This document shows, in pieces, positions 1-59,114 of a DNA stretch of 59,114 bases. Where the stretch lies: contig JBHHXL010000002.1 of assembly GCA_046757065.1 (NCBI GenBank), forward strand, positions 1 to 59,114, read 5' to 3'. Origin of the DNA: Anaerolineae bacterium. Lineage in GTDB: Bacteria > Chloroflexota > Anaerolineae > 4572-78 > JBHHXL01. Position 1 is the stretch's first letter. Each line of letters starts with the position of its first letter. Position numbers and translations under genes: made by a program. The notes under the pieces are model-generated. The model did no database searches. It was not told the origin of the DNA and saw only the letters and a program-made list of their open reading frames with translations.

Positions 1-74
1 TCGATATCCGTTTTCATCAAGCGCGAGTCGATGCGCATCCTAATGTGTCCTCGATAAGGGGCCATCCTGCAACC

Positions 75-109
75 GTATTAAGGGCTTTAGCCCTTTGCGG
101 CCTCAATAC
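75..109. repeat. Nested hairpin repeat (GTATTAAGG...CCTCAATAC enclosing GGGC-TTTA-GCCC)
   Basis: Inverted arms are visible in the sequence. A related two-armed copy lies at 7539-7590. Confidence 0.5.
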
Positions 110-131
110 AATGCCTGGTTACCCGCCAGGC

Positions 132-152
132 GGACAAGCTGTCAGCTTGTCC
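132..152. repeat. GGACAAGCT-N3-AGCTTGTCC hairpin, followed by TACAAAAC
   Basis: Perfect 9-bp stem. The same module occurs at 24570-24590 and 39277-39300, and as GCACAAGCT-AAC-AGCTTGTGC inside the 107-bp elements at 28276 and 58967. Confidence 0.6.
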
Positions 153-799
153 TACAAAACCGTCGCCTGCTTCGCGTCAGGCAACGACGCTGTCTTTTCT
201 GCATACACCAGGGCCGAAAGCCCGTAAGGCGCTTCGAGACTTTCCATCCGAAACCCGATTTCCTCCAGCAACGACCGCCAGCCGTCCGGAGTATAGACCC
301 ACATGCACCGCTGCTCGACGATGTAATAGTAAAACGTGTGCAAGAACAGTTTCAGCAGCCAGTTGCGCGGCTCGTAGAGGTCGTAGATAACCAGCCGGCC
401 GCCCGGTTTCATCACCCGGCGCACCTCCTTCAGCAAACCGGGCAGATCGGGGAACTCGTGCGCCGCCAGGGTGAAGTACACCTCGTCGAAGTGCTCGTCG
501 TGAAATGGCAGCACCCGAACATCACCATTGATCAGGTGCGTCTTGCTGCCATCCCGCCGCTGGTTACGCCGGTTGGCGCGCAACATCGGACGCGATAGAT
601 CGATCCCCACCACCCGCCGGGCCGGAACCCGGTTGCTGATGTAGCCGGTCCCGCAGCAGAGGTCTAGCACCTCCCCGTTGCCCTCCAGGTGGAATTTCAA
701 AATGCGCTGCCGCACAGCTTCGTAGGTCCCCAGCATATAGAGGTGGGTTAATGGGTCATAATAATTGGCAATCTTGTCGAAAAAGGCAGGTGGTGTCAT
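152..799 (-). CDS. Class I SAM-dependent methyltransferase (UbiE/MenG-like)
   Basis: 215-aa ORF with motif I VLDLCCGTGY. The N-terminus FFDKIANYYDP..LGTY resembles UbiE/MenG. The ATG overlaps the stop of the upstream UbiA gene (ATGA at 796-799). Confidence 0.8.
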   Translation of the reverse strand: MTPPAFFDKIANYYDPLTHLYMLGTYEAVRQRILKFHLEGNGEVLDLCCGTGYISNRVPARRVVGIDLSRPMLRANRRNQRRDGSKTHLINGDVRVLPFHDEHFDEVYFTLAAHEFPDLPGLLKEVRRVMKPGGRLVIYDLYEPRNWLLKLFLHTFYYYIVEQRCMWVYTPDGWRSLLEEIGFRMESLEAPYGLSALVYAEKTASLPDAKQATVL

Positions 800-1758
800 A
801 GCACTGCACTCAACCAGAATCCCATACAGAAAAGCAGCATGGTACTGCTATAAGTGATGACCATGGCCCGATTGGCAGGAGCCATTGCCCACGGCCTGAG
901 ATAGTCGGCCAGGATAACCCGAAACGAGCGTATGGCAAACGGCGCCGAAGCTAAGGCTAACAATGTCCATTGGGGGAAGACTCCCATCACGGCTCCGCCA
1001 ACGATATACAGGTAAACCCCTGTCAGGCTGGCGACATAGAGCCAGCGGGTGCGCCCTGGCCCCAGCCGGACGGTCAGGTTCAGTTTGTTGGCGTGCAGGT
1101 CTTCGGCGTAGTCGGGAATCTCATTGACAAGGATCATTGACCACATCAGCAGGCCGGGCAGCAGACCGGCAAGCCCGGCGATGGGGCTGAAGTGGCCGGT
1201 TTGCACGTAGGCGGCGCCCAGCGTGATCGTCGGTCCATAGCCGATCAGCATTGCCAGCTCGCCCACGCCGCGATGAGAGAAGCGAAGCGGCTTGACGGAA
1301 TAGAAGACGGATAGGAAGAGGCCCAGCAGCGCCATCCAGAAAACGCCAAGGCCCATCCGGAACGTCAAGTATACGCCAATGGCGGCAGCGATCAAATAGA
1401 ACAGCGTGACGGCGGTCAGCGTCTCGCCGGGTTGCAAGGAACCGTCGGCCAGGACGCCGCTGCCCCCGCTGAACGGATTCTTATTTTCCGTTTTGGAACA
1501 ATCGGTGCCGTAGACGTAATCGAGGGTATCGTTCAGCATTGTCAGCCCGATCTGCACACACGCCGATCCAACAAGGGCCAGGGCGAAGAAGCCCGGGTTG
1601 AACTCTCCCGTCTGAATCCAGGCCACCATACTCCCTAAGACCACAGGTAGAACCCCCTGGGGCAGGAATTTCAGCCGAAATGACTGCACCCACACGCGGA
1701 CTCGCCAGCCTACATCAGCCGCTGCAGATATTTGAATGTCTCTTGGGCCAATTGACAT
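796..1758 (-). CDS. UbiA-family (MenA-like) aromatic prenyltransferase
   Basis: 320-aa polytopic ORF with Asp-rich motifs NDTLDYVYGTD (NDxxDxxxD) and DYAED. The 5' end overlaps the previous gene by 49 nt, so the true start is uncertain. Confidence 0.8.
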   Translation of the reverse strand: MSIGPRDIQISAAADVGWRVRVWVQSFRLKFLPQGVLPVVLGSMVAWIQTGEFNPGFFALALVGSACVQIGLTMLNDTLDYVYGTDCSKTENKNPFSGGSGVLADGSLQPGETLTAVTLFYLIAAAIGVYLTFRMGLGVFWMALLGLFLSVFYSVKPLRFSHRGVGELAMLIGYGPTITLGAAYVQTGHFSPIAGLAGLLPGLLMWSMILVNEIPDYAEDLHANKLNLTVRLGPGRTRWLYVASLTGVYLYIVGGAVMGVFPQWTLLALASAPFAIRSFRVILADYLRPWAMAPANRAMVITYSSTMLLFCMGFWLSAVL

Positions 1759-2555
1759 TCATCAACCTCCAGATCGTTAGTGTTGAACTCGGCGTTGATC
1801 AAACCTCTGTAATCAATCGTCTCTAATCCTCGAAACACATCTGCAAAATCAATGTCGCCCTGCCCGATGGGAAGGTGAACATGTTTTCTGTCCTTGATAT
1901 CTTCCAAATGAACGTTGAAGATTTCGCGGTTACATTCAATGATCGCCTGGCTTACTGGACGGGTATCTGTGCATACGACATGGCCTACATCCAGCGTCAA
2001 GCCGAGCGCTGGCGAATCGACATGCGATTTGAGATATTGATAGTCCGCCAGATTGGACACGAACATGGACGGGTGAAATTCGAACCCCAGCTTAACCCCC
2101 TGGTTGTAGGCGAGGTCGGCCAGACGAGTTACTTCCGCAATTAACCATTTCCACGCCACCCCTGGATCAACGTCTGGCGGCAACGTGCCAGAATGAAGCA
2201 TTACGACTCGCGCACCTAGAAGCGGCGCGATCCGGATAGTCTCGACGACAAACCGAACATATCGCTCTCGTTCGGTGGAGGACGCGCTCACCAGCGAGGG
2301 TTCATGAGCTACATCGCTTAACACATACCGTCCGCCGGTGTTCAAGACAAGTTCGAGATTGTACGCGGCGATTTGCCGGGCTAGTTGGCGTTGGGTGTTC
2401 TTATCAGAGAAATAGGGATGAAAGTGCAGTCTATCCAGGGTCAACTCCAGGCCAGCATAGCCGAGAGAGTGGATAATTCCAATAACATTCATCAAGTTTT
2501 TAGAGCGAGAAAATCCACTCGTATTGTAGCCAAGTTTAAGCATCGTACATCCCAA
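1710..2555 (-). CDS. Xylose-isomerase-like TIM-barrel protein (sugar phosphate isomerase/epimerase family)
   Basis: 281 aa. Family pattern seen: GYAGLELT, VVMLHSG, GFEFHP, LTLDVGH, HLED. Confidence 0.75.
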   Translation of the reverse strand: MGCTMLKLGYNTSGFSRSKNLMNVIGIIHSLGYAGLELTLDRLHFHPYFSDKNTQRQLARQIAAYNLELVLNTGGRYVLSDVAHEPSLVSASSTERERYVRFVVETIRIAPLLGARVVMLHSGTLPPDVDPGVAWKWLIAEVTRLADLAYNQGVKLGFEFHPSMFVSNLADYQYLKSHVDSPALGLTLDVGHVVCTDTRPVSQAIIECNREIFNVHLEDIKDRKHVHLPIGQGDIDFADVFRGLETIDYRGLINAEFNTNDLEVDECQLAQETFKYLQRLM

Positions 2556-2561
2556 TTGTGA

Positions 2562-2671
2562 CTATTCAGGTGACTGGCACTTTGGTTTCAAAAGAGGCAC
2601 ACTCGGTAGCAAATAGCAACCATTTTACTACAATCAAGTGCCAGTCACCTATTCACCTTTAAGGTGAATAG
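2562..2671. repeat. Inverted-repeat intergenic element (AGGTGACTGGCACTT arms plus nested TTTAA-centred palindrome)
   Basis: CTATTCAGGTGACTGGCACTT (2562-2582) pairs with AAGTGCCAGTCACCT (2636-2650). The 3' arm is interrupted by ATTCACC-TTTAA-GGTGAAT. The element fills the whole gap between two genes. Confidence 0.6.
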
Positions 2672-4402
2672 TTACTCCCAATTGAAGACGCTATCGAGGT
2701 CCTGGTCGCTGACATCGAAGACGAGGTTGAAGGGCGGCAGGGCCTCGGTCTTGAAAAACTCCGGCAGCCGGTCGTGGGCCGGGGTGAAGCCGGCTGCCCG
2801 ATTGAAGTCCCGTTCCATTTGCAGCACGTCGCAGCCCAATTGAGAAACGTAGTCAGCGGGAAACTCGCCGCCGGCGAGCGCCCGCAGCATCTCGACCACG
2901 ACCTCCATCTGAGGCGCGGTCGCGCCGGTCACGAAAGAGCATAGGCCCAGTGTATCCCAGGCCGCCGCCGTAATCTGCGCCCTGCGCGAAAGTTCGGCTT
3001 TGCCCTCCGGGCTGTGGTGATCGACCGGGAAATCAGCGGTATGCCCGGCCGTGTGGTCGGCGCCCATCGGCGAGGTGGCGTAGGTCACGCCCAGACCCTT
3101 GACCGCGCGCGGGTCGTAGGCGGCGATGCATTGGCCCTTGACCACGGGCGTGCGGGCCAGGCCGAAGACGCTCCCGGCGGTGGCCGCCCCGTGGCCGATC
3201 ACCCGGCCAGACACGCTGCCGCGCTCGATCTCGTCGAGCAAGCCGAATACGCCCTCGACGTCGCCGAAAGCGAGCTGCCCGGCGTCCATCGCCACACCGA
3301 TCGCGCCGCCTACATCTACCGCGTCGAGGCCCAGGTCGTTGCAGCGCCGGTTGAAGCGCGCCACCGCATCCAGCGAGCCAATGCCGAGATTTGGCCCCAG
3401 CATGACCATGCTTTCGTACTCGATGGGGGCCACGATGGCCCCCCCGCCGGCGTCCGGCACGACGTTGGAGCAGCGCAGGACGCAGCCGGACATGCAGGCG
3501 TGGGTCGTTTTGCCAGCGCCGCCACGCCGGCGGATCGTCTCGCGCACGGCCTGTCCATCCAGTTCAGACAGGTCCTCGAAAGCGCCGGCGCGGAAATTGC
3601 GGGTGGGCAGCCCGCCGAGTTTCTGCATCGGGGCGACCATGTAGGGGGTGCCGATCTCAGGAAAGACCGTTGAGGTGTAGTAATCCTCTCGCAGGCCGGT
3701 TGTGTAGCGCCGGATGGCCTGCTTCAGCGATTCCGGGTTGGCGGCCGGAGGCGCTTTTTTGGACGTCTCTTCGATGACGATGGCCTTCAGGCCCTTGCTG
3801 CCCATAACCGCGCCGAGGCCGCCACGAGCGGCCAGGCGTCCGGGGTTGCCGTCGCGGTCGGTCAGGGCGATGCCGGCGGCTTTCAGGCGCATCTCTCCGG
3901 CGGGGCCGAGAAGCACCAGCGTGTTCCTGGCCCCGAACCGCGCCAGGAGTTTTTCGGCCAGGGCGTAATTGCCAAGCCCCCGGTATTCGTCGGCCGGCAG
4001 AAACTCGCACCCCTCCGCGCCGATGCGGACCAGATAGAGGCGTTCGGGCTCAGGTTTCCCTTCGATGATGACGGCCCGCAATCCGAGCCTGACGAGGTTC
4101 CCGGCGGCATTACCGCCGGCGTTGCTTTCCTTGATGCCGCCGGTCAGGGGGCTTTTGGCCCCAATAGAAATCCGTCCGGCGCTGGACGCTTGCGCGCCGC
4201 GCGCGGCCAGCAGTCCCGGCGCGAGGATCAATTTATTGCTTCGGCCGAGCGGATCGCAGGCTGGCGGTACTTCCCGGTTGAGGATGGCCGCTGTCAGCCC
4301 CCGCCCGCCCCACCGCGCGTAATCCTCGGATAAGGGTTCCGGTTGCGCCGTCAGGCGCGCCATGTTCAGGCGTAACAGATGCACGGCATCACTATCGCTC
4401 AA
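2672..4402 (-). CDS. Aldehyde:ferredoxin oxidoreductase family (tungstopterin AOR), copy 1
   Basis: 576 aa with an AOR N-domain pattern (GGRGLTAAIL) and a C-domain with SPMGADHTAGH and the Cys-rich HACMSGCVLRC. Overlaps the upstream hydantoinase A gene by 11 nt. Confidence 0.85.
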   Translation of the reverse strand: MSDSDAVHLLRLNMARLTAQPEPLSEDYARWGGRGLTAAILNREVPPACDPLGRSNKLILAPGLLAARGAQASSAGRISIGAKSPLTGGIKESNAGGNAAGNLVRLGLRAVIIEGKPEPERLYLVRIGAEGCEFLPADEYRGLGNYALAEKLLARFGARNTLVLLGPAGEMRLKAAGIALTDRDGNPGRLAARGGLGAVMGSKGLKAIVIEETSKKAPPAANPESLKQAIRRYTTGLREDYYTSTVFPEIGTPYMVAPMQKLGGLPTRNFRAGAFEDLSELDGQAVRETIRRRGGAGKTTHACMSGCVLRCSNVVPDAGGGAIVAPIEYESMVMLGPNLGIGSLDAVARFNRRCNDLGLDAVDVGGAIGVAMDAGQLAFGDVEGVFGLLDEIERGSVSGRVIGHGAATAGSVFGLARTPVVKGQCIAAYDPRAVKGLGVTYATSPMGADHTAGHTADFPVDHHSPEGKAELSRRAQITAAAWDTLGLCSFVTGATAPQMEVVVEMLRALAGGEFPADYVSQLGCDVLQMERDFNRAAGFTPAHDRLPEFFKTEALPPFNLVFDVSDQDLDSVFNWE

Positions 4403-6461
4403 GGTTCAGGTTCCCAAATTCATCGACCGCGCCGCTCCAGCCTGGAATGACCACAATGGTGGTGGTCACTTCTTCAACGATGGCGGGGCCGGATAGTTGC
4501 GTGCCGGGCTGCGAGCGAAGTTTGGCTCCGTCGTACACGGATGTATCCGCAAAACCGCCGCATTCCTCGAAGTAAACCGGGCGTGTTCCCTTGAGAGCGA
4601 CGGATGGATCGGGGCCATTGCGAGGGAGTCGAGCAATCTCCGGCTTGGGTTTTTCGCCAACCGCCGTCAGACGAATGTTGATGGTTTCGATGTCCGCCTC
4701 CAGCTCGTGGTACATAAAGAGCCGTTGATGAGCCTCGTGGAAGCGGCGAGCGATCTCGGGGATGTCGTCCGGGGTCAGTCGATGTGACGGCACGCGAACG
4801 GTCACCTCGTGGTGCTGGCCCTCGTAACGCATATCCATATCGCACTCGAAGTGGATATTCTCAGGGGCGATCCCCTCGGCCAGCAGCGCCGCCCGGCCTT
4901 CTGACTTCAGCCGGTCAAACTCTGCGTTCAATCGCTCCAGGTCCAGTTTTGAAATGAAATCCCAGAAGGTGTAGACATAATCGTGCTTGAGGTCAGACTC
5001 GATCATCCCCAGCGCGCAAAAGACGGAAGCGGCCTGGGGGACGATGACGCGCGGCACGCCGACGGCCTGGGCCAGCCGCGCGGCGTGGGCCGGCCCGGCG
5101 CCGCCGGCCGCCAACAACGCAAACGAGCGAGGATCGTGGCCTTTCTGGATGCTCATCACTCGAATGGCATCGGCCATGCTGGCGTTGGTCAGCTTGTGGA
5201 TGCCGTAGGCTGCCGTGACCGTATCCAGGCCCAAGGGATCGGCGATATGCTTCTGCACTGCCTGTCGAGCGGCGTCTTTGTCCAGAACGATCTCGCCGCC
5301 CAGGAAGTAGTTCTCGTTAAGGTAGCCCAGCAACAGATTGGCATCGGTCACGGTCGGTTTATTCCCGCCCCGCCCGTAGCAGGCCGGACCGGGCAGCGCG
5401 CCGGCCGATTGGGGGCCGACCTGGAGCAGGCCGCCCCGGTCGAGATAGGCCAGACTGCCGCCGCCGGCGCCGATGGTGTGAATATCGATCACCGGCAGGG
5501 CCACGCGGTAGCCGCCGACCTCGCTCTCGGTCGTCATCTCGTAGCGGCCTTCGTTGATGAGGGTCACGTCGAAGCTGGTGCCGCCCATATCGACCACAAT
5601 GAAGTTCGGCGTGTCCAGGGTGCGCGCCAGAAACATGCCGCCGATGGCTCCTCCCGACGGGCCGGAGAGAACGGCGTTGACGGCGTGGTCGGAGCCGTAG
5701 GCGATGGTCATCACCCCGCCGTTGGATTGCATAACCAGGAACTCGTTCTGCAAGCCCTCGTCAGCTAGCGCGGCGCGCAGGCGTTCCAGGTAGCGGCGCA
5801 CCACCGGGCCTACATAGGCGTTGACGACGGTGGTCGAGGTGCGTTCGTACTCGCGCACCTGGCGCAGAATCGCCGACGAAATCGAAACATACGCCTGGGG
5901 AAACTCCTCGGCGATGAGTTCTGCCAGGCGGCGCTCGTGGGCGTCATTGACGTAAGAGAAGAGCAGGCACACGGCAATGGACTCGACGCCGCCGGCGCGC
6001 AGTTCGCGGATCACGCGCCGGGCGTCGTTTTCATCGAGCGGCGTAATGACCTGGCCGCGATAGTCCATCCGTTGCTCGACGCCCAGCCGCCGGTAGCGGG
6101 GAACGATCATCGGCGGGCGCTGCGGCGAGAGGTCCCAGATGTTAGGCTTGTAGCCGCGCCGCATTTCCAGCGAGTCGCGAAAGCCCCGGGTGGTGATCAG
6201 GCCGGTGGGGACGCCTTTGTGTTCAAGCATGGTGTTGGTGGCCACGGTGGTGCCCAGCACCAGCAGCTCGATCTGGCCCAGGAACTCCGCCGGCGGTAAA
6301 CCGTAATGGGCGGCTGCCTTGCCCAGGACGTTGAAAACCCCCACCGAGGGGTCCTCCGGGGTGGACAGGTCCTTGAAGATGTCAATCGCGCCGGCAGGCC
6401 CCACCACTGCGCCGTCCGTAAAAGTGCCGCCGATGTCGATGCCAACCCGGTAACCCATCAC
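4392..6461 (-). CDS. hyuA: Hydantoinase A / oxoprolinase / acetone-carboxylase-beta family (ATP-dependent)
   Basis: 689 aa with ASKHA-type motifs RVGIDIGGTFTD and VVDMGGTSFDV. Confidence 0.9.
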   Translation of the reverse strand: MMGYRVGIDIGGTFTDGAVVGPAGAIDIFKDLSTPEDPSVGVFNVLGKAAAHYGLPPAEFLGQIELLVLGTTVATNTMLEHKGVPTGLITTRGFRDSLEMRRGYKPNIWDLSPQRPPMIVPRYRRLGVEQRMDYRGQVITPLDENDARRVIRELRAGGVESIAVCLLFSYVNDAHERRLAELIAEEFPQAYVSISSAILRQVREYERTSTTVVNAYVGPVVRRYLERLRAALADEGLQNEFLVMQSNGGVMTIAYGSDHAVNAVLSGPSGGAIGGMFLARTLDTPNFIVVDMGGTSFDVTLINEGRYEMTTESEVGGYRVALPVIDIHTIGAGGGSLAYLDRGGLLQVGPQSAGALPGPACYGRGGNKPTVTDANLLLGYLNENYFLGGEIVLDKDAARQAVQKHIADPLGLDTVTAAYGIHKLTNASMADAIRVMSIQKGHDPRSFALLAAGGAGPAHAARLAQAVGVPRVIVPQAASVFCALGMIESDLKHDYVYTFWDFISKLDLERLNAEFDRLKSEGRAALLAEGIAPENIHFECDMDMRYEGQHHEVTVRVPSHRLTPDDIPEIARRFHEAHQRLFMYHELEADIETINIRLTAVGEKPKPEIARLPRNGPDPSVALKGTRPVYFEECGGFADTSVYDGAKLRSQPGTQLSGPAIVEEVTTTIVVIPGWSGAVDEFGNLNLER

Positions 6462-7462
6462 GGCTGCCCCATCAGCAAGGCCAGAATGCCTTTTTGGACG
6501 TGCAGGCGATTCTCGGCCTGGTCGAGGATGACCGAACGCGGCCCGTCGAGGACTTTGCTGGTTACCTCTTGATCGCGGGCAGCCGGCATACAGTGCATCA
6601 CATTCACATCAGGGCGGGCAAACGCCAGCAAATCATCATCGACGATCCACGATTTGTACTGGTCAGGGTCAAGAATATGGGGGGCCTTACCCTGCGGCGC
6701 TAACTCGTCGGTGTCTTTGAACTTATCCTTGAAAACTTGTGGCGAGGCCCAGCAATAGACGTTGATAATATCCGCGCCCTGGGCCGCCTCCTGCATATCG
6801 TGGACGATCTCGAGGCGCGCGCCGGAGAGGGCGGCCTCGGCCTGCGCCTTGTCCCAGATTTCCGGCTCCGGCTCGTAGCCCTCCGGGCAGGCCAGGACGA
6901 AGTGCGCCCCCAGGCGCGAGGCAATGTACAGGCTGGAATTCGGCAGGCCCATCGGCGGGCTGGCCGGTCGCCAGGCCCAGGTAAAGACATACTTCAGTTG
7001 TTTCACATCCCCCTTTTTCTCCTGAATGGTCATGAAATCGGCCAGCGCCTGGCAGGGGTGCCCCTCGGCGGTGGAAGCGTTGATGACCGGAATGTCAATC
7101 AGGTCTGCCGCCGCCTGCAACTCAGCCGAGGAGGCCACCCGGCCCACCAGGCCGTCGGCGAAGCGGCCCATCACGCCGACGGTGTCGGCCCATGTTTCGT
7201 TGGCCTTTGAGGCCCAGATACGATCGGGAAACAGGTATTGCGCGTGCCCGCCTAGTTGGGTCATAGCGGCTTCAAACGAGATGCTGGTCCGGGTGGAGGG
7301 CATGTTGAAGATCATCGCCAGCGTTTTGTTCTTGAGAATATCCGGGCGCTGGCCGCGCCTTGCCAACCGCTTGAGGTCCCAGGCGGTTTCCCATATCTGG
7401 AACAGGTCCTCGCGGGTGTAATCGTGCAGGGAAATAAGATCAGGGTGGCGGAAATTTGGCAT
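6458..7462 (-). CDS. Aspartate/ornithine carbamoyltransferase-family protein with non-canonical second-substrate site
   Basis: 334 aa. Motifs are STRTS (variant of STRTR), HPCQ and HCMP (HCLP). There is no DxxxSMG ornithine motif. Overlaps the downstream gene by 4 nt. Confidence 0.85.
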   Translation of the reverse strand: MPNFRHPDLISLHDYTREDLFQIWETAWDLKRLARRGQRPDILKNKTLAMIFNMPSTRTSISFEAAMTQLGGHAQYLFPDRIWASKANETWADTVGVMGRFADGLVGRVASSAELQAAADLIDIPVINASTAEGHPCQALADFMTIQEKKGDVKQLKYVFTWAWRPASPPMGLPNSSLYIASRLGAHFVLACPEGYEPEPEIWDKAQAEAALSGARLEIVHDMQEAAQGADIINVYCWASPQVFKDKFKDTDELAPQGKAPHILDPDQYKSWIVDDDLLAFARPDVNVMHCMPAARDQEVTSKVLDGPRSVILDQAENRLHVQKGILALLMGQP

Positions 7463-7538
7463 AGGTGTTATCTCCGTCTAAAAGTAACTATTCCCCCTTG
7501 AAAATAGCTGTCTACCGGTTGGGGGGTGGCCGGGCATT

Positions 7539-7590
7539 GTATTGAGGGCTTCAGCCCTTGCCAGGCTCAGAGGGCTAAAGCCCTCAATAC
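7539..7590. repeat. Hairpin repeat GTATTGAGGGCTTCAGCCC ... GGGCTAAAGCCCTCAATAC
   Basis: Two inverted copies of the motif also seen at 75-109. Lies between the opine-DH-like and carbamoyltransferase genes. Confidence 0.55.
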
Positions 7591-7606
7591 GGCCACGGTC
7601 GATTTG

Positions 7607-8728
7607 CTAATACCCTTCTTCCAGGTACGCTTTCAATCGTTCCTTGGACCAGGCCGGATCGATTCCCATCTTCTCCACGGTGCGGCCGAGCGCCCAGTAA
7701 TCCTCCTGGTTGAGGATCGAGGCCAGGGTGATGATGGCTTCGGAGGCGGGGGTAGGTACATTTAGCATCTGCCCCAGCGAGGCCCAGGTCACCAGGCCGT
7801 AGGGCACATCCTCGGTCAGGTGGCGGGCTTTGAGGCTGTAAGGGCCGGGAACCTGCTCCAGCTTCTCGGTGTGCATCGACTCGTACATGGGCAGGACGGT
7901 ATCTCCGGCGTGGCCGGGGTTGTACTTGTTGCGGGTGTGTTCCACCTCCAGGGGGACGGCTTCGATGTCGAGCGCCTGCGCCAGCGCCATCCGTTCGCGA
8001 TCAATGGCTTCGATGATGTTGCAGACCGCCGGCGGATTCTCGTCGCGGCCAAAAAGATGAAACTCCTCCTTGCGGTAACCCGAGTCGATGCGGGCGGCGT
8101 TGGCAATCATCGGCCCGGTGTGGGTGATGGCGTTAAAATCGAGCAGCACACTCTCGAACAGATTGGGCGCTCGCCGGAAATCGCGGGTGGGGAAGAGCGC
8201 TTGCAGCGCCTCCCGCACACGGTCGGTGTGCTTGCCCGGAAAGGCGGCGACGACGTTCTCTTGAATCACGCCAAAGACGGTGACCTCGGCCGGGCCTATT
8301 TTGCGGCAGCCGTGCAGGAGCGTGTTGGTCTCGCCTAACACAACATCTTTTTCAATGCCCAATTCCTTCAGAACTTGCGACCAGGCCACCGACCCGCCGC
8401 CTTTGCCCATCGTCACCACGATCTGCCCATCTTCCAGGTGCGGCGCGGCGACGCGGGCCAGCGTTCCATAAGCATAGGCCGGAACCGGGTTGAAGACAAC
8501 CTCTGCCCCGTGCAGCGCGGCAGCGATGTCGCTGGTGGCCAGGGCTACCGCTCCGAATCCCTCTTTCTCCACGCCGGAGATGCGGATCCCTCCCTGGGCG
8601 CTTACTTCGGCCAGGCCGCCGGCGTACACGGGAAGTTCATACAGGCGCACTTCGTGCCCTTCCAGACCCAGATGAGCCGCCATCGTCATGCCGCCGTTCC
8701 CAGCGCCCAAAATGGCAACTTTCGTCAT
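7607..8728 (-). CDS. NAD(P)-dependent opine (octopine/nopaline) dehydrogenase-family protein
   Basis: 373 aa. Rossmann N-terminus KVAILGAGNGGMTMAAHL and C-terminal RHLTEDVPYGLV...TP pattern. Overlaps the hyuB stop by 4 nt. Confidence 0.8.
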   Translation of the reverse strand: MTKVAILGAGNGGMTMAAHLGLEGHEVRLYELPVYAGGLAEVSAQGGIRISGVEKEGFGAVALATSDIAAALHGAEVVFNPVPAYAYGTLARVAAPHLEDGQIVVTMGKGGGSVAWSQVLKELGIEKDVVLGETNTLLHGCRKIGPAEVTVFGVIQENVVAAFPGKHTDRVREALQALFPTRDFRRAPNLFESVLLDFNAITHTGPMIANAARIDSGYRKEEFHLFGRDENPPAVCNIIEAIDRERMALAQALDIEAVPLEVEHTRNKYNPGHAGDTVLPMYESMHTEKLEQVPGPYSLKARHLTEDVPYGLVTWASLGQMLNVPTPASEAIITLASILNQEDYWALGRTVEKMGIDPAWSKERLKAYLEEGY

Positions 8729-10485
8729 TTTCGCCTCTCTGCTTCCCTTAATTTGCGCGTTGCTTCCTGGTCGACTTCCAGGTTCTCGGTCAACACCACG
8801 CCGTAATCGCGCTGGGCGCTCTCCCGTGAGACAAATTCATTGTGCACATCCTGGCGCACGAGTTCGGGATCGCGTTCCAGGGGGTCGCCCCAACCTCCGC
8901 CGCCGGAGGCGTACAGGGTGTAGGTGTCGCCATTGCCAAGCTCGAACAGGCCCTTGCTCGGCATCTCGATCTCGGATTCACGACCTTCGTTGATGAACGG
9001 GCGGTTGACGGATCCCGGCAGCCCGCCAAACAAGCCGTAGGGCGGGTTTTTTACGCCGTCTCCGTGCATCGAGGCCGAGACTTTGGGGGCCTGCCAGCGG
9101 AGCTTGTACTTCACGCCCAGCCCGCCGCGATACTTGCCGGGGCCGCCGGAATCGATCAGGAGTTCGTGCTCCAGGTTGAGCTGCGGGCATTGGATTTCCA
9201 TCGTTTCGATGTTGGGCGAGAGCAGGCCGCCCAGGTCGATGCCGTCGGAGGTAAAGCTGATGCCGTCGGCGTCGGGGTTGGCCCCGGCGCCGCCCATCCC
9301 GCAGAAGCAGAATTGGATGAAGAAACGGCCGTTGCGCGGGTCGATGCCGGTGAAAGTCGGACCGGCTTTGCGGTTCCAGCCGGCGGGGACTTTGTCGGGC
9401 ACGGCCTGGGCCAACGCCAGCCACATTGCTTCGAGGATGGCGCAGGCGGTGTCGAGCGTGGCGCTGGCGACCGGGGCGGGGGGCCGCGGATTGACCAGGC
9501 AGCCCTCCGGCGCGACCACTTTGATGGGCAGGTAAGCGCCCTCCGTACGCGGCACTTCCTGGCCGATCGTCGTCATAACGGCCACATAAACCGAGGTCGC
9601 CGAATTCGCCAGCGGGCTGTTGATCGGCCCGCGCGTCTGGGGGTGGGTGCCGCTGAAGTCGGCCGTCATCTCGTCGCCCTCAACCGTCAGAGTCACCTTG
9701 ATGTTCACCTCATGGGCGTCGAATCCGTCGTCGTCGAGGATGGCTTCCCCGACATAGACGCCGTCGGGCAGGGCAGAGATGGCGGTGCGCATCTGGCTCT
9801 CGGCGTATTCCTGGATGCCTTGCATCACGGCCTTCATCGTGTCGCGACCGTATTCAGATACCATACCCGTCAGGCGCGCCTCGGCTACATCGCAGGAGGC
9901 GATCTGGGCGCGGATGTCGCTCCAGAGCATCTCCGGCAAGCGGGTGTTGATCTTGACCAGCTCGACCACGTCTGGAATGGGGCGGTTGTCGCGACAGATG
10001 CGCAGCGGGGGGACGCGGATGCCCTCGTGGAAGATCTCCGTCGCCATCGGGCTGTAGCTGCCGGCCGTCATCCCGCCGACGTCCTCGTGATGGGCGCGGT
10101 TGATCGCCATAAAGAGCATCTCGTCGTCGACGAAGATCGGCTTGACCACGGTCAGGTCGGCCAGATGGGTGCCGCCGGTATAAGCGTCGTTGATCAGAAA
10201 AATGTCGCCGGGGCGGATGTCGCCGGCGAAGCGTTCGGTAATGGACTTGGCCGCAATCATCGAGGAAGCGGTGTGCGACGGAATACCGTCCACCTGCGCT
10301 ACAATGCGCGGCACCCAATCGCAGATGGCGCACGAAAAGTCATGCACCTCGGCAAAGATCTGCGAGCGGGATGTGCGCATCATCGTGATCCCCATCTCTT
10401 TGTTGATGTTCTGCAATCTATGGAAAACCACAGAAAATGTGACGGGATCGACGCCGTAAGCGCCGGATTCCATTGAAAGTGCCAT
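8725..10485 (-). CDS. hyuB: Hydantoinase B / oxoprolinase family
   Basis: 586 aa with family-typical N-terminus DPVTFSVVFHRL and C-terminal GGGGWGDPLERDPELV. Confidence 0.9.
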   Translation of the reverse strand: MALSMESGAYGVDPVTFSVVFHRLQNINKEMGITMMRTSRSQIFAEVHDFSCAICDWVPRIVAQVDGIPSHTASSMIAAKSITERFAGDIRPGDIFLINDAYTGGTHLADLTVVKPIFVDDEMLFMAINRAHHEDVGGMTAGSYSPMATEIFHEGIRVPPLRICRDNRPIPDVVELVKINTRLPEMLWSDIRAQIASCDVAEARLTGMVSEYGRDTMKAVMQGIQEYAESQMRTAISALPDGVYVGEAILDDDGFDAHEVNIKVTLTVEGDEMTADFSGTHPQTRGPINSPLANSATSVYVAVMTTIGQEVPRTEGAYLPIKVVAPEGCLVNPRPPAPVASATLDTACAILEAMWLALAQAVPDKVPAGWNRKAGPTFTGIDPRNGRFFIQFCFCGMGGAGANPDADGISFTSDGIDLGGLLSPNIETMEIQCPQLNLEHELLIDSGGPGKYRGGLGVKYKLRWQAPKVSASMHGDGVKNPPYGLFGGLPGSVNRPFINEGRESEIEMPSKGLFELGNGDTYTLYASGGGGWGDPLERDPELVRQDVHNEFVSRESAQRDYGVVLTENLEVDQEATRKLREAERRK

Positions 10486-10571
10486 AGGGGTGCTCTCGAT
10501 TATCTATAGAGTCCGAAGAGTCCGACAGTCCCTGCGGGGCGACACCGACAATGAAAACAGCGGAGGCGGCC

Positions 10572-10699
10572 GCTATTTTCAAGGGAGCGTGAAAATGTCA
10601 TTCCGAGCGCAGCGAAGGAATCTCCACCTTTGGGGCGCGGAGACTGCTTCGCCCTCTTCGGGGGCTCGCAGTGACATAACACGGCTATTTTCAAGGGAG
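10572..10699. repeat. 16-bp direct repeats GCTATTTTCAAGGGAG flanking a 96-bp palindromic insert
   Basis: The direct repeats are at 10572-10587 and 10684-10699. The insert contains GTCATTCCGAGCG...GGAATC, a core also present at 28.41 kb. A third copy of the direct-repeat motif lies at 7491-7506 in reverse orientation. Confidence 0.55.
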
Positions 10700-10736
10700 A
10701 TAGAAATTACGCAGTTGAATGTGTCACCGCAGAGAA

Positions 10737-11633
10737 TCATTCGTGAACGAGATGGAGTTCCCGCAAGACTTCGCGGATGTCGTTTTTCTCCGTTTCGGTT
10801 AACTCAGGTAAAGGGCGCCGCACTTTGCCACAGGCCAGACCCATCATATGCAGGGCCTCTTTAGCCGGCGCCACGTAACCCGGGTCATACTCCAGGAAAC
10901 GATTGAGGTTTTGAAGCCGGTTATGAAGAACTCGGGCCTCTTTGTAACGGCCCGCCATCGTGCTATTGTAAAGGTCCACCATCTGTTGGGGGCAGATGGT
11001 GGCCGCCGTTGAGAATATGCCGGTTGCACCGACGCACAGGGCCGCGTAGAATTGGCTGTCAATCCCGGTGCAGATCGAAATTTTCTCCCCGGCCAGACGG
11101 ATGACCTCGACCAGTTGCCCGAGATCATCCTGGCTTTGTTTAAGACCGATGATGTTCTCGACCTCTGCCAGGCGGGCGATCAAAGCTGGCGACAGATTAT
11201 TGCCGGTGTATAGCGGGTTGTTGTAAACGACAACGGGAAGGGGCGAATTCTTTGCCAGCTCGGTGTAGTGCAGGTACAAAGCCTCTTCGGGTAGAATGAA
11301 ATAGTATGGCGGCGTGACAATCGCCGCCGCCGCACCCACCGCCGCCGCGTCCTCGGTGAGCAAGATCGCTTCGAGCGTGCTGCAGGCAGCAGTCCCGGCA
11401 ATAATTGGCACTCGACCTTCGGTGGCCTCGACGACGATTTGCGTGACACGTTTTCGTTCCTCGCGCAGGAGGAGTGGAAACTCTCCGGTGCCTCCGGTGG
11501 TCATGATCGCGTGGACACCGTTTTCGACGACGTAATTGGTCACGGCGCGCAAAGCGGATTCATCTAATTGCTCATCGTCTCCGAGGGGAGTAATGATGGC
11601 GGGGATCACCCCATTGAGATCGTCTTTGTTCAT
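10737..11633 (-). CDS. Dihydrodipicolinate synthase / N-acetylneuraminate lyase family class I aldolase
   Basis: 298 aa with TTGGTGEFPLL and the Schiff-base lysine context IIGLKQS. Confidence 0.85.
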   Translation of the reverse strand: MNKDDLNGVIPAIITPLGDDEQLDESALRAVTNYVVENGVHAIMTTGGTGEFPLLLREERKRVTQIVVEATEGRVPIIAGTAACSTLEAILLTEDAAAVGAAAAIVTPPYYFILPEEALYLHYTELAKNSPLPVVVYNNPLYTGNNLSPALIARLAEVENIIGLKQSQDDLGQLVEVIRLAGEKISICTGIDSQFYAALCVGATGIFSTAATICPQQMVDLYNSTMAGRYKEARVLHNRLQNLNRFLEYDPGYVAPAKEALHMMGLACGKVRRPLPELTETEKNDIREVLRELHLVHE

Positions 11634-11667
11634 CGGGTGGCTCCTCCCTCCTTATCATAAGGGTGTT

Positions 11668-12366
11668 TTAAGGTGTTCCGTCCTCAAAATCTTCATCGTC
11701 GAGATTGGTGAGTACCAGTTCGCCCGCCTCAACGATATGATCAACAAGCGTTTTCTGCGCCAACTCAATGTCGCCTGCGCGCAGGGCTTCGATAATCGGG
11801 TAATGGGTGTCAACGACGTCGTGCGGGTTATCGTACAGTTGGTCCTTGATGGAAAAAAATAGGCGTAGTTGGGCAGACATGCGTAGCCAGGCGCGGATCA
11901 ACCGGCTGTTGTGGGAGCTATCGACGATACGCTCGTGAAAAGCATGATCCCATTCGACCAACTGGGATATATCGCGCTCTTCTGCTGCCTGGCGCATCTT
12001 ATTTACCAACGCCTCAAGTTCGTCGATTTCGGCCGGTGTCATATGGGGTAAAGCAAGTTTGACGGCCAGGCTTTCCAGGGCAGTGCGTAGGGTGTAAATC
12101 TCCTCGATGTCCTGGCGCTTCAGTTTGATAACAAACGAACCCTTACGCGGAATGCTGACGACAAAGCCCTCTTCCTCCAGCAACCGGATGGCTTCACGAA
12201 CAGGTGCCCTGCTGGTGCCCATTTGCTCAGCAATGGCGGTTTCTACCAAACGAGCGCCGGGTTTGAGCGCCCCGGCCTCGATCGCCTGCCGAATGTTGTT
12301 AACCACTTGTTCCCGCAGCGATTTGTCATCAACCTGTCTGAAAATTTGGCTTGATTCAAAGGTCAT
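11668..12366 (-). CDS. GntR-family transcriptional regulator (FadR/FCD subfamily)
   Basis: 232 aa. Winged HTH AIAEQMGTSRAPVREAIRLLEEEGFVVSIPRKGSFV followed by an all-helical FCD-like C-domain. Confidence 0.9.
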   Translation of the reverse strand: MTFESSQIFRQVDDKSLREQVVNNIRQAIEAGALKPGARLVETAIAEQMGTSRAPVREAIRLLEEEGFVVSIPRKGSFVIKLKRQDIEEIYTLRTALESLAVKLALPHMTPAEIDELEALVNKMRQAAEERDISQLVEWDHAFHERIVDSSHNSRLIRAWLRMSAQLRLFFSIKDQLYDNPHDVVDTHYPIIEALRAGDIELAQKTLVDHIVEAGELVLTNLDDEDFEDGTP

Positions 12367-12386
12367 AGTTACATCCAGTGTTTTTA

Positions 12387-13133
12387 CTAGGCTGCGGACC
12401 AGCCTCCGTCCACATAAAAAACGCCGCCGGTAATATAGCTTGAGGCTGAAGAGGCGAGTAGAAGCGCAGCCCCTACAACCTCGTCAGGCTTACCCAAACG
12501 ACGCATCGGGGTGCGCTGGATGATGCTCTCTAATAGCCAGGGGGTATCTTCTAAACCGGCTGTCATATCCGTCTCGATGTAGCCCGGAGCGATGGCATTT
12601 ACCTGGACGTTGTATTCAGCCCACTCCTGGGCCAGAACGCGAGTGACCTGGAGCAGCCCTCCTTTGGCGGCGCAATACGCAACGAATTTTGGTAAGCCCG
12701 TGCTGGCTCCGATTGAGACAATGTTGATAACCTTGCCCTGGCGTTGCTCAACCATCACCCGCCCAACGGCCTGGCAACACAAAAAAGTGCCCGTTAGATT
12801 GACCGCCAAAATTCGGTTCCAATCCTTCTCTTTGAGTTTCAGCGCACGGGTGTACACCGGGCTAATCCCGGCATTGTTGATGAGCACATCGATCCGGCCG
12901 AACGCCTGCAAAGTTGCCCCGGCTAATGCGGAGACGTCAGATGATTGACTCACATCCGTCGGCACACCCAGACCACGCCGGCCGCGGGTTTTGACTTCCT
13001 CAACGACGCGTTCGACATCTTGCCGGGTGCGGCTCGCGATGACCACATCTGCGCCCGCCTCGGCTAAACCAAGCGCGAGCGACCGGCCTATGCCGCGGCT
13101 ACCCCCCGTCACAATGGCGACCTTGCCGTCCAA
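12387..13133 (-). CDS. Short-chain dehydrogenase/reductase (FabG-like)
   Basis: 248 aa with TGGSRGIG, NNAG and the catalytic YCAAK. Confidence 0.9.
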   Translation of the reverse strand: MDGKVAIVTGGSRGIGRSLALGLAEAGADVVIASRTRQDVERVVEEVKTRGRRGLGVPTDVSQSSDVSALAGATLQAFGRIDVLINNAGISPVYTRALKLKEKDWNRILAVNLTGTFLCCQAVGRVMVEQRQGKVINIVSIGASTGLPKFVAYCAAKGGLLQVTRVLAQEWAEYNVQVNAIAPGYIETDMTAGLEDTPWLLESIIQRTPMRRLGKPDEVVGAALLLASSASSYITGGVFYVDGGWSAA

Positions 13134-13190
13134 GGAAAAATCGATTGGAGCACCCCTTTAGCTTCTACAATGCTTGTCTCGAAGAATATG

Positions 13191-13248
13191 CGTCGACTGT
13201 CGACAGTCGACGTTATACAATTCTAACATGCCCGGAATCTTTTGTCAA
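13191..13248 (-). promoter_or_regulatory. Promoter P1(-) with operator O1
   Basis: On the minus strand: TTGACA (13248-13243), 17-nt spacer, TAGAAT (13225-13220), 7 nt, then the perfect 22-bp palindrome CGTCGACTGTCGACAGTCGACG (13191-13212). It lies 58 nt upstream of the SDR start. Confidence 0.7.
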
Positions 13249-13293
13249 CTCATCTATCGCTAAATTTCGAACCCAAGGCATGCTAATTGCTAA

Positions 13294-13350
13294 TTGACAG
13301 CCACAAATTATTATGCTAGAATAAAGATCGTCGACTGTCGACAGTCGACG
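13294..13350 (+). promoter_or_regulatory. Promoter P2(+) with operator O2
   Basis: TTGACA 13294-13299, 17-nt spacer, TAGAAT 13317-13322, 6 nt, then the perfect 22-bp palindrome 13329-13350. Confidence 0.6.
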
Positions 13351-13386
13351 TTGTGCAATTCTAGCACACCAAAAATCTTTTGTCAA
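13329..13386 (-). promoter_or_regulatory. Promoter P3(-) sharing operator O2 (face-to-face with P2)
   Basis: On the minus strand: TTGACA (13386-13381), 17-nt spacer, TAGAAT (13363-13358), 7 nt, then the same palindrome 13329-13350. Confidence 0.55.
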
Positions 13387-13403
13387 CTCGCCTCGTAAAA
13401 CGG

Positions 13404-13585
13404 GGTCCACGAACGATCTGTTGGGAATTCACCGACTTGCCCTGAGGCGGAGCGTTGAAACGCCCGGCTGATACAGAAAAACCTGTTGAAACAGGTTAAT
13501 ACAGCCTTTTAGTGTGTTTTTAACACACTTTTCGTATCAGCCGATGATTTCAATCATCGGGTTAAAAACAGATCGTTCGTGGACC
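13404..13585. other. 182-nt multi-helix palindromic element (candidate leader/ncRNA or MITE)
   Basis: A perfect 19-bp closing inverted repeat, GGTCCACGAACGATCTGTT / AACAGATCGTTCGTGGACC. An inner 10-bp helix (13465-13474 with 13534-13543) encloses two hairpins. A further hairpin at 13541-13560 competes for 3 nt. GC content is lower than the surroundings. Confidence 0.6.
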
Positions 13586-13602
13586 GACCGAACGTATGCT
13601 AA

Positions 13603-13659
13603 TTGACAACCACGAATTATTGTGCTAGAATAAAAATCGTCGACTGTCGACAGTCGACA
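13603..13659 (+). promoter_or_regulatory. Promoter P4(+) with operator O3
   Basis: TTGACA 13603-13608, 17-nt spacer, TAGAAT 13626-13631, 6 nt, then the palindrome at 13638-13659 (21 of 22 positions match). It lies 31 nt upstream of the CoA-ligase ATG. Confidence 0.7.
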
Positions 13660-13689
13660 AAACCCCGAGGATGGTTCATTTCACGCCAG

Positions 13690-15102
13690 ATGATGCCCAA
13701 GATCGTTCCCTCACCTATGTACTCTACCCGAAAGAGCGCTTCGCGGGAAACGTTGAAGCAAACCCAGTTGGCACGCTTGAAGCGCCAGTTGGATTATGTC
13801 TACCAGTGCAGCCCGTTTTACCGGATGCGGTTTGATGCGGCCGGGGTTTCCCCTGGCGATGTGCGCAGCCTGGCGGACATTCGCCGTCTGCCCCTGCTAA
13901 CAAAGGAGGATTTGCTGGCGGATCAGGAAGGGCAGCCTCCTTACGGGGCCCGGTTGTGTGTTTCGGAAGACAAGATTGCCATGCTGATTCTCACCAGCGG
14001 CACCTCCGGCGTCGGGCAGGAAGCGTATGCCATGACGCGGCTGGACGTCGAGTTTGGCGGCAGCGCCTGGACCAACTGGTACTATCGCTGCGGCCTGCGG
14101 AAGGGCGACCAGATTCTGCTCACCTGGCCGTTGGGCACCAATTCCGGGCCGCAAGGCGCTTTCCTGGGGGCCTACAAGCTCGGCGCCAATACTCTTCCCA
14201 TTGCCCCCTATGATAGCCGGTCCAAACTCCAAACTTATCTGCTGAAGTTCAACCCGGCCGGCATTGTGGTTACACCCGCCTATTTGTCCCACCTGACTGT
14301 TTTGTGCGAAGAATTGGGCATCGATCCAAAGCAACAATTCCGGAATCTTAAGGCGATTATGATTGCAACCGAGGCGTACCCAACCTCCTGGGCGCAACGA
14401 ATGGAGTCAATCTGGGGAACGCGGCTTTATGAACTCTATGGTAACACACAACAGGGAGGGCTGGCCGCCGGCTGTTGCGAAGCCGGCGTACTGACCGAAG
14501 ATGGCGGACGCGGCTGTTTGCACCTTGACGAGTGGAGCACCTTGTTTGAGGTGATCGACCCTGAAACTCACGAACCGGTGGCTCCCGGGGAAGTCGGCGA
14601 GCTGGTCCTGACCAACCTCTTCCGGGAAGGCTCGCCGCTGGTCCGTTTCCGGACGAAGGACCGGGTTCGATTCCTGCCCCACACCTCTTGCACTTGCGGC
14701 CGACCGACAGATTGCATAGAGGCCGGCACCGTCGCGCGCTACGATGATATGATGAAGATCCGCGCCCAAAATGTTTGGCCGGAAGCGGTCGATTCGCTTA
14801 TTCTCGCCCATCCCGAAATCGAAGAATACCAGGGCCGGGTGTATGTGGACGACCGCGGCCGGGAACAGGTGGAAGTGAAAATCGAATTCAAGGTTGGGTT
14901 GTTGACTGAAGAGGCCAAACGCCGATTGTTGAATAATCTTACGGCTGAACTTCGCCGTGGGGTTGGCATATCTATGGATCTTTCCGAAGCCCCGGCAGGT
15001 TCGCTGGAGCGTTTTGTTTTCAAAACCCGGCGTTGGACCGATGAACGCAAAAAGGGCCTGGAACGGGTGCTCCACACGGCCGCTGGTGCACGCAAGGAGT
15101 GA
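13690..15102 (+). CDS. Phenylacetate-CoA ligase / coenzyme F390 synthetase-family (PaaK-like) acyl-CoA ligase
   Basis: The ORF-track start at 13603 is a TTG inside the -35 hexamer. Family similarity begins near MMPK (13690): QLARLKRQLDYVYQCSPFYR, LTSGTSG. Confidence 0.85.
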   Translation: MMPKIVPSPMYSTRKSASRETLKQTQLARLKRQLDYVYQCSPFYRMRFDAAGVSPGDVRSLADIRRLPLLTKEDLLADQEGQPPYGARLCVSEDKIAMLILTSGTSGVGQEAYAMTRLDVEFGGSAWTNWYYRCGLRKGDQILLTWPLGTNSGPQGAFLGAYKLGANTLPIAPYDSRSKLQTYLLKFNPAGIVVTPAYLSHLTVLCEELGIDPKQQFRNLKAIMIATEAYPTSWAQRMESIWGTRLYELYGNTQQGGLAAGCCEAGVLTEDGGRGCLHLDEWSTLFEVIDPETHEPVAPGEVGELVLTNLFREGSPLVRFRTKDRVRFLPHTSCTCGRPTDCIEAGTVARYDDMMKIRAQNVWPEAVDSLILAHPEIEEYQGRVYVDDRGREQVEVKIEFKVGLLTEEAKRRLLNNLTAELRRGVGISMDLSEAPAGSLERFVFKTRRWTDERKKGLERVLHTAAGARKE

Positions 15103-15107
15103 GACTT

Positions 15108-15287
15108 ATGACCTCTGGCGAAATCATCGAGCGTTTGAAGGAGTTGCTGGCTGCCGTGCAAGAATTGGCTGCCCTGCGCGATCCTGCGCTTGAAGGAGAT
15201 ATACAAATCTTGCTCGCCGTTCTGGTGGACAAACTCCGCTACCTGGACCCGGCCGGCGACTATCCACACCAGGTGGAATACGAATGA
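15108..15287 (+). CDS. Small hypothetical protein (59 aa), translationally coupled
   Basis: AAGGAG lies 8 nt upstream of the ATG at 15108. The stop overlaps the next start (ATGA 15284-15287). No recognisable domain. Confidence 0.4.
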   Translation: MTSGEIIERLKELLAAVQELAALRDPALEGDIQILLAVLVDKLRYLDPAGDYPHQVEYE

Positions 15288-16174
15288 CCCTACGACCCTT
15301 TGCCTACGTTGAACCGAAACAGTTGGACGAGGCGGTGGCGGCCCTCGTCGAATACAGCTCCGAGGCTATGCTGCTGGCCGGCGGGACCGATCTGCTGGTC
15401 ATGATGAAATCCGGGCTTGTCAGCCCGAAGGCGATCATCAATTTGAAGCGTGTCCCGGGGCTGGCCGGAATCACCACCGGGAATGGAGATGTGCGCCTGG
15501 GGACGCTGACGACGTTCCGGGCGATTGAAACTTCGGCCCTGCTGCAGGAGCGATGCCCGGCCTTGCCAGAGGCGGCTAAGTGGCTGGGCTCGGTCCAGAT
15601 CCGCCACCTGGCTACGCTGGGCGGCAATGTTTGCCGGGCCTCGCCCAGCGCCGAGTCCGCGCCGCCGCTGATTGCGCTGGGCGCTCAGGCTCACATCGTG
15701 GGGCCGGACGGCGAGCGCGCGCTGCCGCTGGATGAATTCTTCACCGGTCCGGGAACCACGGTTCTGGCCCCCGGAGAGATTCTGACGGAAATCCGCGTGC
15801 CAGTGCCCGCCGCCAGGTCGGGCGCTGCCTACTTGCGGCGGAGCATCCGGCCTTTGATGGACCTGGCCATCGTTAACGTGGCCGCGTCGGTCACGCTCGA
15901 TGAGGCGGGCCAGTCGTTCGTCGATGCCCGTATCGCGCTTGGCGCTGTGGCGCCCACGCCAATCCGGGCCCGCCAGGCCGAGGCGGCGCTGCGCGGCCAA
16001 CCGGCAACCGAGACCGTTCTGGAAGCGGCTGCCGCGCTGGCCGCCGAAGAAGCCCGACCGATCACCGATGTGCGCAGCACCGCCGATTACCGGCGGGCAA
16101 TGGTGCGTCTTCTGACGCGACGCGCCCTTGAACGGGCGCTCGCCCGTGCTACGGAGGACTCTCTGCCAACATGA
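15284..16174 (+). CDS. Xanthine dehydrogenase-family FAD-binding (medium) subunit
   Basis: 296 aa with [27 protein letters not shown] and [12 protein letters not shown]. There is no Cys-rich insertion of the 4-hydroxybenzoyl-CoA reductase type. Confidence 0.9.
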
Positions 16175-16659
16175 AGCTACTCGTCTCGCTAAACGTAAAC
16201 GGACAAACTTACGACCTGGCCGTTGCTCCACACCGGACGCTTCTGGACGTCTTGCGCGAAGATATAGGGCTGACCGGAACAAAACGCGGTTGCGATGACG
16301 GCGACTGCGGCGCGTGTACGGTGCTGATCGACGGCGAGCCGGTCACGTCGTGCCTGGTGCTGGCCGTGGATGGCCAGGGTAAGGCCATCACGACCATCGA
16401 GGGCCTGGCCGTCGACGGCCAGTTGCACCCGGTACAGCAAGCGTTTATCGACTATGGCGGCCTGCAATGTGGTTTTTGCACGCCGGGGATGATTCTGGCC
16501 GCCAAACACCTGCTCGAACAAAATCCAAATCCTACGGATGAGGAGATCAGTCTTGGCCTGGCCGGTAATTTGTGCCGCTGTACGGGGTACGTACAGATAC
16601 TGGAAGCGGTCGCGGCCTGCCGGGAAGACAATGGTGTTGTGGCGGAGGATTCTCAATGA
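16171..16659 (+). CDS. Xanthine dehydrogenase-family [2Fe-2S] small subunit
   Basis: 162 aa with [11 protein letters not shown] and CGFCTPG...CRCTGY cluster motifs. Overlaps both neighbours by 4 nt. Confidence 0.9.
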
Positions 16660-19070
16660 AACAGGAACTCAAGGTCGTTGGAAAACCGCTGCCGCGCGTG
16701 GACGGCTATGCCAAAGTCACCGGCCAGGCGGAGTTCACGGTTGACGTCAACTTACCGGGTATGCTGCACGGCAAAATCCTGCGCAGCCCCCATCCCCATG
16801 CTCGCATCCTCAACATCGACACCAGCGCCGCCGAACGCCTGCCCGGTGTGAAAGCGGTGATCACCGGCCGCGATACGGCGGATATGCGCTATGCCTTTGT
16901 GGATACGCCGCGCTATCCCGCCGACGAGTACCCCCTGGCTCAAGACAAGGTGCGCTACATCGGCGACGAGGTGGCCGCGGTGGCTGCGGTGGACCTCGAA
17001 ACGGCTCAGGAGGCGCTTGACCTGATCCAGGTCGATTACGAAATCCTGCCGGCCGTGTTCGATCCGTTCGAGGCTATGAAACCCGAGGCGCCCGCGATCC
17101 ATGAGACCCAATACGAAGGCACATCGATTTGGGAAGAATGGGGCGCGAAGAAGACCCGTCGCTCCCAGGCGAACGAGACGGTCAATAATGTCAGCGGGCG
17201 CACCGTCATCACCTATGGCGATGCCGACGAAGCCTTTGCCTCTGCCGACTACATCCGGGAAGATCACTTCGAAACCAGTTCGACGGCTCATTGTGCCCTG
17301 GAACCCCACGCTGCTGTTGCCCACGTGGATCCGAACGGCCAGTTGCACCTGTGGCTGTCGAGCATGGGCATCTATTACAAGCGTTACGTGATCGCCAAGG
17401 TGCTCAAAATGCCCACCAGCCAGGTCCGCCTGCACAAAGTCTACGTCGGCGGCGCGTTCGGCGGCAAAATGGACGTCTTCCCTTACGAAATCTGCACCGC
17501 AATCCTGGCCCAAAAGTCTGGCCGGCCGGTCAAGATCGAGTTAACGCGCGAAGAGGTGTTCACCACAACCCGCATCCGCTTTCCTACCTACATTGATATT
17601 AAAACCGGCGTAACGCGCGACGGGCGGATACTGGCCCAACACATCCGCACCGTCGTCAACAACGGCGCGTTTATGGGCACCGGGCCGGTGGTGGTATTTC
17701 TGTTCCACGGCTGGACGGCCCCGGTCTACCGCGTGAGCAACATGAATTACGAGGGCGTGTCGGTCTGGACAAACATTCCGGTCGGTGGTCCGCAGCGCGG
17801 CCATGGCGCGCCCCAGATTCGCTTCGCCATTGATTCGCAACTCGATATGATCGCCGAAGACCTTGGCCTTGATCCGGCTGAGATGATGCTGAAGAATGTG
17901 CGACGCATTGGCGACGTGCTGCCCAACGGCGACGTGCTGAAAAGCTGTGGTCTCACCGACTGCATCAAACAGGCTGTGGCCGTCTCCGGCTGGAAAGAGA
18001 AGCGCGGCAAGCCGGGCAGCAATCGCGCCGAACGCGGCCAGGGGACAAAACGGCGCGGGGTCGGCATTTCCACCACCACCATGATCTCCGGCGCGCCGTA
18101 TTATCCCTTTGCCTCGGCCGGTATTGTGCAGCTCGACGACGACGGCGCGGCGACCCTCATTTCGGGCGTCGTCGAAATGGGACAGGGCGCTGAGACGACG
18201 CTGGCGATGGTGGTGGCGGAAGTGCTTGGCCTGCGCCTGGAGGATATCCGCATCGTCTCCGGCGATAGCGAGCAAACACCGGTCGATATGGGCAGCTTCC
18301 TGAGTGGAGGCGCGCTCGTCACCGGCGACGCGATCCGGCTCGCTGCCGAAGATGCCAGAAAGCAATTGCTGGAAATCGCCTCGGAACGGCTCGATGCAAT
18401 GGTCGAGGAACTCGAGTTGAGCGATGGCCGGGTGTGTGTGCAAGGCCGGCCTGATCGTTGTATGACCATTGGCGAAGTCGTGCGATACAGCATCAAGGAA
18501 AACGGCCAGCCTATTATCGGCCGGGGGTTCCGCAAAATCCTGACTGCGGCCGAGCACTACCCGAGCCTGGCCAAGGGCACCGGGCGCTGGACGGACGCCT
18601 ATGGCTTCAACGCCCAGGTGGCCGAGGTCGAAGTGGATACTGAGACCGGCCAGGTCACCCTTATCCGCGCCACGACTTTTCACGATTGCGGCCAGCCGCT
18701 CAACCCCCAGATCGTGGAGGGGCAGGTTTGCGGCTGCGTCTCGACCGGGCAGGGCCAGGCGTTGACCGAGCAACTCATTCTTGAAAATGGCCGCGTCCTG
18801 AACCCCTCCTTCGCCGACTACCGCTTGCCGATCACGCTGGACACCCCCGATACTGCCGGCGATGCGGTTGATTCGTATGAGCCGGCCGGCCCGTTCGGGG
18901 CCAAAGAGGTAGGCGAGGGCGTTCTGGCCCAGACGTTGGCCGCCATCGCCAACGCCGTCTACGATGCCGTTGGCGTGCGCATCACCAGCCTGCCCATCAC
19001 CCCGGAAAAGGTGCTGGCAGCGTTGGAGGAGAAAAAGGAGCGCGAATCCTATGCCACTCAGAACCGGTGA
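16656..19070 (+). CDS. Xanthine dehydrogenase-family molybdopterin-binding large subunit
   Basis: 804 aa from the ATG at 16656 (ATGA overlap with the small subunit). N-terminus [17 protein letters not shown], and the GGAFGGK motif. Confidence 0.9.
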
Positions 19071-20481
19071 ACAATTCCTTGAAAGTTTGCGTGATGGCCG
19101 TCAGGTGTACATCCTCGGCGAGCGCGTTGAAGATGTAACCGCGCATCCGGTGTTGGGGGTTCCAGCGCGCCACTCGGCGCTGGAATTCGACCTGGCGCAC
19201 AAGCCCGAACTGTCTGATTTAACCCTTGCCACTTTGGAAACGACCGGCGAATCGGTCAGCCGCTACTACCAACTTCCCCGCACCCCGGAAGACTTGCTCA
19301 AGCGCCGGGATTTGATAGAGTACGGCTCTGAACTTGGGCTGTCTATGCCGCTCTTCATCAAGGCAATTGGTAGTGACTGCTTGAATGCCCTCCATCTCAT
19401 TTGTGATGCCCTGGACCGAGATCAGGGCACAGATTATTCAACGCGTGTCGCCGATTATCGTAGCTACTGCGCCACGAACGACCTGGCGCTGGCCGGGGCC
19501 ATCACCGATGTCAAGGGGGACCGGTCCAAACGGCCCTCGCAGCAGGCCCATCCCGACTACTACGTGCGCATCCTGGCCCGCCAGGCGGACGGCATTGTCG
19601 TCAGCGGCGCAAAGACCAACATCACCGCAGCCCCCTACGTGAACGAGTATGTCGTGCTGCCCACCCGGGCGATGGGGCCTGACGATGAAGACTTCGCCGT
19701 TTCATTCGCCGTGCCGGTGAACGCCCGGGGCGTGAAGGTAATCGCCCGCCCGGACGGGGTCAAGAACCAATTTGATTTTCCGCTCAGCTCGCGCCATTTC
19801 CACATCGAGGGGACGATCATCTTCGACGAAGTCTTCGTGCCCTGGGAGAGGGTATTCTTGGCCGGCGAATGGCGCTACGCCGGCGCGCTGGCCAACACCT
19901 TCGCCACCTGGCATCGCTTTACCGGCCTGGCCTACAAGGGCCCGGGGGCTGACCTGTTGCTGGGGATGGCGCAGCTCATCGCCGAGTACAACGGCGTGGC
20001 CGGGGCCTCGCATATCAAGGCCAAGATCACCCAACTCATTCAGTACGCCGAGACGATCCGGGTCTTCGCCCGTGAAGCGGCCCGCGAGGCCGAGTATTAC
20101 GCCGGCCTGGCCTGCCCCAACGCTTTGCTGGCGAATATGGGCAAGTACATCTTCGCCAGCGGCTGGCACGATGCCATCCGCGCGGTGCAGGAGATCGCCG
20201 GCGGGACGACCGTGACCGGGCCCTCGAGCCGCGATTTTGAAAACCCGGAGACCCGTGACTACATCGAGCGGTATTTTGGCGGGGTGGATGGCGTCCCAAC
20301 CGAGCACCGGCTCCGCGCCTTCAAGTTGATTATGGATATGACGGCCAGTGAATACGCCGGCAACTGGTCCCTGGCCACGCTCCACGGCGAGGGTTCGCTG
20401 GAAGCGCAGCGGCTTTCGATGTACCGGCAATACGATATTGAACGCTGTGTGAAGCTGGCCAAGCAGGCAGCGGGAATTTAG
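19051..20481 (+). CDS. 4-hydroxybutyryl-CoA dehydratase / HpaB-family protein (AbfD-like)
   Basis: 476 aa from the ATG at 19051. AITDVKGDRSKRPSQQAHPDYYVRI..GIVVSGAK and HGEGSLEAQR closely resemble AbfD as I recall it. The Cys ligands of the AbfD Fe-S cluster appear to be absent. Confidence 0.8.
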   Translation: MPLRTGEQFLESLRDGRQVYILGERVEDVTAHPVLGVPARHSALEFDLAHKPELSDLTLATLETTGESVSRYYQLPRTPEDLLKRRDLIEYGSELGLSMPLFIKAIGSDCLNALHLICDALDRDQGTDYSTRVADYRSYCATNDLALAGAITDVKGDRSKRPSQQAHPDYYVRILARQADGIVVSGAKTNITAAPYVNEYVVLPTRAMGPDDEDFAVSFAVPVNARGVKVIARPDGVKNQFDFPLSSRHFHIEGTIIFDEVFVPWERVFLAGEWRYAGALANTFATWHRFTGLAYKGPGADLLLGMAQLIAEYNGVAGASHIKAKITQLIQYAETIRVFAREAAREAEYYAGLACPNALLANMGKYIFASGWHDAIRAVQEIAGGTTVTGPSSRDFENPETRDYIERYFGGVDGVPTEHRLRAFKLIMDMTASEYAGNWSLATLHGEGSLEAQRLSMYRQYDIERCVKLAKQAAGI

Positions 20482-20505
20482 TGAAGAAAGGTTACTACTC
20501 AGGCT

Positions 20506-21408
20506 ATGTTTCAACTTAGCTCACAGGAGATTAGAAAGGAAACAACTTGCGTGAGCCAAAACGCTAAATCGAAACTGCGCAACGTTGGAAAGTACTACCA
20601 GTCCGGAGACTGGAGCGATTATTGGCGCACGGCCATCAGCTACGTGGCCCCCCAAAAGGTGCTCATTCGGGGCTACCCCATCGAGGAGATTTGCGAGCAC
20701 CTGACCTACGCCGAGATGTGCTGGCTGACCATCCGGGGTGAGTTGCCGACGCAGGCGCAGGCGCGGGTGATGGACGCCCTGCTGTGCTGCATGCCGGATC
20801 ACCAGTTTGTGGCCTCCCACACTCCGGCGGCGCGCTTCACCGCCTCCGCCTTCCCCGAATCGCCCATTCCCGGCATCGCCAGCGCGGTGCTCACGATGGG
20901 CTCCAACACGGTCTCGCCCCAAGAGTCGGCCAAGATCATCCTGGCCGCCTGCGAATTGATGGAGTCGGAGGGCCTGAGCAAGGAAGACGCCGCGCGGGAG
21001 ATGATCAAGCGTTATCTCGCCGCCGGGCGGCGCATCCCCGGCCTGGGCCACCCGACTCACAAGCACGATGACATGCGCGCCTCCGCGCTGCGGCGGGTTA
21101 CCGAGGCGCAGGGCTTGTGGGGCGAGAAGTGCCAGGTCTACGAGTGTATCCACCGGGCATTCATCGAAACAACGGGCAAATCCCTGCCGATCAACATTGA
21201 CGGGATGATGGCGGCGGTGATGACCGAACTCGGCTTTGACCCGCTGGAAATGGCCGGCATCGGCGCGCTGTCTGTTCTGCCCGGCGTCATCGCCCACGTC
21301 GTCGAAGAGATTCGCGAGGGTGTGCCTCTGCGCATCATCCCCGATGAGCTGGGTTCGCAGTACACCGGCCAACCTGAGCGGCATTTGCCGCATACCCAGG
21401 AGACCTAG
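20506..21408 (+). CDS. Short citrate-synthase-fold protein (citryl-CoA-lyase-like)
   Basis: 300 aa with GLGHPTHKHDDMRA (compare GFGHRVYK..DPR), NIDG and PGVIAHVVEE. The HGGA histidine segment is replaced by MGSNT. The start is uncertain. Confidence 0.7.
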   Translation: MFQLSSQEIRKETTCVSQNAKSKLRNVGKYYQSGDWSDYWRTAISYVAPQKVLIRGYPIEEICEHLTYAEMCWLTIRGELPTQAQARVMDALLCCMPDHQFVASHTPAARFTASAFPESPIPGIASAVLTMGSNTVSPQESAKIILAACELMESEGLSKEDAAREMIKRYLAAGRRIPGLGHPTHKHDDMRASALRRVTEAQGLWGEKCQVYECIHRAFIETTGKSLPINIDGMMAAVMTELGFDPLEMAGIGALSVLPGVIAHVVEEIREGVPLRIIPDELGSQYTGQPERHLPHTQET

Positions 21409-21855
21409 ATGTTCACCGTTCGCGGCTTCAACGACGTCGACGTCGGCCACACCTTCAGCCATAGCGTCACCGTGACCGAGGCCCATCTGGTCCTGGCCGC
21501 CGGGCTGTTTGGCGACTTTCACCCGCTGCACACCAACGAGGAGTATGCCCGGCAAAGTCGCTTCGGCCACCGCATCACCCACGGCCCGTTGAACGTTGGC
21601 ATTATGGCCAGCGTGCTCGGCAATTACTTCGCCGGGGCTGCCGGGCCTTACCTGGAGCAGGTCGTTCGTTTCAAGGGGCCTGTAGCGCCCGGTGACACGG
21701 TGACCACGACCTGGAAGATCGTTGAAAAAATCCCGAAAGCGAAACTCGAAGGCGGTATCATCCGCCTGGAAGTGCAGATGCACAATCAGGATAAGGTATT
21801 GATTCTCGAGGGCGAGGGCAAGATTATCTTGTATAACGATGCCCGGCCAAGGTAG
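21409..21855 (+). CDS. MaoC-like (R)-specific enoyl-CoA hydratase/dehydratase
   Basis: 148 aa, hot-dog motif GDFHPLHTNEEYA..FGHRITHG. Confidence 0.85.
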   Translation: MFTVRGFNDVDVGHTFSHSVTVTEAHLVLAAGLFGDFHPLHTNEEYARQSRFGHRITHGPLNVGIMASVLGNYFAGAAGPYLEQVVRFKGPVAPGDTVTTTWKIVEKIPKAKLEGGIIRLEVQMHNQDKVLILEGEGKIILYNDARPR

Positions 21856-21861
21856 GTTCTC

Positions 21862-22386
21862 ATGGAGTTCTGGGAAGTTTTGCAAAAACGCCGTAGCGTC
21901 CGGGAATTTGACCCGGAGCGGGATGTTCCGTTGGAGTCGATCAATCGGCTGTTGGAAGCGGCTATCCTGGCCCCGACTGCCGGGGATCGCCAGCCCTGGC
22001 ACTTTGTCATCGTTCGCAAACCCAGCGTCAAGGAAGCCATCGCCCGCACAGCCCTGCGTCAGGATTTTATCGCCACTGCCCCCGTCGTCATCGTCGTCTG
22101 TGGTGAGCCTGAACGGTCCGGGGCGCGCCGGGGCCAGGAAATGGCCGAGCTCCATACGGTCCAGGATGTTTCCGCAGCGGTGGAGAATATCCTGCTTGCG
22201 ACCACCGACCTGGGGCTTGCCTCATGTTGGGTCAGCGCCCTGCGAGAGGATGAGGTGCGCCAGGCGCTCGACCTGCCACCGGCTTTCCGGCCGCTGGCAA
22301 TTGTTCCCATTGGGTTTGCTGCCAGACGACCGGGGGCGCGCCCCCCACGCCGGCCGGTAGACGCCGTAACGACCTTTATCGACTAG
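21862..22386 (+). CDS. Nitroreductase-family flavoprotein
   Basis: 174 aa with RRSVREF and APTAGDRQPWHFVIV. Confidence 0.85.
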   Translation: MEFWEVLQKRRSVREFDPERDVPLESINRLLEAAILAPTAGDRQPWHFVIVRKPSVKEAIARTALRQDFIATAPVVIVVCGEPERSGARRGQEMAELHTVQDVSAAVENILLATTDLGLASCWVSALREDEVRQALDLPPAFRPLAIVPIGFAARRPGARPPRRPVDAVTTFID

Positions 22387-22389
22387 GTA

Positions 22390-22505
22390 ACTACTCAGCC
22401 TTAAGGTGCGACGCACTTCATTTGCACCAAAACCGTCGTTTGCTTACCGCATCAAACTGCAAATCAGGGCGATTCCGGGCACGAAGTGCGTCGCACCTGA
22501 GTAGT
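22390..22505. repeat. Inverted-repeat intergenic element (ACTACTCAG..AGGTGCGACGCACTTC arms)
   Basis: The 5' arm is AACTACTCAG-CCTTAAG-GTGCGACGCACTTC and the 3' arm is GAAGTGCGTCGCACCTGAGTAGT. The 5' arm carries a 7-nt CCTTAAG insertion. Same arm core as 58874-58957. Confidence 0.6.
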
Positions 22506-22536
22506 ACTCCTTCAAGGTGATTATGATAAATTGTAG

Positions 22537-22569
22537 GTCACGTTTTTAACGTGACTGTCACGCTAGAAT
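22537..22569 (+). promoter_or_regulatory. Candidate operator (GTCACGTT-TTT-AACGTGAC plus third GTCACG half-site) abutting a TAGAAT -10 box
   Basis: 19-bp palindrome at 22537-22555, an extra half-site at 22557-22562, and TAGAAT at 22564-22569. It lies 31 nt upstream of the aldolase ATG. No good -35 element. Confidence 0.35.
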
Positions 22570-22599
22570 TTCAACCGTTGACGGGAGACATTAACCATT

Positions 22600-23394
22600 A
22601 TGCTACAAGACAAGACCAGACGGATGCGGCGCATCTTTCGCGAAGACGGGCGGGCCGTGATTATCGCTATGGAACACGGCGCGTTTTTCGGCGTCCAGCC
22701 CGGCTTCGAGAATCCCAGAGACGCAATCAGGCAGGTGATCGCCGGCGGCGCGGATGCGATCATGGCCACCGTTGGCCTGGCCAGGAATTTTGCCGAGGAA
22801 CTGGCCCCGGTCGGGATGATCCTGCGCGTAGATGGCGGGGTGACGCGGCTGGGATCGCGCATCTGGCGCGGCAACCTGGTCTATGGAGCGGAAATGGCGC
22901 TGCGCCTGGGCGCTGATGGGGTGGTGGCGATGGGCTTCCCCGGCTGCGAAAACGAAGACCAGAATTTGAAGTACCTGACCGATCTCATCGAGCAGTGCGC
23001 TCGCTGGGGCCTGCCGGTGATGGCTGAGATGTTGCCCCGGGGCTTTGAAGGCGGCGACGATGCCCGCGCCCCCGAGACAATGCGCATGGTGATGCGCATC
23101 GGCGCCGAGCTGGGCGTTGACCTGATCAAGACCCAGTACACCGGCGACAGGGAGAGCTTTCGGGCGGCCACCGAAAGTTGCTTTGTTCCCGTCGTCGTTC
23201 TGGGCGGTTCTAAAGTAAAGGACGACGCCGCCGTGTTGCAAATGGTGCGCGACTCGATAGACGCCGGTGGCCGGGGTGTGGCTATGGGGCGCAACATTTG
23301 GGGCCACCGGCATCCGGCGAAGATGACGGCGGCTATTGTTGCCATCGTCCACGACGATGCATCGGTCGAAGAAGCACTCGCCTTGCTTGGTTGA
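22600..23394 (+). CDS. DhnA/LsrF-type class I aldolase (DeoC/LacD family)
   Basis: 264 aa with the Schiff-base lysine context VDLIKTQYTGD, and VVVLGG. Confidence 0.8.
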   Translation: MLQDKTRRMRRIFREDGRAVIIAMEHGAFFGVQPGFENPRDAIRQVIAGGADAIMATVGLARNFAEELAPVGMILRVDGGVTRLGSRIWRGNLVYGAEMALRLGADGVVAMGFPGCENEDQNLKYLTDLIEQCARWGLPVMAEMLPRGFEGGDDARAPETMRMVMRIGAELGVDLIKTQYTGDRESFRAATESCFVPVVVLGGSKVKDDAAVLQMVRDSIDAGGRGVAMGRNIWGHRHPAKMTAAIVAIVHDDASVEEALALLG

Positions 23395-23407
23395 AAGAAG
23401 GGGAAAA

Positions 23408-24460
23408 ATGACATCCAACGGCAAAATGCGACGGGCTCTTCTAACAGGCCCAAGACAGATCGAGTTCGAGGAGATTCCTGTCGGCCTTCCCGCGCCGGAC
23501 GAGGTGCTGGTCAGGATACACTCCTGTGCTATCTGCACCTGGGAAAAACGAGCTTACACCGGGGCCGACCAGCGCTTCTACCCGCTGCTCGGCGGGCACG
23601 AGATCTCCGGCGTGGTCGAGGCTATCGGCGAGGACGCCGCAGACGACCTGGAGGTGGGCGACCACGTCTCGGTTTCCGGGCTGACCCGCTGCGGCAAGTG
23701 CTATTCGTGCCGCATGGGGCGCGACAATCGCTGCGATAACACCTGGCAAAAGGGCTTTAAGCCGGGCACACCCATCGGCCCGGGCGGCCTGGCCACGCAC
23801 AAGATGGCCAAAGCTTACCAGGTATTCAAAGTGCAGGCAGATACCGACCTGGTTGAGGTCTCCCTGGCGGAGCCGCTGGCCTGCGTCTTGCGCAGCATCA
23901 AAAAAGCGCGGGTTGAGGCGGGAGACTTCGTCGTCGTCGTCGGTAGCGGCGTGATGGGGGTTTTGCACCTGATGCTGGCGAAAAGGCGCGGGGCCACGGT
24001 CATCGTCAGCGAGCCGGACGAAGGTCGCCGCCAGCGGGCGCTGGACTTTGGCGCCGATCACGTGCTCGACCCTGCCGAAGACGACCTGGTTGAGCGCGTC
24101 AAAGAGATCACCGGCGACCGCGGCGCACAAGAGATTTTCGACGCCGTCGGCCGAGGCCCCATCCTGGAGAGCGCCATCGGCGCGTTGGGCAAGGGTGGGC
24201 GGCTGCACGTTTACGCCCGCGTCTATCCCAAGGGCAGCACTATCAGCATCGACCCGAATATCTTTCACGAGAAAGAGATCGTCCTGACCGGCACGATGAG
24301 CCAAAGCCGCGAGGATTATCTACAAGCAGCCGAGATGATCGCCCGCCACGCCATTGACCTGCGGCCAATTATTTCGGGGACTTACCCGATGGATCAAATG
24401 AAAGAAGCGTTTGAGGCTTCGACCCGGTTGGAGAATTACCGCATTGTCGTCACGATGTAG
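23408..24460 (+). CDS. Zinc-dependent medium-chain alcohol dehydrogenase
   Basis: 350 aa from the ATG at 23408. GHEISGVV, structural-zinc Cys cluster CGKCYSCRMGRDNRC, and VVVVGSGVMG. Confidence 0.85.
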   Translation: MTSNGKMRRALLTGPRQIEFEEIPVGLPAPDEVLVRIHSCAICTWEKRAYTGADQRFYPLLGGHEISGVVEAIGEDAADDLEVGDHVSVSGLTRCGKCYSCRMGRDNRCDNTWQKGFKPGTPIGPGGLATHKMAKAYQVFKVQADTDLVEVSLAEPLACVLRSIKKARVEAGDFVVVVGSGVMGVLHLMLAKRRGATVIVSEPDEGRRQRALDFGADHVLDPAEDDLVERVKEITGDRGAQEIFDAVGRGPILESAIGALGKGGRLHVYARVYPKGSTISIDPNIFHEKEIVLTGTMSQSREDYLQAAEMIARHAIDLRPIISGTYPMDQMKEAFEASTRLENYRIVVTM

Positions 24461-24482
24461 CTTATGGCACAAGGCCATTTCT

Positions 24483-24616
24483 AATGGGTGCATTCAATAT
24501 TCAGTTGGGAAGTGTACCTTCGGCAAACAAAGTCCTGCGTACTTTGCAGGCTGTTAGTTTGTTCGGCAGGGACAAGCTAACAGCTTGTCCTACAACTCAT
24601 TTTGAACACACCCATT
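24483..24616. repeat. 134-bp element with imperfect terminal inverted repeats, carrying the GGACAAGCT-AAC-AGCTTGTCC module
   Basis: AATGGGTGCATTCAA (24483-24497) against the reverse complement of TTGAACACACCCATT (24602-24616) matches at 13 of 15 positions. The interior aligns with the core of the 107-bp elements at 28276 and 58967. Confidence 0.55.
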
Positions 24617-24741
24617 TCTAATCACCAATTGGACTCTGGCGAATCGAGGAGTGAGCACGCCTACGTGCGAACGGTCCCATGCGCGAAGCGTACGGCACGT
24701 GGGCATACCTTACTCCACAAGTAACGCTCGCGGAGGCGTTG

Positions 24742-25191
24742 ATGGACACACCTTTGCTACTCCTGGACGCAACCCAGTGCGTCGAATGTGACCTGTGCTC
24801 GCTGGCCTGTTCCCTGGCCAAGGTCGCGCAGGCAGACGTCAAGGTTGCGCGCGTGCGTATCGTCAGGCACTGGCCCGATTATCCTGACCTCAACATCTGC
24901 CGCCACTGGCGTTGCGATTCCAAGGCGTGCATTGACGCCTGCCCGCCGGAGGCCATCGAGCTGGAGGATGGGGTGCTCTTTATCGACCCCCATCTGTGCA
25001 CGGGATGCGGCGAGTGCATTCCAGCCTGTCCCTACGGCGCGATCCACATGAACGAGTTGGACTGGGTCGCCGTCGCTTGCGATCTTTGCGGGGGGGCGCC
25101 GGCCTGCGCGCCCGCCTGTCCCACCGGCGCGCTGGTTTTCGAGGCCAGCCTCGAGCCAGGTCGAAAGGGAGACAGCTATGTTCACCAGTAG
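24742..25191 (+). CDS. Poly-[4Fe-4S] ferredoxin-like subunit (AorA-like)
   Basis: 149 aa from the ATG at 24742, with a GGAGG RBS. Four Cys clusters: CVECDLCSLAC, CRHWRCDSKACIDACP, CTGCGECIPACP, CDLCGGAPACAPACP. Confidence 0.8.
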   Translation: MDTPLLLLDATQCVECDLCSLACSLAKVAQADVKVARVRIVRHWPDYPDLNICRHWRCDSKACIDACPPEAIELEDGVLFIDPHLCTGCGECIPACPYGAIHMNELDWVAVACDLCGGAPACAPACPTGALVFEASLEPGRKGDSYVHQ

Positions 25192-27025
25192 TCGAAACAC
25201 GCTCTTACGCATCAATTTGAGCGAGCGAACGGCGACGGCGGAGGATATATCGCCGGGGTTGGCGGCCTATGTCGGCGGTATGGGCATCGGCGTCAAGCTG
25301 CTGCTCGACGAAGTGCCGGCCGGAACCGACGCCCTGGGGGCGGGCAACAAGCTCATCTTCGCCGTGGGCCCGCTTACCGGCACGCACGCGCCGATGTTCC
25401 CGCAAACGTGCATCGTGACCAAGTCGCCCTTAACGGGCACAATCCTGAATGCTTACGCGGGCGGCACGCTGGGGCCGGAGATCAAACAGGCCGGCTACGA
25501 TGCCCTGGTGTTCGAGGGCGCTGCGGCCGAGCCGGTCTTCGTTTTCATCGACGGTAAAGAGGTTTCGTTCCATCCGGCCGCCGATCTGTCTGGTCTGGGG
25601 GCCTCCGAGACGGCCCGCCAGGTGCGGCGCAGGATCGCTTTACCGGAAGCGCGGGTGGTCAGCATCGGCCTGGCCGGGGAGAACCGCGTCCGCTTTGCCT
25701 CGGCCTTGTCCGAGCATCGAGTGTTTGGACGCGGAGGGGCCGGCGCGGTTATGGGGGCCAAGAACCTCAAGGCCATTGCTGTCTACGGCGACCGGCCGGT
25801 CGCGGTGCGCGATGCCGATGCCTTCGATGCCGCCGTCGAGGCGGCGTTGGCCTCGATCCAGGCCGAACTGGAAAATGAGTTCAGCCTGCTCGGTATGTTT
25901 TCGCGTTATGGCACCGGCGCCGGTATGGGGCTGGTCAACGAGCGTCGCATGCTGGCAACGCGTAACCACCGTTTCGGGCACTTCGATCAGGCGCATGAAA
26001 TTGATGCGGCAGCCTTCGAGAAAACCTATCCCACCCGTCCCGTCTCCTGTTTCGGCTGTCCGGTGCACTGCGGGATGCTGCGCCGGGCCACCGACGGACC
26101 GCTGAAAGGTCTGTTTTCGCGCGGGCCGGAATACGAAACCATGTACGCCCTCGGCTCCAACCTGGCGCTCAGCAATCGCGAGGCGCTGTTCCAGGCCAAC
26201 GACCTGTGCGACCAGTACGGGATGGACACCCTGACGACGGGCGCGGTGCTGGGTCTCACCCTGGAGGCGGCCGAGAAGGGGTTGGTCAAGGACGGCCAAG
26301 ACCTGCGTTTTGGGGACCCGGCCTCGATCCTCGGCCTGATTGAGAAGATCGCCCATCGCGATGGGCTGGGCCACATCCTGGCCGAGGGGCCGGCACGCGC
26401 CGCTGTAGAAATCGGCGGGGACGCGCTCGACTTCGCCATGCAGATCAAGAACTCCGGCTATGCCGCCTGGATGCCCCGCCCGATGAAAGGCACCGGGCTG
26501 TCGTTTGCCACCGCCAACCGGGGCGCTTGCCACAAACGCGCGCCCATCGGGGCTGAGATTATGGGATTTGTGGATGGAGCCAGTACGGAGAATAAGGCGG
26601 CGATGGTCAAAGAGATTCAGGACAAGGTCAACGCCTACTTCACCCTGGTTTCGTGTCGCTTTGCCGAGTTTGTGCTGCCGCCCGAAATCTGCGTGCAATT
26701 GCTGGCCGGCGCTACCGGCCTGGCTCTCTCAGAGGCAGAGTTTATGCAATTGGGCGAGCGCATCTGGAACCTGGAGCGCATCTTCAACGTTGCTGAGGGT
26801 TTCAGCCGTAAAGATGACCAGTTCCCGGCGCGCGAGTTTGAACCGGTTGCCGGCGAAGACGCGGATGCGCCGCAACTGACTCGTGCCGAGGCCGATTCTA
26901 TGCTCGACGAGTACTATGCCCTGCGCGGCTGGGACAACGAGGGCGTGCCGACCGCCGCGCGTCTGGCGGAACTTGGCCTGTCAGATTACGCCCAACGGTT
27001 GGAAACGCCTCCCGCCGAAGCATGA
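25178..27025 (+). CDS. Aldehyde:ferredoxin oxidoreductase family (tungstopterin AOR), copy 2
   Basis: 615 aa with the canonical CFGCPVHC (CxxCxxxC) cluster motif. Overlaps the ferredoxin gene by 14 nt. Confidence 0.9.
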   Translation: MFTSSRNTLLRINLSERTATAEDISPGLAAYVGGMGIGVKLLLDEVPAGTDALGAGNKLIFAVGPLTGTHAPMFPQTCIVTKSPLTGTILNAYAGGTLGPEIKQAGYDALVFEGAAAEPVFVFIDGKEVSFHPAADLSGLGASETARQVRRRIALPEARVVSIGLAGENRVRFASALSEHRVFGRGGAGAVMGAKNLKAIAVYGDRPVAVRDADAFDAAVEAALASIQAELENEFSLLGMFSRYGTGAGMGLVNERRMLATRNHRFGHFDQAHEIDAAAFEKTYPTRPVSCFGCPVHCGMLRRATDGPLKGLFSRGPEYETMYALGSNLALSNREALFQANDLCDQYGMDTLTTGAVLGLTLEAAEKGLVKDGQDLRFGDPASILGLIEKIAHRDGLGHILAEGPARAAVEIGGDALDFAMQIKNSGYAAWMPRPMKGTGLSFATANRGACHKRAPIGAEIMGFVDGASTENKAAMVKEIQDKVNAYFTLVSCRFAEFVLPPEICVQLLAGATGLALSEAEFMQLGERIWNLERIFNVAEGFSRKDDQFPAREFEPVAGEDADAPQLTRAEADSMLDEYYALRGWDNEGVPTAARLAELGLSDYAQRLETPPAEA

Positions 27026-27303
27026 AAATCACCGTGCGTTTCGCCGGTTACTACCGCACTCTCGCCGGCCGGCCGTCGCTCGATCTTGAGCTGGCCGAGG
27101 GGGCCACGGTCGAAGACGCATTGGCCAGGCTGAACGAACTGCTCGAAGGGCGCTTTCACGACGTATTTTTTCGTGTAGGGGTCCGGAGTCGATATCCGAC
27201 CTTTTTGATTCTGATCGACACGCAAATTGTCGATCGCGAAACTATGCTTAGGGAGGGCAACGTGATGGCCATTGTCCCGCCGATGGCCGGGGGCCAGCTG
27301 TGA
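27022..27303 (+). CDS. MoaD/ThiS-family beta-grasp sulfur-carrier-like protein
   Basis: 93 aa. MKITVRFAGYYR...VMAIVPPMAGG followed by two extra residues (QL). Overlaps both neighbours by 4 nt. Confidence 0.7.
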   Translation: MKITVRFAGYYRTLAGRPSLDLELAEGATVEDALARLNELLEGRFHDVFFRVGVRSRYPTFLILIDTQIVDRETMLREGNVMAIVPPMAGGQL

Positions 27304-28271
27304 GAAGCCTGAGAGCGGTGCGCGAGATTCACATTGGGCTTGGCGAATCGTGGGCGCTCGCCTCGGCCGTGAGCTATGCGCTGGGCAACGTGCTGACGCG
27401 CGTGGTTTCGGTCGGAGGCGATCCTCTGGCCGGGTCGATCATCCGCACCTTGCCGCTGATGTTTGCCAGCCTGGGGATAATGGCCTGGCGCTACGGCGGC
27501 ATCGCTCGTCTGCTGCCACGGCGCGCAGGCTTTATGGGCTGGCGGGGGCTGGGCGTGCTGGCCTTCGCCGGGTTGGTTAACACGCCGGTGAGCATCGTGG
27601 CGCTTTATCTTGCTTTTCGATACGGCGGCGTCCTTGTCGCCGTTCCGATCTTCTCGATCAACCCCTTGTGGGGCGCGCTGATTGCCGTCCCCTTTCTGGG
27701 GGAGGCGTTTAACAAACTCATCGGCGGTGGCATCGTCGCTACTATGATTGGGATCGCCTTGTTGACCTACGGCCAGCACGTTGGAACGCCGGTCTCACCC
27801 CAATGGCCGCTGGGCGTGGTGTACGCCATGCTCACCTCCCTCAGTTGGGGGTTGGGCGCAAATTTGCGCCGCTATGTGCTCAAAAGAGGGCTGGACGTCT
27901 TTTGGCTGAACGGCATCACCTCAACGGCGGGCATTGTGTTGCTGACGGCGATCCTGGCCGGAATGGGTCGCCTGGACACAGTGTTTGAGTTTTCGTCGAC
28001 CCAAATCTGGCAGTTGTTCTCCGCCGGCGGGTTGAGCGCCATCGGGAACTGGACGCTATCGGCAGCATTCGTATTGACCGTTGTCGCCAGCGTCACGACA
28101 CTCAAGTCGCTCGACATCGTCATTGCCTCGCTGCTGGCGATCTTCTTTCTGGGGGAGGTCTTAAATTTGCCCGTCGGCCTGGGCATCCTGATTATCATCG
28201 CGGGCGTGTTGCTGGTGCAAACCGGTATGGCACGCCCGTCACGAGCGGTTGAAACTGTGTCTGCCAATTAA
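27300..28271 (+). CDS. EamA/DMT-superfamily transporter
   Basis: 323 aa, about 10 hydrophobic helices arranged as two repeated halves. Confidence 0.8.
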   Translation: MRSLRAVREIHIGLGESWALASAVSYALGNVLTRVVSVGGDPLAGSIIRTLPLMFASLGIMAWRYGGIARLLPRRAGFMGWRGLGVLAFAGLVNTPVSIVALYLAFRYGGVLVAVPIFSINPLWGALIAVPFLGEAFNKLIGGGIVATMIGIALLTYGQHVGTPVSPQWPLGVVYAMLTSLSWGLGANLRRYVLKRGLDVFWLNGITSTAGIVLLTAILAGMGRLDTVFEFSSTQIWQLFSAGGLSAIGNWTLSAAFVLTVVASVTTLKSLDIVIASLLAIFFLGEVLNLPVGLGILIIIAGVLLVQTGMARPSRAVETVSAN

Positions 28272-28275
28272 GTTA

Positions 28276-28382
28276 GGCTCTATGAGGAATTGTGTGGTAA
28301 TGTAGGACACGCGAAGCGTGTTAGTTTGTCCCGCACAAGCTAACAGCTTGTGCTACAAAACCCCATAAAAGCTCAAAGAGCC
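28276..28382. repeat. 107-bp structured repeat element, copy 1
   Basis: Matches 58967-59073 at 105 of 107 positions. Ends are GGCTCTATGAG / CTCAAAGAGCC. Internal hairpins are ACACGC-GAA-GCGTGT and GCACAAGCT-AAC-AGCTTGTGC. Flanked on both sides by TTAAGTTAGG. Confidence 0.8.
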
Positions 28383-28390
28383 TTAAGTTA

Positions 28391-28595
28391 GGGGTGCGCG
28401 TAATGCAGAGCTTGTCATTCCGAGCGACCAGCGGGAGCGAGGAATCCATAAAGCGGTGTTGCTATAACTACCTTCTGAGGGATTCTGGCTATGCCTGGCA
28501 TAGCCCTCCGCTGCGCTCCGTTCAGAATGACATGTGGGGCATTGCTCCGCATTCGCGCCAGTTTTTTCGCCACAAAAGGTAATTACGCGCACCCC
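28391..28595. repeat. 205-bp palindromic element with perfect 14-bp terminal inverted repeats
   Basis: GGGGTGCGCGTAAT (28391-28404) pairs with ATTACGCGCACCCC (28582-28595). A nested inverted repeat, GTCATTC...GAATGAC, lies inside. It abuts the truncated enolase-superfamily gene. Confidence 0.7.
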
Positions 28596-28606
28596 TCAAT
28601 ACAATT

Positions 28607-28890
28607 GCGGCGGGTTGACCGCCGTTGGCGTCGCCGCCAATGTGCATCTGAGCGCCGCCGCGCCGACGTTCACGGTGCTTGAATACGACGCCACGCCGGG
28701 GCAGCCCCTGCGTGAAGAGTTGCTGAAAGACGGCTTGTTCTCACCGGACCGGATTAACGGTGGCTGCCTGGCCGTGCCCGAAGGGCCGGGCTTGGGAATC
28801 GAAGTTGATGAGGCGGTGTTGGAGAAGTACCCGTACCGCCAGCGCGGCCTTACCAAAGATTTGCCGGGCTATAGGACGCCTCATTTGTAA
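28607..28890 (+). pseudogene. 3' fragment of a mandelate racemase/muconate-lactonizing (enolase superfamily) gene
   Basis: Only the C-terminal ~94 aa are present (GLTAVGVAANVHLSAAAPTF...GPGLGIEVDEAVLEKYPY). The N-terminal two thirds are missing and are replaced by repeat elements. Confidence 0.6.
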
Positions 28891-28940
28891 ACCCGCGCCC
28901 AAAATTGCCACTTGCTCGAATGTTTGGGGATTAACTTGCA

Positions 28941-29120
28941 GTGAACGATAACACGCGCCTGTTCCTGAACGCCCCCTTCGCCTTTGGCTGGGGTAGCCTG
29001 GCGCACCTCGGTCAATTGGAGGGCAGCCGGGCGGCCATCGTAACCGACGAGGCAATGATGGAGCAACTGGGTTTCCTTCAAGCCTATTACGGCAATTTGC
29101 CGGAGGAGCTGGCCGCATGA
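28941..29120 (+). pseudogene. 59-codon stub resembling the N-terminus of an iron-containing alcohol dehydrogenase
   Basis: GTG-initiated frame VNDNTRLFLNAPFAFGWGSLAHLGQLEGSRAAIVTDEAMMEQLG has the same layout as the N-terminus of the Fe-ADH at 37837. It ends in an ATGA overlap with the kinase start. Confidence 0.35.
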
Positions 29121-30559
29121 GTCGTGATCTATTACTGGGCGTAGATGTCGGGACGACCCAAACGAAGGTCGGCGCGTTCGACTTGGAAGGGCATCTGGTC
29201 GCCTCCGGCCGGGCGGGCTATTCGCTGGTTACGGACGCGGAAACGAACGCCTCCGAGCAAGACCCGGCCGATTGGTGGGAAATTGCGGCGCAGACGATCC
29301 GCACTGTAATCTCTGAAGTTGATCCGGCGCGCCTGCTGGCCGTCTGTGTCGGCGGCCAGGGGCCAACCGTCGTCGCCGTTGACGAGCATCTCAATCCGGT
29401 TTGCCCGGCGATGACCTGGATGGATTTACGCGCCACGCGCGAAGCCGAGACGCTGTTCGAGCGGACGGGGCGCAAATTACCGCCTCATTTCTTCACGCCC
29501 AAGACTATGTGGATAAAAAAGAACCGGCCCGAAGCGTATGCCGCGACGCGTTGGTTCTGCCAATCGTGGGATTTTGTGGCCGCGCAACTCATAGGGGAGC
29601 TTGCTATTTCCGCTGCGCCCGGTATTGCGCCCTGGAGCGACGACCTCATCGCCGCTGCTGAACTCGACGCGGAAAAGTTCCCGCCCCAGCGACCAATGGG
29701 TGCAGCCCTGGGTGAGATTACGGCGGAGGCGGCGCGGGCGACCGGCCTGCCGGAGGGCCTACCGGTGGTTGGCGGCATCTCCGACTTCTTCGAAGGTCTC
29801 ATCGGCAGCGGCGCGCTCAGCCCGGGGATGGCCTGTGACAACGGCGGCACTTCGCAGTTAATTAGTATTTGCTGGGAGAAACCCCTTGAGGGCCAGGGTT
29901 TGTTGAACGTGCCTTCCTTTATTGAGGGCATCTGGCACGTCGGCGGCCCGGCCTCGACGACGGGCAAGGCGCTCGACTGGTGGCTCGCCTCCATTCTGGA
30001 ATGTGACCCGGATGATTATACGGCGTTGGATCCCATTCCGGCGCTTGCTCCCGGCAGCGAGCGCCTGGTCTTCCTGCCCTACCTGGCCGGCGAACGCGCG
30101 CCCATCTGGGACCCGCAGGCGCGGGGGGTGTTCTTTGGTCTGTCCCTCAATCACCGCCGCGAGCATCTCACCCGCGCCGTCATGGAAGCGGTAGCCTACA
30201 CCCTCTGCCATGTAATCGAACGTTTCGAGGCGGCCGGAGGCAAAGTGCTTGAAATCCGCGCTTGTGGCGGTCAGGCGCGGAGTGAGGCCTGGTGCCGGAT
30301 CAAGGCCGATGCGACCGGCCGGAGAGTGATCGTACCTGAATTTACCGACGCACCGATGCTTGGGGCTGCCATTATTGCCGGGGTGGGGGCGGGTGCGTTC
30401 GACGACTTTGCCGCCGGCGCGCGAGAGATGGCGCGCCCGCGCACCGTCGTCGAGCCGGACGAGGCGCGCCACGCGCGCTATGCCGCTCTCTTCGATATTT
30501 ACCGCGACCTTTATACGCAAGTGCGCCCATTATACGAACGCCTGGGCAAGATTAGTTGA
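29117..30559 (+). CDS. FGGY-family carbohydrate kinase (xylulokinase-like)
   Basis: 480 aa with N-terminus LLGVDVGTTQTKV, followed by C-terminal FGGY domain patterns. Confidence 0.9.
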   Translation: MSRDLLLGVDVGTTQTKVGAFDLEGHLVASGRAGYSLVTDAETNASEQDPADWWEIAAQTIRTVISEVDPARLLAVCVGGQGPTVVAVDEHLNPVCPAMTWMDLRATREAETLFERTGRKLPPHFFTPKTMWIKKNRPEAYAATRWFCQSWDFVAAQLIGELAISAAPGIAPWSDDLIAAAELDAEKFPPQRPMGAALGEITAEAARATGLPEGLPVVGGISDFFEGLIGSGALSPGMACDNGGTSQLISICWEKPLEGQGLLNVPSFIEGIWHVGGPASTTGKALDWWLASILECDPDDYTALDPIPALAPGSERLVFLPYLAGERAPIWDPQARGVFFGLSLNHRREHLTRAVMEAVAYTLCHVIERFEAAGGKVLEIRACGGQARSEAWCRIKADATGRRVIVPEFTDAPMLGAAIIAGVGAGAFDDFAAGAREMARPRTVVEPDEARHARYAALFDIYRDLYTQVRPLYERLGKIS

Positions 30560-30572
30560 GGGAATTATGTTT

Positions 30573-30625
30573 GGAGTGCAGAGCTTGCTCTGCAGATAAG
30601 TTTGGCAAAGCAAGCTTTGCACTCC
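30573..30625 (+). terminator. 17-bp-stem hairpin after the kinase gene (no T-tract)
   Basis: GGAGTGCAGAGCTTGCT pairs with AGCAAGCTTTGCACTCC with one mismatch. Confidence 0.3.
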
Positions 30626-30652
30626 GGCCCCTATTTTATACGAGGAGCATTG

Positions 30653-31435
30653 ATGAATACCCGTAGCGATCACCACCCTGTCATTGAGCTTCAGGGTGTA
30701 TCAAAACAGTTCGGTTCCGGTTCTAAGATCGTGGAAGCCTTAGAAGACGTGAACTTGTCAGTGGAAGCCGGTGAATTCATCTCACTCATCGGGCCTTCGG
30801 GCTGCGGCAAATCCACCTTGCTGCGCGTTCTGGGAGATTTAATCGAGCCGACGGCAGGTACGGTGCGTATCAAGGGCAAGACGGCGCAGCAAGCTCGCGC
30901 CGACCGTGATTATGGTATGGTCTTTCAGTCGCCGATTTTATACGAATGGCGGGACGTCCGGCGCAACGTCGAATTGCCTCTGGAGGTGATGGGTTACTCC
31001 CACTCAGAGTGGCAAGAGCGGGTCGACTCGATGCTCGAACTGGTCGGCCTGGAAAAATTCGACAAGAGCCATCCCTGGCAGCTTTCGGGCGGTATGCAGC
31101 AGCGCGTGGCCATTGCCCGCGCCCTGGCCTTTCAGCCGTCCATACTTCTGATGGACGAGCCCTTCGGCGCGCTCGACGAGATGACGCGCGAGTACCTGAA
31201 CCTTGAGCTGTTGAACATCTTCACCCGCACCGATGTGACCATCATATTTGTAACTCATAGTATTCCAGAGGCCGTCTTTCTCTCGACCCGCGTCGTCGTC
31301 ATGAGCGCCCGGCCGGGTACGATCAAACAGATCGTGCCGATTGATCTGCCCCAGCCGCGTTCGTTCGACACCCGCGAGACCCCGCGCTATTTTGAACTCG
31401 TTACCAAAGTGCGCGAGGCTTTGAGAGTTACCTGA
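30653..31435 (+). CDS. ABC transporter ATP-binding protein (NitT/TauT family)
   Basis: GAGGAG RBS. Walker [10 protein letters not shown], signature LSGGMQQR, Walker B LLMDEPF. Confidence 0.9.
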
Positions 31436-31457
31436 CCGGCTTTCTTCCTCGCTTTTG

Positions 31458-31519
31458 TTGACAGCCCGGTTATCCCATGTTACTATACCGGTGCATACAG
31501 TCGACTGTCGACAATCGAC
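31458..31519 (+). promoter_or_regulatory. Internal promoter P5(+) with operator O4
   Basis: TTGACA 31458-31463, 17-nt spacer, TACTAT 31481-31486, then GTCGACTGTCGACAATCGAC at 31500-31519, matching the 20-bp palindrome core at 19 of 20 positions. AAGGAGG RBS, then the ATG at 31548. Confidence 0.65.
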
Positions 31520-31547
31520 CGAAATCAAGGAGGGTATTCAGGTTATT

Positions 31548-32414
31548 ATGGGGAGAACGCAATCCCCCTGGCAGGATCGAGCACTTTTGACCCCCTTTCG
31601 GGAATTGGGGGGAGCATTTCTTGCAAGCCGTTTGGGTAAGCTGGCGCGCCAACGGTCTGAATATCTCCTGGTGCCCGTTTTTCTATTGCTTATCTTTGGC
31701 GTCTGGCAGATCATCATCAAGTTGGGCGATATGCCTCCCTACATCTTGCCTGCGCCCACATCGGTTTGGCGGAAACTGCTAACCGTTTTGGAAAACGGCG
31801 ACTTGTGGCGGCACACCAGAATCACGCTCCTGGAGTCTTTTTACGGCTTTATTAGCGCCCTGGTATTCGCCGCCGTTGTGGGCTACATTCTGGCCAAGTC
31901 ACCCTGGTTGGAAAAACTGGTCTCCCCTTACCTGGTAGCCGCCCAGACCGTACCCCTCATTGCCCTTGCGCCGTTGCTGGTGGTCTGGCTCGGCTTTGGC
32001 ATCGCCTCCAAGGTGTTCATTGCCTTTGTCATCGTCTTCTTCCCGATGCTGATCAACACTATTGTCGGCATCCGCCTGGTGAACGAGGAGCAGCGGGAGC
32101 TGATGCGCTCGTACTCGGCTTCTCACTGGCACGTTTTTTCGAAGCTGGAGCTGCCCTCGGCCCTGCCCTTGCTTTTGGGCGGCCTCAAAATAGGGATCAC
32201 CCTGGCCTTAACCGGAGCTATGGTCGGAGAGTACGTGGGCTCCAGTTATGGGTTGGGCTTTATGATCTTGCACTCCAAGCAGAAATTTGATACCGCTGAG
32301 GTGTTTGTCACCATCTTTGCCCTGGTGATTATCAACGTCGTCCTGTATGCCGCCGTGTCGGCTCTTGAAAGCGTCTTGCTCTCCGGAAGAAGGCGTGAAG
32401 AAAGCACGCTGTAG
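31548..32414 (+). CDS. ABC transporter permease (NitT/TauT family), copy A
   Basis: 288 aa from the ATG at 31548, about 6 TM helices. Paralogous to 32612-33478, sharing LINTIVGIRLVNEEQRELMRSYSAS. Confidence 0.85.
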   Translation: MGRTQSPWQDRALLTPFRELGGAFLASRLGKLARQRSEYLLVPVFLLLIFGVWQIIIKLGDMPPYILPAPTSVWRKLLTVLENGDLWRHTRITLLESFYGFISALVFAAVVGYILAKSPWLEKLVSPYLVAAQTVPLIALAPLLVVWLGFGIASKVFIAFVIVFFPMLINTIVGIRLVNEEQRELMRSYSASHWHVFSKLELPSALPLLLGGLKIGITLALTGAMVGEYVGSSYGLGFMILHSKQKFDTAEVFVTIFALVIINVVLYAAVSALESVLLSGRRREESTL

Positions 32415-32468
32415 GTGCTTTATCCCTGTATTTATACCTGGCGCGGCCACAAAGTAACATTTTGTTTT

Positions 32469-32543
32469 GGAGATTAGAGATTAGAGATTAGAGATTGGAG
32501 ATTGCCTTCATTAAATAATCTCCTAATCTTCCTATCTCCAATC
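32469..32543. repeat. Heptamer-built long hairpin (GAGATTA x3 / AATCTCC)
   Basis: GGAGATTAGAGATTAGAGATTAGAGATTGGAGATT, a loop, then AATCTCCTAATCTTCCTATCTCCAATC. Lies between the two permease genes. Confidence 0.65.
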
Positions 32544-32611
32544 GCCTGATAAAAATGTTCGTTTATGCCCGTTGGCAGTACAGAAACAGGACTGGAATTC
32601 AGGAATGATTT

Positions 32612-33478
32612 ATGGACGCTGAACGCGCTTCCCCAAGACTGGAAATACTCTCCCCAGAGTCCCTCGAGGCCAGGGAAGAGAGGTGGCAGTATCGCGTGGG
32701 GGCGATGGTCCGGCAACGGTTTGAATACCTGCTCATCCCGGTTTCCCTGCTGCTTTTTGTCGGCGCCTGGCAGCTTGTCGTCAACACGGAACGGTTTCCC
32801 GCATACGTTCTGCCCAGCCCGGACGCCGTCTGGAAAATGTTTCTGGAGGCCGTGGACGGGGGCGTTTTATGGTTCCACACTCGCTATACGCTGGCTGAAG
32901 CCCTGGCGGGGTTTGCTTTGGGCTTCGTTTTTGCCACCGTCCTCGGATACATCCTGGGCAAGTCGCCGGCTCTGGAAAAAGTGACCTCCCCCTACCTGGT
33001 AGCCGGCAAGTCGATCCCCATTTTAGGCGTCGCCCCCTTGATCATCATCTGGTTTGGCCAGGGCATCCTGTCCAAGGCGCTCATCGCCTTCATGATCATC
33101 TTCTTCCCCATGCTGGTCAACACCATTGTCGGCATCCGGCTGGTGAACCCGGAGCAGCGCGAGCTGATGCGCTCCTATTCGGCCTCGGCCTGGCAAATCT
33201 TTGCCAAGCTGGAGGTGCCGGCCGCGCTGCCCATTTTGTTAGGAGGCATCCGGGTCGGGCTGGCCCGCTCGATGATGGGCGCTATTGTGGGCGAATATCT
33301 CGGCGGCAAGCGGGGATTGGGGTTCCTGGTAAATATGGGTGCGGGGGGTGGAGCGCCGAACGCCAGCCTGGTTTTCGTTGGCATCTTTGCTATTATCGTC
33401 ATCACGCTCATACTTTACGGCTCGGCAGCTACATTGGAGAGCGCATTGCTGGCGGGGAGGCGGCGTAAGGCCGAGTAG
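32612..33478 (+). CDS. ABC transporter permease (NitT/TauT family), copy B
   Basis: 288 aa. Paralogue of copy A. Confidence 0.85.
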   Translation: MDAERASPRLEILSPESLEAREERWQYRVGAMVRQRFEYLLIPVSLLLFVGAWQLVVNTERFPAYVLPSPDAVWKMFLEAVDGGVLWFHTRYTLAEALAGFALGFVFATVLGYILGKSPALEKVTSPYLVAGKSIPILGVAPLIIIWFGQGILSKALIAFMIIFFPMLVNTIVGIRLVNPEQRELMRSYSASAWQIFAKLEVPAALPILLGGIRVGLARSMMGAIVGEYLGGKRGLGFLVNMGAGGGAPNASLVFVGIFAIIVITLILYGSAATLESALLAGRRRKAE

Positions 33479-33573
33479 ACCCTTGGAAAGGAGGTGAAGC
33501 TTTCGACCAACTTCAAGCAACGGTAACGGTTTAGAATTTAGGTTTAACATCCAATGTATGAGGAGGAGACACA

Positions 33574-34728
33574 ATGAGAAATTTAATCGTCAGACAGCGT
33601 TTTCTAATCATCGCCGTCCTGGTCGTTGGCCTGGGATTGATTGCGGCGCAGTGCGGGGCCCAACCGGCGGAACCGCAGGTCATCGAGCGGGTCGTGACCC
33701 AGGAAGTCCAGGTGGTGGTTACCAAAGAGGTTGAGGTTGAGAAGATCGTCACTAAAGAGGTCGAGGTCGAGAAGATCGTCACCCAGGAAGTTGAAGTTGA
33801 GGTTGAGGTCCCGGCCGATATCGCAGTCGTCAGAATCAATATGGGCTATATCCCCGATCCCCAGTACGCGCCGTTTTACGTCGGCGTGGAGAAGGGCTAC
33901 TTCGCTGAGGAGGGGATACAGATCGTCACCGACTATTCGACGGAGGTAGACGGGATCGAGTTGCTGGCCGCCGGGGAAGCTGATTTTGCTACTGGGAGCG
34001 GGGACTTGCTGCTCCAGGCCCGGAGCCAGGGTCTGCCGATTGTCTACGTCTTGCGTTGGTACAACGGCATTCCTGCGGCCATCTTCTCGCTCAAAGAGGC
34101 CGGTATCGATAGCCCTGAAGACCTGAAGGGCAAGACGGTCGGCATTCCCGGTTTCTTTGGGATCAACTACAAAAGCTGGCTGGCCTTCCTCGAGGCGAAT
34201 GGGCTGACCAGTGATGATGTAACCCTGGAAGCCATTGGTTTTGCCCAGGTGGCCTCGGTCAGCGAGGGGCAGGTGGACGCCGCCGTTGGGTACTCCAACA
34301 ACGAGCCGGTGCAAATGATGGTGCAGGGTATGGATGTCAACGTCATCGAGCTTGCGCCGTACAACAACTTCGTGCCCATCGGGATTATGACGACCGAGAC
34401 TATGATCGCGGAGAGACCTGAGGTGGTGCAAGGGTTCGTGCGCGCCTTCCTGCGTTCTGTGAAGGCCACGCTCGACGATCCGGATTACGCTTTGGACGCG
34501 GTTGTGCGGGCGGTCCAGTTCAGCGGTGGGGATGCCCGGCCAATCACCCAGGCGACGCTCAGTAAGGCGATGGAGTTCTGGACCCCGGTAGATGGTAAGT
34601 TCGGCTATTACGACGCGGAGACCTTCGAATGGTCCCAGGAGTTTCTGCTCGCTGCCGGGGAAATGGATACCGAGATCGATGTGTCACAGGCCTTCACCAA
34701 CGAATTCGTCGAGAACGCCCAGCCATAG
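33574..34728 (+). CDS. ABC substrate-binding protein (NMT1/THI5-like) with membrane anchor and repeat linker
   Basis: GAGGAGGAG RBS. N-terminal hydrophobic helix, an EVEVEK repeat linker, then a periplasmic-binding fold (RINMGYIPDPQYAPFYV). Confidence 0.85.
   Translation: MRNLIVRQRFLIIAVLVVGLGLIAAQCGAQPAEPQVIERVVTQEVQVVVTKEVEVEKIVTKEVEVEKIVTQEVEVEVEVPADIAVVRINMGYIPDPQYAPFYVGVEKGYFAEEGIQIVTDYSTEVDGIELLAAGEADFATGSGDLLLQARSQGLPIVYVLRWYNGIPAAIFSLKEAGIDSPEDLKGKTVGIPGFFGINYKSWLAFLEANGLTSDDVTLEAIGFAQVASVSEGQVDAAVGYSNNEPVQMMVQGMDVNVIELAPYNNFVPIGIMTTETMIAERPEVVQGFVRAFLRSVKATLDDPDYALDAVVRAVQFSGGDARPITQATLSKAMEFWTPVDGKFGYYDAETFEWSQEFLLAAGEMDTEIDVSQAFTNEFVENAQP
33691..33810 (+). repeat. In-frame tandem 30-nt (decapeptide KEVEVEKIVT-like) repeat within the SBP gene
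   Basis: VVTQEVQVVVTKEVEVEKIVTKEVEVEKIVTQEVEVEVEV. Confidence 0.85.
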
Positions 34729-34739
34729 TTGATGGATTA

Positions 34740-34770
34740 GATTAGTTCAATCTCCGAGATTGAACCAATC
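34740..34770 (+). terminator. Hairpin after the SBP gene (GATTAGTTCAATCTC / GAGATTGAACCAATC)
   Basis: About 13-bp stem with one mismatch, starting 12 nt after the stop. No T-tract. Confidence 0.4.
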
Positions 34771-34798
34771 TGGCATCTATCAAAACGGGGCGGGGCGC

Positions 34799-34916
34799 TA
34801 TCCGCTCATCCGCTACTTATCCGCTGATGGTCATTGCTCGTCGGCCAGGAGGAACTCCGTTTTCACCAAACCAAAGCCTATCAGCGGATGGCTCCGCCGG
34901 GCGGATGAACGGATCC
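34799..34916. repeat. Convergent arrays of ATCCGC(T) motifs
   Basis: Three forward ATCCGCT copies (34799-34830) face three reverse (A/G)CGGAT copies (34874-34914). The family recurs at 39136-39236 and 49187-49267. Confidence 0.5.
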
Positions 34917-35154
34917 TCTTCTGACGTAGAGACCCAGAAACGTTTGCGGACACGGCAGCCCCCGAAGAAGGAACTCCGCCGAATGTTGAAACGCTATCAA
35001 ATCCTGGTCTCCTCCGGCAGCACCGGCGCAGTCTTGCTGCCAGACGATCACCTCCTAACTTAGAACGATCCGGCTGGCCTCATTATGCCTCTGCCGGGGA
35101 GCCAGGTTCTCATTTCAAGATGCTGCGAGAAGTCGGAGCGGTTTGAGAGGTGAG

Positions 35155-36243
35155 ATGACGGTAACCGTCGATCATAAATCGCTACAGGCGCTGGTCGCCA
35201 GGATATATGAAAAACTGGGTGTGCCGGCGCAGGATGCCCGGACGGCGGCCGAGATCGCGGTGGCATCCGATCTGAGGGGTGTCGATTCCCACGGGGTGGT
35301 GATGTTGCCGCGCAAAGTGGATTATATGCGGAGAGGGCTGATCGAGCCAAAGCCGCAGAGCACAGTCGAGCGTGAGACTCCGGCGACGGCTTTGCTGAAC
35401 GGCGGTAACGGCCTGGGTTCGGTGGCGGGCAAGCGGGCGATGGAGATATGTATCCAGAAGGCCAAAGCCGTGGGGGCTGGCTTCGTGGCGGTGCACGACA
35501 GCAACCATTACGGCATCGCTGGCTATTATTCCATGATGGCCCTCGAGCACGACATGATCGGCATCTCCATGACCAACACGACACCCATCGTCGTACCAAC
35601 CTTCGGGCGGAAGGCGATTCTCGGCACCAATCCCCTCAGCGTGGCCGCGCCGGCTGGTGAAGAACGCCCCTTCGTCCTGGATATGGCCACCAGCATCGTG
35701 CCTTCGGGCAAGATGACCGTCTTCAGAAACCAGGGCAAGAGCATCCCGGCCGGCTGGGCCATCGATAGTGAGGCTCGGGCGATGACCGATCCGGCCGAGG
35801 TGACGAACATGCTGTACAGCCGCACCGGCGGAGGTCTGTTGCCCCTGGGGGGCGCGGGCGAGGAGTTTGGCGGGCACAAGGGCTATGGACTGACGTTTAT
35901 GGCCGATATCTTCTCAGGCATCCTGTCCGGGGCTGCCTTCGGTCCCTTCGTCTACCCCAGCAAAGATGGCAAGCAATCGCCCGGCAACGTCGGCCACTTT
36001 TTTAGCGCCCTGGCGGTAGACGCTTTTCGCCCCCTGGATGATTTCAAGCAGACGATGGATGCGATGATCCGGGCTTTGAAAGACACGCCGAAGGTTCCGG
36101 GGCAGGATCGAATCTACATCCACGGCGAGAAGGAGTTTGAGATTGAGGCGGAACGGCGGCGAAACGGCATCCCGCTGCACGATCAGGTCGCTGCCGCCTT
36201 GCGAGAACTGGCCCAGGACCTGGAAGTGGATTATAACTTGTGA
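35155..36243 (+). CDS. Ldh2-family (type 2 malate/L-lactate dehydrogenase-like) oxidoreductase
   Basis: GAGAGGTGAG RBS before the ATG at 35155. LRGVDSHGV, HYGIAGYY and GGHKGYGL patterns. Confidence 0.85.
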   Translation: MTVTVDHKSLQALVARIYEKLGVPAQDARTAAEIAVASDLRGVDSHGVVMLPRKVDYMRRGLIEPKPQSTVERETPATALLNGGNGLGSVAGKRAMEICIQKAKAVGAGFVAVHDSNHYGIAGYYSMMALEHDMIGISMTNTTPIVVPTFGRKAILGTNPLSVAAPAGEERPFVLDMATSIVPSGKMTVFRNQGKSIPAGWAIDSEARAMTDPAEVTNMLYSRTGGGLLPLGGAGEEFGGHKGYGLTFMADIFSGILSGAAFGPFVYPSKDGKQSPGNVGHFFSALAVDAFRPLDDFKQTMDAMIRALKDTPKVPGQDRIYIHGEKEFEIEAERRRNGIPLHDQVAAALRELAQDLEVDYNL

Positions 36244-36259
36244 CGGAAGCGAATCCGGG

Positions 36260-37054
36260 ATGAGAAAAAACGTCGCCAAAGAGAAACTCAAAAAGGGCGA
36301 AGTGGTGATTGGCACGTTTGTCACCTTTCGCTCGGCGACTATGGTCGAGATATGCGGCCACGCCGGTTTCGACTTCGTCATCATCGACGCCGAGCACGGC
36401 CCGCTGACCCCGGAGAGTTGTGAGGACCTGGTGCGGGCGGCTGATGTGACGGGCATGACCCCCATCGTGCGCGTCACCCGCAACCACCCGGCGGAGATTT
36501 TGCGCTACCTCGACATCGGCGCCCTGGGGGTGCAGATACCGATGGTGCGAACCGCAGACGATGCCCGCCGCGCGGTTGAGGCCGTCAAGTACCATCCCCT
36601 GGGCCAACGGGGCCTGGGCGGCGCGCGCGCCTCGGCCTGGGGGATGAAGGGTGGCTTCGGCCAGTACCTCGCCGATGCGAACCGCGAGACAATGGTCATC
36701 ATTCAGATCGAGACGAAAGAGGCGGTCGAGAATATTTCGGCTATCCTGGCCGTGGAAGGGGTGGACGCCATCCTGATCGGACGCCTCGATCTATCCCAGG
36801 CCTATGGCATACCGGGCCAGTCCCACGACCCTCTGATCTCGGAAACGGTGGAGCGCCTCATCAACGAAGCGCAAGCCGCCGGCGTAGCCGTTGGTCTGTT
36901 CGAGTTAGACCCGCAACGGGCCGTGCAGTACAAGAGCCGGGGGGTGCGGTTATTCGAGACCTGGCTCGGCTATTTCCTGGCCAGGGCCGCCGCCGGCTAT
37001 ATGCAGCAGGTGCGGGGCGACGCAACGGGATCGGTTCCAGGGGGGGAAGTCTAA
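36260..37054 (+). CDS. HpcH/HpaI-family 2-keto-3-deoxy-acid aldolase
   Basis: 264 aa from the ATG at 36260. KLKKGEVVIGTF, DFVIIDAEHG, VRV...LDIGALGVQIP. Confidence 0.85.
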   Translation: MRKNVAKEKLKKGEVVIGTFVTFRSATMVEICGHAGFDFVIIDAEHGPLTPESCEDLVRAADVTGMTPIVRVTRNHPAEILRYLDIGALGVQIPMVRTADDARRAVEAVKYHPLGQRGLGGARASAWGMKGGFGQYLADANRETMVIIQIETKEAVENISAILAVEGVDAILIGRLDLSQAYGIPGQSHDPLISETVERLINEAQAAGVAVGLFELDPQRAVQYKSRGVRLFETWLGYFLARAAAGYMQQVRGDATGSVPGGEV

Positions 37055-37060
37055 ATACCG

Positions 37061-37840
37061 ATGCGCATTCTGCTCGTTGGCGACGTAATCGCCCAACCGG
37101 GGCTGGCAGCCATCGAACGTTTTTTACCCCAATTGCGCCGGGAGCGCGCGCTCGATCTCGTCGTCGCCAATGGGGAGAACGTGGCCGCCGGGCTGGGCCT
37201 GACGATAGCCGACGCTCAGGCTCTGTTCGCCGCCGGGGTGGATGTTATCACTTCGGGCAATCACATTTGGGACCGGCGGGAGATCGTGGAATTTATGGAG
37301 CAAGGGCAGCCGGTGTTGCGGCCCTTGAACTACCCTGAGGGGGCGCCGGGTTCCGGATATGCCATCAGCAAAGATGTCCTGGTTGTGAGTTTGTTGGGAC
37401 GCATCAATATCGATAGCGTCGATTGTCCCTTCGCCCGCATAGCTGACCTCTTGGATGAACTGCCGGACCGGCCGGCCGTCAGCGTGGTCGATTTTCACGC
37501 CCTGGACCCTATGGAAAAGGTGGCGATGGGCTGGTACCTGGACGGACGCGTCAGCGCCGTGGTGGGCACCCACACCCACATCCCCACCGCCGACGTCCGC
37601 CTGTTGCCCGCAGGGACCGCTTTCGTGGGCGACATCGGAATGGTCGGCCCCTACAACTCCGTAGCCGGTGTCGAAATCGAACCGGCCATCGCCCGGTTCC
37701 GCACTCGTTTGCCTCCCGGCTTCCTGGGCTTCAGGGCCGCCTCCGGGCCGGTTATGTTCAACTCCGTGCTGGTGGATGTGGATGAAGAATCTGGACAGGC
37801 CGTCGATATCACCCGCGTAGACGAGATGGTAGAGTTATGA
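37061..37840 (+). CDS. YmdB-like metallophosphoesterase
   Basis: 259 aa. MRILLVGDV...VVANGENVAAGLGLT and DFHA typical of the YmdB family. Confidence 0.8.
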   Translation: MRILLVGDVIAQPGLAAIERFLPQLRRERALDLVVANGENVAAGLGLTIADAQALFAAGVDVITSGNHIWDRREIVEFMEQGQPVLRPLNYPEGAPGSGYAISKDVLVVSLLGRINIDSVDCPFARIADLLDELPDRPAVSVVDFHALDPMEKVAMGWYLDGRVSAVVGTHTHIPTADVRLLPAGTAFVGDIGMVGPYNSVAGVEIEPAIARFRTRLPPGFLGFRAASGPVMFNSVLVDVDEESGQAVDITRVDEMVEL

Positions 37841-39015
37841 GCGCCCGAATCTTTCGGAATGCGAACGACATTGTTTATGGCCGGGGGGCTTTGGGGCACC
37901 TCAAGACGCTAAAGTGCCAGCGGGTGCTGCTCTTGACCGGCCGGCGGGCTATGGAAAAAACGGGCGTCCTGGCCGAAGCGGTTTCCTGCCTGAAAGCGGC
38001 GGGTGCTCAGGTCGAGGTCGTGAAAGGCGTGCAGCCGGAGCCTCCCCTCGAGGACGTGGAAGCCCACCTGGAAGCGGCCCGGGCCCTGCAACCCGACTTG
38101 ATCGTCGGGCTGGGCGGCGGCTCGGTCATCGACAGCGCCAAGGCGTTGTGGGCCTTCTACGAGCATCCCGAACTCGAGCGGCAGGCGCTTTTCAAAACGC
38201 ACGTTTCTCGCCCCTACCCGCTGCCCAACCTGCGCCGGAAAGCGCGCCTGGTGGCCATTCCCTCCACCAGCGGGACCGGGAGCGAGACCTCCGCCGTGTC
38301 GATCCTGGTCGAGGCCGGGACCCGGCTGAAACGGGTCCTCCTGTCCGCCGAACTTGTGCCGGATGTGGCTATCATCGACCCGGACATCGCCGCCCACATG
38401 CCGCCCCGGTTGGTCGCCCACACCGGGCTGGACGCCCTGGCCCACGCCGTTGAGGCGGCAATCAGCCCCTGGTGCACCGATTTCTCCGAGCCGCCGGCCC
38501 TAAAGGCCATCCAGCTTATTTTCCGGAACCTGCGGGCGGCCTACAGCGGGTCCGACCGGGAGGCGCGGGCCAAGATGCACTACGCGGCCACCCTGGCCGG
38601 GATGGCGATCAACAATTCGATCACCGGCCTGGCGCACGGGATGGATAAGATCGGCCTGGTCTTCGGCCTGCCGCACGGCCTGACCGTGGCCCTGCTTTTG
38701 CCCCACACCCTGCGCTTTAGCGCCACCGAAGCCGGGGCGGGCTACGCCCGGATCGCCCGGACCCTGGGCCTGGCCGGCCGGGATGAGGAGGCCCTGGCCC
38801 GGGCCTTCATTCAGGCCCTGGTGCAATTAGGAAGGGACGTCGGCCTCCCGCAAAGCTTCCGGGAGCTGGGGATTGGGCGGGACCAGTTCAAGGCGCAGAT
38901 CGCTGCGGTCAGCGAGGCGGCCCTGAAAGCCGGCCCGACGGTCTTCAGCCCCAGGGTTCCGACGGCGGAGGAACTGGAGCAACTGTACTGGCAGGCGTAT
39001 GGCGGGGCGGGTTGA
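37837..39015 (+). CDS. Iron-containing (group III) alcohol dehydrogenase
   Basis: 392 aa with GLGGGSVIDSAKA, and a histidine-rich metal site (HTGLDALAHAVE, LAHG). Confidence 0.85.
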   Translation: MSARIFRNANDIVYGRGALGHLKTLKCQRVLLLTGRRAMEKTGVLAEAVSCLKAAGAQVEVVKGVQPEPPLEDVEAHLEAARALQPDLIVGLGGGSVIDSAKALWAFYEHPELERQALFKTHVSRPYPLPNLRRKARLVAIPSTSGTGSETSAVSILVEAGTRLKRVLLSAELVPDVAIIDPDIAAHMPPRLVAHTGLDALAHAVEAAISPWCTDFSEPPALKAIQLIFRNLRAAYSGSDREARAKMHYAATLAGMAINNSITGLAHGMDKIGLVFGLPHGLTVALLLPHTLRFSATEAGAGYARIARTLGLAGRDEEALARAFIQALVQLGRDVGLPQSFRELGIGRDQFKAQIAAVSEAALKAGPTVFSPRVPTAEELEQLYWQAYGGAG

Positions 39016-39135
39016 ATTGAGGCAACTCCTTGTGGGGCGGTCGATGCGGCAGTACGCAATTCTTGAAGCCCTCGCCCTGGCGGCACGACGAAAGACGATC
39101 GACGAATATAGACCCATTCTTTTCGAATGAGCCGA

Positions 39136-39236
39136 GGATTCTCAGCGAATTGCTTTCGGCCTAGCGGATTAACGGATGCCCCCTTGCGCGGAGTTTATCC
39201 GCTAATCCGCTCGGCGGAGCCATCCGCAGAGAATCC
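39136..39236. repeat. ATCCGC-motif array bounded by GGATTCTC / GAGAATCC
   Basis: AGCGGATTAACGGAT ... TATCCGCTAATCCGCT..GGAGCCATCCGC. Shares GCGGATGGCTCCGCC, in inverted orientation, with 34.88 kb. Confidence 0.5.
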
Positions 39237-39276
39237 CCTGCTGATCGCAGAGGCTTTTACTTGACAGGTCTTAGCT

Positions 39277-39300
39277 GTAGGACAAGCTGTTAGCTTGTCC
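39277..39300. repeat. GTAGGACAAGCT-GTT-AGCTTGTCC hairpin (inverted copy of the 24570 module)
   Basis: Lies 18 nt upstream of the MttB-family start codon. Confidence 0.6.
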
Positions 39301-39317
39301 CCACGGGAGCTGAAATA

Positions 39318-40787
39318 GTGGTTGGCAACGGTCCACTAAAGATTCTCGATGAAGGGCAAATTCACTCGATACACCAGACGGCGCTGGGCTTGCTGGAGAA
39401 GATCGGCGTCGTGGTCAAAGAGCCGCGCGCGTGGCGCTATTTTCGGGAGGCCGGCGCTGCGATTGACGAGGAGAACATGCGGGTGCGCATCCCGCCCGAC
39501 ATCGTCGAGGAGGCCATCAGGCTGGCGCCCAGTCGATTCACCGTACACGCCCGCGAACCGGATAATACCGTTGAAGTGGATTACCGACGGCTGCACATCG
39601 AGCCAATGATCGGGCGTCTCAATTTTCTCGATCCAGAGACGGGCGAGCGCCGCCGCACCAATATCACCGATGTGGGCAACCTGGTGCGCGTGGCCGATGC
39701 GATGGAGAATTACCATCTGCTGCACAGCGGGGCGATTATGCCCAGCATCGAGGGCGTTCCCTTGCACGCCGCGCACGCGCACGGTTACCTGGCCAGCGCG
39801 CGCAACACCGGAAAGGTCATCAAAGGCTCGGCGCGTGGCCGGGCAACGGCTGAGGATTGCATCCGTATGGCCGCCGTTGTGGCCGGCGGCGAAGATGCGC
39901 TCCGGCAGCGCCCGAACGTCTTCACCACCGTCAACCCGGTTGCGCCGCTGCAACACGATAAGGGCTTGACCGAAGGCTTGATCGAATATGCCTCTTACGG
40001 CCTGCCCATTGACGTCACCAGCGAACCGCAGGCGGGGGCGACCGCGCCCATCACCCTGGCCGGGTTGCTGGCCCAGCAGACCGCCGACGTGCTCAGCGGG
40101 ATCACGCTGGCCCAATTGGTCAACCCCGGCACGCCGGTCTGGTACGGAACCTGCGGCACGATTATGGATATGAAGCTGGGCGCAATTGCGCTGGGCGCGG
40201 TCGAGGCCGGGTTGATCAATGCGGCCTCGGCGCAGATGGCCGCCTTTTATCAGATTCCGTGCCGGGGCACCGGCGCAGCGACGGAGTCCAAGCTGCTCGA
40301 CATTCAGGCCGGCTACGAGAAGGCCATCACGCTCTTTATGGCCGCCCTGGGCGGCATCAATTGCCTCTTCTATCCGGGCGTGCTCGAACACGCGCTGACG
40401 ATCAGCCTGGAGGCGCTGGTGATCGACAATGAAATCTGCGGTATGGCCCTGCGCGCCCTACGCGGCATCGAGGTCAACGCCGACACGCTGGCCGTGCCGG
40501 TGATCGAAGCGGTAGGGCCGGGCGGCAATTTCCTGGGCCAGCGCCACACGATGAACTTCTTGCACCAGGAACAGTTCATGCCCAACTTTAGCAACCGGCA
40601 GACCCGCGAGGATTGGCTGGCAAAGGCAGGGGGCAAATCGGGCTGGGAGCGCGCCAAAGACGAAGTGCGGCGCATCCTGGCCGAGCACGAGCCGCCGCCG
40701 TTGGATGCCGGCGTCGAGGCCGAACTGGAGCGCATCGTGCGCGAAGTCGAGGCGCGCGGCCCGGAGCCAAAGAGGGTGTACGTATGA
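39318..40787 (+). CDS. MttB-superfamily methyltransferase, pyrrolysine-free (quaternary-amine:corrinoid methyltransferase-like)
   Basis: 489 aa, GTG start, no in-frame TAG. ILDEGQIHSIH..LLEKIGV, VAPLQHDKG, EPQAGATAPITLAG and GPGGNFLGQRHT are family-typical. Confidence 0.9.
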   Translation: MVGNGPLKILDEGQIHSIHQTALGLLEKIGVVVKEPRAWRYFREAGAAIDEENMRVRIPPDIVEEAIRLAPSRFTVHAREPDNTVEVDYRRLHIEPMIGRLNFLDPETGERRRTNITDVGNLVRVADAMENYHLLHSGAIMPSIEGVPLHAAHAHGYLASARNTGKVIKGSARGRATAEDCIRMAAVVAGGEDALRQRPNVFTTVNPVAPLQHDKGLTEGLIEYASYGLPIDVTSEPQAGATAPITLAGLLAQQTADVLSGITLAQLVNPGTPVWYGTCGTIMDMKLGAIALGAVEAGLINAASAQMAAFYQIPCRGTGAATESKLLDIQAGYEKAITLFMAALGGINCLFYPGVLEHALTISLEALVIDNEICGMALRALRGIEVNADTLAVPVIEAVGPGGNFLGQRHTMNFLHQEQFMPNFSNRQTREDWLAKAGGKSGWERAKDEVRRILAEHEPPPLDAGVEAELERIVREVEARGPEPKRVYV

Positions 40788-41797
40788 GCAAATCGCCGCT
40801 GGAGTTCCTTTATCTGGCCCAGGCGGACGTGCAGGCCGCCGGCCTTTCGATGGCCCTGGCCCTGAAAGCGGTCGAGGAAACATTCAAGCTCCACGCCCAG
40901 GGTAAAGTCAATATGCCCCACAAGACCGTGCTCGACCTGGGCGAGCGCGAGCGCGGGCGGGTCAATGCTATGCCGGCCTACGTCGGCGGCGATTTCGACG
41001 TGTGCGGCATCAAGTGGATCGCCGGCTTTCCCCAGAATCCCCTCAAGCACAATTTACCGCGCGGCATTGGCCTGCTGGTGCTCAACGACTCGTGGACCGG
41101 CGTGCCCCTGGCCATTATGGATGCGACGTCGATCAGCGCTATGCGCACCGGGGCAGCGACCGGCGTCGGCGCGAAGTACCTGGCTCGCCCGGATTCCGGG
41201 ATCGCGGCCCTGATTGGGGCGGGGGTGCAGGCGCGCACGCAACTTGAGGCCCTCCAGGCCACGTTGCCCAACCTGCGTCTGGCCCGCGCTTACGACGTGC
41301 GCGCCGAGACCGCGCAAGCCTTTGCATCCGAGATGAGCGCGCAGCTAGGGATCGATGTGCAGGCGGTGTCTACTCCGCAGGCAGCCGTCGAAGGCGCGGA
41401 CGTGATTGTGACGGCTACGGTGGCCGACGAGCCGATTGTGAAGGATGCCTGGGTAAAGCCGGGCAGCCTGTTTGTCCACGTCGGCTCCTACCAGGAGGAA
41501 GAGGAAGCGGTGGTCGAACATTCGGATATGCTCGTCGTTGACGACTGGCAGGCGGTCTTGCACCGGGAGACGCCGATTCTAGCCAGGATGTTCCTGGCCG
41601 GCCAGTTGCAGGAGGCGGACATCCACGCCGACCTGGGCCAGATCATCCTCGGCCAGAAACCCGGTCGCCGCTCGGAGGCTGAGCGCATTTTCTACGCCCC
41701 TATCGGCCTGGGCAGCGAAGACGTGGCCGTCGGTTATGAAATTTACCGGCTGGCGCAAGAGAAAGGTCTGGGCCAACGTCTGCGGCTTTTTGTTTAG
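40784..41797 (+). CDS. Ornithine cyclodeaminase / mu-crystallin-family NAD(P) enzyme
   Basis: 337 aa from the ATG at 40784 (ATGA overlap with the MttB-like stop). AMPAY..GIKW, SAMRTGAATGVGAKYLAR, LIGAGVQAR. Confidence 0.85.
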   Translation: MSKSPLEFLYLAQADVQAAGLSMALALKAVEETFKLHAQGKVNMPHKTVLDLGERERGRVNAMPAYVGGDFDVCGIKWIAGFPQNPLKHNLPRGIGLLVLNDSWTGVPLAIMDATSISAMRTGAATGVGAKYLARPDSGIAALIGAGVQARTQLEALQATLPNLRLARAYDVRAETAQAFASEMSAQLGIDVQAVSTPQAAVEGADVIVTATVADEPIVKDAWVKPGSLFVHVGSYQEEEEAVVEHSDMLVVDDWQAVLHRETPILARMFLAGQLQEADIHADLGQIILGQKPGRRSEAERIFYAPIGLGSEDVAVGYEIYRLAQEKGLGQRLRLFV

Positions 41798-41887
41798 GAG
41801 ATTGGGAGGTTGGGGGATTAGGGGATTAGGAGGTAGCCAGACCGGGGATTCGCTTCAATCTCCCAATCTCCCAATCCCCAGTCCCCA
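41797..41887. repeat. Heptamer-built long hairpin (GGGGATTA / CAATCTCC)
   Basis: GGAGATTGGGAGGTTGGGGGATTAGGGGATTAGG ... CTTCAATCTCCCAATCTCCCAATCCCC. Lies between the OCD-like and corrinoid genes. Confidence 0.65.
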
Positions 41888-41904
41888 TCTATAGGAGAAG
41901 TCAG

Positions 41905-42576
41905 ATGTCTGAACATGACGATATTATCGAACGAATGCAGGAGAGTATTTACGAAGCGGAAGAGGAAGAAGCCGCCGCCGCCGCCGCCGCTGCGTTGGAA
42001 GCGGGTATGGACCCCCTCGAAGCGCTTGAGCGGGGCTTCGCCGAGCCGATCCGTGAACAGGGGGAGGCGTTCAACCGGATGGAGATCTTCCTGCCCCAAC
42101 TCGTTCTGAGCGCCGGGGCTATGAAGGCCGGCCTCAAAGTGCTGGAGCCGGCCCTCAAAGCCGGCGACGACTACGAGGCGACCCGCAAAGGGACGGTCGT
42201 GATCGGCACCGTCGAAGGTGACATTCACGACATCGGCAAGACGGTCGTCATCGCTATGCTGCGCTCCGCCGGCTACGAAGTCCACGACCTGGGGGCCGAT
42301 GTGCCGATGCCCAATTTCCTGCAGGTGGCCGAACAGGTCAAGGCCGACATCATCGCCATGTCGGCCCTGCTTTCCACGACGATGCTGCGCCAGCGCGACC
42401 TGATCGAGTTGATGGAGCTGAAGGGCGTTCGCGACCGGTACTACGTCATTGTCGGCGGTGCGCCGGTGAACGAAGCCTGGGCCCGGGAGATCGGGGCCGA
42501 CGCTTTTGCGCTCGATGCTTTTGAGGCGGTGGAAGCGCTGAACGCGCGCCAGCGATTGGAGGGTTCTCATGCTTAA
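41905..42576 (+). CDS. Corrinoid (cobalamin-binding) protein, MtbC/MttC-like
   Basis: 223 aa, AGGAGA RBS. A helical cap domain followed by a Rossmann domain with the DxHxxG motif (EGDIHDIGK), SALLSTT and VGGAP. Confidence 0.9.
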   Translation: MSEHDDIIERMQESIYEAEEEEAAAAAAAALEAGMDPLEALERGFAEPIREQGEAFNRMEIFLPQLVLSAGAMKAGLKVLEPALKAGDDYEATRKGTVVIGTVEGDIHDIGKTVVIAMLRSAGYEVHDLGADVPMPNFLQVAEQVKADIIAMSALLSTTMLRQRDLIELMELKGVRDRYYVIVGGAPVNEAWAREIGADAFALDAFEAVEALNARQRLEGSHA

Positions 42577-43933
42577 TTACCTGGAGGCTATCAAGCGGGC
42601 CGAGATTGGGCCTATGTCAACGTCTGATGATTTCGCCATGCAGCTCATTGCCAGGAAGGTGCCGGAGCTGCAAAAGAAGTACGATATTCGTTACGATCCC
42701 AAGGTGCGCGTCAATACCGACGATGACCTGGCCGACCGCGTCTGGCAGGCCGGGCGCGAGTTGCTGCTGCACACGGGGCTGTTTAGCCTCAACAGCCGCC
42801 GCCGGATCGTGTTCGACGAGCGAGAGGTCGATGAGACGCTGGCGGCGGCGACCGCCGAGTTTGCCGCCGGCGAGGGCAAGGACGCGGCCCACGTCTACCG
42901 GCGCGACGTCGAAGACCCGCGCCCGCCGGTCATCTTTGGCGGGCCGTTCAACGCCGACGTCCACGAGAGCATGTTCGTCAAGCTCAATGAGGCCTTCGCC
43001 AGCGAGCCGCTGGTGGACCTGCTTCTGCTGCCGGGATACCTCAAGGAACTGGACGGGATCACCATCCGCCCCAATTCGGGGCTGTCGACGCGCGCCGCGA
43101 TGCTTTACGGCAGATGGTCGCGCGAGGCCATCGAGCGGGCCGGCCGGCCCGGGCTGCCGATTGTCGGGCACGCGGTGATGGCCCTCAACGAGATCGCCTG
43201 CACCAACGACGCCTGGGGCCTGCGCCGGACCGACCCGCGCGCCTACGCCATCATCTCCGAGCTGCAAGTGGACGACGTGACGCTGACCCGGCTGGCTTAC
43301 TACCATTCCATTGGCAGCCCGGTCTATATTTCGGCCACGCCGCTTATCGGCGGCTTCGGGGGCGGCCCGGACGGCACGGCCATCATCGGCGTGGCGGCGC
43401 ATATCGGCTCGGTCATGCTCGGCAGCCATGTTATGCACCTTGGGCCGCAACACATCCAACTCAGGCAACAGACGAATGCTATGTCGCTCTGGATGGGTAG
43501 CGTCGTCAAGCAAGCCGTGGCGCGCAACAGCAAGATGATCAACACTACCAGCGTGACGACGTCGGGGCGTCCGGGCTCGATGCAATATATTTACGAGTTC
43601 TCGGCCCTGGCGCTCTCGGTCGTGACCAGCGGTAGCAACCTGACCGGCCCCCGCCCGGCGGAGCCCCTCGGCTGGAACAACGTCAGCCCGCTGATGTGCC
43701 GGCTCTTCGCCGAAGTCGGTCGGGCCGCTACGAAACTTAGCCGCCAGGACGCGAATCGCATCGCCGACGCCCTGTTGGACAAATACAAGGACAAAATCCA
43801 GTTGAAGGACGCGCCCAAAGGTCTGCCGTTCGAGCAGATGTACGACGTAAATACGCTTCAACCCAACGCCGAGCACCGGGCGCTGTACGAGCAGGGACGG
43901 TCGGAGCTTAAGGAATTAGGGGTGCCGTTATAG
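42569..43933 (+). CDS. MtmB-family (monomethylamine methyltransferase-like) protein, pyrrolysine-free
   Basis: 454 aa, uninterrupted. The N-terminus (IKRAEIG..DDF..ELQKKYDIRYD...LADRVWQAGRELLLHTG), AGRPG and the C-terminus (FEQMYDVNTLQPN..YEQGRSELKELGV) are collinear with Methanosarcina MtmB as I recall it. Overlaps the corrinoid gene by 8 nt. Confidence 0.75.
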   Translation: MLNYLEAIKRAEIGPMSTSDDFAMQLIARKVPELQKKYDIRYDPKVRVNTDDDLADRVWQAGRELLLHTGLFSLNSRRRIVFDEREVDETLAAATAEFAAGEGKDAAHVYRRDVEDPRPPVIFGGPFNADVHESMFVKLNEAFASEPLVDLLLLPGYLKELDGITIRPNSGLSTRAAMLYGRWSREAIERAGRPGLPIVGHAVMALNEIACTNDAWGLRRTDPRAYAIISELQVDDVTLTRLAYYHSIGSPVYISATPLIGGFGGGPDGTAIIGVAAHIGSVMLGSHVMHLGPQHIQLRQQTNAMSLWMGSVVKQAVARNSKMINTTSVTTSGRPGSMQYIYEFSALALSVVTSGSNLTGPRPAEPLGWNNVSPLMCRLFAEVGRAATKLSRQDANRIADALLDKYKDKIQLKDAPKGLPFEQMYDVNTLQPNAEHRALYEQGRSELKELGVPL

Positions 43934-43941
43934 GCGATGCT

Positions 43942-44649
43942 ATGACCACATATGTGCTCTGTCACGGCGCTTTCACCGGCGGATGGATCTGGCGGGAGGT
44001 CGCAGCTCCGATAAGGGCTGCCGGCCATGAGGTCTATACGCCAACCTTCACCGGCGCGGGCGAGCGCGCTCACCTGGCCAATCCCGAGGTCGGCCTGGAC
44101 ACCCATATCCAGGACATCCTGATGGTATTCGAGTATGAGGATTTGCACGAGGTGATCCTGGTCGGTTACAGCTACAGCGGAGCCGTCGTTTCCGGAGTGG
44201 CCGAACGGGCCGCGGGCCGGATTGCCCATCTGGTCTATCTGGATGCATTTGTCCCGGAGAACGGCCAGTCTCAGGCGGACCTGGTCGGGCCGGAAGTGAT
44301 GGCGGGCATCCTTCAGGCCGCCCGGACCTCCGGCGATGGCTGGCGCATCCCCCACAATTACCACTCGCCCCATCCGCCCGCCCCCCGGCGCACGGACCTG
44401 TTGCTGAAGGCCGTCTTGCAGCCCGTTCGCCTTGGCGATCCGGCCGCTGCCCTGCCGCGCACGTTCATTCGCTGCACCGAGGGCCAGGCGGACCTGGGGC
44501 CGGTTGGCATCCCCATCGCGGAGGCGGCGCAGAAAGCCAGGAAAGACAGGCGCTGGCGGTATCGTGAATTGAAGACAGGGCATCATCCCTGGGAGACAGC
44601 GCCCCAGGAACTGGCCCACCTATTACTTGAGTTAGCACAGGAGAAATAG
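43942..44649 (+). CDS. Alpha/beta-hydrolase (SABP2/methylesterase-like)
   Basis: 235 aa. N-terminus YVLCHGAFTGGWIWREV and nucleophile elbow GYSYSG. Confidence 0.8.
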   Translation: MTTYVLCHGAFTGGWIWREVAAPIRAAGHEVYTPTFTGAGERAHLANPEVGLDTHIQDILMVFEYEDLHEVILVGYSYSGAVVSGVAERAAGRIAHLVYLDAFVPENGQSQADLVGPEVMAGILQAARTSGDGWRIPHNYHSPHPPAPRRTDLLLKAVLQPVRLGDPAAALPRTFIRCTEGQADLGPVGIPIAEAAQKARKDRRWRYRELKTGHHPWETAPQELAHLLLELAQEK

Positions 44650-44655
44650 ACAAAG

Positions 44656-45024
44656 ATGAGCGAGAAACCAGATTCAGATCAACTTGTTGGCCGGGGCAGG
44701 AAAGAGGGCGCCAGGCTTTTTCGGGAGTGGTTCGACGACCTGGCTCACGCCGGCGAACGCGGTGAACAGGCCGCTTACGTTTTTGTGATGGGCAGCATGG
44801 CCGAGATTTTGCGCACATTTGATTCGATCAAGAGTTGCCGGACGACATCCACCGGCCTGGCCGACAGCCGGCGGTTCTTTATGAAGGACCGGGACCTGCC
44901 GAGTTTGTATATTGAGTCGGACATGATGGACAAGCGAGTGGTATCCGAGGCGCAATTAAAGAACCGGATCGATGCGTTTTTCGAGGGGCTGTCCGCCCGC
45001 AAACAACAGGCCGCCGTCAGCTAA
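44656..45024 (+). pseudogene. Internally collapsed remnant of a 2-hydroxyacyl-CoA dehydratase / BcrC-HgdB-family gene
   Basis: 122 aa. An N-terminal-like piece (LFREWFDDLAHAGERGEQAAYVFVMGSMAEILRTFD) is fused to a C-terminal-like piece (LPSLYIESDMMDKRVVSEAQLKNRIDAFFEGL). Full-length members are about 3 times longer. Confidence 0.45.
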
Positions 45025-45301
45025 CAGGGGTAGGAAGCATATTCGGCCCGAAACGGCAAGGGGATTGACATAAATATACTGCCAATCCTCTCATATCCCC
45101 AACCCGAGCTTGCGTGAGGTTTGTAGAGCACTTTATCCCTCAGTCAAAGGCTCTACCAGCTTTCCCCGGCCCGGACAGCCCACCACAACGCGGGGGACGC
45201 TTCCCCATCTGCCGCAAATATGATATGCTAATCTAGGACGCACCCTAATCATGGGTCGGGTAGTCACGGTCCAAATTTTCTGCTACAATGAAGCTAACAT
45301 A

Positions 45302-45337
45302 AAAAGCCCCCACGATCTGACTGTCCGGGGGGCTTTT
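45302..45337. terminator. Bidirectional-looking terminator hairpin AAAAGCCCCC...GGGGGCTTTT
   Basis: 10-bp stem, 16-nt loop, with A and T tracts on either side. Confidence 0.4.
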
Positions 45338-45468
45338 CTGAGATTTTCGTCATGCGCCGGCGCTGCCGGGACATATGCTCTTGGTTAAGTATAGGCGTCT
45401 TTGGGCGGCTGTCGAGTGTAGGGCCCGTCGTCCTGATAAACCAGCATTCTACCGATGAGGAAATCCCC

Positions 45469-46779
45469 GTGGATATTTCAACGCTCGAAAACTGGCTGTG
45501 GGAAGCGGCCTGCTCGATCCGGGGACCGTTGGATGCCCCGAAGTACAAGGACTATATCCTCCCTCTCCTCTTCTACAAACGTTTGTACGACGTTTTTGAC
45601 GACGAACTCAACCGGCTGACCGAGAAGGTCGGCAATGCGGACCTGGCCCGCGATCTGGTCAAGGAAGATCGAGACCTGATCCGCTTCTATATCCCCAACG
45701 AGCACAAATGGAATGAGGTACGCCGCTCGCCGGTGGAATTGGGCCAACGGCTGACGGACGCGATGCGGGCCATCGCCCGCGAAAACCCCAGGCTGTCCGG
45801 CGTGATTGACCGGCGCGACTTCAACGCTACCGAGGCCGGCCAGCGTCTCCTGGAAGATGAGGGCCTGGCCCGGCTGATGGAGATCCTGAACCGGCATCGT
45901 CTGGGCCTGCACGACGTGGAGCCGGACATTTTGGGCCGGGCCTACGAGTACCTGCTGCGCAAGTTCGCCGAGGGCGGCGGCCAGAGCGCCGGCGAGTTTT
46001 TTACCCCTCGTGAGGTGGGCCTGCTGATGGCCACCATCCTCGACCCGCAGGAGGGCGAGACGCTGTACGATCCGGCTTGCGGGTCGGGCGGGCTGCTGAT
46101 CAAGGCCCAACTCCGCCTGCGGGACGCGCTGCGGGCGGCCTCGGCCAGGGGCGTGGCTCCGCACGACCTTAAGCCGGGCGACATCGGCCGCCCGCTGCAA
46201 CTCTATGGTCAGGAGATCAACCCCGACACCTTCGCCATGGCCAGGATGAACGCCTTCATCCACGATATGGAGGCCGACATCCGCCGCGGCGATACGATGC
46301 GCGCCCCCCGTTTCCTGGACGAGGAGGGCCGCCTGCAACGCTTCGACAAAGTAATCGAGGCCGTTATCCTTTTGCCGGAGAACCTCTTTTACAACACCAG
46401 CGCGCCGGGCATCATTATGGTGGTCAACAAGGCCAAGGCCCATCCGGGCCAGATTTTGTTGATCAACGCCTCCAGGCTGTATGCCAAGGGCCGGCCCAAG
46501 AACTACCTGGCGCCGGAGCACATCCAGCAGATTTATGAGCTGTACCGCGATTGGAAGGCCGAGGAGGGCCTGAGCGCGATCATCACCACCGAGGAAGCGG
46601 CGCGCAACGACTACAACCTCAGCCCCAGCCGCTACGTAGCCAGCAACGACCACGAGCCGCCGCTGCCGTTGGAGGAAGCGCTGGTGCTGCTGGCCGAGGC
46701 CGAGGAGGAGCGCCGCGAAGCGGATGCGGCGCTGAGCGAGGTGCTGGCCAAATTGGGATTTGAAGGGTGGCAGACGTAG
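45469..46779 (+). CDS. hsdM: Type I R-M HsdM-like N6-adenine DNA methyltransferase with in-frame loss of catalytic motif IV
   Basis: GTG at 45469 with a GAGGAA RBS. HsdM N-domain (LENWLWEAACSIRG..YKDYILPLLFYKRL) and motif I DPACGSGGLL. There is no NPPF/NPPY anywhere. The sequence jumps from RFDKV directly to IEAVILLPENLFYNT at about nt 46354. Confidence 0.7.
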   Translation: MDISTLENWLWEAACSIRGPLDAPKYKDYILPLLFYKRLYDVFDDELNRLTEKVGNADLARDLVKEDRDLIRFYIPNEHKWNEVRRSPVELGQRLTDAMRAIARENPRLSGVIDRRDFNATEAGQRLLEDEGLARLMEILNRHRLGLHDVEPDILGRAYEYLLRKFAEGGGQSAGEFFTPREVGLLMATILDPQEGETLYDPACGSGGLLIKAQLRLRDALRAASARGVAPHDLKPGDIGRPLQLYGQEINPDTFAMARMNAFIHDMEADIRRGDTMRAPRFLDEEGRLQRFDKVIEAVILLPENLFYNTSAPGIIMVVNKAKAHPGQILLINASRLYAKGRPKNYLAPEHIQQIYELYRDWKAEEGLSAIITTEEAARNDYNLSPSRYVASNDHEPPLPLEEALVLLAEAEEERREADAALSEVLAKLGFEGWQT

Positions 46780-46891
46780 GCCCCCTCCCCCAGCCCCTCC
46801 CCCAAATTTGGGGGAGGGGAGCCAATTCCCCCCTCTCCCAATTTTGGGAGAGGGGGTGCCCGAAGCGAAGCGGAGGGCGGGGGTGAGGGCC
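46780..46891. repeat. GC-rich hairpin repeat block
   Basis: CCCCTCCCCCAAATTTGGGGGAGGGG and CCCCCCTCTCCCAATTTTGGGAGAGGGGG, then GGAGGGCGGGGGTGAGGGCC. Confidence 0.75.
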
Positions 46892-46931
46892 TACCGCCTT
46901 CGCGCTTGACAGGAGCAAAGAGGATAGGTTT

Positions 46932-47303
46932 ATGAAACACCGACAAAAACGAATACGCACCTTAAGCCCCATTCAACAACGGGCGCGTGAACTTCGCCAA
47001 CAAATGACGCCGGCTGAAAAAACACTCTGGCAGCGCTTGAGGAATAAGCAACTGAATGGGTTCAAATTCCGGAGACAGCATCCGCTTGGCCCGTTTATCG
47101 CCGATTTCTATTGTCCTGCCTGCCGCCTGGTGGTGGAAATCGACGGCGATATCCACGATTTGCAGCCGGAGCGTGATGCTGCCCGCACCGAGCGATTCGA
47201 GCAATACGGCTATCGCGTGATCCGCTTTCGCAATGAGCAGGTTCTTGATGATCTCGAGGGTGTATTAACTGCCATCGAAGCTGCCTGTTTCTCTTCAACC
47301 TAA
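46932..47303 (+). CDS. DUF559 endonuclease-domain protein (Vsr-like fold)
   Basis: 123 aa. RELRQQMTPAEKTLWQRLRNKQLNGFKFRRQHPLGPFIADFYC....VVEIDGDIH. Confidence 0.85.
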   Translation: MKHRQKRIRTLSPIQQRARELRQQMTPAEKTLWQRLRNKQLNGFKFRRQHPLGPFIADFYCPACRLVVEIDGDIHDLQPERDAARTERFEQYGYRVIRFRNEQVLDDLEGVLTAIEAACFSST

Positions 47304-47331
47304 TGTTCGATGAGGGTTGATGCCGGGGTAA

Positions 47332-47394
47332 GGCCCTCTCCTCACCCCCTGGCCCCCTCCCCCGGAGTTGGGGGAGGGGCCGGGGGTGGGGGCC
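47332..47394. repeat. GC-rich hairpin repeat block
   Basis: Contains CCCTCCCCCGGAGTTGGGGGAGGGGCCGGGGGTGGGGGCC. This module recurs at 47528-47567 and 48333-48372. Confidence 0.75.
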
Positions 47395-47445
47395 TGCCAA
47401 CGGCCAAAACGAGAGCAAGGCGTAGGCGTGGGTGACTGGGGAAAT

Positions 47446-47567
47446 GGGCCCTCATCCTCCGCCCTCTCCTCACCCCTTGGCCCCCTCTCCTCTCCCAACG
47501 TTGGGAGAGGAGAAGGGGGAGTATTCCCCCTCCCCCGGAGTTGGGGGAGGGGCCGGGGGTGGGGGCC
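47446..47567. repeat. GC-rich hairpin repeat block (two hairpins)
   Basis: CCTCTCCTCTCCCAACGTTGGGAGAGGAGAAGG plus the shared CCCTCCCCC..GGGGGAGGGGCCGGGGGTGGGGGCC module. Confidence 0.75.
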
Positions 47568-47592
47568 ATCTGGGTTCTAGAGAAGGAGATGT

Positions 47593-47901
47593 TTGATTAT
47601 GAACCAATCGAAGCTTGAAATCCCTCGGGACAAAATCATCGCCTTCTGCCGTCGCCATCACATTCGGCAACTGGCCCTCTTCGGCTCCGTGCTGCGCGAG
47701 GATTTCGGCCTGGGGAGCGACGTCGATGTGCTGGTAGACTTTGAACCAGACGCACAGGTAGGCTTTGTGGCTCTGAGCCGGATGCAACGAGAGCTGGCCG
47801 ACCTGTTACAGCGCCCCGTGGACCTGGTGCCGCGAGAGGGGTTGAAGCCCGTTATCAAAGAGGCCGTTCTGGCCAGCGCCGAGGTGGTTTATGCGGCCTG
47901 A
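47593..47901 (+). CDS. MNT-type nucleotidyltransferase (antitoxin of HEPN/MNT pair)
   Basis: 102 aa with LFGSVLREDFGLGSDVDVLVDF. Confidence 0.85.
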   Translation: MIMNQSKLEIPRDKIIAFCRRHHIRQLALFGSVLREDFGLGSDVDVLVDFEPDAQVGFVALSRMQRELADLLQRPVDLVPREGLKPVIKEAVLASAEVVYAA

Positions 47902-48271
47902 GAAGCTGTACCTGACCGACATCGTGGAGGCAACCGAGGCCATTCAGCGCTTTATCGCCGGCGTTGAGCGCGACGACTTTTTCCAGGATGAATTGCTCCA
48001 AAGCGCTGTCCTGCAAAAACTGATCGTCATCGGTGAGGCGGTTGCTCGCTTATCCCAAGAGTTCCGGGAGCGGCATCCCGAAATCGAGTGGCGAGACATC
48101 GTCAGTTTCCGCAATATCGCCGTCCACGCGTATTTCTCCGTCAACCTTAACATTGTTTGGGTCACTGCCACGCAAGACGTCCCCGATTTGCAGCACAAGG
48201 TTGCCCAGATTTTGGCTCAAGAATACGGCCCGACCGATGTGTCAGACGCCGACGAGGCGCCCAATGGGTGA
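47891..48271 (+). CDS. HEPN (DUF86) toxin-like protein
   Basis: 126 aa with the RNIAVHAY Rx4H motif. Overlaps the MNT gene by 11 nt. Confidence 0.85.
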   Translation: MRPEKLYLTDIVEATEAIQRFIAGVERDDFFQDELLQSAVLQKLIVIGEAVARLSQEFRERHPEIEWRDIVSFRNIAVHAYFSVNLNIVWVTATQDVPDLQHKVAQILAQEYGPTDVSDADEAPNG

Positions 48272-48276
48272 AGCAG

Positions 48277-48372
48277 CCCTCACCCCCCGACCCCCTCTCC
48301 CAAAACTTGGGAGAGGGGGAGAAATCAAGCTCCCCTCCCCCAACTCTGGGGGAGGGGCCGGGGGTGGGGGCC
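48277..48372. repeat. GC-rich hairpin repeat block (two hairpins)
   Basis: CCCCCTCTCCCAAAACTTGGGAGAGGGGG plus the shared 3' module. Confidence 0.75.
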
Positions 48373-48396
48373 ATCTTAGGAGTTCAAGCTGTGGCA

Positions 48397-48891
48397 ATGA
48401 ACATCCAAATTAAGCCTCAAGCCCGTAAAAGCCTGGCGATGAAAGCCACCCCAGCCGGGGTGCAGGTCCTCATCCCTCGCCACCTCGACGCCGGCAGCGA
48501 GCAAGTCCAGGCTTTTGTTGCCGAAGGTCTGGATAAACTGACGCCGCCCTTACCTGTACCGGACACAGAGCGCCTGAGCAAGGATGAAATTCTGGCTTTG
48601 GTCGACGCCTGGGTCGAGCGGCTGGCGGTGCAGGTGGGACGTGTCCAGCTTCAGCCGATGCGTCAGAAGTGGGGCTCGATTTCGACGGCGGGCAACCTGA
48701 CCCTGGCCAGCGACCTGGTGAACTTGCCCCGGCATCTGGTGGAGTACGTCGTTTGTCACGAGTTGCTGCATTTGAAGGTTCCCACCCACAACAGGCTCTA
48801 TTACCTGCTGCTGGGCCGCCACATTCCGGATTGGCGTGAGCGGGAGCAGGAGTTGGGACGGTGGGTATTGGCGATAGGGGATAAGAGATGA
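48397..48891 (+). CDS. DUF45/YgjP-like zinc metallopeptidase-fold protein (shortened)
   Basis: 164 aa from the ATG at 48397, with the HELLH zinc motif (VVCHELLHLKVPTHN). This family often accompanies type I R-M loci. Confidence 0.7.
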   Translation: MNIQIKPQARKSLAMKATPAGVQVLIPRHLDAGSEQVQAFVAEGLDKLTPPLPVPDTERLSKDEILALVDAWVERLAVQVGRVQLQPMRQKWGSISTAGNLTLASDLVNLPRHLVEYVVCHELLHLKVPTHNRLYYLLLGRHIPDWREREQELGRWVLAIGDKR

Positions 48892-49010
48892 CCTTCCTCG
48901 ACGCCGCCTGCCAAACGCGAGGCGTGAAACAAGCCGGCGGGCCCCTGCACTACACCGAGGTCGCCGCCCGCTCAGGCATCTGCGTCGGCGGAGGCGATGA
49001 GGGGCGGTAG
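48888..49010 (+). pseudogene. 40-codon stub resembling a HARE-HTH N-terminus
   Basis: MTFLDAACQTRGVKQAGGPLHYTEVAARSG. ATGA overlap with the DUF45 stop, then a premature end. Confidence 0.3.
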
Positions 49011-49183
49011 ATCGTAGCGGACGATCTGCCACAGAATATCGAAGTCAACCGAGTCGTACCCGTGGATAAGCCGGTTGCGCAGGCCGACCACCTGTGGCCA
49101 CGGAATTTGCGGCGGTCGTTATCCAGGTCGGCCCGGCGCTTGCCCTGGACCAGGGTCACCGCTTCCCTGGCGTGGTCGAGCAT
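48972..49183 (-). pseudogene. Degenerate HEPN (DUF86) gene remnant
   Basis: An N-terminal piece, MLDHAREAVTLVQGKRRADLDNDR, lies in one frame. A C-terminal piece, IPWPQVVGLRNRLIHGYDSVDFDILWQIVRYDLPPLI (Rx4H), lies in another. The middle of the gene is missing. Confidence 0.55.
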
Positions 49184-49186
49184 AAA

Positions 49187-49267
49187 TCATAGCCCGGATT
49201 TCCACGCAGAGCGTGAGCGGATAAATTCACCCTATTAATCCGTAAATTCTGCCGCTCCGGGCTATGA
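49187..49267. repeat. Hairpin with 12-bp perfect arms TCATAGCCCGGA / TCCGGGCTATGA enclosing GCGGAT/ATCCGT motifs
   Basis: Arms at 49187-49198 and 49256-49267. Confidence 0.55.
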
Positions 49268-49320
49268 AGGGTCAGCAACCACAGAAAATGTTAGAACCAG
49301 AAAACGTCAAATCTCATCCT

Positions 49321-49349
49321 TTGCCGTCTGGCTTTTGCAGTGTTATAAT
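49321..49349 (+). promoter_or_regulatory. Promoter of tRNA-Leu
   Basis: TTGCCG, 17-nt spacer, TATAAT with a TGT extension. It ends 15 nt before the tRNA 5' end. Confidence 0.6.
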
Positions 49350-49363
49350 CCAGAAGACTTTAT

Positions 49364-49445
49364 GGGGAAGTGTCGGAACTGGCAGACGAGCGTGATTTAG
49401 GATCACGTGCCGCGAGGCGTGCGGGTTCGAGTCCCGCCTTCCCCA
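49364..49445 (+). tRNA. tRNA-Leu (anticodon UAG), class II with long variable arm; CCA not encoded
   Basis: Acceptor GGGGAAG/CTTCCCC plus discriminator A. Anticodon stem-loop CGTGA-TTTAGGA-TCACG. T-arm GCGGGTTCGAGTCCCGC. Confidence 0.9.
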
Positions 49446-49461
49446 TTGATTCAGGCCATCG

Positions 49462-49492
49462 AGTCCTGCCCCAGCGCAGGGCTTTGTTTTTG
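49462..49492 (+). terminator. Rho-independent terminator after tRNA-Leu
   Basis: About 8-bp stem (AGTCCTGC / GCAGGGCT) followed by TTGTTTTT. Confidence 0.5.
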
Positions 49493-49503
49493 GCTCATGT
49501 TCA

Positions 49504-49579
49504 GTACAAGTGACCGGCACTTTATTCTTCTCGGTTTTCCCTTCAGTATCCAGAGGTGCCGGTCACTTTTGCACTTGTT
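49504..49579. repeat. Inverted-repeat element (ACAAGTGACCGGCAC ... GTGCCGGTCACT..CACTTGT)
   Basis: Arms are visible in the sequence, and the core resembles the 2562 and 22390 family. Lies between tRNA-Leu and the glnE 3' end. Confidence 0.5.
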
Positions 49580-49623
49580 CTGGATATGAGCCTTGTTCTT
49601 TGCCCGCGCAGGGCCGCCCGCGC

Positions 49624-52600
49624 TCAACCCAGCAGGCGCGCGCTCAACTTGCGGACAAAGGAGGTATGCGCGCCAAGATCGCGGCTGAGGCGTGCCAGGT
49701 CATCACCATAGTCCAGGCGGCGGGCCAGGAAAGCAAATTCCTGGCTGTTGGCCGGGGGAACGGTCAGGTCCCAGGCGTTGCCCCGCACCACGCGCAAGGC
49801 GTTGATGAGCTGTCTCAAAAAATCGAAGGCCGCGCGCAATTGCGCGTAGTCATCGGGGGCTAGAACTCCCGCTTCTTTCAAGGCGGCCATTGCTTCGCGG
49901 GTGTTCGTTGAGCGCAGGGCCGGGTTGTGCCGGCCGTGCGTGATTTGCAGGCCCTGCACCAGGTATTCCGCATCGACCAGGCCGCCGGGGCTGTGCTTGG
50001 CGTTGATCGTGCCGCCTTTGACCAGGTGCCTGATCTGCCGCTCGCGCATGCCGCGCATAGAGGCCGCATCGAACGGTTCGTCGCTGTAGACCAGCCTGTC
50101 GCGCAGGGCCACAACCTGCCGGCCAAACGCGGCGTCGCCGGCGATGGGGCGCAGCTTGACCAGGGCCTGCCGTTCGTAGGCCCAGGCGTCGCCATCTGCC
50201 GCGAAGTAGCGGCGAAACGACTCCAGCGAAACGGCCCGGCTGCCGGCCCGGCCGTAGGGTCGCAGGCGCAGGTCTATCTCGAAGATGCCCTCCCGTTTGG
50301 CCTGGATGGCGTTGGTAACGGCCAGCACCAGCCGTTCGAAATAGTCGGTGGTGGTGATGACCTCCGGCCCCGAGGTCTGGCCGGGGCCGCCGTAGATGAA
50401 GATCAGCTCGATGTCTGAGGCGAAGCCCAGTTCTCGCCCGCCGCATTTGCCCAGGGCGCACAGGCTCAACGGGCAGGGCCGGCCATCTTCGAGCAGCGGC
50501 GCGCCGAACCGGGCGCGCAGCTCTTTATCGCCCAGAGCGTAGGCCGCCTGAACAACGACCTCCGCCAGGTCGGTCAACTCCGCCGCGAATTGCCCGAACT
50601 CGGTGATGTGCCCCAAAATCTTGCGCATATCGATGCGGAACATCTCCCGGTCCTTGAAGGCGTTTAGCGCCGCGCCCCACGTTGCGCCGTCCGGGGCCTC
50701 GGCCAGCGCTGCCTCCAGCTCGGCGGCCAACTGCCGCTTCGATTTTGCGGTCGCCAGCGCCTCCACCTCGCGCACGACCGGGAAGAGGTTGGCGTGTTGC
50801 ATGCGCAGAAAGTCGTTCCAGAGAAAGTCGCTGACGCCCAGCAGATGGGCCAGCGCGTCCAGGACGCGGGGTTGCTGCACCGAGGCCAGCTCGTCCGGCC
50901 AGTTGGGGCGGCTGAACAACCCGGCCAGAAACTGGCGAAAATGCAACAGGGCCGATTCCGGGTTGGGCGAGTGGGGCAGCAGGTGGGTGAAGTGTTTGAT
51001 CAGCACCACGGCGGCGCGCAGTTCCTGTTGCCTGGCCGGAGAGGTGATCTTTCGCCCGTTGGAATCGGTGATGTACAGCGTGTCCTGAATGCGGTCGCCG
51101 CTCGTCTCGATGGTGACCCGGACGATGTAAAGCCCGTTCAAGGCCAGGGCGTTGGTGAATTCGTACAGAAAGCCGACGGTGTCGGTGGAGTCGATGTGCA
51201 AGACCGTGCTCCGGTCCGAGCTGCGGTTATCAATTTCGATCTCGATGGGGTAAAGCCTGGGCGTTATCTGTTCAAACTGGCTCAAGGCGGCGGCGAAGCG
51301 CCGGGCCAGTTCGCCCTGCACCTGCTGTTGCTGCCGGTGTTCCAGCTTCTGCAAGAGGGCGTTCAAATCGCGGCTGTAGCCGGACCAGAATCCGGGCGGT
51401 AGCCCGCCTTTGATGGGGCGCACGGTGAAGACATCGACGATTTTGGGGCGGGCGTCGGGGCGCTTCGCTTGGGCGGGCCGGGGCCGCCGGGCCGGGGCCG
51501 CCGTCTGGGGCCTTTTCGCGGGCCGGTAGGTGAAAACATTGCCGTCGATGATGTTCAGGCCGTGGATGAACATCAGGCCGCAGATCAGCGACAACTCGCC
51601 CAGGTAGTCGTAGCCAACGATGGTAACCCGCCAGCGGCCGTCCTCAAGCGGGGCCGCCTCGACTTCGGCCAGGTTGTCAGGCTCGATCCTGGCCGCCAAC
51701 GCGGCGTGGCGCTCGATCTCTTTTTGGCTGAAGACCTCGCTGTACGAGGGGGACAGCCGGGCCAGGTGGGATTGAATGGTTGGGGATTGGGAACGGGCGG
51801 CCGGGTCCGGCTCGTCGAGGCCCAAATGCCGCTGGTAAACGGCCCGGATGGCCGCGCTGTGCTGTTCGTAGCCGGCCACGAATTTCGCCCCTGCCCCGCT
51901 CCCCTGGAAACCGAGGCGGCGGGCCAGGTGCGCCAGCTCCTCGGGGTCGGTGGGCAGGGTGTGCGTCTGGCGGTAGTGCATCATTTGCAGCCAGTGCTCG
52001 ACCGGGCGCAAGAAGGTGTACCCATCGGCCAGAACGCGGTAGTCATCTGCCGCCAGCAGCCCGCTGGCGGCGAGCTGGGCCAGCGCCTCGAGGGTGTTGG
52101 GGCTGCGCACCTCGGGGTGGGTGTCGCCGTGGGCCAGTTGCAGGTACTGGGTCACAAATTCGATGTCGCGGATGGAGCCCTGGCCGAGTTTGACCTCCCC
52201 CCATTCGCGTCCCCACTCCTGGAGATAGCTTTCGATGCGGTCCTTCATCGCCCGCACGTCGCTGCGGACCACCTCGCCGGCGGTTTCAAAGATGAGCGGC
52301 TGCACGGCTTGCAGGAAGCGCTGGCCTACCTCCTGGTCGCCGGCGATCAGGCGCGCCTTGAGCAGGGCCTGCTTCTCCCACAGGCGAGCCTGGCGGCGCA
52401 AATAGGCCAGATGCCCGTCGACCGAGGTCACCAGCGCGCCGACCTTGCCCCACGGGCGCAGGCGCATATCGACCCGGTACAGGAAGCCCTCCGCCGTGAC
52501 CCGCGTCAGGTTGTCGATCAGCCGTTCCCCAAGCCGCCGGTAGCTGTTGGCCTCCGATCCCGCCAGAAAAAGCAGGTCGATGTCGGAGCTGTAGTTCAGC

Positions 52601-53295
52601 TCCCCGCCTCCCAATTTGCCCATGCCGATCACGGCGAAGCCGTCGGGGGAGGTGTTCGACCCTTCGGCGGCGATGTCCAGGCAGGCCCGGATCAGGCCCT
52701 CGGCCAGGAGCGAGAGTTGGGCCGTGACCGTCGGCAGGTCGAGCAGGCCCAACAGGTCGCAGGCCCCGATGCGCAGCAGTTCCCAGCGCTGGAGGCGGCG
52801 CAGGGCGTCGAGCTGCTGTTCAGGATGTGCCGAACCGGCCCTGGCGACCTGAATCCCGGCCTTGAAATCCGCCGGGCTCTTGGACCTGGCCAGGTGTTGG
52901 TGCCGGACCAACCGTTCGAAATATTCGGGCGTGCGCAGCAGGATTTCGGTTAAGAACTGGCTGCCGGCGAAGAGGGTGACCAGAATCTCGATGGCGCGGG
53001 GGTTGGCCGCAAACAGGCGGAAGAGGGCCGGGCGATCCTCGACGCGGCGGGTAAACCGCTCGAGGTTGACCAGCACCCGGTCGGGGTGGGCTGCCTCGGA
53101 CAGGGCCAGTAGCAAGGCCGGCAGGGAATCGGCCAGGGCGGGCCGCGTTTCCAGATTGCCGGCCATTCTTCGCAGGGTTCCGGCGGCCCCCGCCGGATCG
53201 CGAAAGCCGATGGGCTCTAGCAAGTTCCGGGCCTCGTCAGCGGCCAATTGCTCGTCCAGGATGAGCTGGCGGACGTTTTCAACCGAATGCATCAC
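49624..53295 (-). CDS. glnE: Glutamine synthetase adenylyltransferase/adenylyl-removing enzyme (GlnE) with two internal ACT-like domains
   Basis: 1223 aa with two GlnE nucleotidyltransferase halves (GKLGGGELNYSSDIDLLF and GKCGGRELGFASDIELIF). An insert of about 250 aa holds ACT-like segments (VTIVGYDYLGELSLICGLMFIHGLNIIDGNVFT; LHIDSTDTVGFLYEFTNALALNGLYIVRVTIETSGDRIQDTLYITD). Confidence 0.9.
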   Translation of the reverse strand: MMHSVENVRQLILDEQLAADEARNLLEPIGFRDPAGAAGTLRRMAGNLETRPALADSLPALLLALSEAAHPDRVLVNLERFTRRVEDRPALFRLFAANPRAIEILVTLFAGSQFLTEILLRTPEYFERLVRHQHLARSKSPADFKAGIQVARAGSAHPEQQLDALRRLQRWELLRIGACDLLGLLDLPTVTAQLSLLAEGLIRACLDIAAEGSNTSPDGFAVIGMGKLGGGELNYSSDIDLLFLAGSEANSYRRLGERLIDNLTRVTAEGFLYRVDMRLRPWGKVGALVTSVDGHLAYLRRQARLWEKQALLKARLIAGDQEVGQRFLQAVQPLIFETAGEVVRSDVRAMKDRIESYLQEWGREWGEVKLGQGSIRDIEFVTQYLQLAHGDTHPEVRSPNTLEALAQLAASGLLAADDYRVLADGYTFLRPVEHWLQMMHYRQTHTLPTDPEELAHLARRLGFQGSGAGAKFVAGYEQHSAAIRAVYQRHLGLDEPDPAARSQSPTIQSHLARLSPSYSEVFSQKEIERHAALAARIEPDNLAEVEAAPLEDGRWRVTIVGYDYLGELSLICGLMFIHGLNIIDGNVFTYRPAKRPQTAAPARRPRPAQAKRPDARPKIVDVFTVRPIKGGLPPGFWSGYSRDLNALLQKLEHRQQQQVQGELARRFAAALSQFEQITPRLYPIEIEIDNRSSDRSTVLHIDSTDTVGFLYEFTNALALNGLYIVRVTIETSGDRIQDTLYITDSNGRKITSPARQQELRAAVVLIKHFTHLLPHSPNPESALLHFRQFLAGLFSRPNWPDELASVQQPRVLDALAHLLGVSDFLWNDFLRMQHANLFPVVREVEALATAKSKRQLAAELEAALAEAPDGATWGAALNAFKDREMFRIDMRKILGHITEFGQFAAELTDLAEVVVQAAYALGDKELRARFGAPLLEDGRPCPLSLCALGKCGGRELGFASDIELIFIYGGPGQTSGPEVITTTDYFERLVLAVTNAIQAKREGIFEIDLRLRPYGRAGSRAVSLESFRRYFAADGDAWAYERQALVKLRPIAGDAAFGRQVVALRDRLVYSDEPFDAASMRGMRERQIRHLVKGGTINAKHSPGGLVDAEYLVQGLQITHGRHNPALRSTNTREAMAALKEAGVLAPDDYAQLRAAFDFLRQLINALRVVRGNAWDLTVPPANSQEFAFLARRLDYGDDLARLSRDLGAHTSFVRKLSARLLG

Positions 53296-53371
53296 ACGGC
53301 CTCATTTTTGGGCATACAAGACCCGCCCTTCTTGCAGGTTTCGACCCCTATCGTTGCACTCGTGACTGGTG

Positions 53372-54028
53372 TCACTCTCTCTCAATTCCCCCCATCAGAT
53401 CCCTGGCTCGAGCCAGGAAAAACGCTTTCAATTCTGTCAGAGAAAAGGGTTTGATCATCCTGGGTAAAATCTCGATTTGTTCCGCTCGCTGCAAGGCAAT
53501 GGCTAACCAATAATCGTCGATGCCGAGATGTTTTTTGCGCGTTTGCTCCACCAGGCGTTCAAAAGGGATGGCTTCGTGGCAGATGAAGTACACGTCGACG
53601 AAATCCTTTGGTTCGGCCCGGTCAAACAAGGCCGAAAGTTTGTTGCAAGCCATATCGGGCAAACTGTCTACGTGTATGTGAAACGTTTCATCAACGCGGG
53701 TCGGCTCCAACCGATACGGGGTGTCTTGCCCGAAATCCATCTCGACCCGTTCGCCATCTGGTGCTTGTAGGAAACATTGCAGGTACGTGCCCAGGGTACG
53801 GGTGAAGGCGATCTCAAGCTCAAGCTGCTGAGCAATCTCTTGCATCAGGGGCGGTACTCGGGCAACAGCTGCCGGATCAGGGGTGAAGAAATCCAGATCC
53901 ACGGAATAGCGATGATAAAGGTAGTAAACCGCCAGAGCCGTACCGCCGGTCAGGTAAAAGCTATTGCTTAGAGGACTGCGGCCGATCTCCAGCAGAATGC
54001 TTTGCTGAAGCTGGGTTAGAATGTTCAT
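53372..54028 (-). CDS. AbiEii/AbiGii-family nucleotidyltransferase toxin
   Basis: 218 aa from the ATG at 54028, with FYLTGGTALAVYYLYHRYSVDLDFFTPD. Confidence 0.8.
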   Translation of the reverse strand: MNILTQLQQSILLEIGRSPLSNSFYLTGGTALAVYYLYHRYSVDLDFFTPDPAAVARVPPLMQEIAQQLELEIAFTRTLGTYLQCFLQAPDGERVEMDFGQDTPYRLEPTRVDETFHIHVDSLPDMACNKLSALFDRAEPKDFVDVYFICHEAIPFERLVEQTRKKHLGIDDYWLAIALQRAEQIEILPRMIKPFSLTELKAFFLARARDLMGGIERE

Positions 54029-54308
54029 AGCGATGTTGGATTTCAGGTAAATCGAAATACCATTCCCAAAAGCGCCGAATCTCAGGTGGTAGATTGAGGG
54101 TGGAGAAGTAAGCGTAGATCGTATCAATCCCAATGGCCTTAATGTCTTCAGCCCGCCCTCGGCTAAGCACGCGGGCGATGTACCAATGGCGAAAGGCTTC
54201 GCTCTGTTCAGCATCTGGCGGGATCTCGTATTCCCACACAAGATTGGGGTTAATGGGCAGAGGGGGCTGGGGTTCGGCAACTGGTAAATCGGACTTCTGG
54301 GTGTTCAT
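53961..54308 (-). CDS. Small upstream partner of AbiEii (putative antitoxin, non-AbiEi)
   Basis: 115 aa from the ATG at 54308. Overlaps the toxin start by 68 nt. No HTH is recognisable by eye. Confidence 0.45.
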   Translation of the reverse strand: MNTQKSDLPVAEPQPPLPINPNLVWEYEIPPDAEQSEAFRHWYIARVLSRGRAEDIKAIGIDTIYAYFSTLNLPPEIRRFWEWYFDLPEIQHRYEHSNPASAKHSAGDRPQSSKQ

Positions 54309-54393
54309 TTGTCCTTCTTCGTTTGCTCTATTTTGGTCTCGCCTGCAGGAAATTGTAATTTGAAGCGGTAGAAATGGCAAGCGAGAAAAGAGG

Positions 54394-56109
54394 TCAATCC
54401 GCGCCTGGTTTCCAGCCGTAGATCGCCACGCCCTCCTTTTCATCCCGGTAAAGCAGGCGCAGGTGCTGTTCAACGACCGGGGCGGGGGGCGCGTCCGGCA
54501 GCCGGTGGTGAACGACCACGTAATCTGCACCCTTTTCGCGTAGCAAGGTCAGGCTATCTGCTGAGGGGAAGGCCAGCATCGATTCCCGCAACCGGCTGTG
54601 ATACGGCGGAAAGAAGCCGGAATAGCCGTTGAGCATCGCCGCTTGAAAGTAGCGGCCGGCCAGCATCCAGCGGGTCGTCTGCTCGAAGTCGGCCACCCGC
54701 CCGCTCCGGGCAAAGGGCACGAGGACGACCGCCAGCGGCGAGGGTTGCTCCTTGAGCCAGGTCTGCCAGGCGGCGTCCGGCGGCGGGGGGACTTCCAGCA
54801 GGGGCAGAGGCAGGGCCAGCGTCTCGAAAATGGCAAATGAGGCGACCAAAGCTAGAGCCAGATTATTGGCGTTTTTCCGAAGAGGAGTCCGGAATTCATT
54901 CCGGACTCCTTGAAAAGCTACGGGCATTTTTGAACAGATGATCCCCAGATGGTGCAGCCCGAACCCGGCCAGCAGCGCCAGATGCAACTGCGCAAAGGCG
55001 GCAAAACGGAACGGGCTGCGCAGTTGGGCGAAGCCGGGAACGTAATGCCTGAGTAGCTGGTAGGGGGCAAATCCGGCCAGATTGAGGCGAAGTCCCAGCG
55101 AGAGCGCAAAGGCCAGGACTGCCGCCAGAGCCAGATAGGCCCTGAGCCGCTTCTGTCGCCGCCCGGCGAGGCCGGCCAGGGCCAGCGCGGTCAGGCCGAG
55201 GCCGGGGAACAGACGCTGGCCCTGGCCGCTTTGCCGCCCCAGGAAGCGGCCATACAGCAGGTTGTCATCCAGGAAAAATGTGTAATTCTCCGGCCGGGCC
55301 GATTGGTTGGTGATGGTCTTTTCGCTGCGGGCAAACCCGTAGGTTTGCAGACGCCGGCGTTGGGCCAACAGAAAAGGGCCGCTCAAGGCCAGGGCCAGCA
55401 GGCCGATGATCGCCAGCCGGCCGGCTGTGCTCCAGGTCAAGTGTCGCCGGCGCAGGTGAAACAGGAGGGCCAGGGGCAGGAACAGGAGGCTGAACAGGCC
55501 GTAGTAGGCGCAGGTGAAGAAGGTGACGGGGCTGCCCAGAGCCAGGCCGAGGCCGTTTCGCCAGGAGGCGCTCCCGGCGCGGGCCAGGAAGCGATGCAGG
55601 AACAGCAGCGACCACAGCGGCCCAAAGAGGGCCATCAGTTGCAAAACGCCCCGCTCCTGGGCCACAAAAGGCAGCGCCTGGGTCAGGAGACCGGCCAGAA
55701 GGGAGGGCCAGGACGGTAAGCCCCAGCTTCTGAGGAGCCAATAGGCGAACCAGCCGTTCAGGGTCAGAAAGAGGATGACCAGGGCATTGTAGGCCAGGGC
55801 CGGCGATCCGGAGCCCAGCCAGACCGGGGCGGCCAGCAGAGCGCTCAGCGGTTGGGTTTCGGAGAAGGCAAATGTGCCGCTCGCCGGGGCGAAGATGGGC
55901 GCGTCCCAATAGCCGGGATAGCCTTGCAGCAACTGGTCGATGTTCCATTGCAGCGTCCACAGGTTGAAGAGGGGGACGGTGCCGGACCGTTCGCTGCCGA
56001 GCGGGATGTGGTCGAGCGGGCGCAAGATCAGCGGGTAGCTTAAGACCAGGGACCCCAGGCTAAAAACCAGGAAGATGAGGATGGGCTGGCGCGGGCGCGT
56101 GTCGGTCAT
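54394..56109 (-). CDS. Large polytopic membrane protein (GT-C-like glycosyltransferase candidate)
   Basis: 571 aa with more than 10 hydrophobic helices followed by a soluble C-terminal domain. Function not established. Confidence 0.6.
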   Translation of the reverse strand: MTDTRPRQPILIFLVFSLGSLVLSYPLILRPLDHIPLGSERSGTVPLFNLWTLQWNIDQLLQGYPGYWDAPIFAPASGTFAFSETQPLSALLAAPVWLGSGSPALAYNALVILFLTLNGWFAYWLLRSWGLPSWPSLLAGLLTQALPFVAQERGVLQLMALFGPLWSLLFLHRFLARAGSASWRNGLGLALGSPVTFFTCAYYGLFSLLFLPLALLFHLRRRHLTWSTAGRLAIIGLLALALSGPFLLAQRRRLQTYGFARSEKTITNQSARPENYTFFLDDNLLYGRFLGRQSGQGQRLFPGLGLTALALAGLAGRRQKRLRAYLALAAVLAFALSLGLRLNLAGFAPYQLLRHYVPGFAQLRSPFRFAAFAQLHLALLAGFGLHHLGIICSKMPVAFQGVRNEFRTPLRKNANNLALALVASFAIFETLALPLPLLEVPPPPDAAWQTWLKEQPSPLAVVLVPFARSGRVADFEQTTRWMLAGRYFQAAMLNGYSGFFPPYHSRLRESMLAFPSADSLTLLREKGADYVVVHHRLPDAPPAPVVEQHLRLLYRDEKEGVAIYGWKPGAD

Positions 56110-56142
56110 ACGGATACACCCTCACGGGGTGTCGCGGCGGCG

Positions 56143-56304
56143 TCAGCAGCCTGGTTGGCCGTGATGGCCGCAACAGGTTGAACCGGTGCGGATTTTGATC
56201 CAGTTGTTACGCAGGATGAGCGCCAGCTTCTGCCCGAGCGGCATCGGTTGGCGCAGGTTTTCCAGGGTTTCCGGCAGAGTGCCCCGCCGTTGATCGCTGC
56301 ACAT
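56143..56304 (-). CDS. Small Cys-rich protein (53 aa) ending in CCGHHGQPGC
   Basis: AAGGAG RBS 7 nt upstream of the ATG at 56304. Lies directly upstream of the membrane protein gene. No family recognised. Confidence 0.4.
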   Translation of the reverse strand: MCSDQRRGTLPETLENLRQPMPLGQKLALILRNNWIKIRTGSTCCGHHGQPGC

Positions 56305-56421
56305 AGCGTTCTCCTTGAAAATAAATCCCCCGCTTGCGCGCAACCCTCCCCCTGTCCAGGAGGAGGGAGTCGCCATAGGCGGTGGGTGAGGGCCAAATTC
56401 TCATCACGCGCCCGGCCCCGC

Positions 56422-57276
56422 TTATTCGCCCGCCAATGCCCGGCGGCAAAAGGCGAGGCTCTGGCGCAAGTTTTGCCGCAGCCGTTCTTCTGAGTCGGCT
56501 TGCAGGCTGACCGGGTTTAGCTCCAGCGAGACCAGCCCCCCGAAGCGGTCTCCGGCCAGTTCGCTCAACAACGCGGCCAGCGGCAACGCGCCGTCGTGGG
56601 GGAGCTGGTGTTCGCGGCCATTATAGTTGGACAGGTGAACGTGGGCCACTTTATCTTTGATGGCCCGGTAAAAACCCAGCAGGTCCGCGCCCCGGGTGCC
56701 GACGTGGGTCGTATCGAGGGTCAGGTACGGAAACCGGCTCAACTGCCCGGCCCCGGCAAAATGGTACGGTTCCAGCCGGAAGGGGCCGAGCGGGCGGCAG
56801 GGCATATTTTCCACGGCGATCTTGACCGGGGTCGTGGCCTGAAATTCAGCCAGGTCCTGGGTCAGCCAGCGCCCCAATCGGCCCGGGCCGAGCAGCGGCA
56901 GGGGCAACGACACCCGCCGGGTCCGGTCGGGGGTGGTCACCGCCCCTTGCAGGCGTATCCAGCGGCCCGGCGGATGAACAACGACCGTCTGCGCCCCGAG
57001 CGCTTCGGCCAGTTCGACCGCCCGCGTGATGCGGGCCACGGGGTCACGGGGCCAGCCCTGCAAGCGCATCGAGGGAAAGGGGCTGTGCAGGGCCAGGATG
57101 GGCAGGCCGTGCCGGGCCACCAGCGTTTCCAGCCGCTTCCGGCGGTAGGTTTCCGTCCGCCAGTCGATCACTAACTCCAGGCCATCAAACCCGGCTTCGC
57201 GGGCGAAGGCCATCGCGCTATCCACGTCGAAATTATATAGGGAGCCGGTTGATAAAATGATGGGGCCGGTCGTCAT
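56422..57276 (-). CDS. Xylose-isomerase-like TIM-barrel protein
   Basis: 284 aa from the ATG at 57276, with GFDGLELVI, VVVHPPG, LDTTHVG and HLSN patterns. Confidence 0.8.
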   Translation of the reverse strand: MTTGPIILSTGSLYNFDVDSAMAFAREAGFDGLELVIDWRTETYRRKRLETLVARHGLPILALHSPFPSMRLQGWPRDPVARITRAVELAEALGAQTVVVHPPGRWIRLQGAVTTPDRTRRVSLPLPLLGPGRLGRWLTQDLAEFQATTPVKIAVENMPCRPLGPFRLEPYHFAGAGQLSRFPYLTLDTTHVGTRGADLLGFYRAIKDKVAHVHLSNYNGREHQLPHDGALPLAALLSELAGDRFGGLVSLELNPVSLQADSEERLRQNLRQSLAFCRRALAGE

Positions 57277-57387
57277 CGCAGGCTGTGCATTACAGGCCCA
57301 GGAGCGATTGAAGTTGCCGTTCAATTCTCCAGGTATGGTTAGTCAACATCGTTAACCTCATTTCTGGTGGTAATGCGGCTGTTTATA

Positions 57388-58803
57388 TTACTGTGAGATC
57401 TTCAGGTTGGCCAGGCGCGCCTGATAGTCGGCCTTTTGGATATCTGTTTCAGTCAGGTCAATAGCTTGCCGGTAGAGCGCCCGGCCGGCTTCAAGGTCGC
57501 CATTCCGCATAAGTTGATCGGCCAGCAGGGTGTAGGTGAGGGCTTTGGGGGGGAGCGAAAATGTTTTGACCTGGGCCAGTAATTCATCGGCGGAGAGCCC
57601 GGCCTGGTGGAAATAAACGATCACCCGCCGATCGATGGCGATGAGGACGGCGTTGTGTTCCCGCAACCAGGTACGCAAGCCCTGGTCCCGCTTTTGAGAG
57701 TAACTGCTCAACACAAACCAGCGCTGCTCGTGGGCCTGCAGCGCCTGCCAAATCGGCTCGCTGCGGCTGTAGGTGCCAGACGGCGCCCTGGCGGGGGGAT
57801 AGTACCGGTTGATGGCGGGCTCAGCCTTGACCGCGATGACCACGTCGTCCGGTTGGGCATTCTCCCACAGCAGTTGGCCGACTGCCCGCCAATCTTCTCT
57901 CGACTGGGTTGAATAATACCTCAGATTTTCATCGAGTTCGGCCAGCAGTAAGGGGATTAGAGCCAGCAGAAGCAGGCTGCCGGGGAGAATGCGGCCAGGA
58001 TAGTGCGGATGGTTACGCGCTCGCAGCGTTGCGCTGAATTTTAGCAGAGTTGCAGCCAGGGCATCGATGCCGTAGGCCACCAGGATCAAATAGGCTGGAA
58101 GTGTGTACAGGATGTAGCGGATGGCATAAAAGGTGCCGCGCTGGAGCAAGAAGAGGTAGATCAAGAGAATCGGCAAAAGCAGCCACCCCAACAGCAACAA
58201 GATGGCCTCCCGATCATGGCGGCCTCGTCTCCCTAACGACACCACGGCAGCCAGGAAAAAGGCGCTATGCAGAAGTAGCGTTGGCTTGTGGGTTGTGCTC
58301 AAGGGCACGAACACCTTGTCCACAAAAAAGGCTAGCCCTATAGGTGGGCCTGAACCTCTGTTCGGCTTTTCCTGCGGGGGGAGCGTGAGCGTTTCCGGTT
58401 GGCTGACCACGGTTGCAAAACGCGAGCCGACATAGTGGGTCAATGTTGCCCCAACCCTGCGGTTGAACAGACGGCGGCCAAGGGCATAAATGAGCGGCAC
58501 AGCCAACGTGCCGAAAACGAGCGCCGGGAAGCGCACCCAGGCTTCCTGCCGCCCCAGTTGCAGCCAGCCGTGCAGCAGATAGTAATCAAGGGGCATTGCC
58601 GCGTGGCGTTCCAGTTGCGGCCAGATTTGGAGAAATGGCCCCTGAGCGATGTCCAGCTCCAACAATTCGTCGTACCACAGGCTGGGCGCCCCTGAACGGT
58701 ACACGCGCAGGGCGAAGGCGAACAGGGTCAGGCCGGCGATGAAAATCAGATCAAGCCGGGGCCATCGTTTTTCTGTGGCCGACGAGATGTGTTTTGTTTC
58801 CAT
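57388..58803 (-). CDS. GT-C (family 39/83-like) membrane glycosyltransferase with C-terminal TPR-like tail
   Basis: 471 aa from the ATG at 58803. First-loop motif SLWYDELLELDIA, multiple TM helices, and a C-terminal helical repeat (GDLEAGRALYRQAIDL). Confidence 0.65.
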   Translation of the reverse strand: METKHISSATEKRWPRLDLIFIAGLTLFAFALRVYRSGAPSLWYDELLELDIAQGPFLQIWPQLERHAAMPLDYYLLHGWLQLGRQEAWVRFPALVFGTLAVPLIYALGRRLFNRRVGATLTHYVGSRFATVVSQPETLTLPPQEKPNRGSGPPIGLAFFVDKVFVPLSTTHKPTLLLHSAFFLAAVVSLGRRGRHDREAILLLLGWLLLPILLIYLFLLQRGTFYAIRYILYTLPAYLILVAYGIDALAATLLKFSATLRARNHPHYPGRILPGSLLLLALIPLLLAELDENLRYYSTQSREDWRAVGQLLWENAQPDDVVIAVKAEPAINRYYPPARAPSGTYSRSEPIWQALQAHEQRWFVLSSYSQKRDQGLRTWLREHNAVLIAIDRRVIVYFHQAGLSADELLAQVKTFSLPPKALTYTLLADQLMRNGDLEAGRALYRQAIDLTETDIQKADYQARLANLKISQ

Positions 58804-58873
58804 AATGGTTGTTATTTTTGGCAACCCTGGTCTCATAGCCCCTGGCGGGGGTGTCCCAGATTTCAGGCGAGCC

Positions 58874-58957
58874 AGGTGCGACGCACTGTTGGCTGGCACT
58901 TCAAGGGACGAAATCCGTAATCCAGGTGGTTTTTTAAACGACAAGTGCGTCGCACCT
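58874..58957. repeat. Inverted-repeat element with AGGTGCGACGCACT arms
   Basis: 58874-58887 pairs with 58944-58957. Same arm sequence as 22390-22505. Confidence 0.6.
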
Positions 58958-58966
58958 AAAGTTTAG

Positions 58967-59073
58967 GGCTCTGTGAGGAATTGTGTGGTAATGTAGGACA
59001 CGCGGAGCGTGTTAGTTTGTCCCGCACAAGCTAACAGCTTGTGCTACAAAACCCCATAAAAGCTCAAAGAGCC
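58967..59073. repeat. 107-bp structured repeat element, copy 2
   Basis: Matches 28276-28382 at 105 of 107 positions. Flanked by AAGTTTAGG on the left and AAATTTAGG on the right. Confidence 0.8.
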
Positions 59074-59114
59074 AAATTTAGGGCAGCCCCCCCTAGTCCC
59101 GATACTCCGCTGCG

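Follow-up and report, generated by a model that had tools for sequence, protein, structure and literature searches.

A pyrrolysine-free MtmB homologue in a recurrent corrinoid-protein cassette of uncultured anaerobes

What do members of the MtmB family do once they lack pyrrolysine (Pyl)? Pyl-free MtmB homologues fall into hundreds of sequence clusters, and a function has been assigned to just one: MtqB of Methanococcoides methylutens Q3c, a tetramethylammonium/choline:corrinoid methyltransferase published in March 2026, is the first and sole characterised non-Pyl MtmB (PMC13044021). With QMA or choline as methyl donor, it methylates the corrinoid protein encoded next to it; it has trace activity with monomethylamine (MMA), and belongs to a clade whose pocket is lined by conserved Met/Cys/aromatic residues (PMC13044021). 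A bacterial relative, Ga0180325_111810 of 'Ca. Formimonas warabiya' DCMF, is a dichloromethane-induced non-Pyl protein of the MtmB superfamily (PMC9768040). The same evolutionary logic, a Pyl family with Pyl-free members, holds for the MttB superfamily, where MtgB, MtpB, MtcB, MtyB, and MthB take methyl groups from larger N-methyl compounds, both charged and acidic, and pass them to a corrinoid protein. Among the N-methyl compounds of anaerobic habitats, dimethylglycine is excreted by glycine-betaine demethylators, and its anaerobic fate, described as unknown (PMC4993014), is an acknowledged gap.

Here, we analyse an MtmB homologue encoded on contig JBHHXL010000002.1 of an Anaerolineae bacterium, together with its genomic surroundings; the whole stretch of 59,114 nt is referred to as the window.

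Family, fold and the pyrrolysine column

The MtmB homologue (454 aa; 42569..43933, + strand) is encoded by an uninterrupted reading frame, free of in-frame stops, whose terminal codon is TAG. The protein matches the Pfam profile PF05369 over its full length (271.1 bits, E 2e-80, curated cut-off 25), with protein residues 5–451 covering profile positions 4–449 of 450, and is 27–28% identical to MtmB of Methanosarcina barkeri. Its AlphaFold2 (AF2) model (pLDDT 90.1, pTM 0.92) superimposes on the MtmB crystal structures 1NTH, 1L2Q, and 1TV2 with a TM-score of 0.94 and an rmsd of 1.9 Å over 455 columns (Foldseek); the second-ranking fold is that of MttB, at a TM-score of 0.52. Since the similarity is both far above chance and full-length, it amounts to more than the distant TIM-barrel likeness that the preliminary description had held out as a possible objection. 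Profile match and predicted model together confirm the ORF as a genuine MtmB relative with an MtmB-type TIM-barrel fold.

Across 120 homologues (59–88% identity), 153 of the 454 positions are conserved to at least 97%, a pattern that, at the level of the alignment, is read as purifying selection. Residues conserved throughout the family, MtmB's own included, are kept. The clade, all of whose sequences derive from metagenome-assembled genomes, shares no more than 45% identity with any other 50%-identity cluster, and in a search of NCBIfam no model matches the homologue. In the public databases (NCBI, JGI), its members are named 'monomethylamine:corrinoid methyltransferase', and these names are transferred by homology.

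Which residue stands where MtmB carries Pyl? In the PDB entries for M. barkeri MtmB (1L2Q/1NTH), the sequence runs AGRPGMGV-X-GPETS, where X is residue 202, and the homologue contains the motif ERAGRPGLPIVGHAV. The preliminary description had aligned this motif to AGRPGMGV-Pyl-GPE and placed Val199, encoded by GTC (43163..43165, + strand), opposite Pyl202. Four of five alignments uphold that assignment, each anchored by the identical AGRPG just upstream of the column: phmmer against PDB 1L2Q (E 1.7e-53, residues 9–452), BLASTP (E 4e-61, 28% identity), a MAFFT L-INS-i alignment of 130 family sequences, and a profile–profile comparison with hhalign (probability 100%, E 3.7e-73). The dissenting one, a MAFFT run on 13 sequences, let the gap slide and put V199 two columns later. 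In this clade, the loop that follows the strand is shorter by two residues, so that the gap can be placed in more than one way. The equivalence of V199 and Pyl202, drawn from sequence and profile alignments and from the register of the strand in the AF2 model, is thus the best available rather than absolute.

A Pyl-dependent MtmB would carry an in-frame UAG at this position, where the window has GTC, and a search of 42569..43933 for a PYLIS element returned no match even at E ≤ 1. A survey of the column, as the preliminary description had suggested, found Cys in 66, Val in 29, Thr in 14, Ala in 8, and Ile in 3 of the 120 clade members, and L, V, I, G, S, C, A, T, and others across 129 full-length representatives of the family. 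Valine itself is therefore not special: judged by this high variability, it is no defined functional substitute for Pyl, and reading it as one goes beyond the evidence. What is conserved is the remodelled stretch that follows it, within the clade-specific loop around the column, P-G-[LM]-P-I-x-G-H-A-V-M (43154..43180, + strand), in which G200 and M204 are invariant among the 120 homologues and H201 occurs in 119; the AF2 model is less certain here, with a mean pLDDT of 63 for residues 201–210.

The cassette and its neighbourhood

Directly upstream lies the gene of the cognate corrinoid protein (41905..42576, + strand; Pfam domains B12-binding_2 and B12-binding), whose stop overlaps the start of the MtmB-homologue gene by 8 nt. 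Its translation contains a DxHxxG motif (D-I-H-D-I-G, 42220..42237, + strand), the cobalamin lower-ligand motif of B12-binding domains. The locus thus shows what marks an MT1 system, namely an adjacent corrinoid protein with B12-binding domains and DxHxxG. Against NCBIfam, the corrinoid protein scores 211 bits with pyl_corrinoid and 200 bits with MtgC, both below cut-off. Neither an MT2 (methylcorrinoid:THF or CoM) nor a RamA-type activator was found across the 59-kb window or in the genes that recur around the cassette; both may be encoded elsewhere in the genome.

Further upstream is a Pyl-free homologue of the MttB superfamily (489 aa; 39318..40787, + strand; PF06253, E 8.6e-119), for which the nearest solved structure is MtgB (9YCE/2QNE, E 8e-97). 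MtgB binds glycine betaine through Y97, R312, H348, and F356 (PMC13080624). The corresponding residues here are I98, R316, Y352, and A359: the MttB homologue retains the arginine with which every characterised non-Pyl MttB enzyme holds the carboxylate of its substrate, with Ile and Ala in place of the two cation-pi aromatic residues of MtgB. I98, R316, and Y352 are invariant among 27 cassette orthologues, and A359 is Ala in 25 and Gly in two. For the MttB partner, glycine betaine was rejected as the cassette's substrate on these grounds, three of the four MtgB residues being replaced in at least 25 of the 27 orthologues. In the column of MttB Pyl334 (phmmer against 7XCL) stands Ala321, codon GCG (40278..40280, + strand), with A in 23, V in two, and T in two orthologues. 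An Rfam PYLIS_3 alignment places the UAG of the model on this very GCG codon; with a mostly unpaired consensus and non-canonical pairs, the match was dismissed as a recoding signal and reflects coding homology.

Between the two lies an OCD/mu-crystallin-family NAD(P) enzyme (40784..41797, + strand; PF02423, E 1.7e-73), its start overlapping the stop of the MttB homologue (ATGA) and its own gene ending in TAG. The closest solved structures—Pyr2C reductase (6T3E), archaeal alanine dehydrogenase (1OMO), and SbnB (4M54)—match with similar scores, and the OCD homologue reaches none of the NCBIfam cut-offs, so that only a generic role is proposed for it. A hairpin at 41797–41885 was considered as a regulatory element conserved along with the cassette and discarded, being absent from the closest relatives. 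Directly downstream of the MtmB homologue, an alpha/beta-hydrolase gene (43942..44649, + strand; Pfam) has a counterpart (69% identity) on a single contig, that of the closest relative, and is absent from the other loci, which leaves it doubtful whether it belongs to the system.

How widespread is this arrangement? Among 36 assessable loci from species-representative genomes, the corrinoid protein adjoins the MtmB homologue in 33, and MttB homologue, OCD homologue, and corrinoid protein all accompany it in 31. These 31 come from uncultured anaerobes whose genome labels span seven lineages or more: Anaerolineae/Chloroflexota, Spirochaetota, Thermotogae, Bipolaricaulota, Coprothermobacterota, Caldisericota, and Atribacteria. 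In loci beyond the window's own subclade, the cassette partners are 54–66% identical, and the two units, MttB homologue with OCD homologue and corrinoid protein with MtmB homologue, are permuted in order among loci, yet kept together.

Beyond these four genes, 16 of the 36 loci have a gene for an aldehyde:ferredoxin oxidoreductase (AFOR; 45–51% identity) no more than 6 kb from the cassette, and a ferredoxin and AFOR often follow it. In the window, the genes whose homologues directly follow the cassette in relatives are those of a 4Fe-4S ferredoxin (24679..25191, + strand) and an AFOR (25178..27025, + strand). A further, distal gene set (2672..12366, − strand; Pfam, NCBIfam) encodes an AFOR, hydantoinase/lactamase subunits A and B, an OTC-like carbamoyltransferase scoring below OTC level, an opine dehydrogenase, a DHDPS-family protein, and a GntR-FCD regulator. 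In other lineages, these families are contiguous with the cassette: they form a single same-strand block with it in Bipolaricaulota, Thermotogae, and Atribacteria loci, and come after it in Anaerolineae loci. Same-strand blocks of 13 genes, cassette included, lack an MT2. ATP-dependent hydantoinase/lactamase A and B, the OTC-like carbamoyltransferase, and opine dehydrogenase are recurrent neighbours; the creatinine/N-methylhydantoin route reaches sarcosine through a hydantoinase and then a decarbamoylation step. In three Spirochaete loci, a formate-THF ligase lies directly upstream of the cassette, which we take as a link to folate C1 metabolism. The extended neighbourhood also holds XDH-family subunits, a COG0402-type deaminase, a DPD-like Fe-S flavoprotein, and a BMP-type binding protein, and by annotation this company points instead to N-heterocycle or purine catabolism. 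Attempts to narrow the substrate through the OCD homologue, carbamoyltransferase, AFOR, and amidohydrolase (PDB, NCBIfam) ended in sub-equivalog matches or in several activities fitting equally.

Proposed function and its alternatives

Which reaction would a protein of this family and fold, devoid of Pyl, linked to a corrinoid protein and embedded in a conserved cassette carry out? We infer the direction of methyl transfer, the class of substrate, the order of steps, and the fate of the products, and assign a probability of roughly 0.5 to the reading that the MtmB homologue is a corrinoid-dependent MT1 that works in tandem with the MttB homologue to demethylate an N-methyl amine bearing a carboxylate. 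It would move a methyl group of the substrate to the corrinoid protein encoded just upstream, which would accept it in its Co(I) state. Free MMA is improbable as the substrate; an N-methyl amine with a carboxylate handle, cationic at neutral pH, would be favoured, as a molecule with its own carboxylate and positive charge should need no covalent Pyl adduct. The MttB and MtmB homologues would then strip two methyl groups successively, using one common corrinoid protein, with dimethylglycine to sarcosine to glycine, or proline betaine/N-methylproline to proline, as candidate routes. The demethylated amino acid might pass to the OCD/mu-crystallin-family dehydrogenase, an aldehyde or oxo-acid product to the ferredoxin-linked AFOR, and the methyl groups to tetrahydrofolate C1 metabolism via a second methyltransferase encoded elsewhere. 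In this scheme Val199 would merely occupy the strand position held by Pyl in MtmB; the shortened G-H-A-V-M loop, invariant in the clade, is a likelier determinant of specificity, along with further clade-specific residues at the barrel end.

MtqB provides the precedent of a non-Pyl MtmB that methylates a corrinoid protein from an amine other than MMA (PMC13044021). This agrees with the general expectation of the preliminary description, a Pyl-free homologue whose substrate needs no Pyl adduct, and with the parallel it drew to Pyl-free MttB homologues; a quaternary substrate at this locus, however, goes beyond the evidence. Since the MttB partner has lost both aromatic residues for a quaternary nitrogen and kept the arginine, an acidic secondary or tertiary N-methyl amine appears, from these residues, at least as likely as a quaternary one. 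That the only characterised non-Pyl MtmB takes quaternary amines, not amino acids, is a point against our main reading, as is the absence of an MT2 and a RamA-type activator from the window and its recurrent gene neighbours.

In line with the charged N-methyl ammonium suggested by the preliminary description, the homologue might be an MtqB-like methyltransferase whose substrate is tetramethylammonium, choline, or another non-acidic quaternary amine of this kind. MtqB's standing as the sole characterised non-Pyl MtmB, the same adjacency of corrinoid-protein and MtmB-homologue genes in the window, and nearby Fe-ADH and AFOR genes that could oxidise an amino-alcohol such as choline are all compatible with it. 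We nevertheless consider it unlikely: MtqB is placed near the Pyl-MtmBs, whereas the window's clade shares only 27–28% identity with MtmB and at most 45% with the other clusters, and a carboxylate-Arg MttB homologue and an amino-acid-type dehydrogenase as partners suggest an acidic substrate. The presence of two substrate-type methyltransferases and one corrinoid protein without MT2 in 31 of 36 loci, and of neither MT2 nor RamA in the window, could alternatively reflect a transmethylation pair, in which one MT1-type protein loads the corrinoid from an N-methyl donor and the other passes the methyl group of methyl-Co(III) to an amine acceptor, so standing in for the usual pterin- or CoM-dependent MT2. 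In Eubacterium limosum and methanogens, MT2 is shared and encoded apart from the MT1 genes, MtbA being the methanogen example (PMC13044021). Its absence here is therefore weak evidence. The formate-THF ligase found beside the cassette in Spirochaete loci hints that the methyl groups take a folate route, and we see only a slim chance for such a pair. To our knowledge, no member of the MtmB or MttB families unloads methyl groups physiologically.

Two further possibilities appear very improbable. The names of the homologues in NCBI and JGI and the trace activity of MtqB would fit a true monomethylamine:corrinoid methyltransferase that works without Pyl; yet Pyl is held necessary for MMA activation in MtmB, and here the column is variable and aliphatic, the loop remodelled, and no NCBIfam model matches. 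Equally far-fetched seems a TIM-barrel enzyme of aldehyde/amine metabolism that transfers no methyl group and works with AFOR. AFOR does follow the cassette in 16 of 36 loci, and three other non-Pyl MtmB clades (37–45% identity) adjoin AFOR with no corrinoid protein nearby, so that the MtmB family may hold chemistry beyond the methyltransferase paradigm. For the clade studied here, the corrinoid protein adjacent in 33 of 36 loci, the overlap of its gene with the start of the MtmB homologue, and the retention of MtmB-family residues argue against this.

A more radical idea, to which we attach little probability, is that the cassette is a Pyl-independent route for the methyl groups of simple or amino-acid-bound amines, in which a small molecule takes the role of pyrrolysine. 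An OCD- or opine-dehydrogenase-type enzyme may reductively join methylamine or dimethylamine to a 2-oxo acid, for instance glyoxylate or pyruvate. The MttB and MtmB homologues may then demethylate the N-methyl amino acid so formed, sarcosine or N-methylalanine, with the common corrinoid protein as acceptor, and the amino acid may be re-oxidised, restoring the oxo-acid carrier. In less radical form, the cassette may supply the missing anaerobic full demethylation of dimethylglycine and sarcosine, creatinine-derived included, in sediment bacteria not yet cultured.

The clade is found widely among uncultured anaerobes (Anaerolineae, Spirochaetota, Bipolaricaulota, Atribacteria, Thermotogae, and others), and its fixed partners—a second Pyl-free methyltransferase from another family, a single corrinoid protein, and an amino-acid-type dehydrogenase—make it a testable candidate for stepwise anaerobic N-demethylation that continues past the first methyl group. 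It also follows that 'monomethylamine methyltransferase' labels in metagenomes are poor evidence of methylamine use.

Comparison with known systems

Pyl-free relatives of MtmB are an already known class; the four-gene context appears to be new, and a literature search for this cassette or for sarcosine/N-methylproline corrinoid methyltransferases returned nothing specific. With MtmB of M. barkeri (1L2Q, 1NTH, 1TV2), the homologue shares the full-length Pfam family, the fold, the AGRPG before the Pyl strand, and an adjacent corrinoid-protein gene. It differs in its bacterial host, in the Val (GTC) that replaces UAG/Pyl202, with no PYLIS match, in a loop (GHAVM) two residues shorter than MtmB's GPETSLS, and in residing in a cassette with MttB and OCD homologues. 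The non-Pyl MttB enzymes belong to a different family with a loosely related barrel (Foldseek TM ~0.5); one such homologue directly neighbours the MtmB homologue, and the aromatic pair of MtgB is missing from it. Ga0180325_111810, compared by its description, is likewise bacterial and Pyl-free, and its proposed substrate is something other than MMA, but no cassette of the window's type is reported there (PMC9768040).

MtqB is set apart, again by description, as a methanogen protein with MtbA/CoM as partner that branches near the Pyl-MtmBs (PMC13044021). When the representative nearest to MtmB was used as query, the homologues retrieved came from Methanomassiliicoccales, Asgard, and Anaerolineae, with no Methanococcoides entry among them. 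Unlike in the window's cassette, no MttB or OCD partner is mentioned beside mtqBC in the paper on MtqB (PMC13044021). What the two systems share is a Pyl-free protein of the MtmB family whose gene lies beside that of its corrinoid protein.

The MtmB homologue and its pyrrolysine column

What is the protein encoded at 42569-43933 on the forward strand? Pfam PF05369 (MtmB) covers essentially the full length of its 454 aa (residues 5-451) at 271 bits, the cut-off being 25, and phmmer aligns residues 9-452 to the sequence of the Methanosarcina barkeri MtmB crystal structure (1L2Q/1NTH) at E 1.7e-53. An AlphaFold2 model with 47 homologues as input (pLDDT 90.1, pTM 0.92) superposes on 1NTH/1L2Q/1TV2 with a TM-score of 0.94 and an rmsd of 1.9 Å, the next-best fold being MttB at only 0.52. 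By sequence and predicted fold, we assign the protein to the MtmB family itself, rather than to its distant TIM-barrel relatives.

In the crystal-structure sequence, pyrrolysine (Pyl) appears as X202 within AGRPGMGV-X-GPETS; the corresponding residues 186-203 of the window protein read EAIERAGRPGLPIVGHAV. Four alignments place V199 (codon GTC at 43163-43165, forward strand, by direct reading of the ORF) opposite X202 and G200 opposite G203, with a two-residue gap after H201: phmmer, BLASTP (28% identity, E 4e-61), MAFFT L-INS-i of 130 family members, and hhalign of a window-clade profile against an MtmB-like profile (probability 100%, E 3.7e-73). A single dissenting run, MAFFT on 13 sequences, shifts the gap and moves V199 two columns later. 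Because of this shift, and because the post-strand loop is shorter here, the V199/Pyl202 pairing is the best available, with a gap position that is not unique; in the model, residues 198-199 lie in a barrel strand. The preliminary description had reported a valine codon at the column of Pyl202, and this observation is confirmed by four of five alignments and by the close superposition: the window protein carries Val where Pyl-dependent MtmB carries Pyl, and so does not belong among the Pyl-dependent enzymes.

That description had also taken valine to be a telling substitution. Valine is indeed present, but the column varies: the 120 homologues nearest to the window protein, each about 454 aa long and 59-88% identical to it, have Cys in 66, Val in 29, Thr in 14, Ala in 8 and Ile in 3 cases. 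When 1.84 billion cluster representatives were searched exhaustively, 855 clusters matched at E ≤ 0.001, and among 129 full-length family representatives the column holds L (21), V (14), I (13), G (12), S (9), C (8), A (7), T (6) and others. The position thus seems to be a mere small-residue filler here, and valine an ordinary occupant. The window clade shares the A191-G-R-P-G195 motif with MtmB and with most of the family; within the clade, G200 and M204 never vary, and H201 is found in 119 of 120 members. Conservation in the clade reaches at least 97% at 153 of the 454 positions, about 60 of them clade-specific and many at or just after barrel strands, which argues for strong purifying selection. 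The clade is distinct: the nearest other 50%-identity clusters lie at 45% identity, and no NCBIfam model matches the protein.

One family protein, P0309 (462 aa, from a Methanomassiliicoccaceae metagenome-assembled genome, 47% identical to M. barkeri MtmB), has Lys at the Pyl column (RAGRPGMGIKGPDTPL), which could be either genuine or a pyrrolysine that the source rendered as K.

A cassette with a second pyrrolysine-free methyltransferase

Directly upstream lies a corrinoid protein gene (41905-42576; B12-binding_2 and B12-binding domains, DIHDIG motif at 42220-42237), whose stop overlaps the MtmB-homologue start by 8 nt. It is preceded by a gene for an OCD/mu-crystallin-family enzyme (OCD homologue; 40784-41797), whose start in turn overlaps the stop of the upstream gene for a 489-aa MttB-superfamily protein (39318-40787). 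We observe a Pyl-free MtmB-fold protein that is under selection, whose gene is translationally coupled to that of a corrinoid protein and keeps a fixed place next to those of a Pyl-free MttB homologue and an NAD(P) enzyme of the amino-acid type. TAG terminates both the OCD-homologue and the MtmB-homologue gene (41795-41797 and 43931-43933), a weak indication that UAG is not routinely decoded as pyrrolysine in the host.

Scanning one genome per species yielded 42 loci, every one of them in a metagenome-assembled genome. The genomes carry the labels Anaerolineae/Chloroflexota, Spirochaetota, Thermotogae, Bipolaricaulota, Coprothermobacterota, Caldisericota and Atribacteria, plus one archaeon-labelled contig on which the MtmB-homologue gene is cut at the edge. 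In the 36 loci with enough flank, the corrinoid protein adjoins the MtmB homologue in 33, an MttB homologue occurs in 33 and an OCD homologue in 31, all three partners sharing one strand in 31. In loci beyond the window's own subclade, partner proteins share 54-66% identity with their window counterparts, a level similar to that of the MtmB homologue. Genes are ordered either MttB-OCD-corrinoid protein-MtmB or corrinoid protein-MtmB-MttB-OCD, so [MttB-OCD] and [corrinoid protein-MtmB] are the stable units. The only clear solo copy among these 36 is a clade member in a Spirochaetota genome (L034, 8001-9359) with the window's motif GRPGLPIVGHAVMALN, for which no MttB, OCD or corrinoid-protein gene was found within 8 kb on either side. 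A literature search found no paper describing the cassette; while the non-Pyl MtmB class is already known, a cassette that consistently unites such a protein with a non-Pyl MttB homologue, a single corrinoid protein and an OCD-family enzyme in many lineages of uncultured anaerobes seems not to have been described.

In the MttB homologue, Pyl334/UAG falls on an in-frame GCG (Ala321, 40278-40280), a placement on which phmmer with M. barkeri MttB (7XCL) and the Rfam PYLIS_3 alignment agree. Among solved structures, the MttB homologue is closest to the glycine betaine methyltransferase MtgB (E 8e-97), whose substrate-binding residues Y97, R312, H348 and F356 (PMC13080624) align with I98, R316, Y352 and A359. 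The first three do not vary across 27 cassette orthologues, in which position 359 holds Ala 25 times and Gly twice. The carboxylate-binding Arg, conserved across all characterised acidic-substrate members (PMC13080624), is therefore retained as in MtgB, whereas both aromatics holding the quaternary nitrogen are lost, with Ile and Ala in their place. Rfam also reports a PYLIS_3 match ('pyrrolysine insertion sequence mttB') at 40278-40377 on the forward strand (43.6 bits, gathering threshold 38), but with its few pairs, several of them non-canonical, it resembles homology of the coding sequence more than a working element.

A long hairpin of GGGAGATTG-type repeats (41797-41885, forward strand; dG -50.5 kcal/mol, z -4.05) lies between the genes for the OCD homologue and the corrinoid protein. 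The closest relatives (L003-L005) lack it in their spacers of 25-51 nt, and a partial copy occurs at 32516-32532; the hairpin is possibly a small palindromic repeat element. Downstream, only N- and C-terminal parts, 122 aa in all, are left of a 2-hydroxyglutaryl-CoA-dehydratase D-component-like gene (44656-45024, forward strand), whose counterpart in the same place of the related locus L001 has 431 aa. A type I restriction-modification gene, hsdM, follows (45352-46779, forward strand), and synteny with L001 ends in this region.

The wider neighbourhood

A 4Fe-4S ferredoxin and an aldehyde:ferredoxin oxidoreductase (AFOR) lie within 6 kb of the cassette in 16 of 36 loci. Other recurrent neighbours are an OTC-like carbamoyltransferase, ATP-dependent hydantoinase/lactamase subunits A and B (best NCBIfam match caprolactamase, below cut-off), an opine dehydrogenase, a DPD-like Fe-S flavoprotein, a COG0402-type amidohydrolase, XDH-family subunits and a GntR-FCD regulator. 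In Bipolaricaulota, Thermotogae and Atribacteria, these and the cassette form a single same-strand block. In the window, the same families sit 30-40 kb away: a GntR-FCD-headed block on the reverse strand (2672-12366; DHDPS-family protein, HydB, opine dehydrogenase, OTC-like protein, HydA, AFOR), XDH-family subunits on the forward strand (15284-19070), and ferredoxin with AFOR (24679-27025). The window carbamoyltransferase scores below every curated ornithine and putrescine cut-off.

Directly upstream of the cassette, three Spirochaete loci carry a formate-THF ligase gene (L015 2818-4596 and L016 2808-4643, called from translations; L018, by ORF size alone, 611 aa), which hints that methyl groups enter folate-dependent C1 metabolism. 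Neither a methylcorrinoid:THF/CoM methyltransferase (MT2) nor a RamA-type activator was found in the 59-kb window or among the recurrent neighbours.

Proposed function and published relatives

How might these enzymes act together? We propose, at roughly even odds, that the MtmB homologue would methylate the Co(I) corrinoid protein from a carboxylate-bearing N-methyl amine, that the two methyltransferases would strip two methyl groups in turn, and that the demethylated amino acid would pass to the OCD-family enzyme and on to AFOR. Such a substrate, itself cationic and equipped with a carboxylate handle, would not need a Pyl adduct. Such mimicry of the Pyl adduct by the substrate has been invoked for MtgB and for MtqB (the latter in PMC13044021); by the same logic, protonated sarcosine would be the direct analogue of the monomethylamine-Pyl adduct and dimethylglycine that of the dimethylamine-Pyl adduct.

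Sarcosine and dimethylglycine are tentative candidates. Creatinine degradation can proceed through a hydantoinase and a carbamoyltransferase, a route that would yield sarcosine from N-methylhydantoin or creatinine. N-methylated prolines seem a lesser prospect, though the route from proline betaine via N-methylproline to proline would be economical: precisely two methyl groups come off along it, and a Pyr2C reductase is the solved structure nearest to the OCD homologue. With its XDH, COG0402 deaminase, DPD-like protein and BMP-type binding protein, part of the wider neighbourhood is reminiscent of the anaerobic breakdown of purines or N-heterocycles, so that a methylated heterocycle may be the origin of the N-methyl compound.

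Other readings weigh less than this stepwise demethylation. Two genes for substrate:corrinoid (MT1-type) methyltransferases sharing one corrinoid protein, with no MT2 seen, would also suit a transmethylation pair in which one enzyme unloads the cofactor, which we think improbable. A role linked to AFOR other than methyl transfer would fit three further non-Pyl MtmB clades, with 37-45% identity to the window protein, that directly adjoin AFOR, one gene lying between two AFORs, with no corrinoid protein nearby (L045 5178-8407; L046 538-5942; a JGI contig with P0121); for the cassette, with its coupled corrinoid protein, we consider this very unlikely. One of these three contigs carries a Sec61-beta gene, which suggests an archaeal origin. 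Just as remote is a true Pyl-free monomethylamine methyltransferase, as in the public annotation.

The cassette is a testable candidate for anaerobic demethylation past the first methyl group, the enzymes of which are an acknowledged gap (PMC4993014). Another non-Pyl MtmB-family protein, from 'Ca. Formimonas warabiya', is strongly induced on dichloromethane (PMC9768040). The first published function for non-Pyl MtmB homologues is that of MtqB from Methanococcoides methylutens Q3c, a tetramethylammonium/choline:corrinoid methyltransferase reported in March 2026, with only trace monomethylamine activity (PMC13044021). The preliminary suggestion that, as among non-Pyl MttB proteins, loss of Pyl goes with a different substrate, probably one that already bears a charge, agrees with that work and is accordingly not new. 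An MtqB-like quaternary-amine enzyme is itself a doubtful alternative for the window gene, more plausible than transmethylation; the mtqB gene adjoins that of its corrinoid protein MtqC (PMC13044021), and both systems thus pair a non-Pyl MtmB homologue with a neighbouring corrinoid-protein gene.
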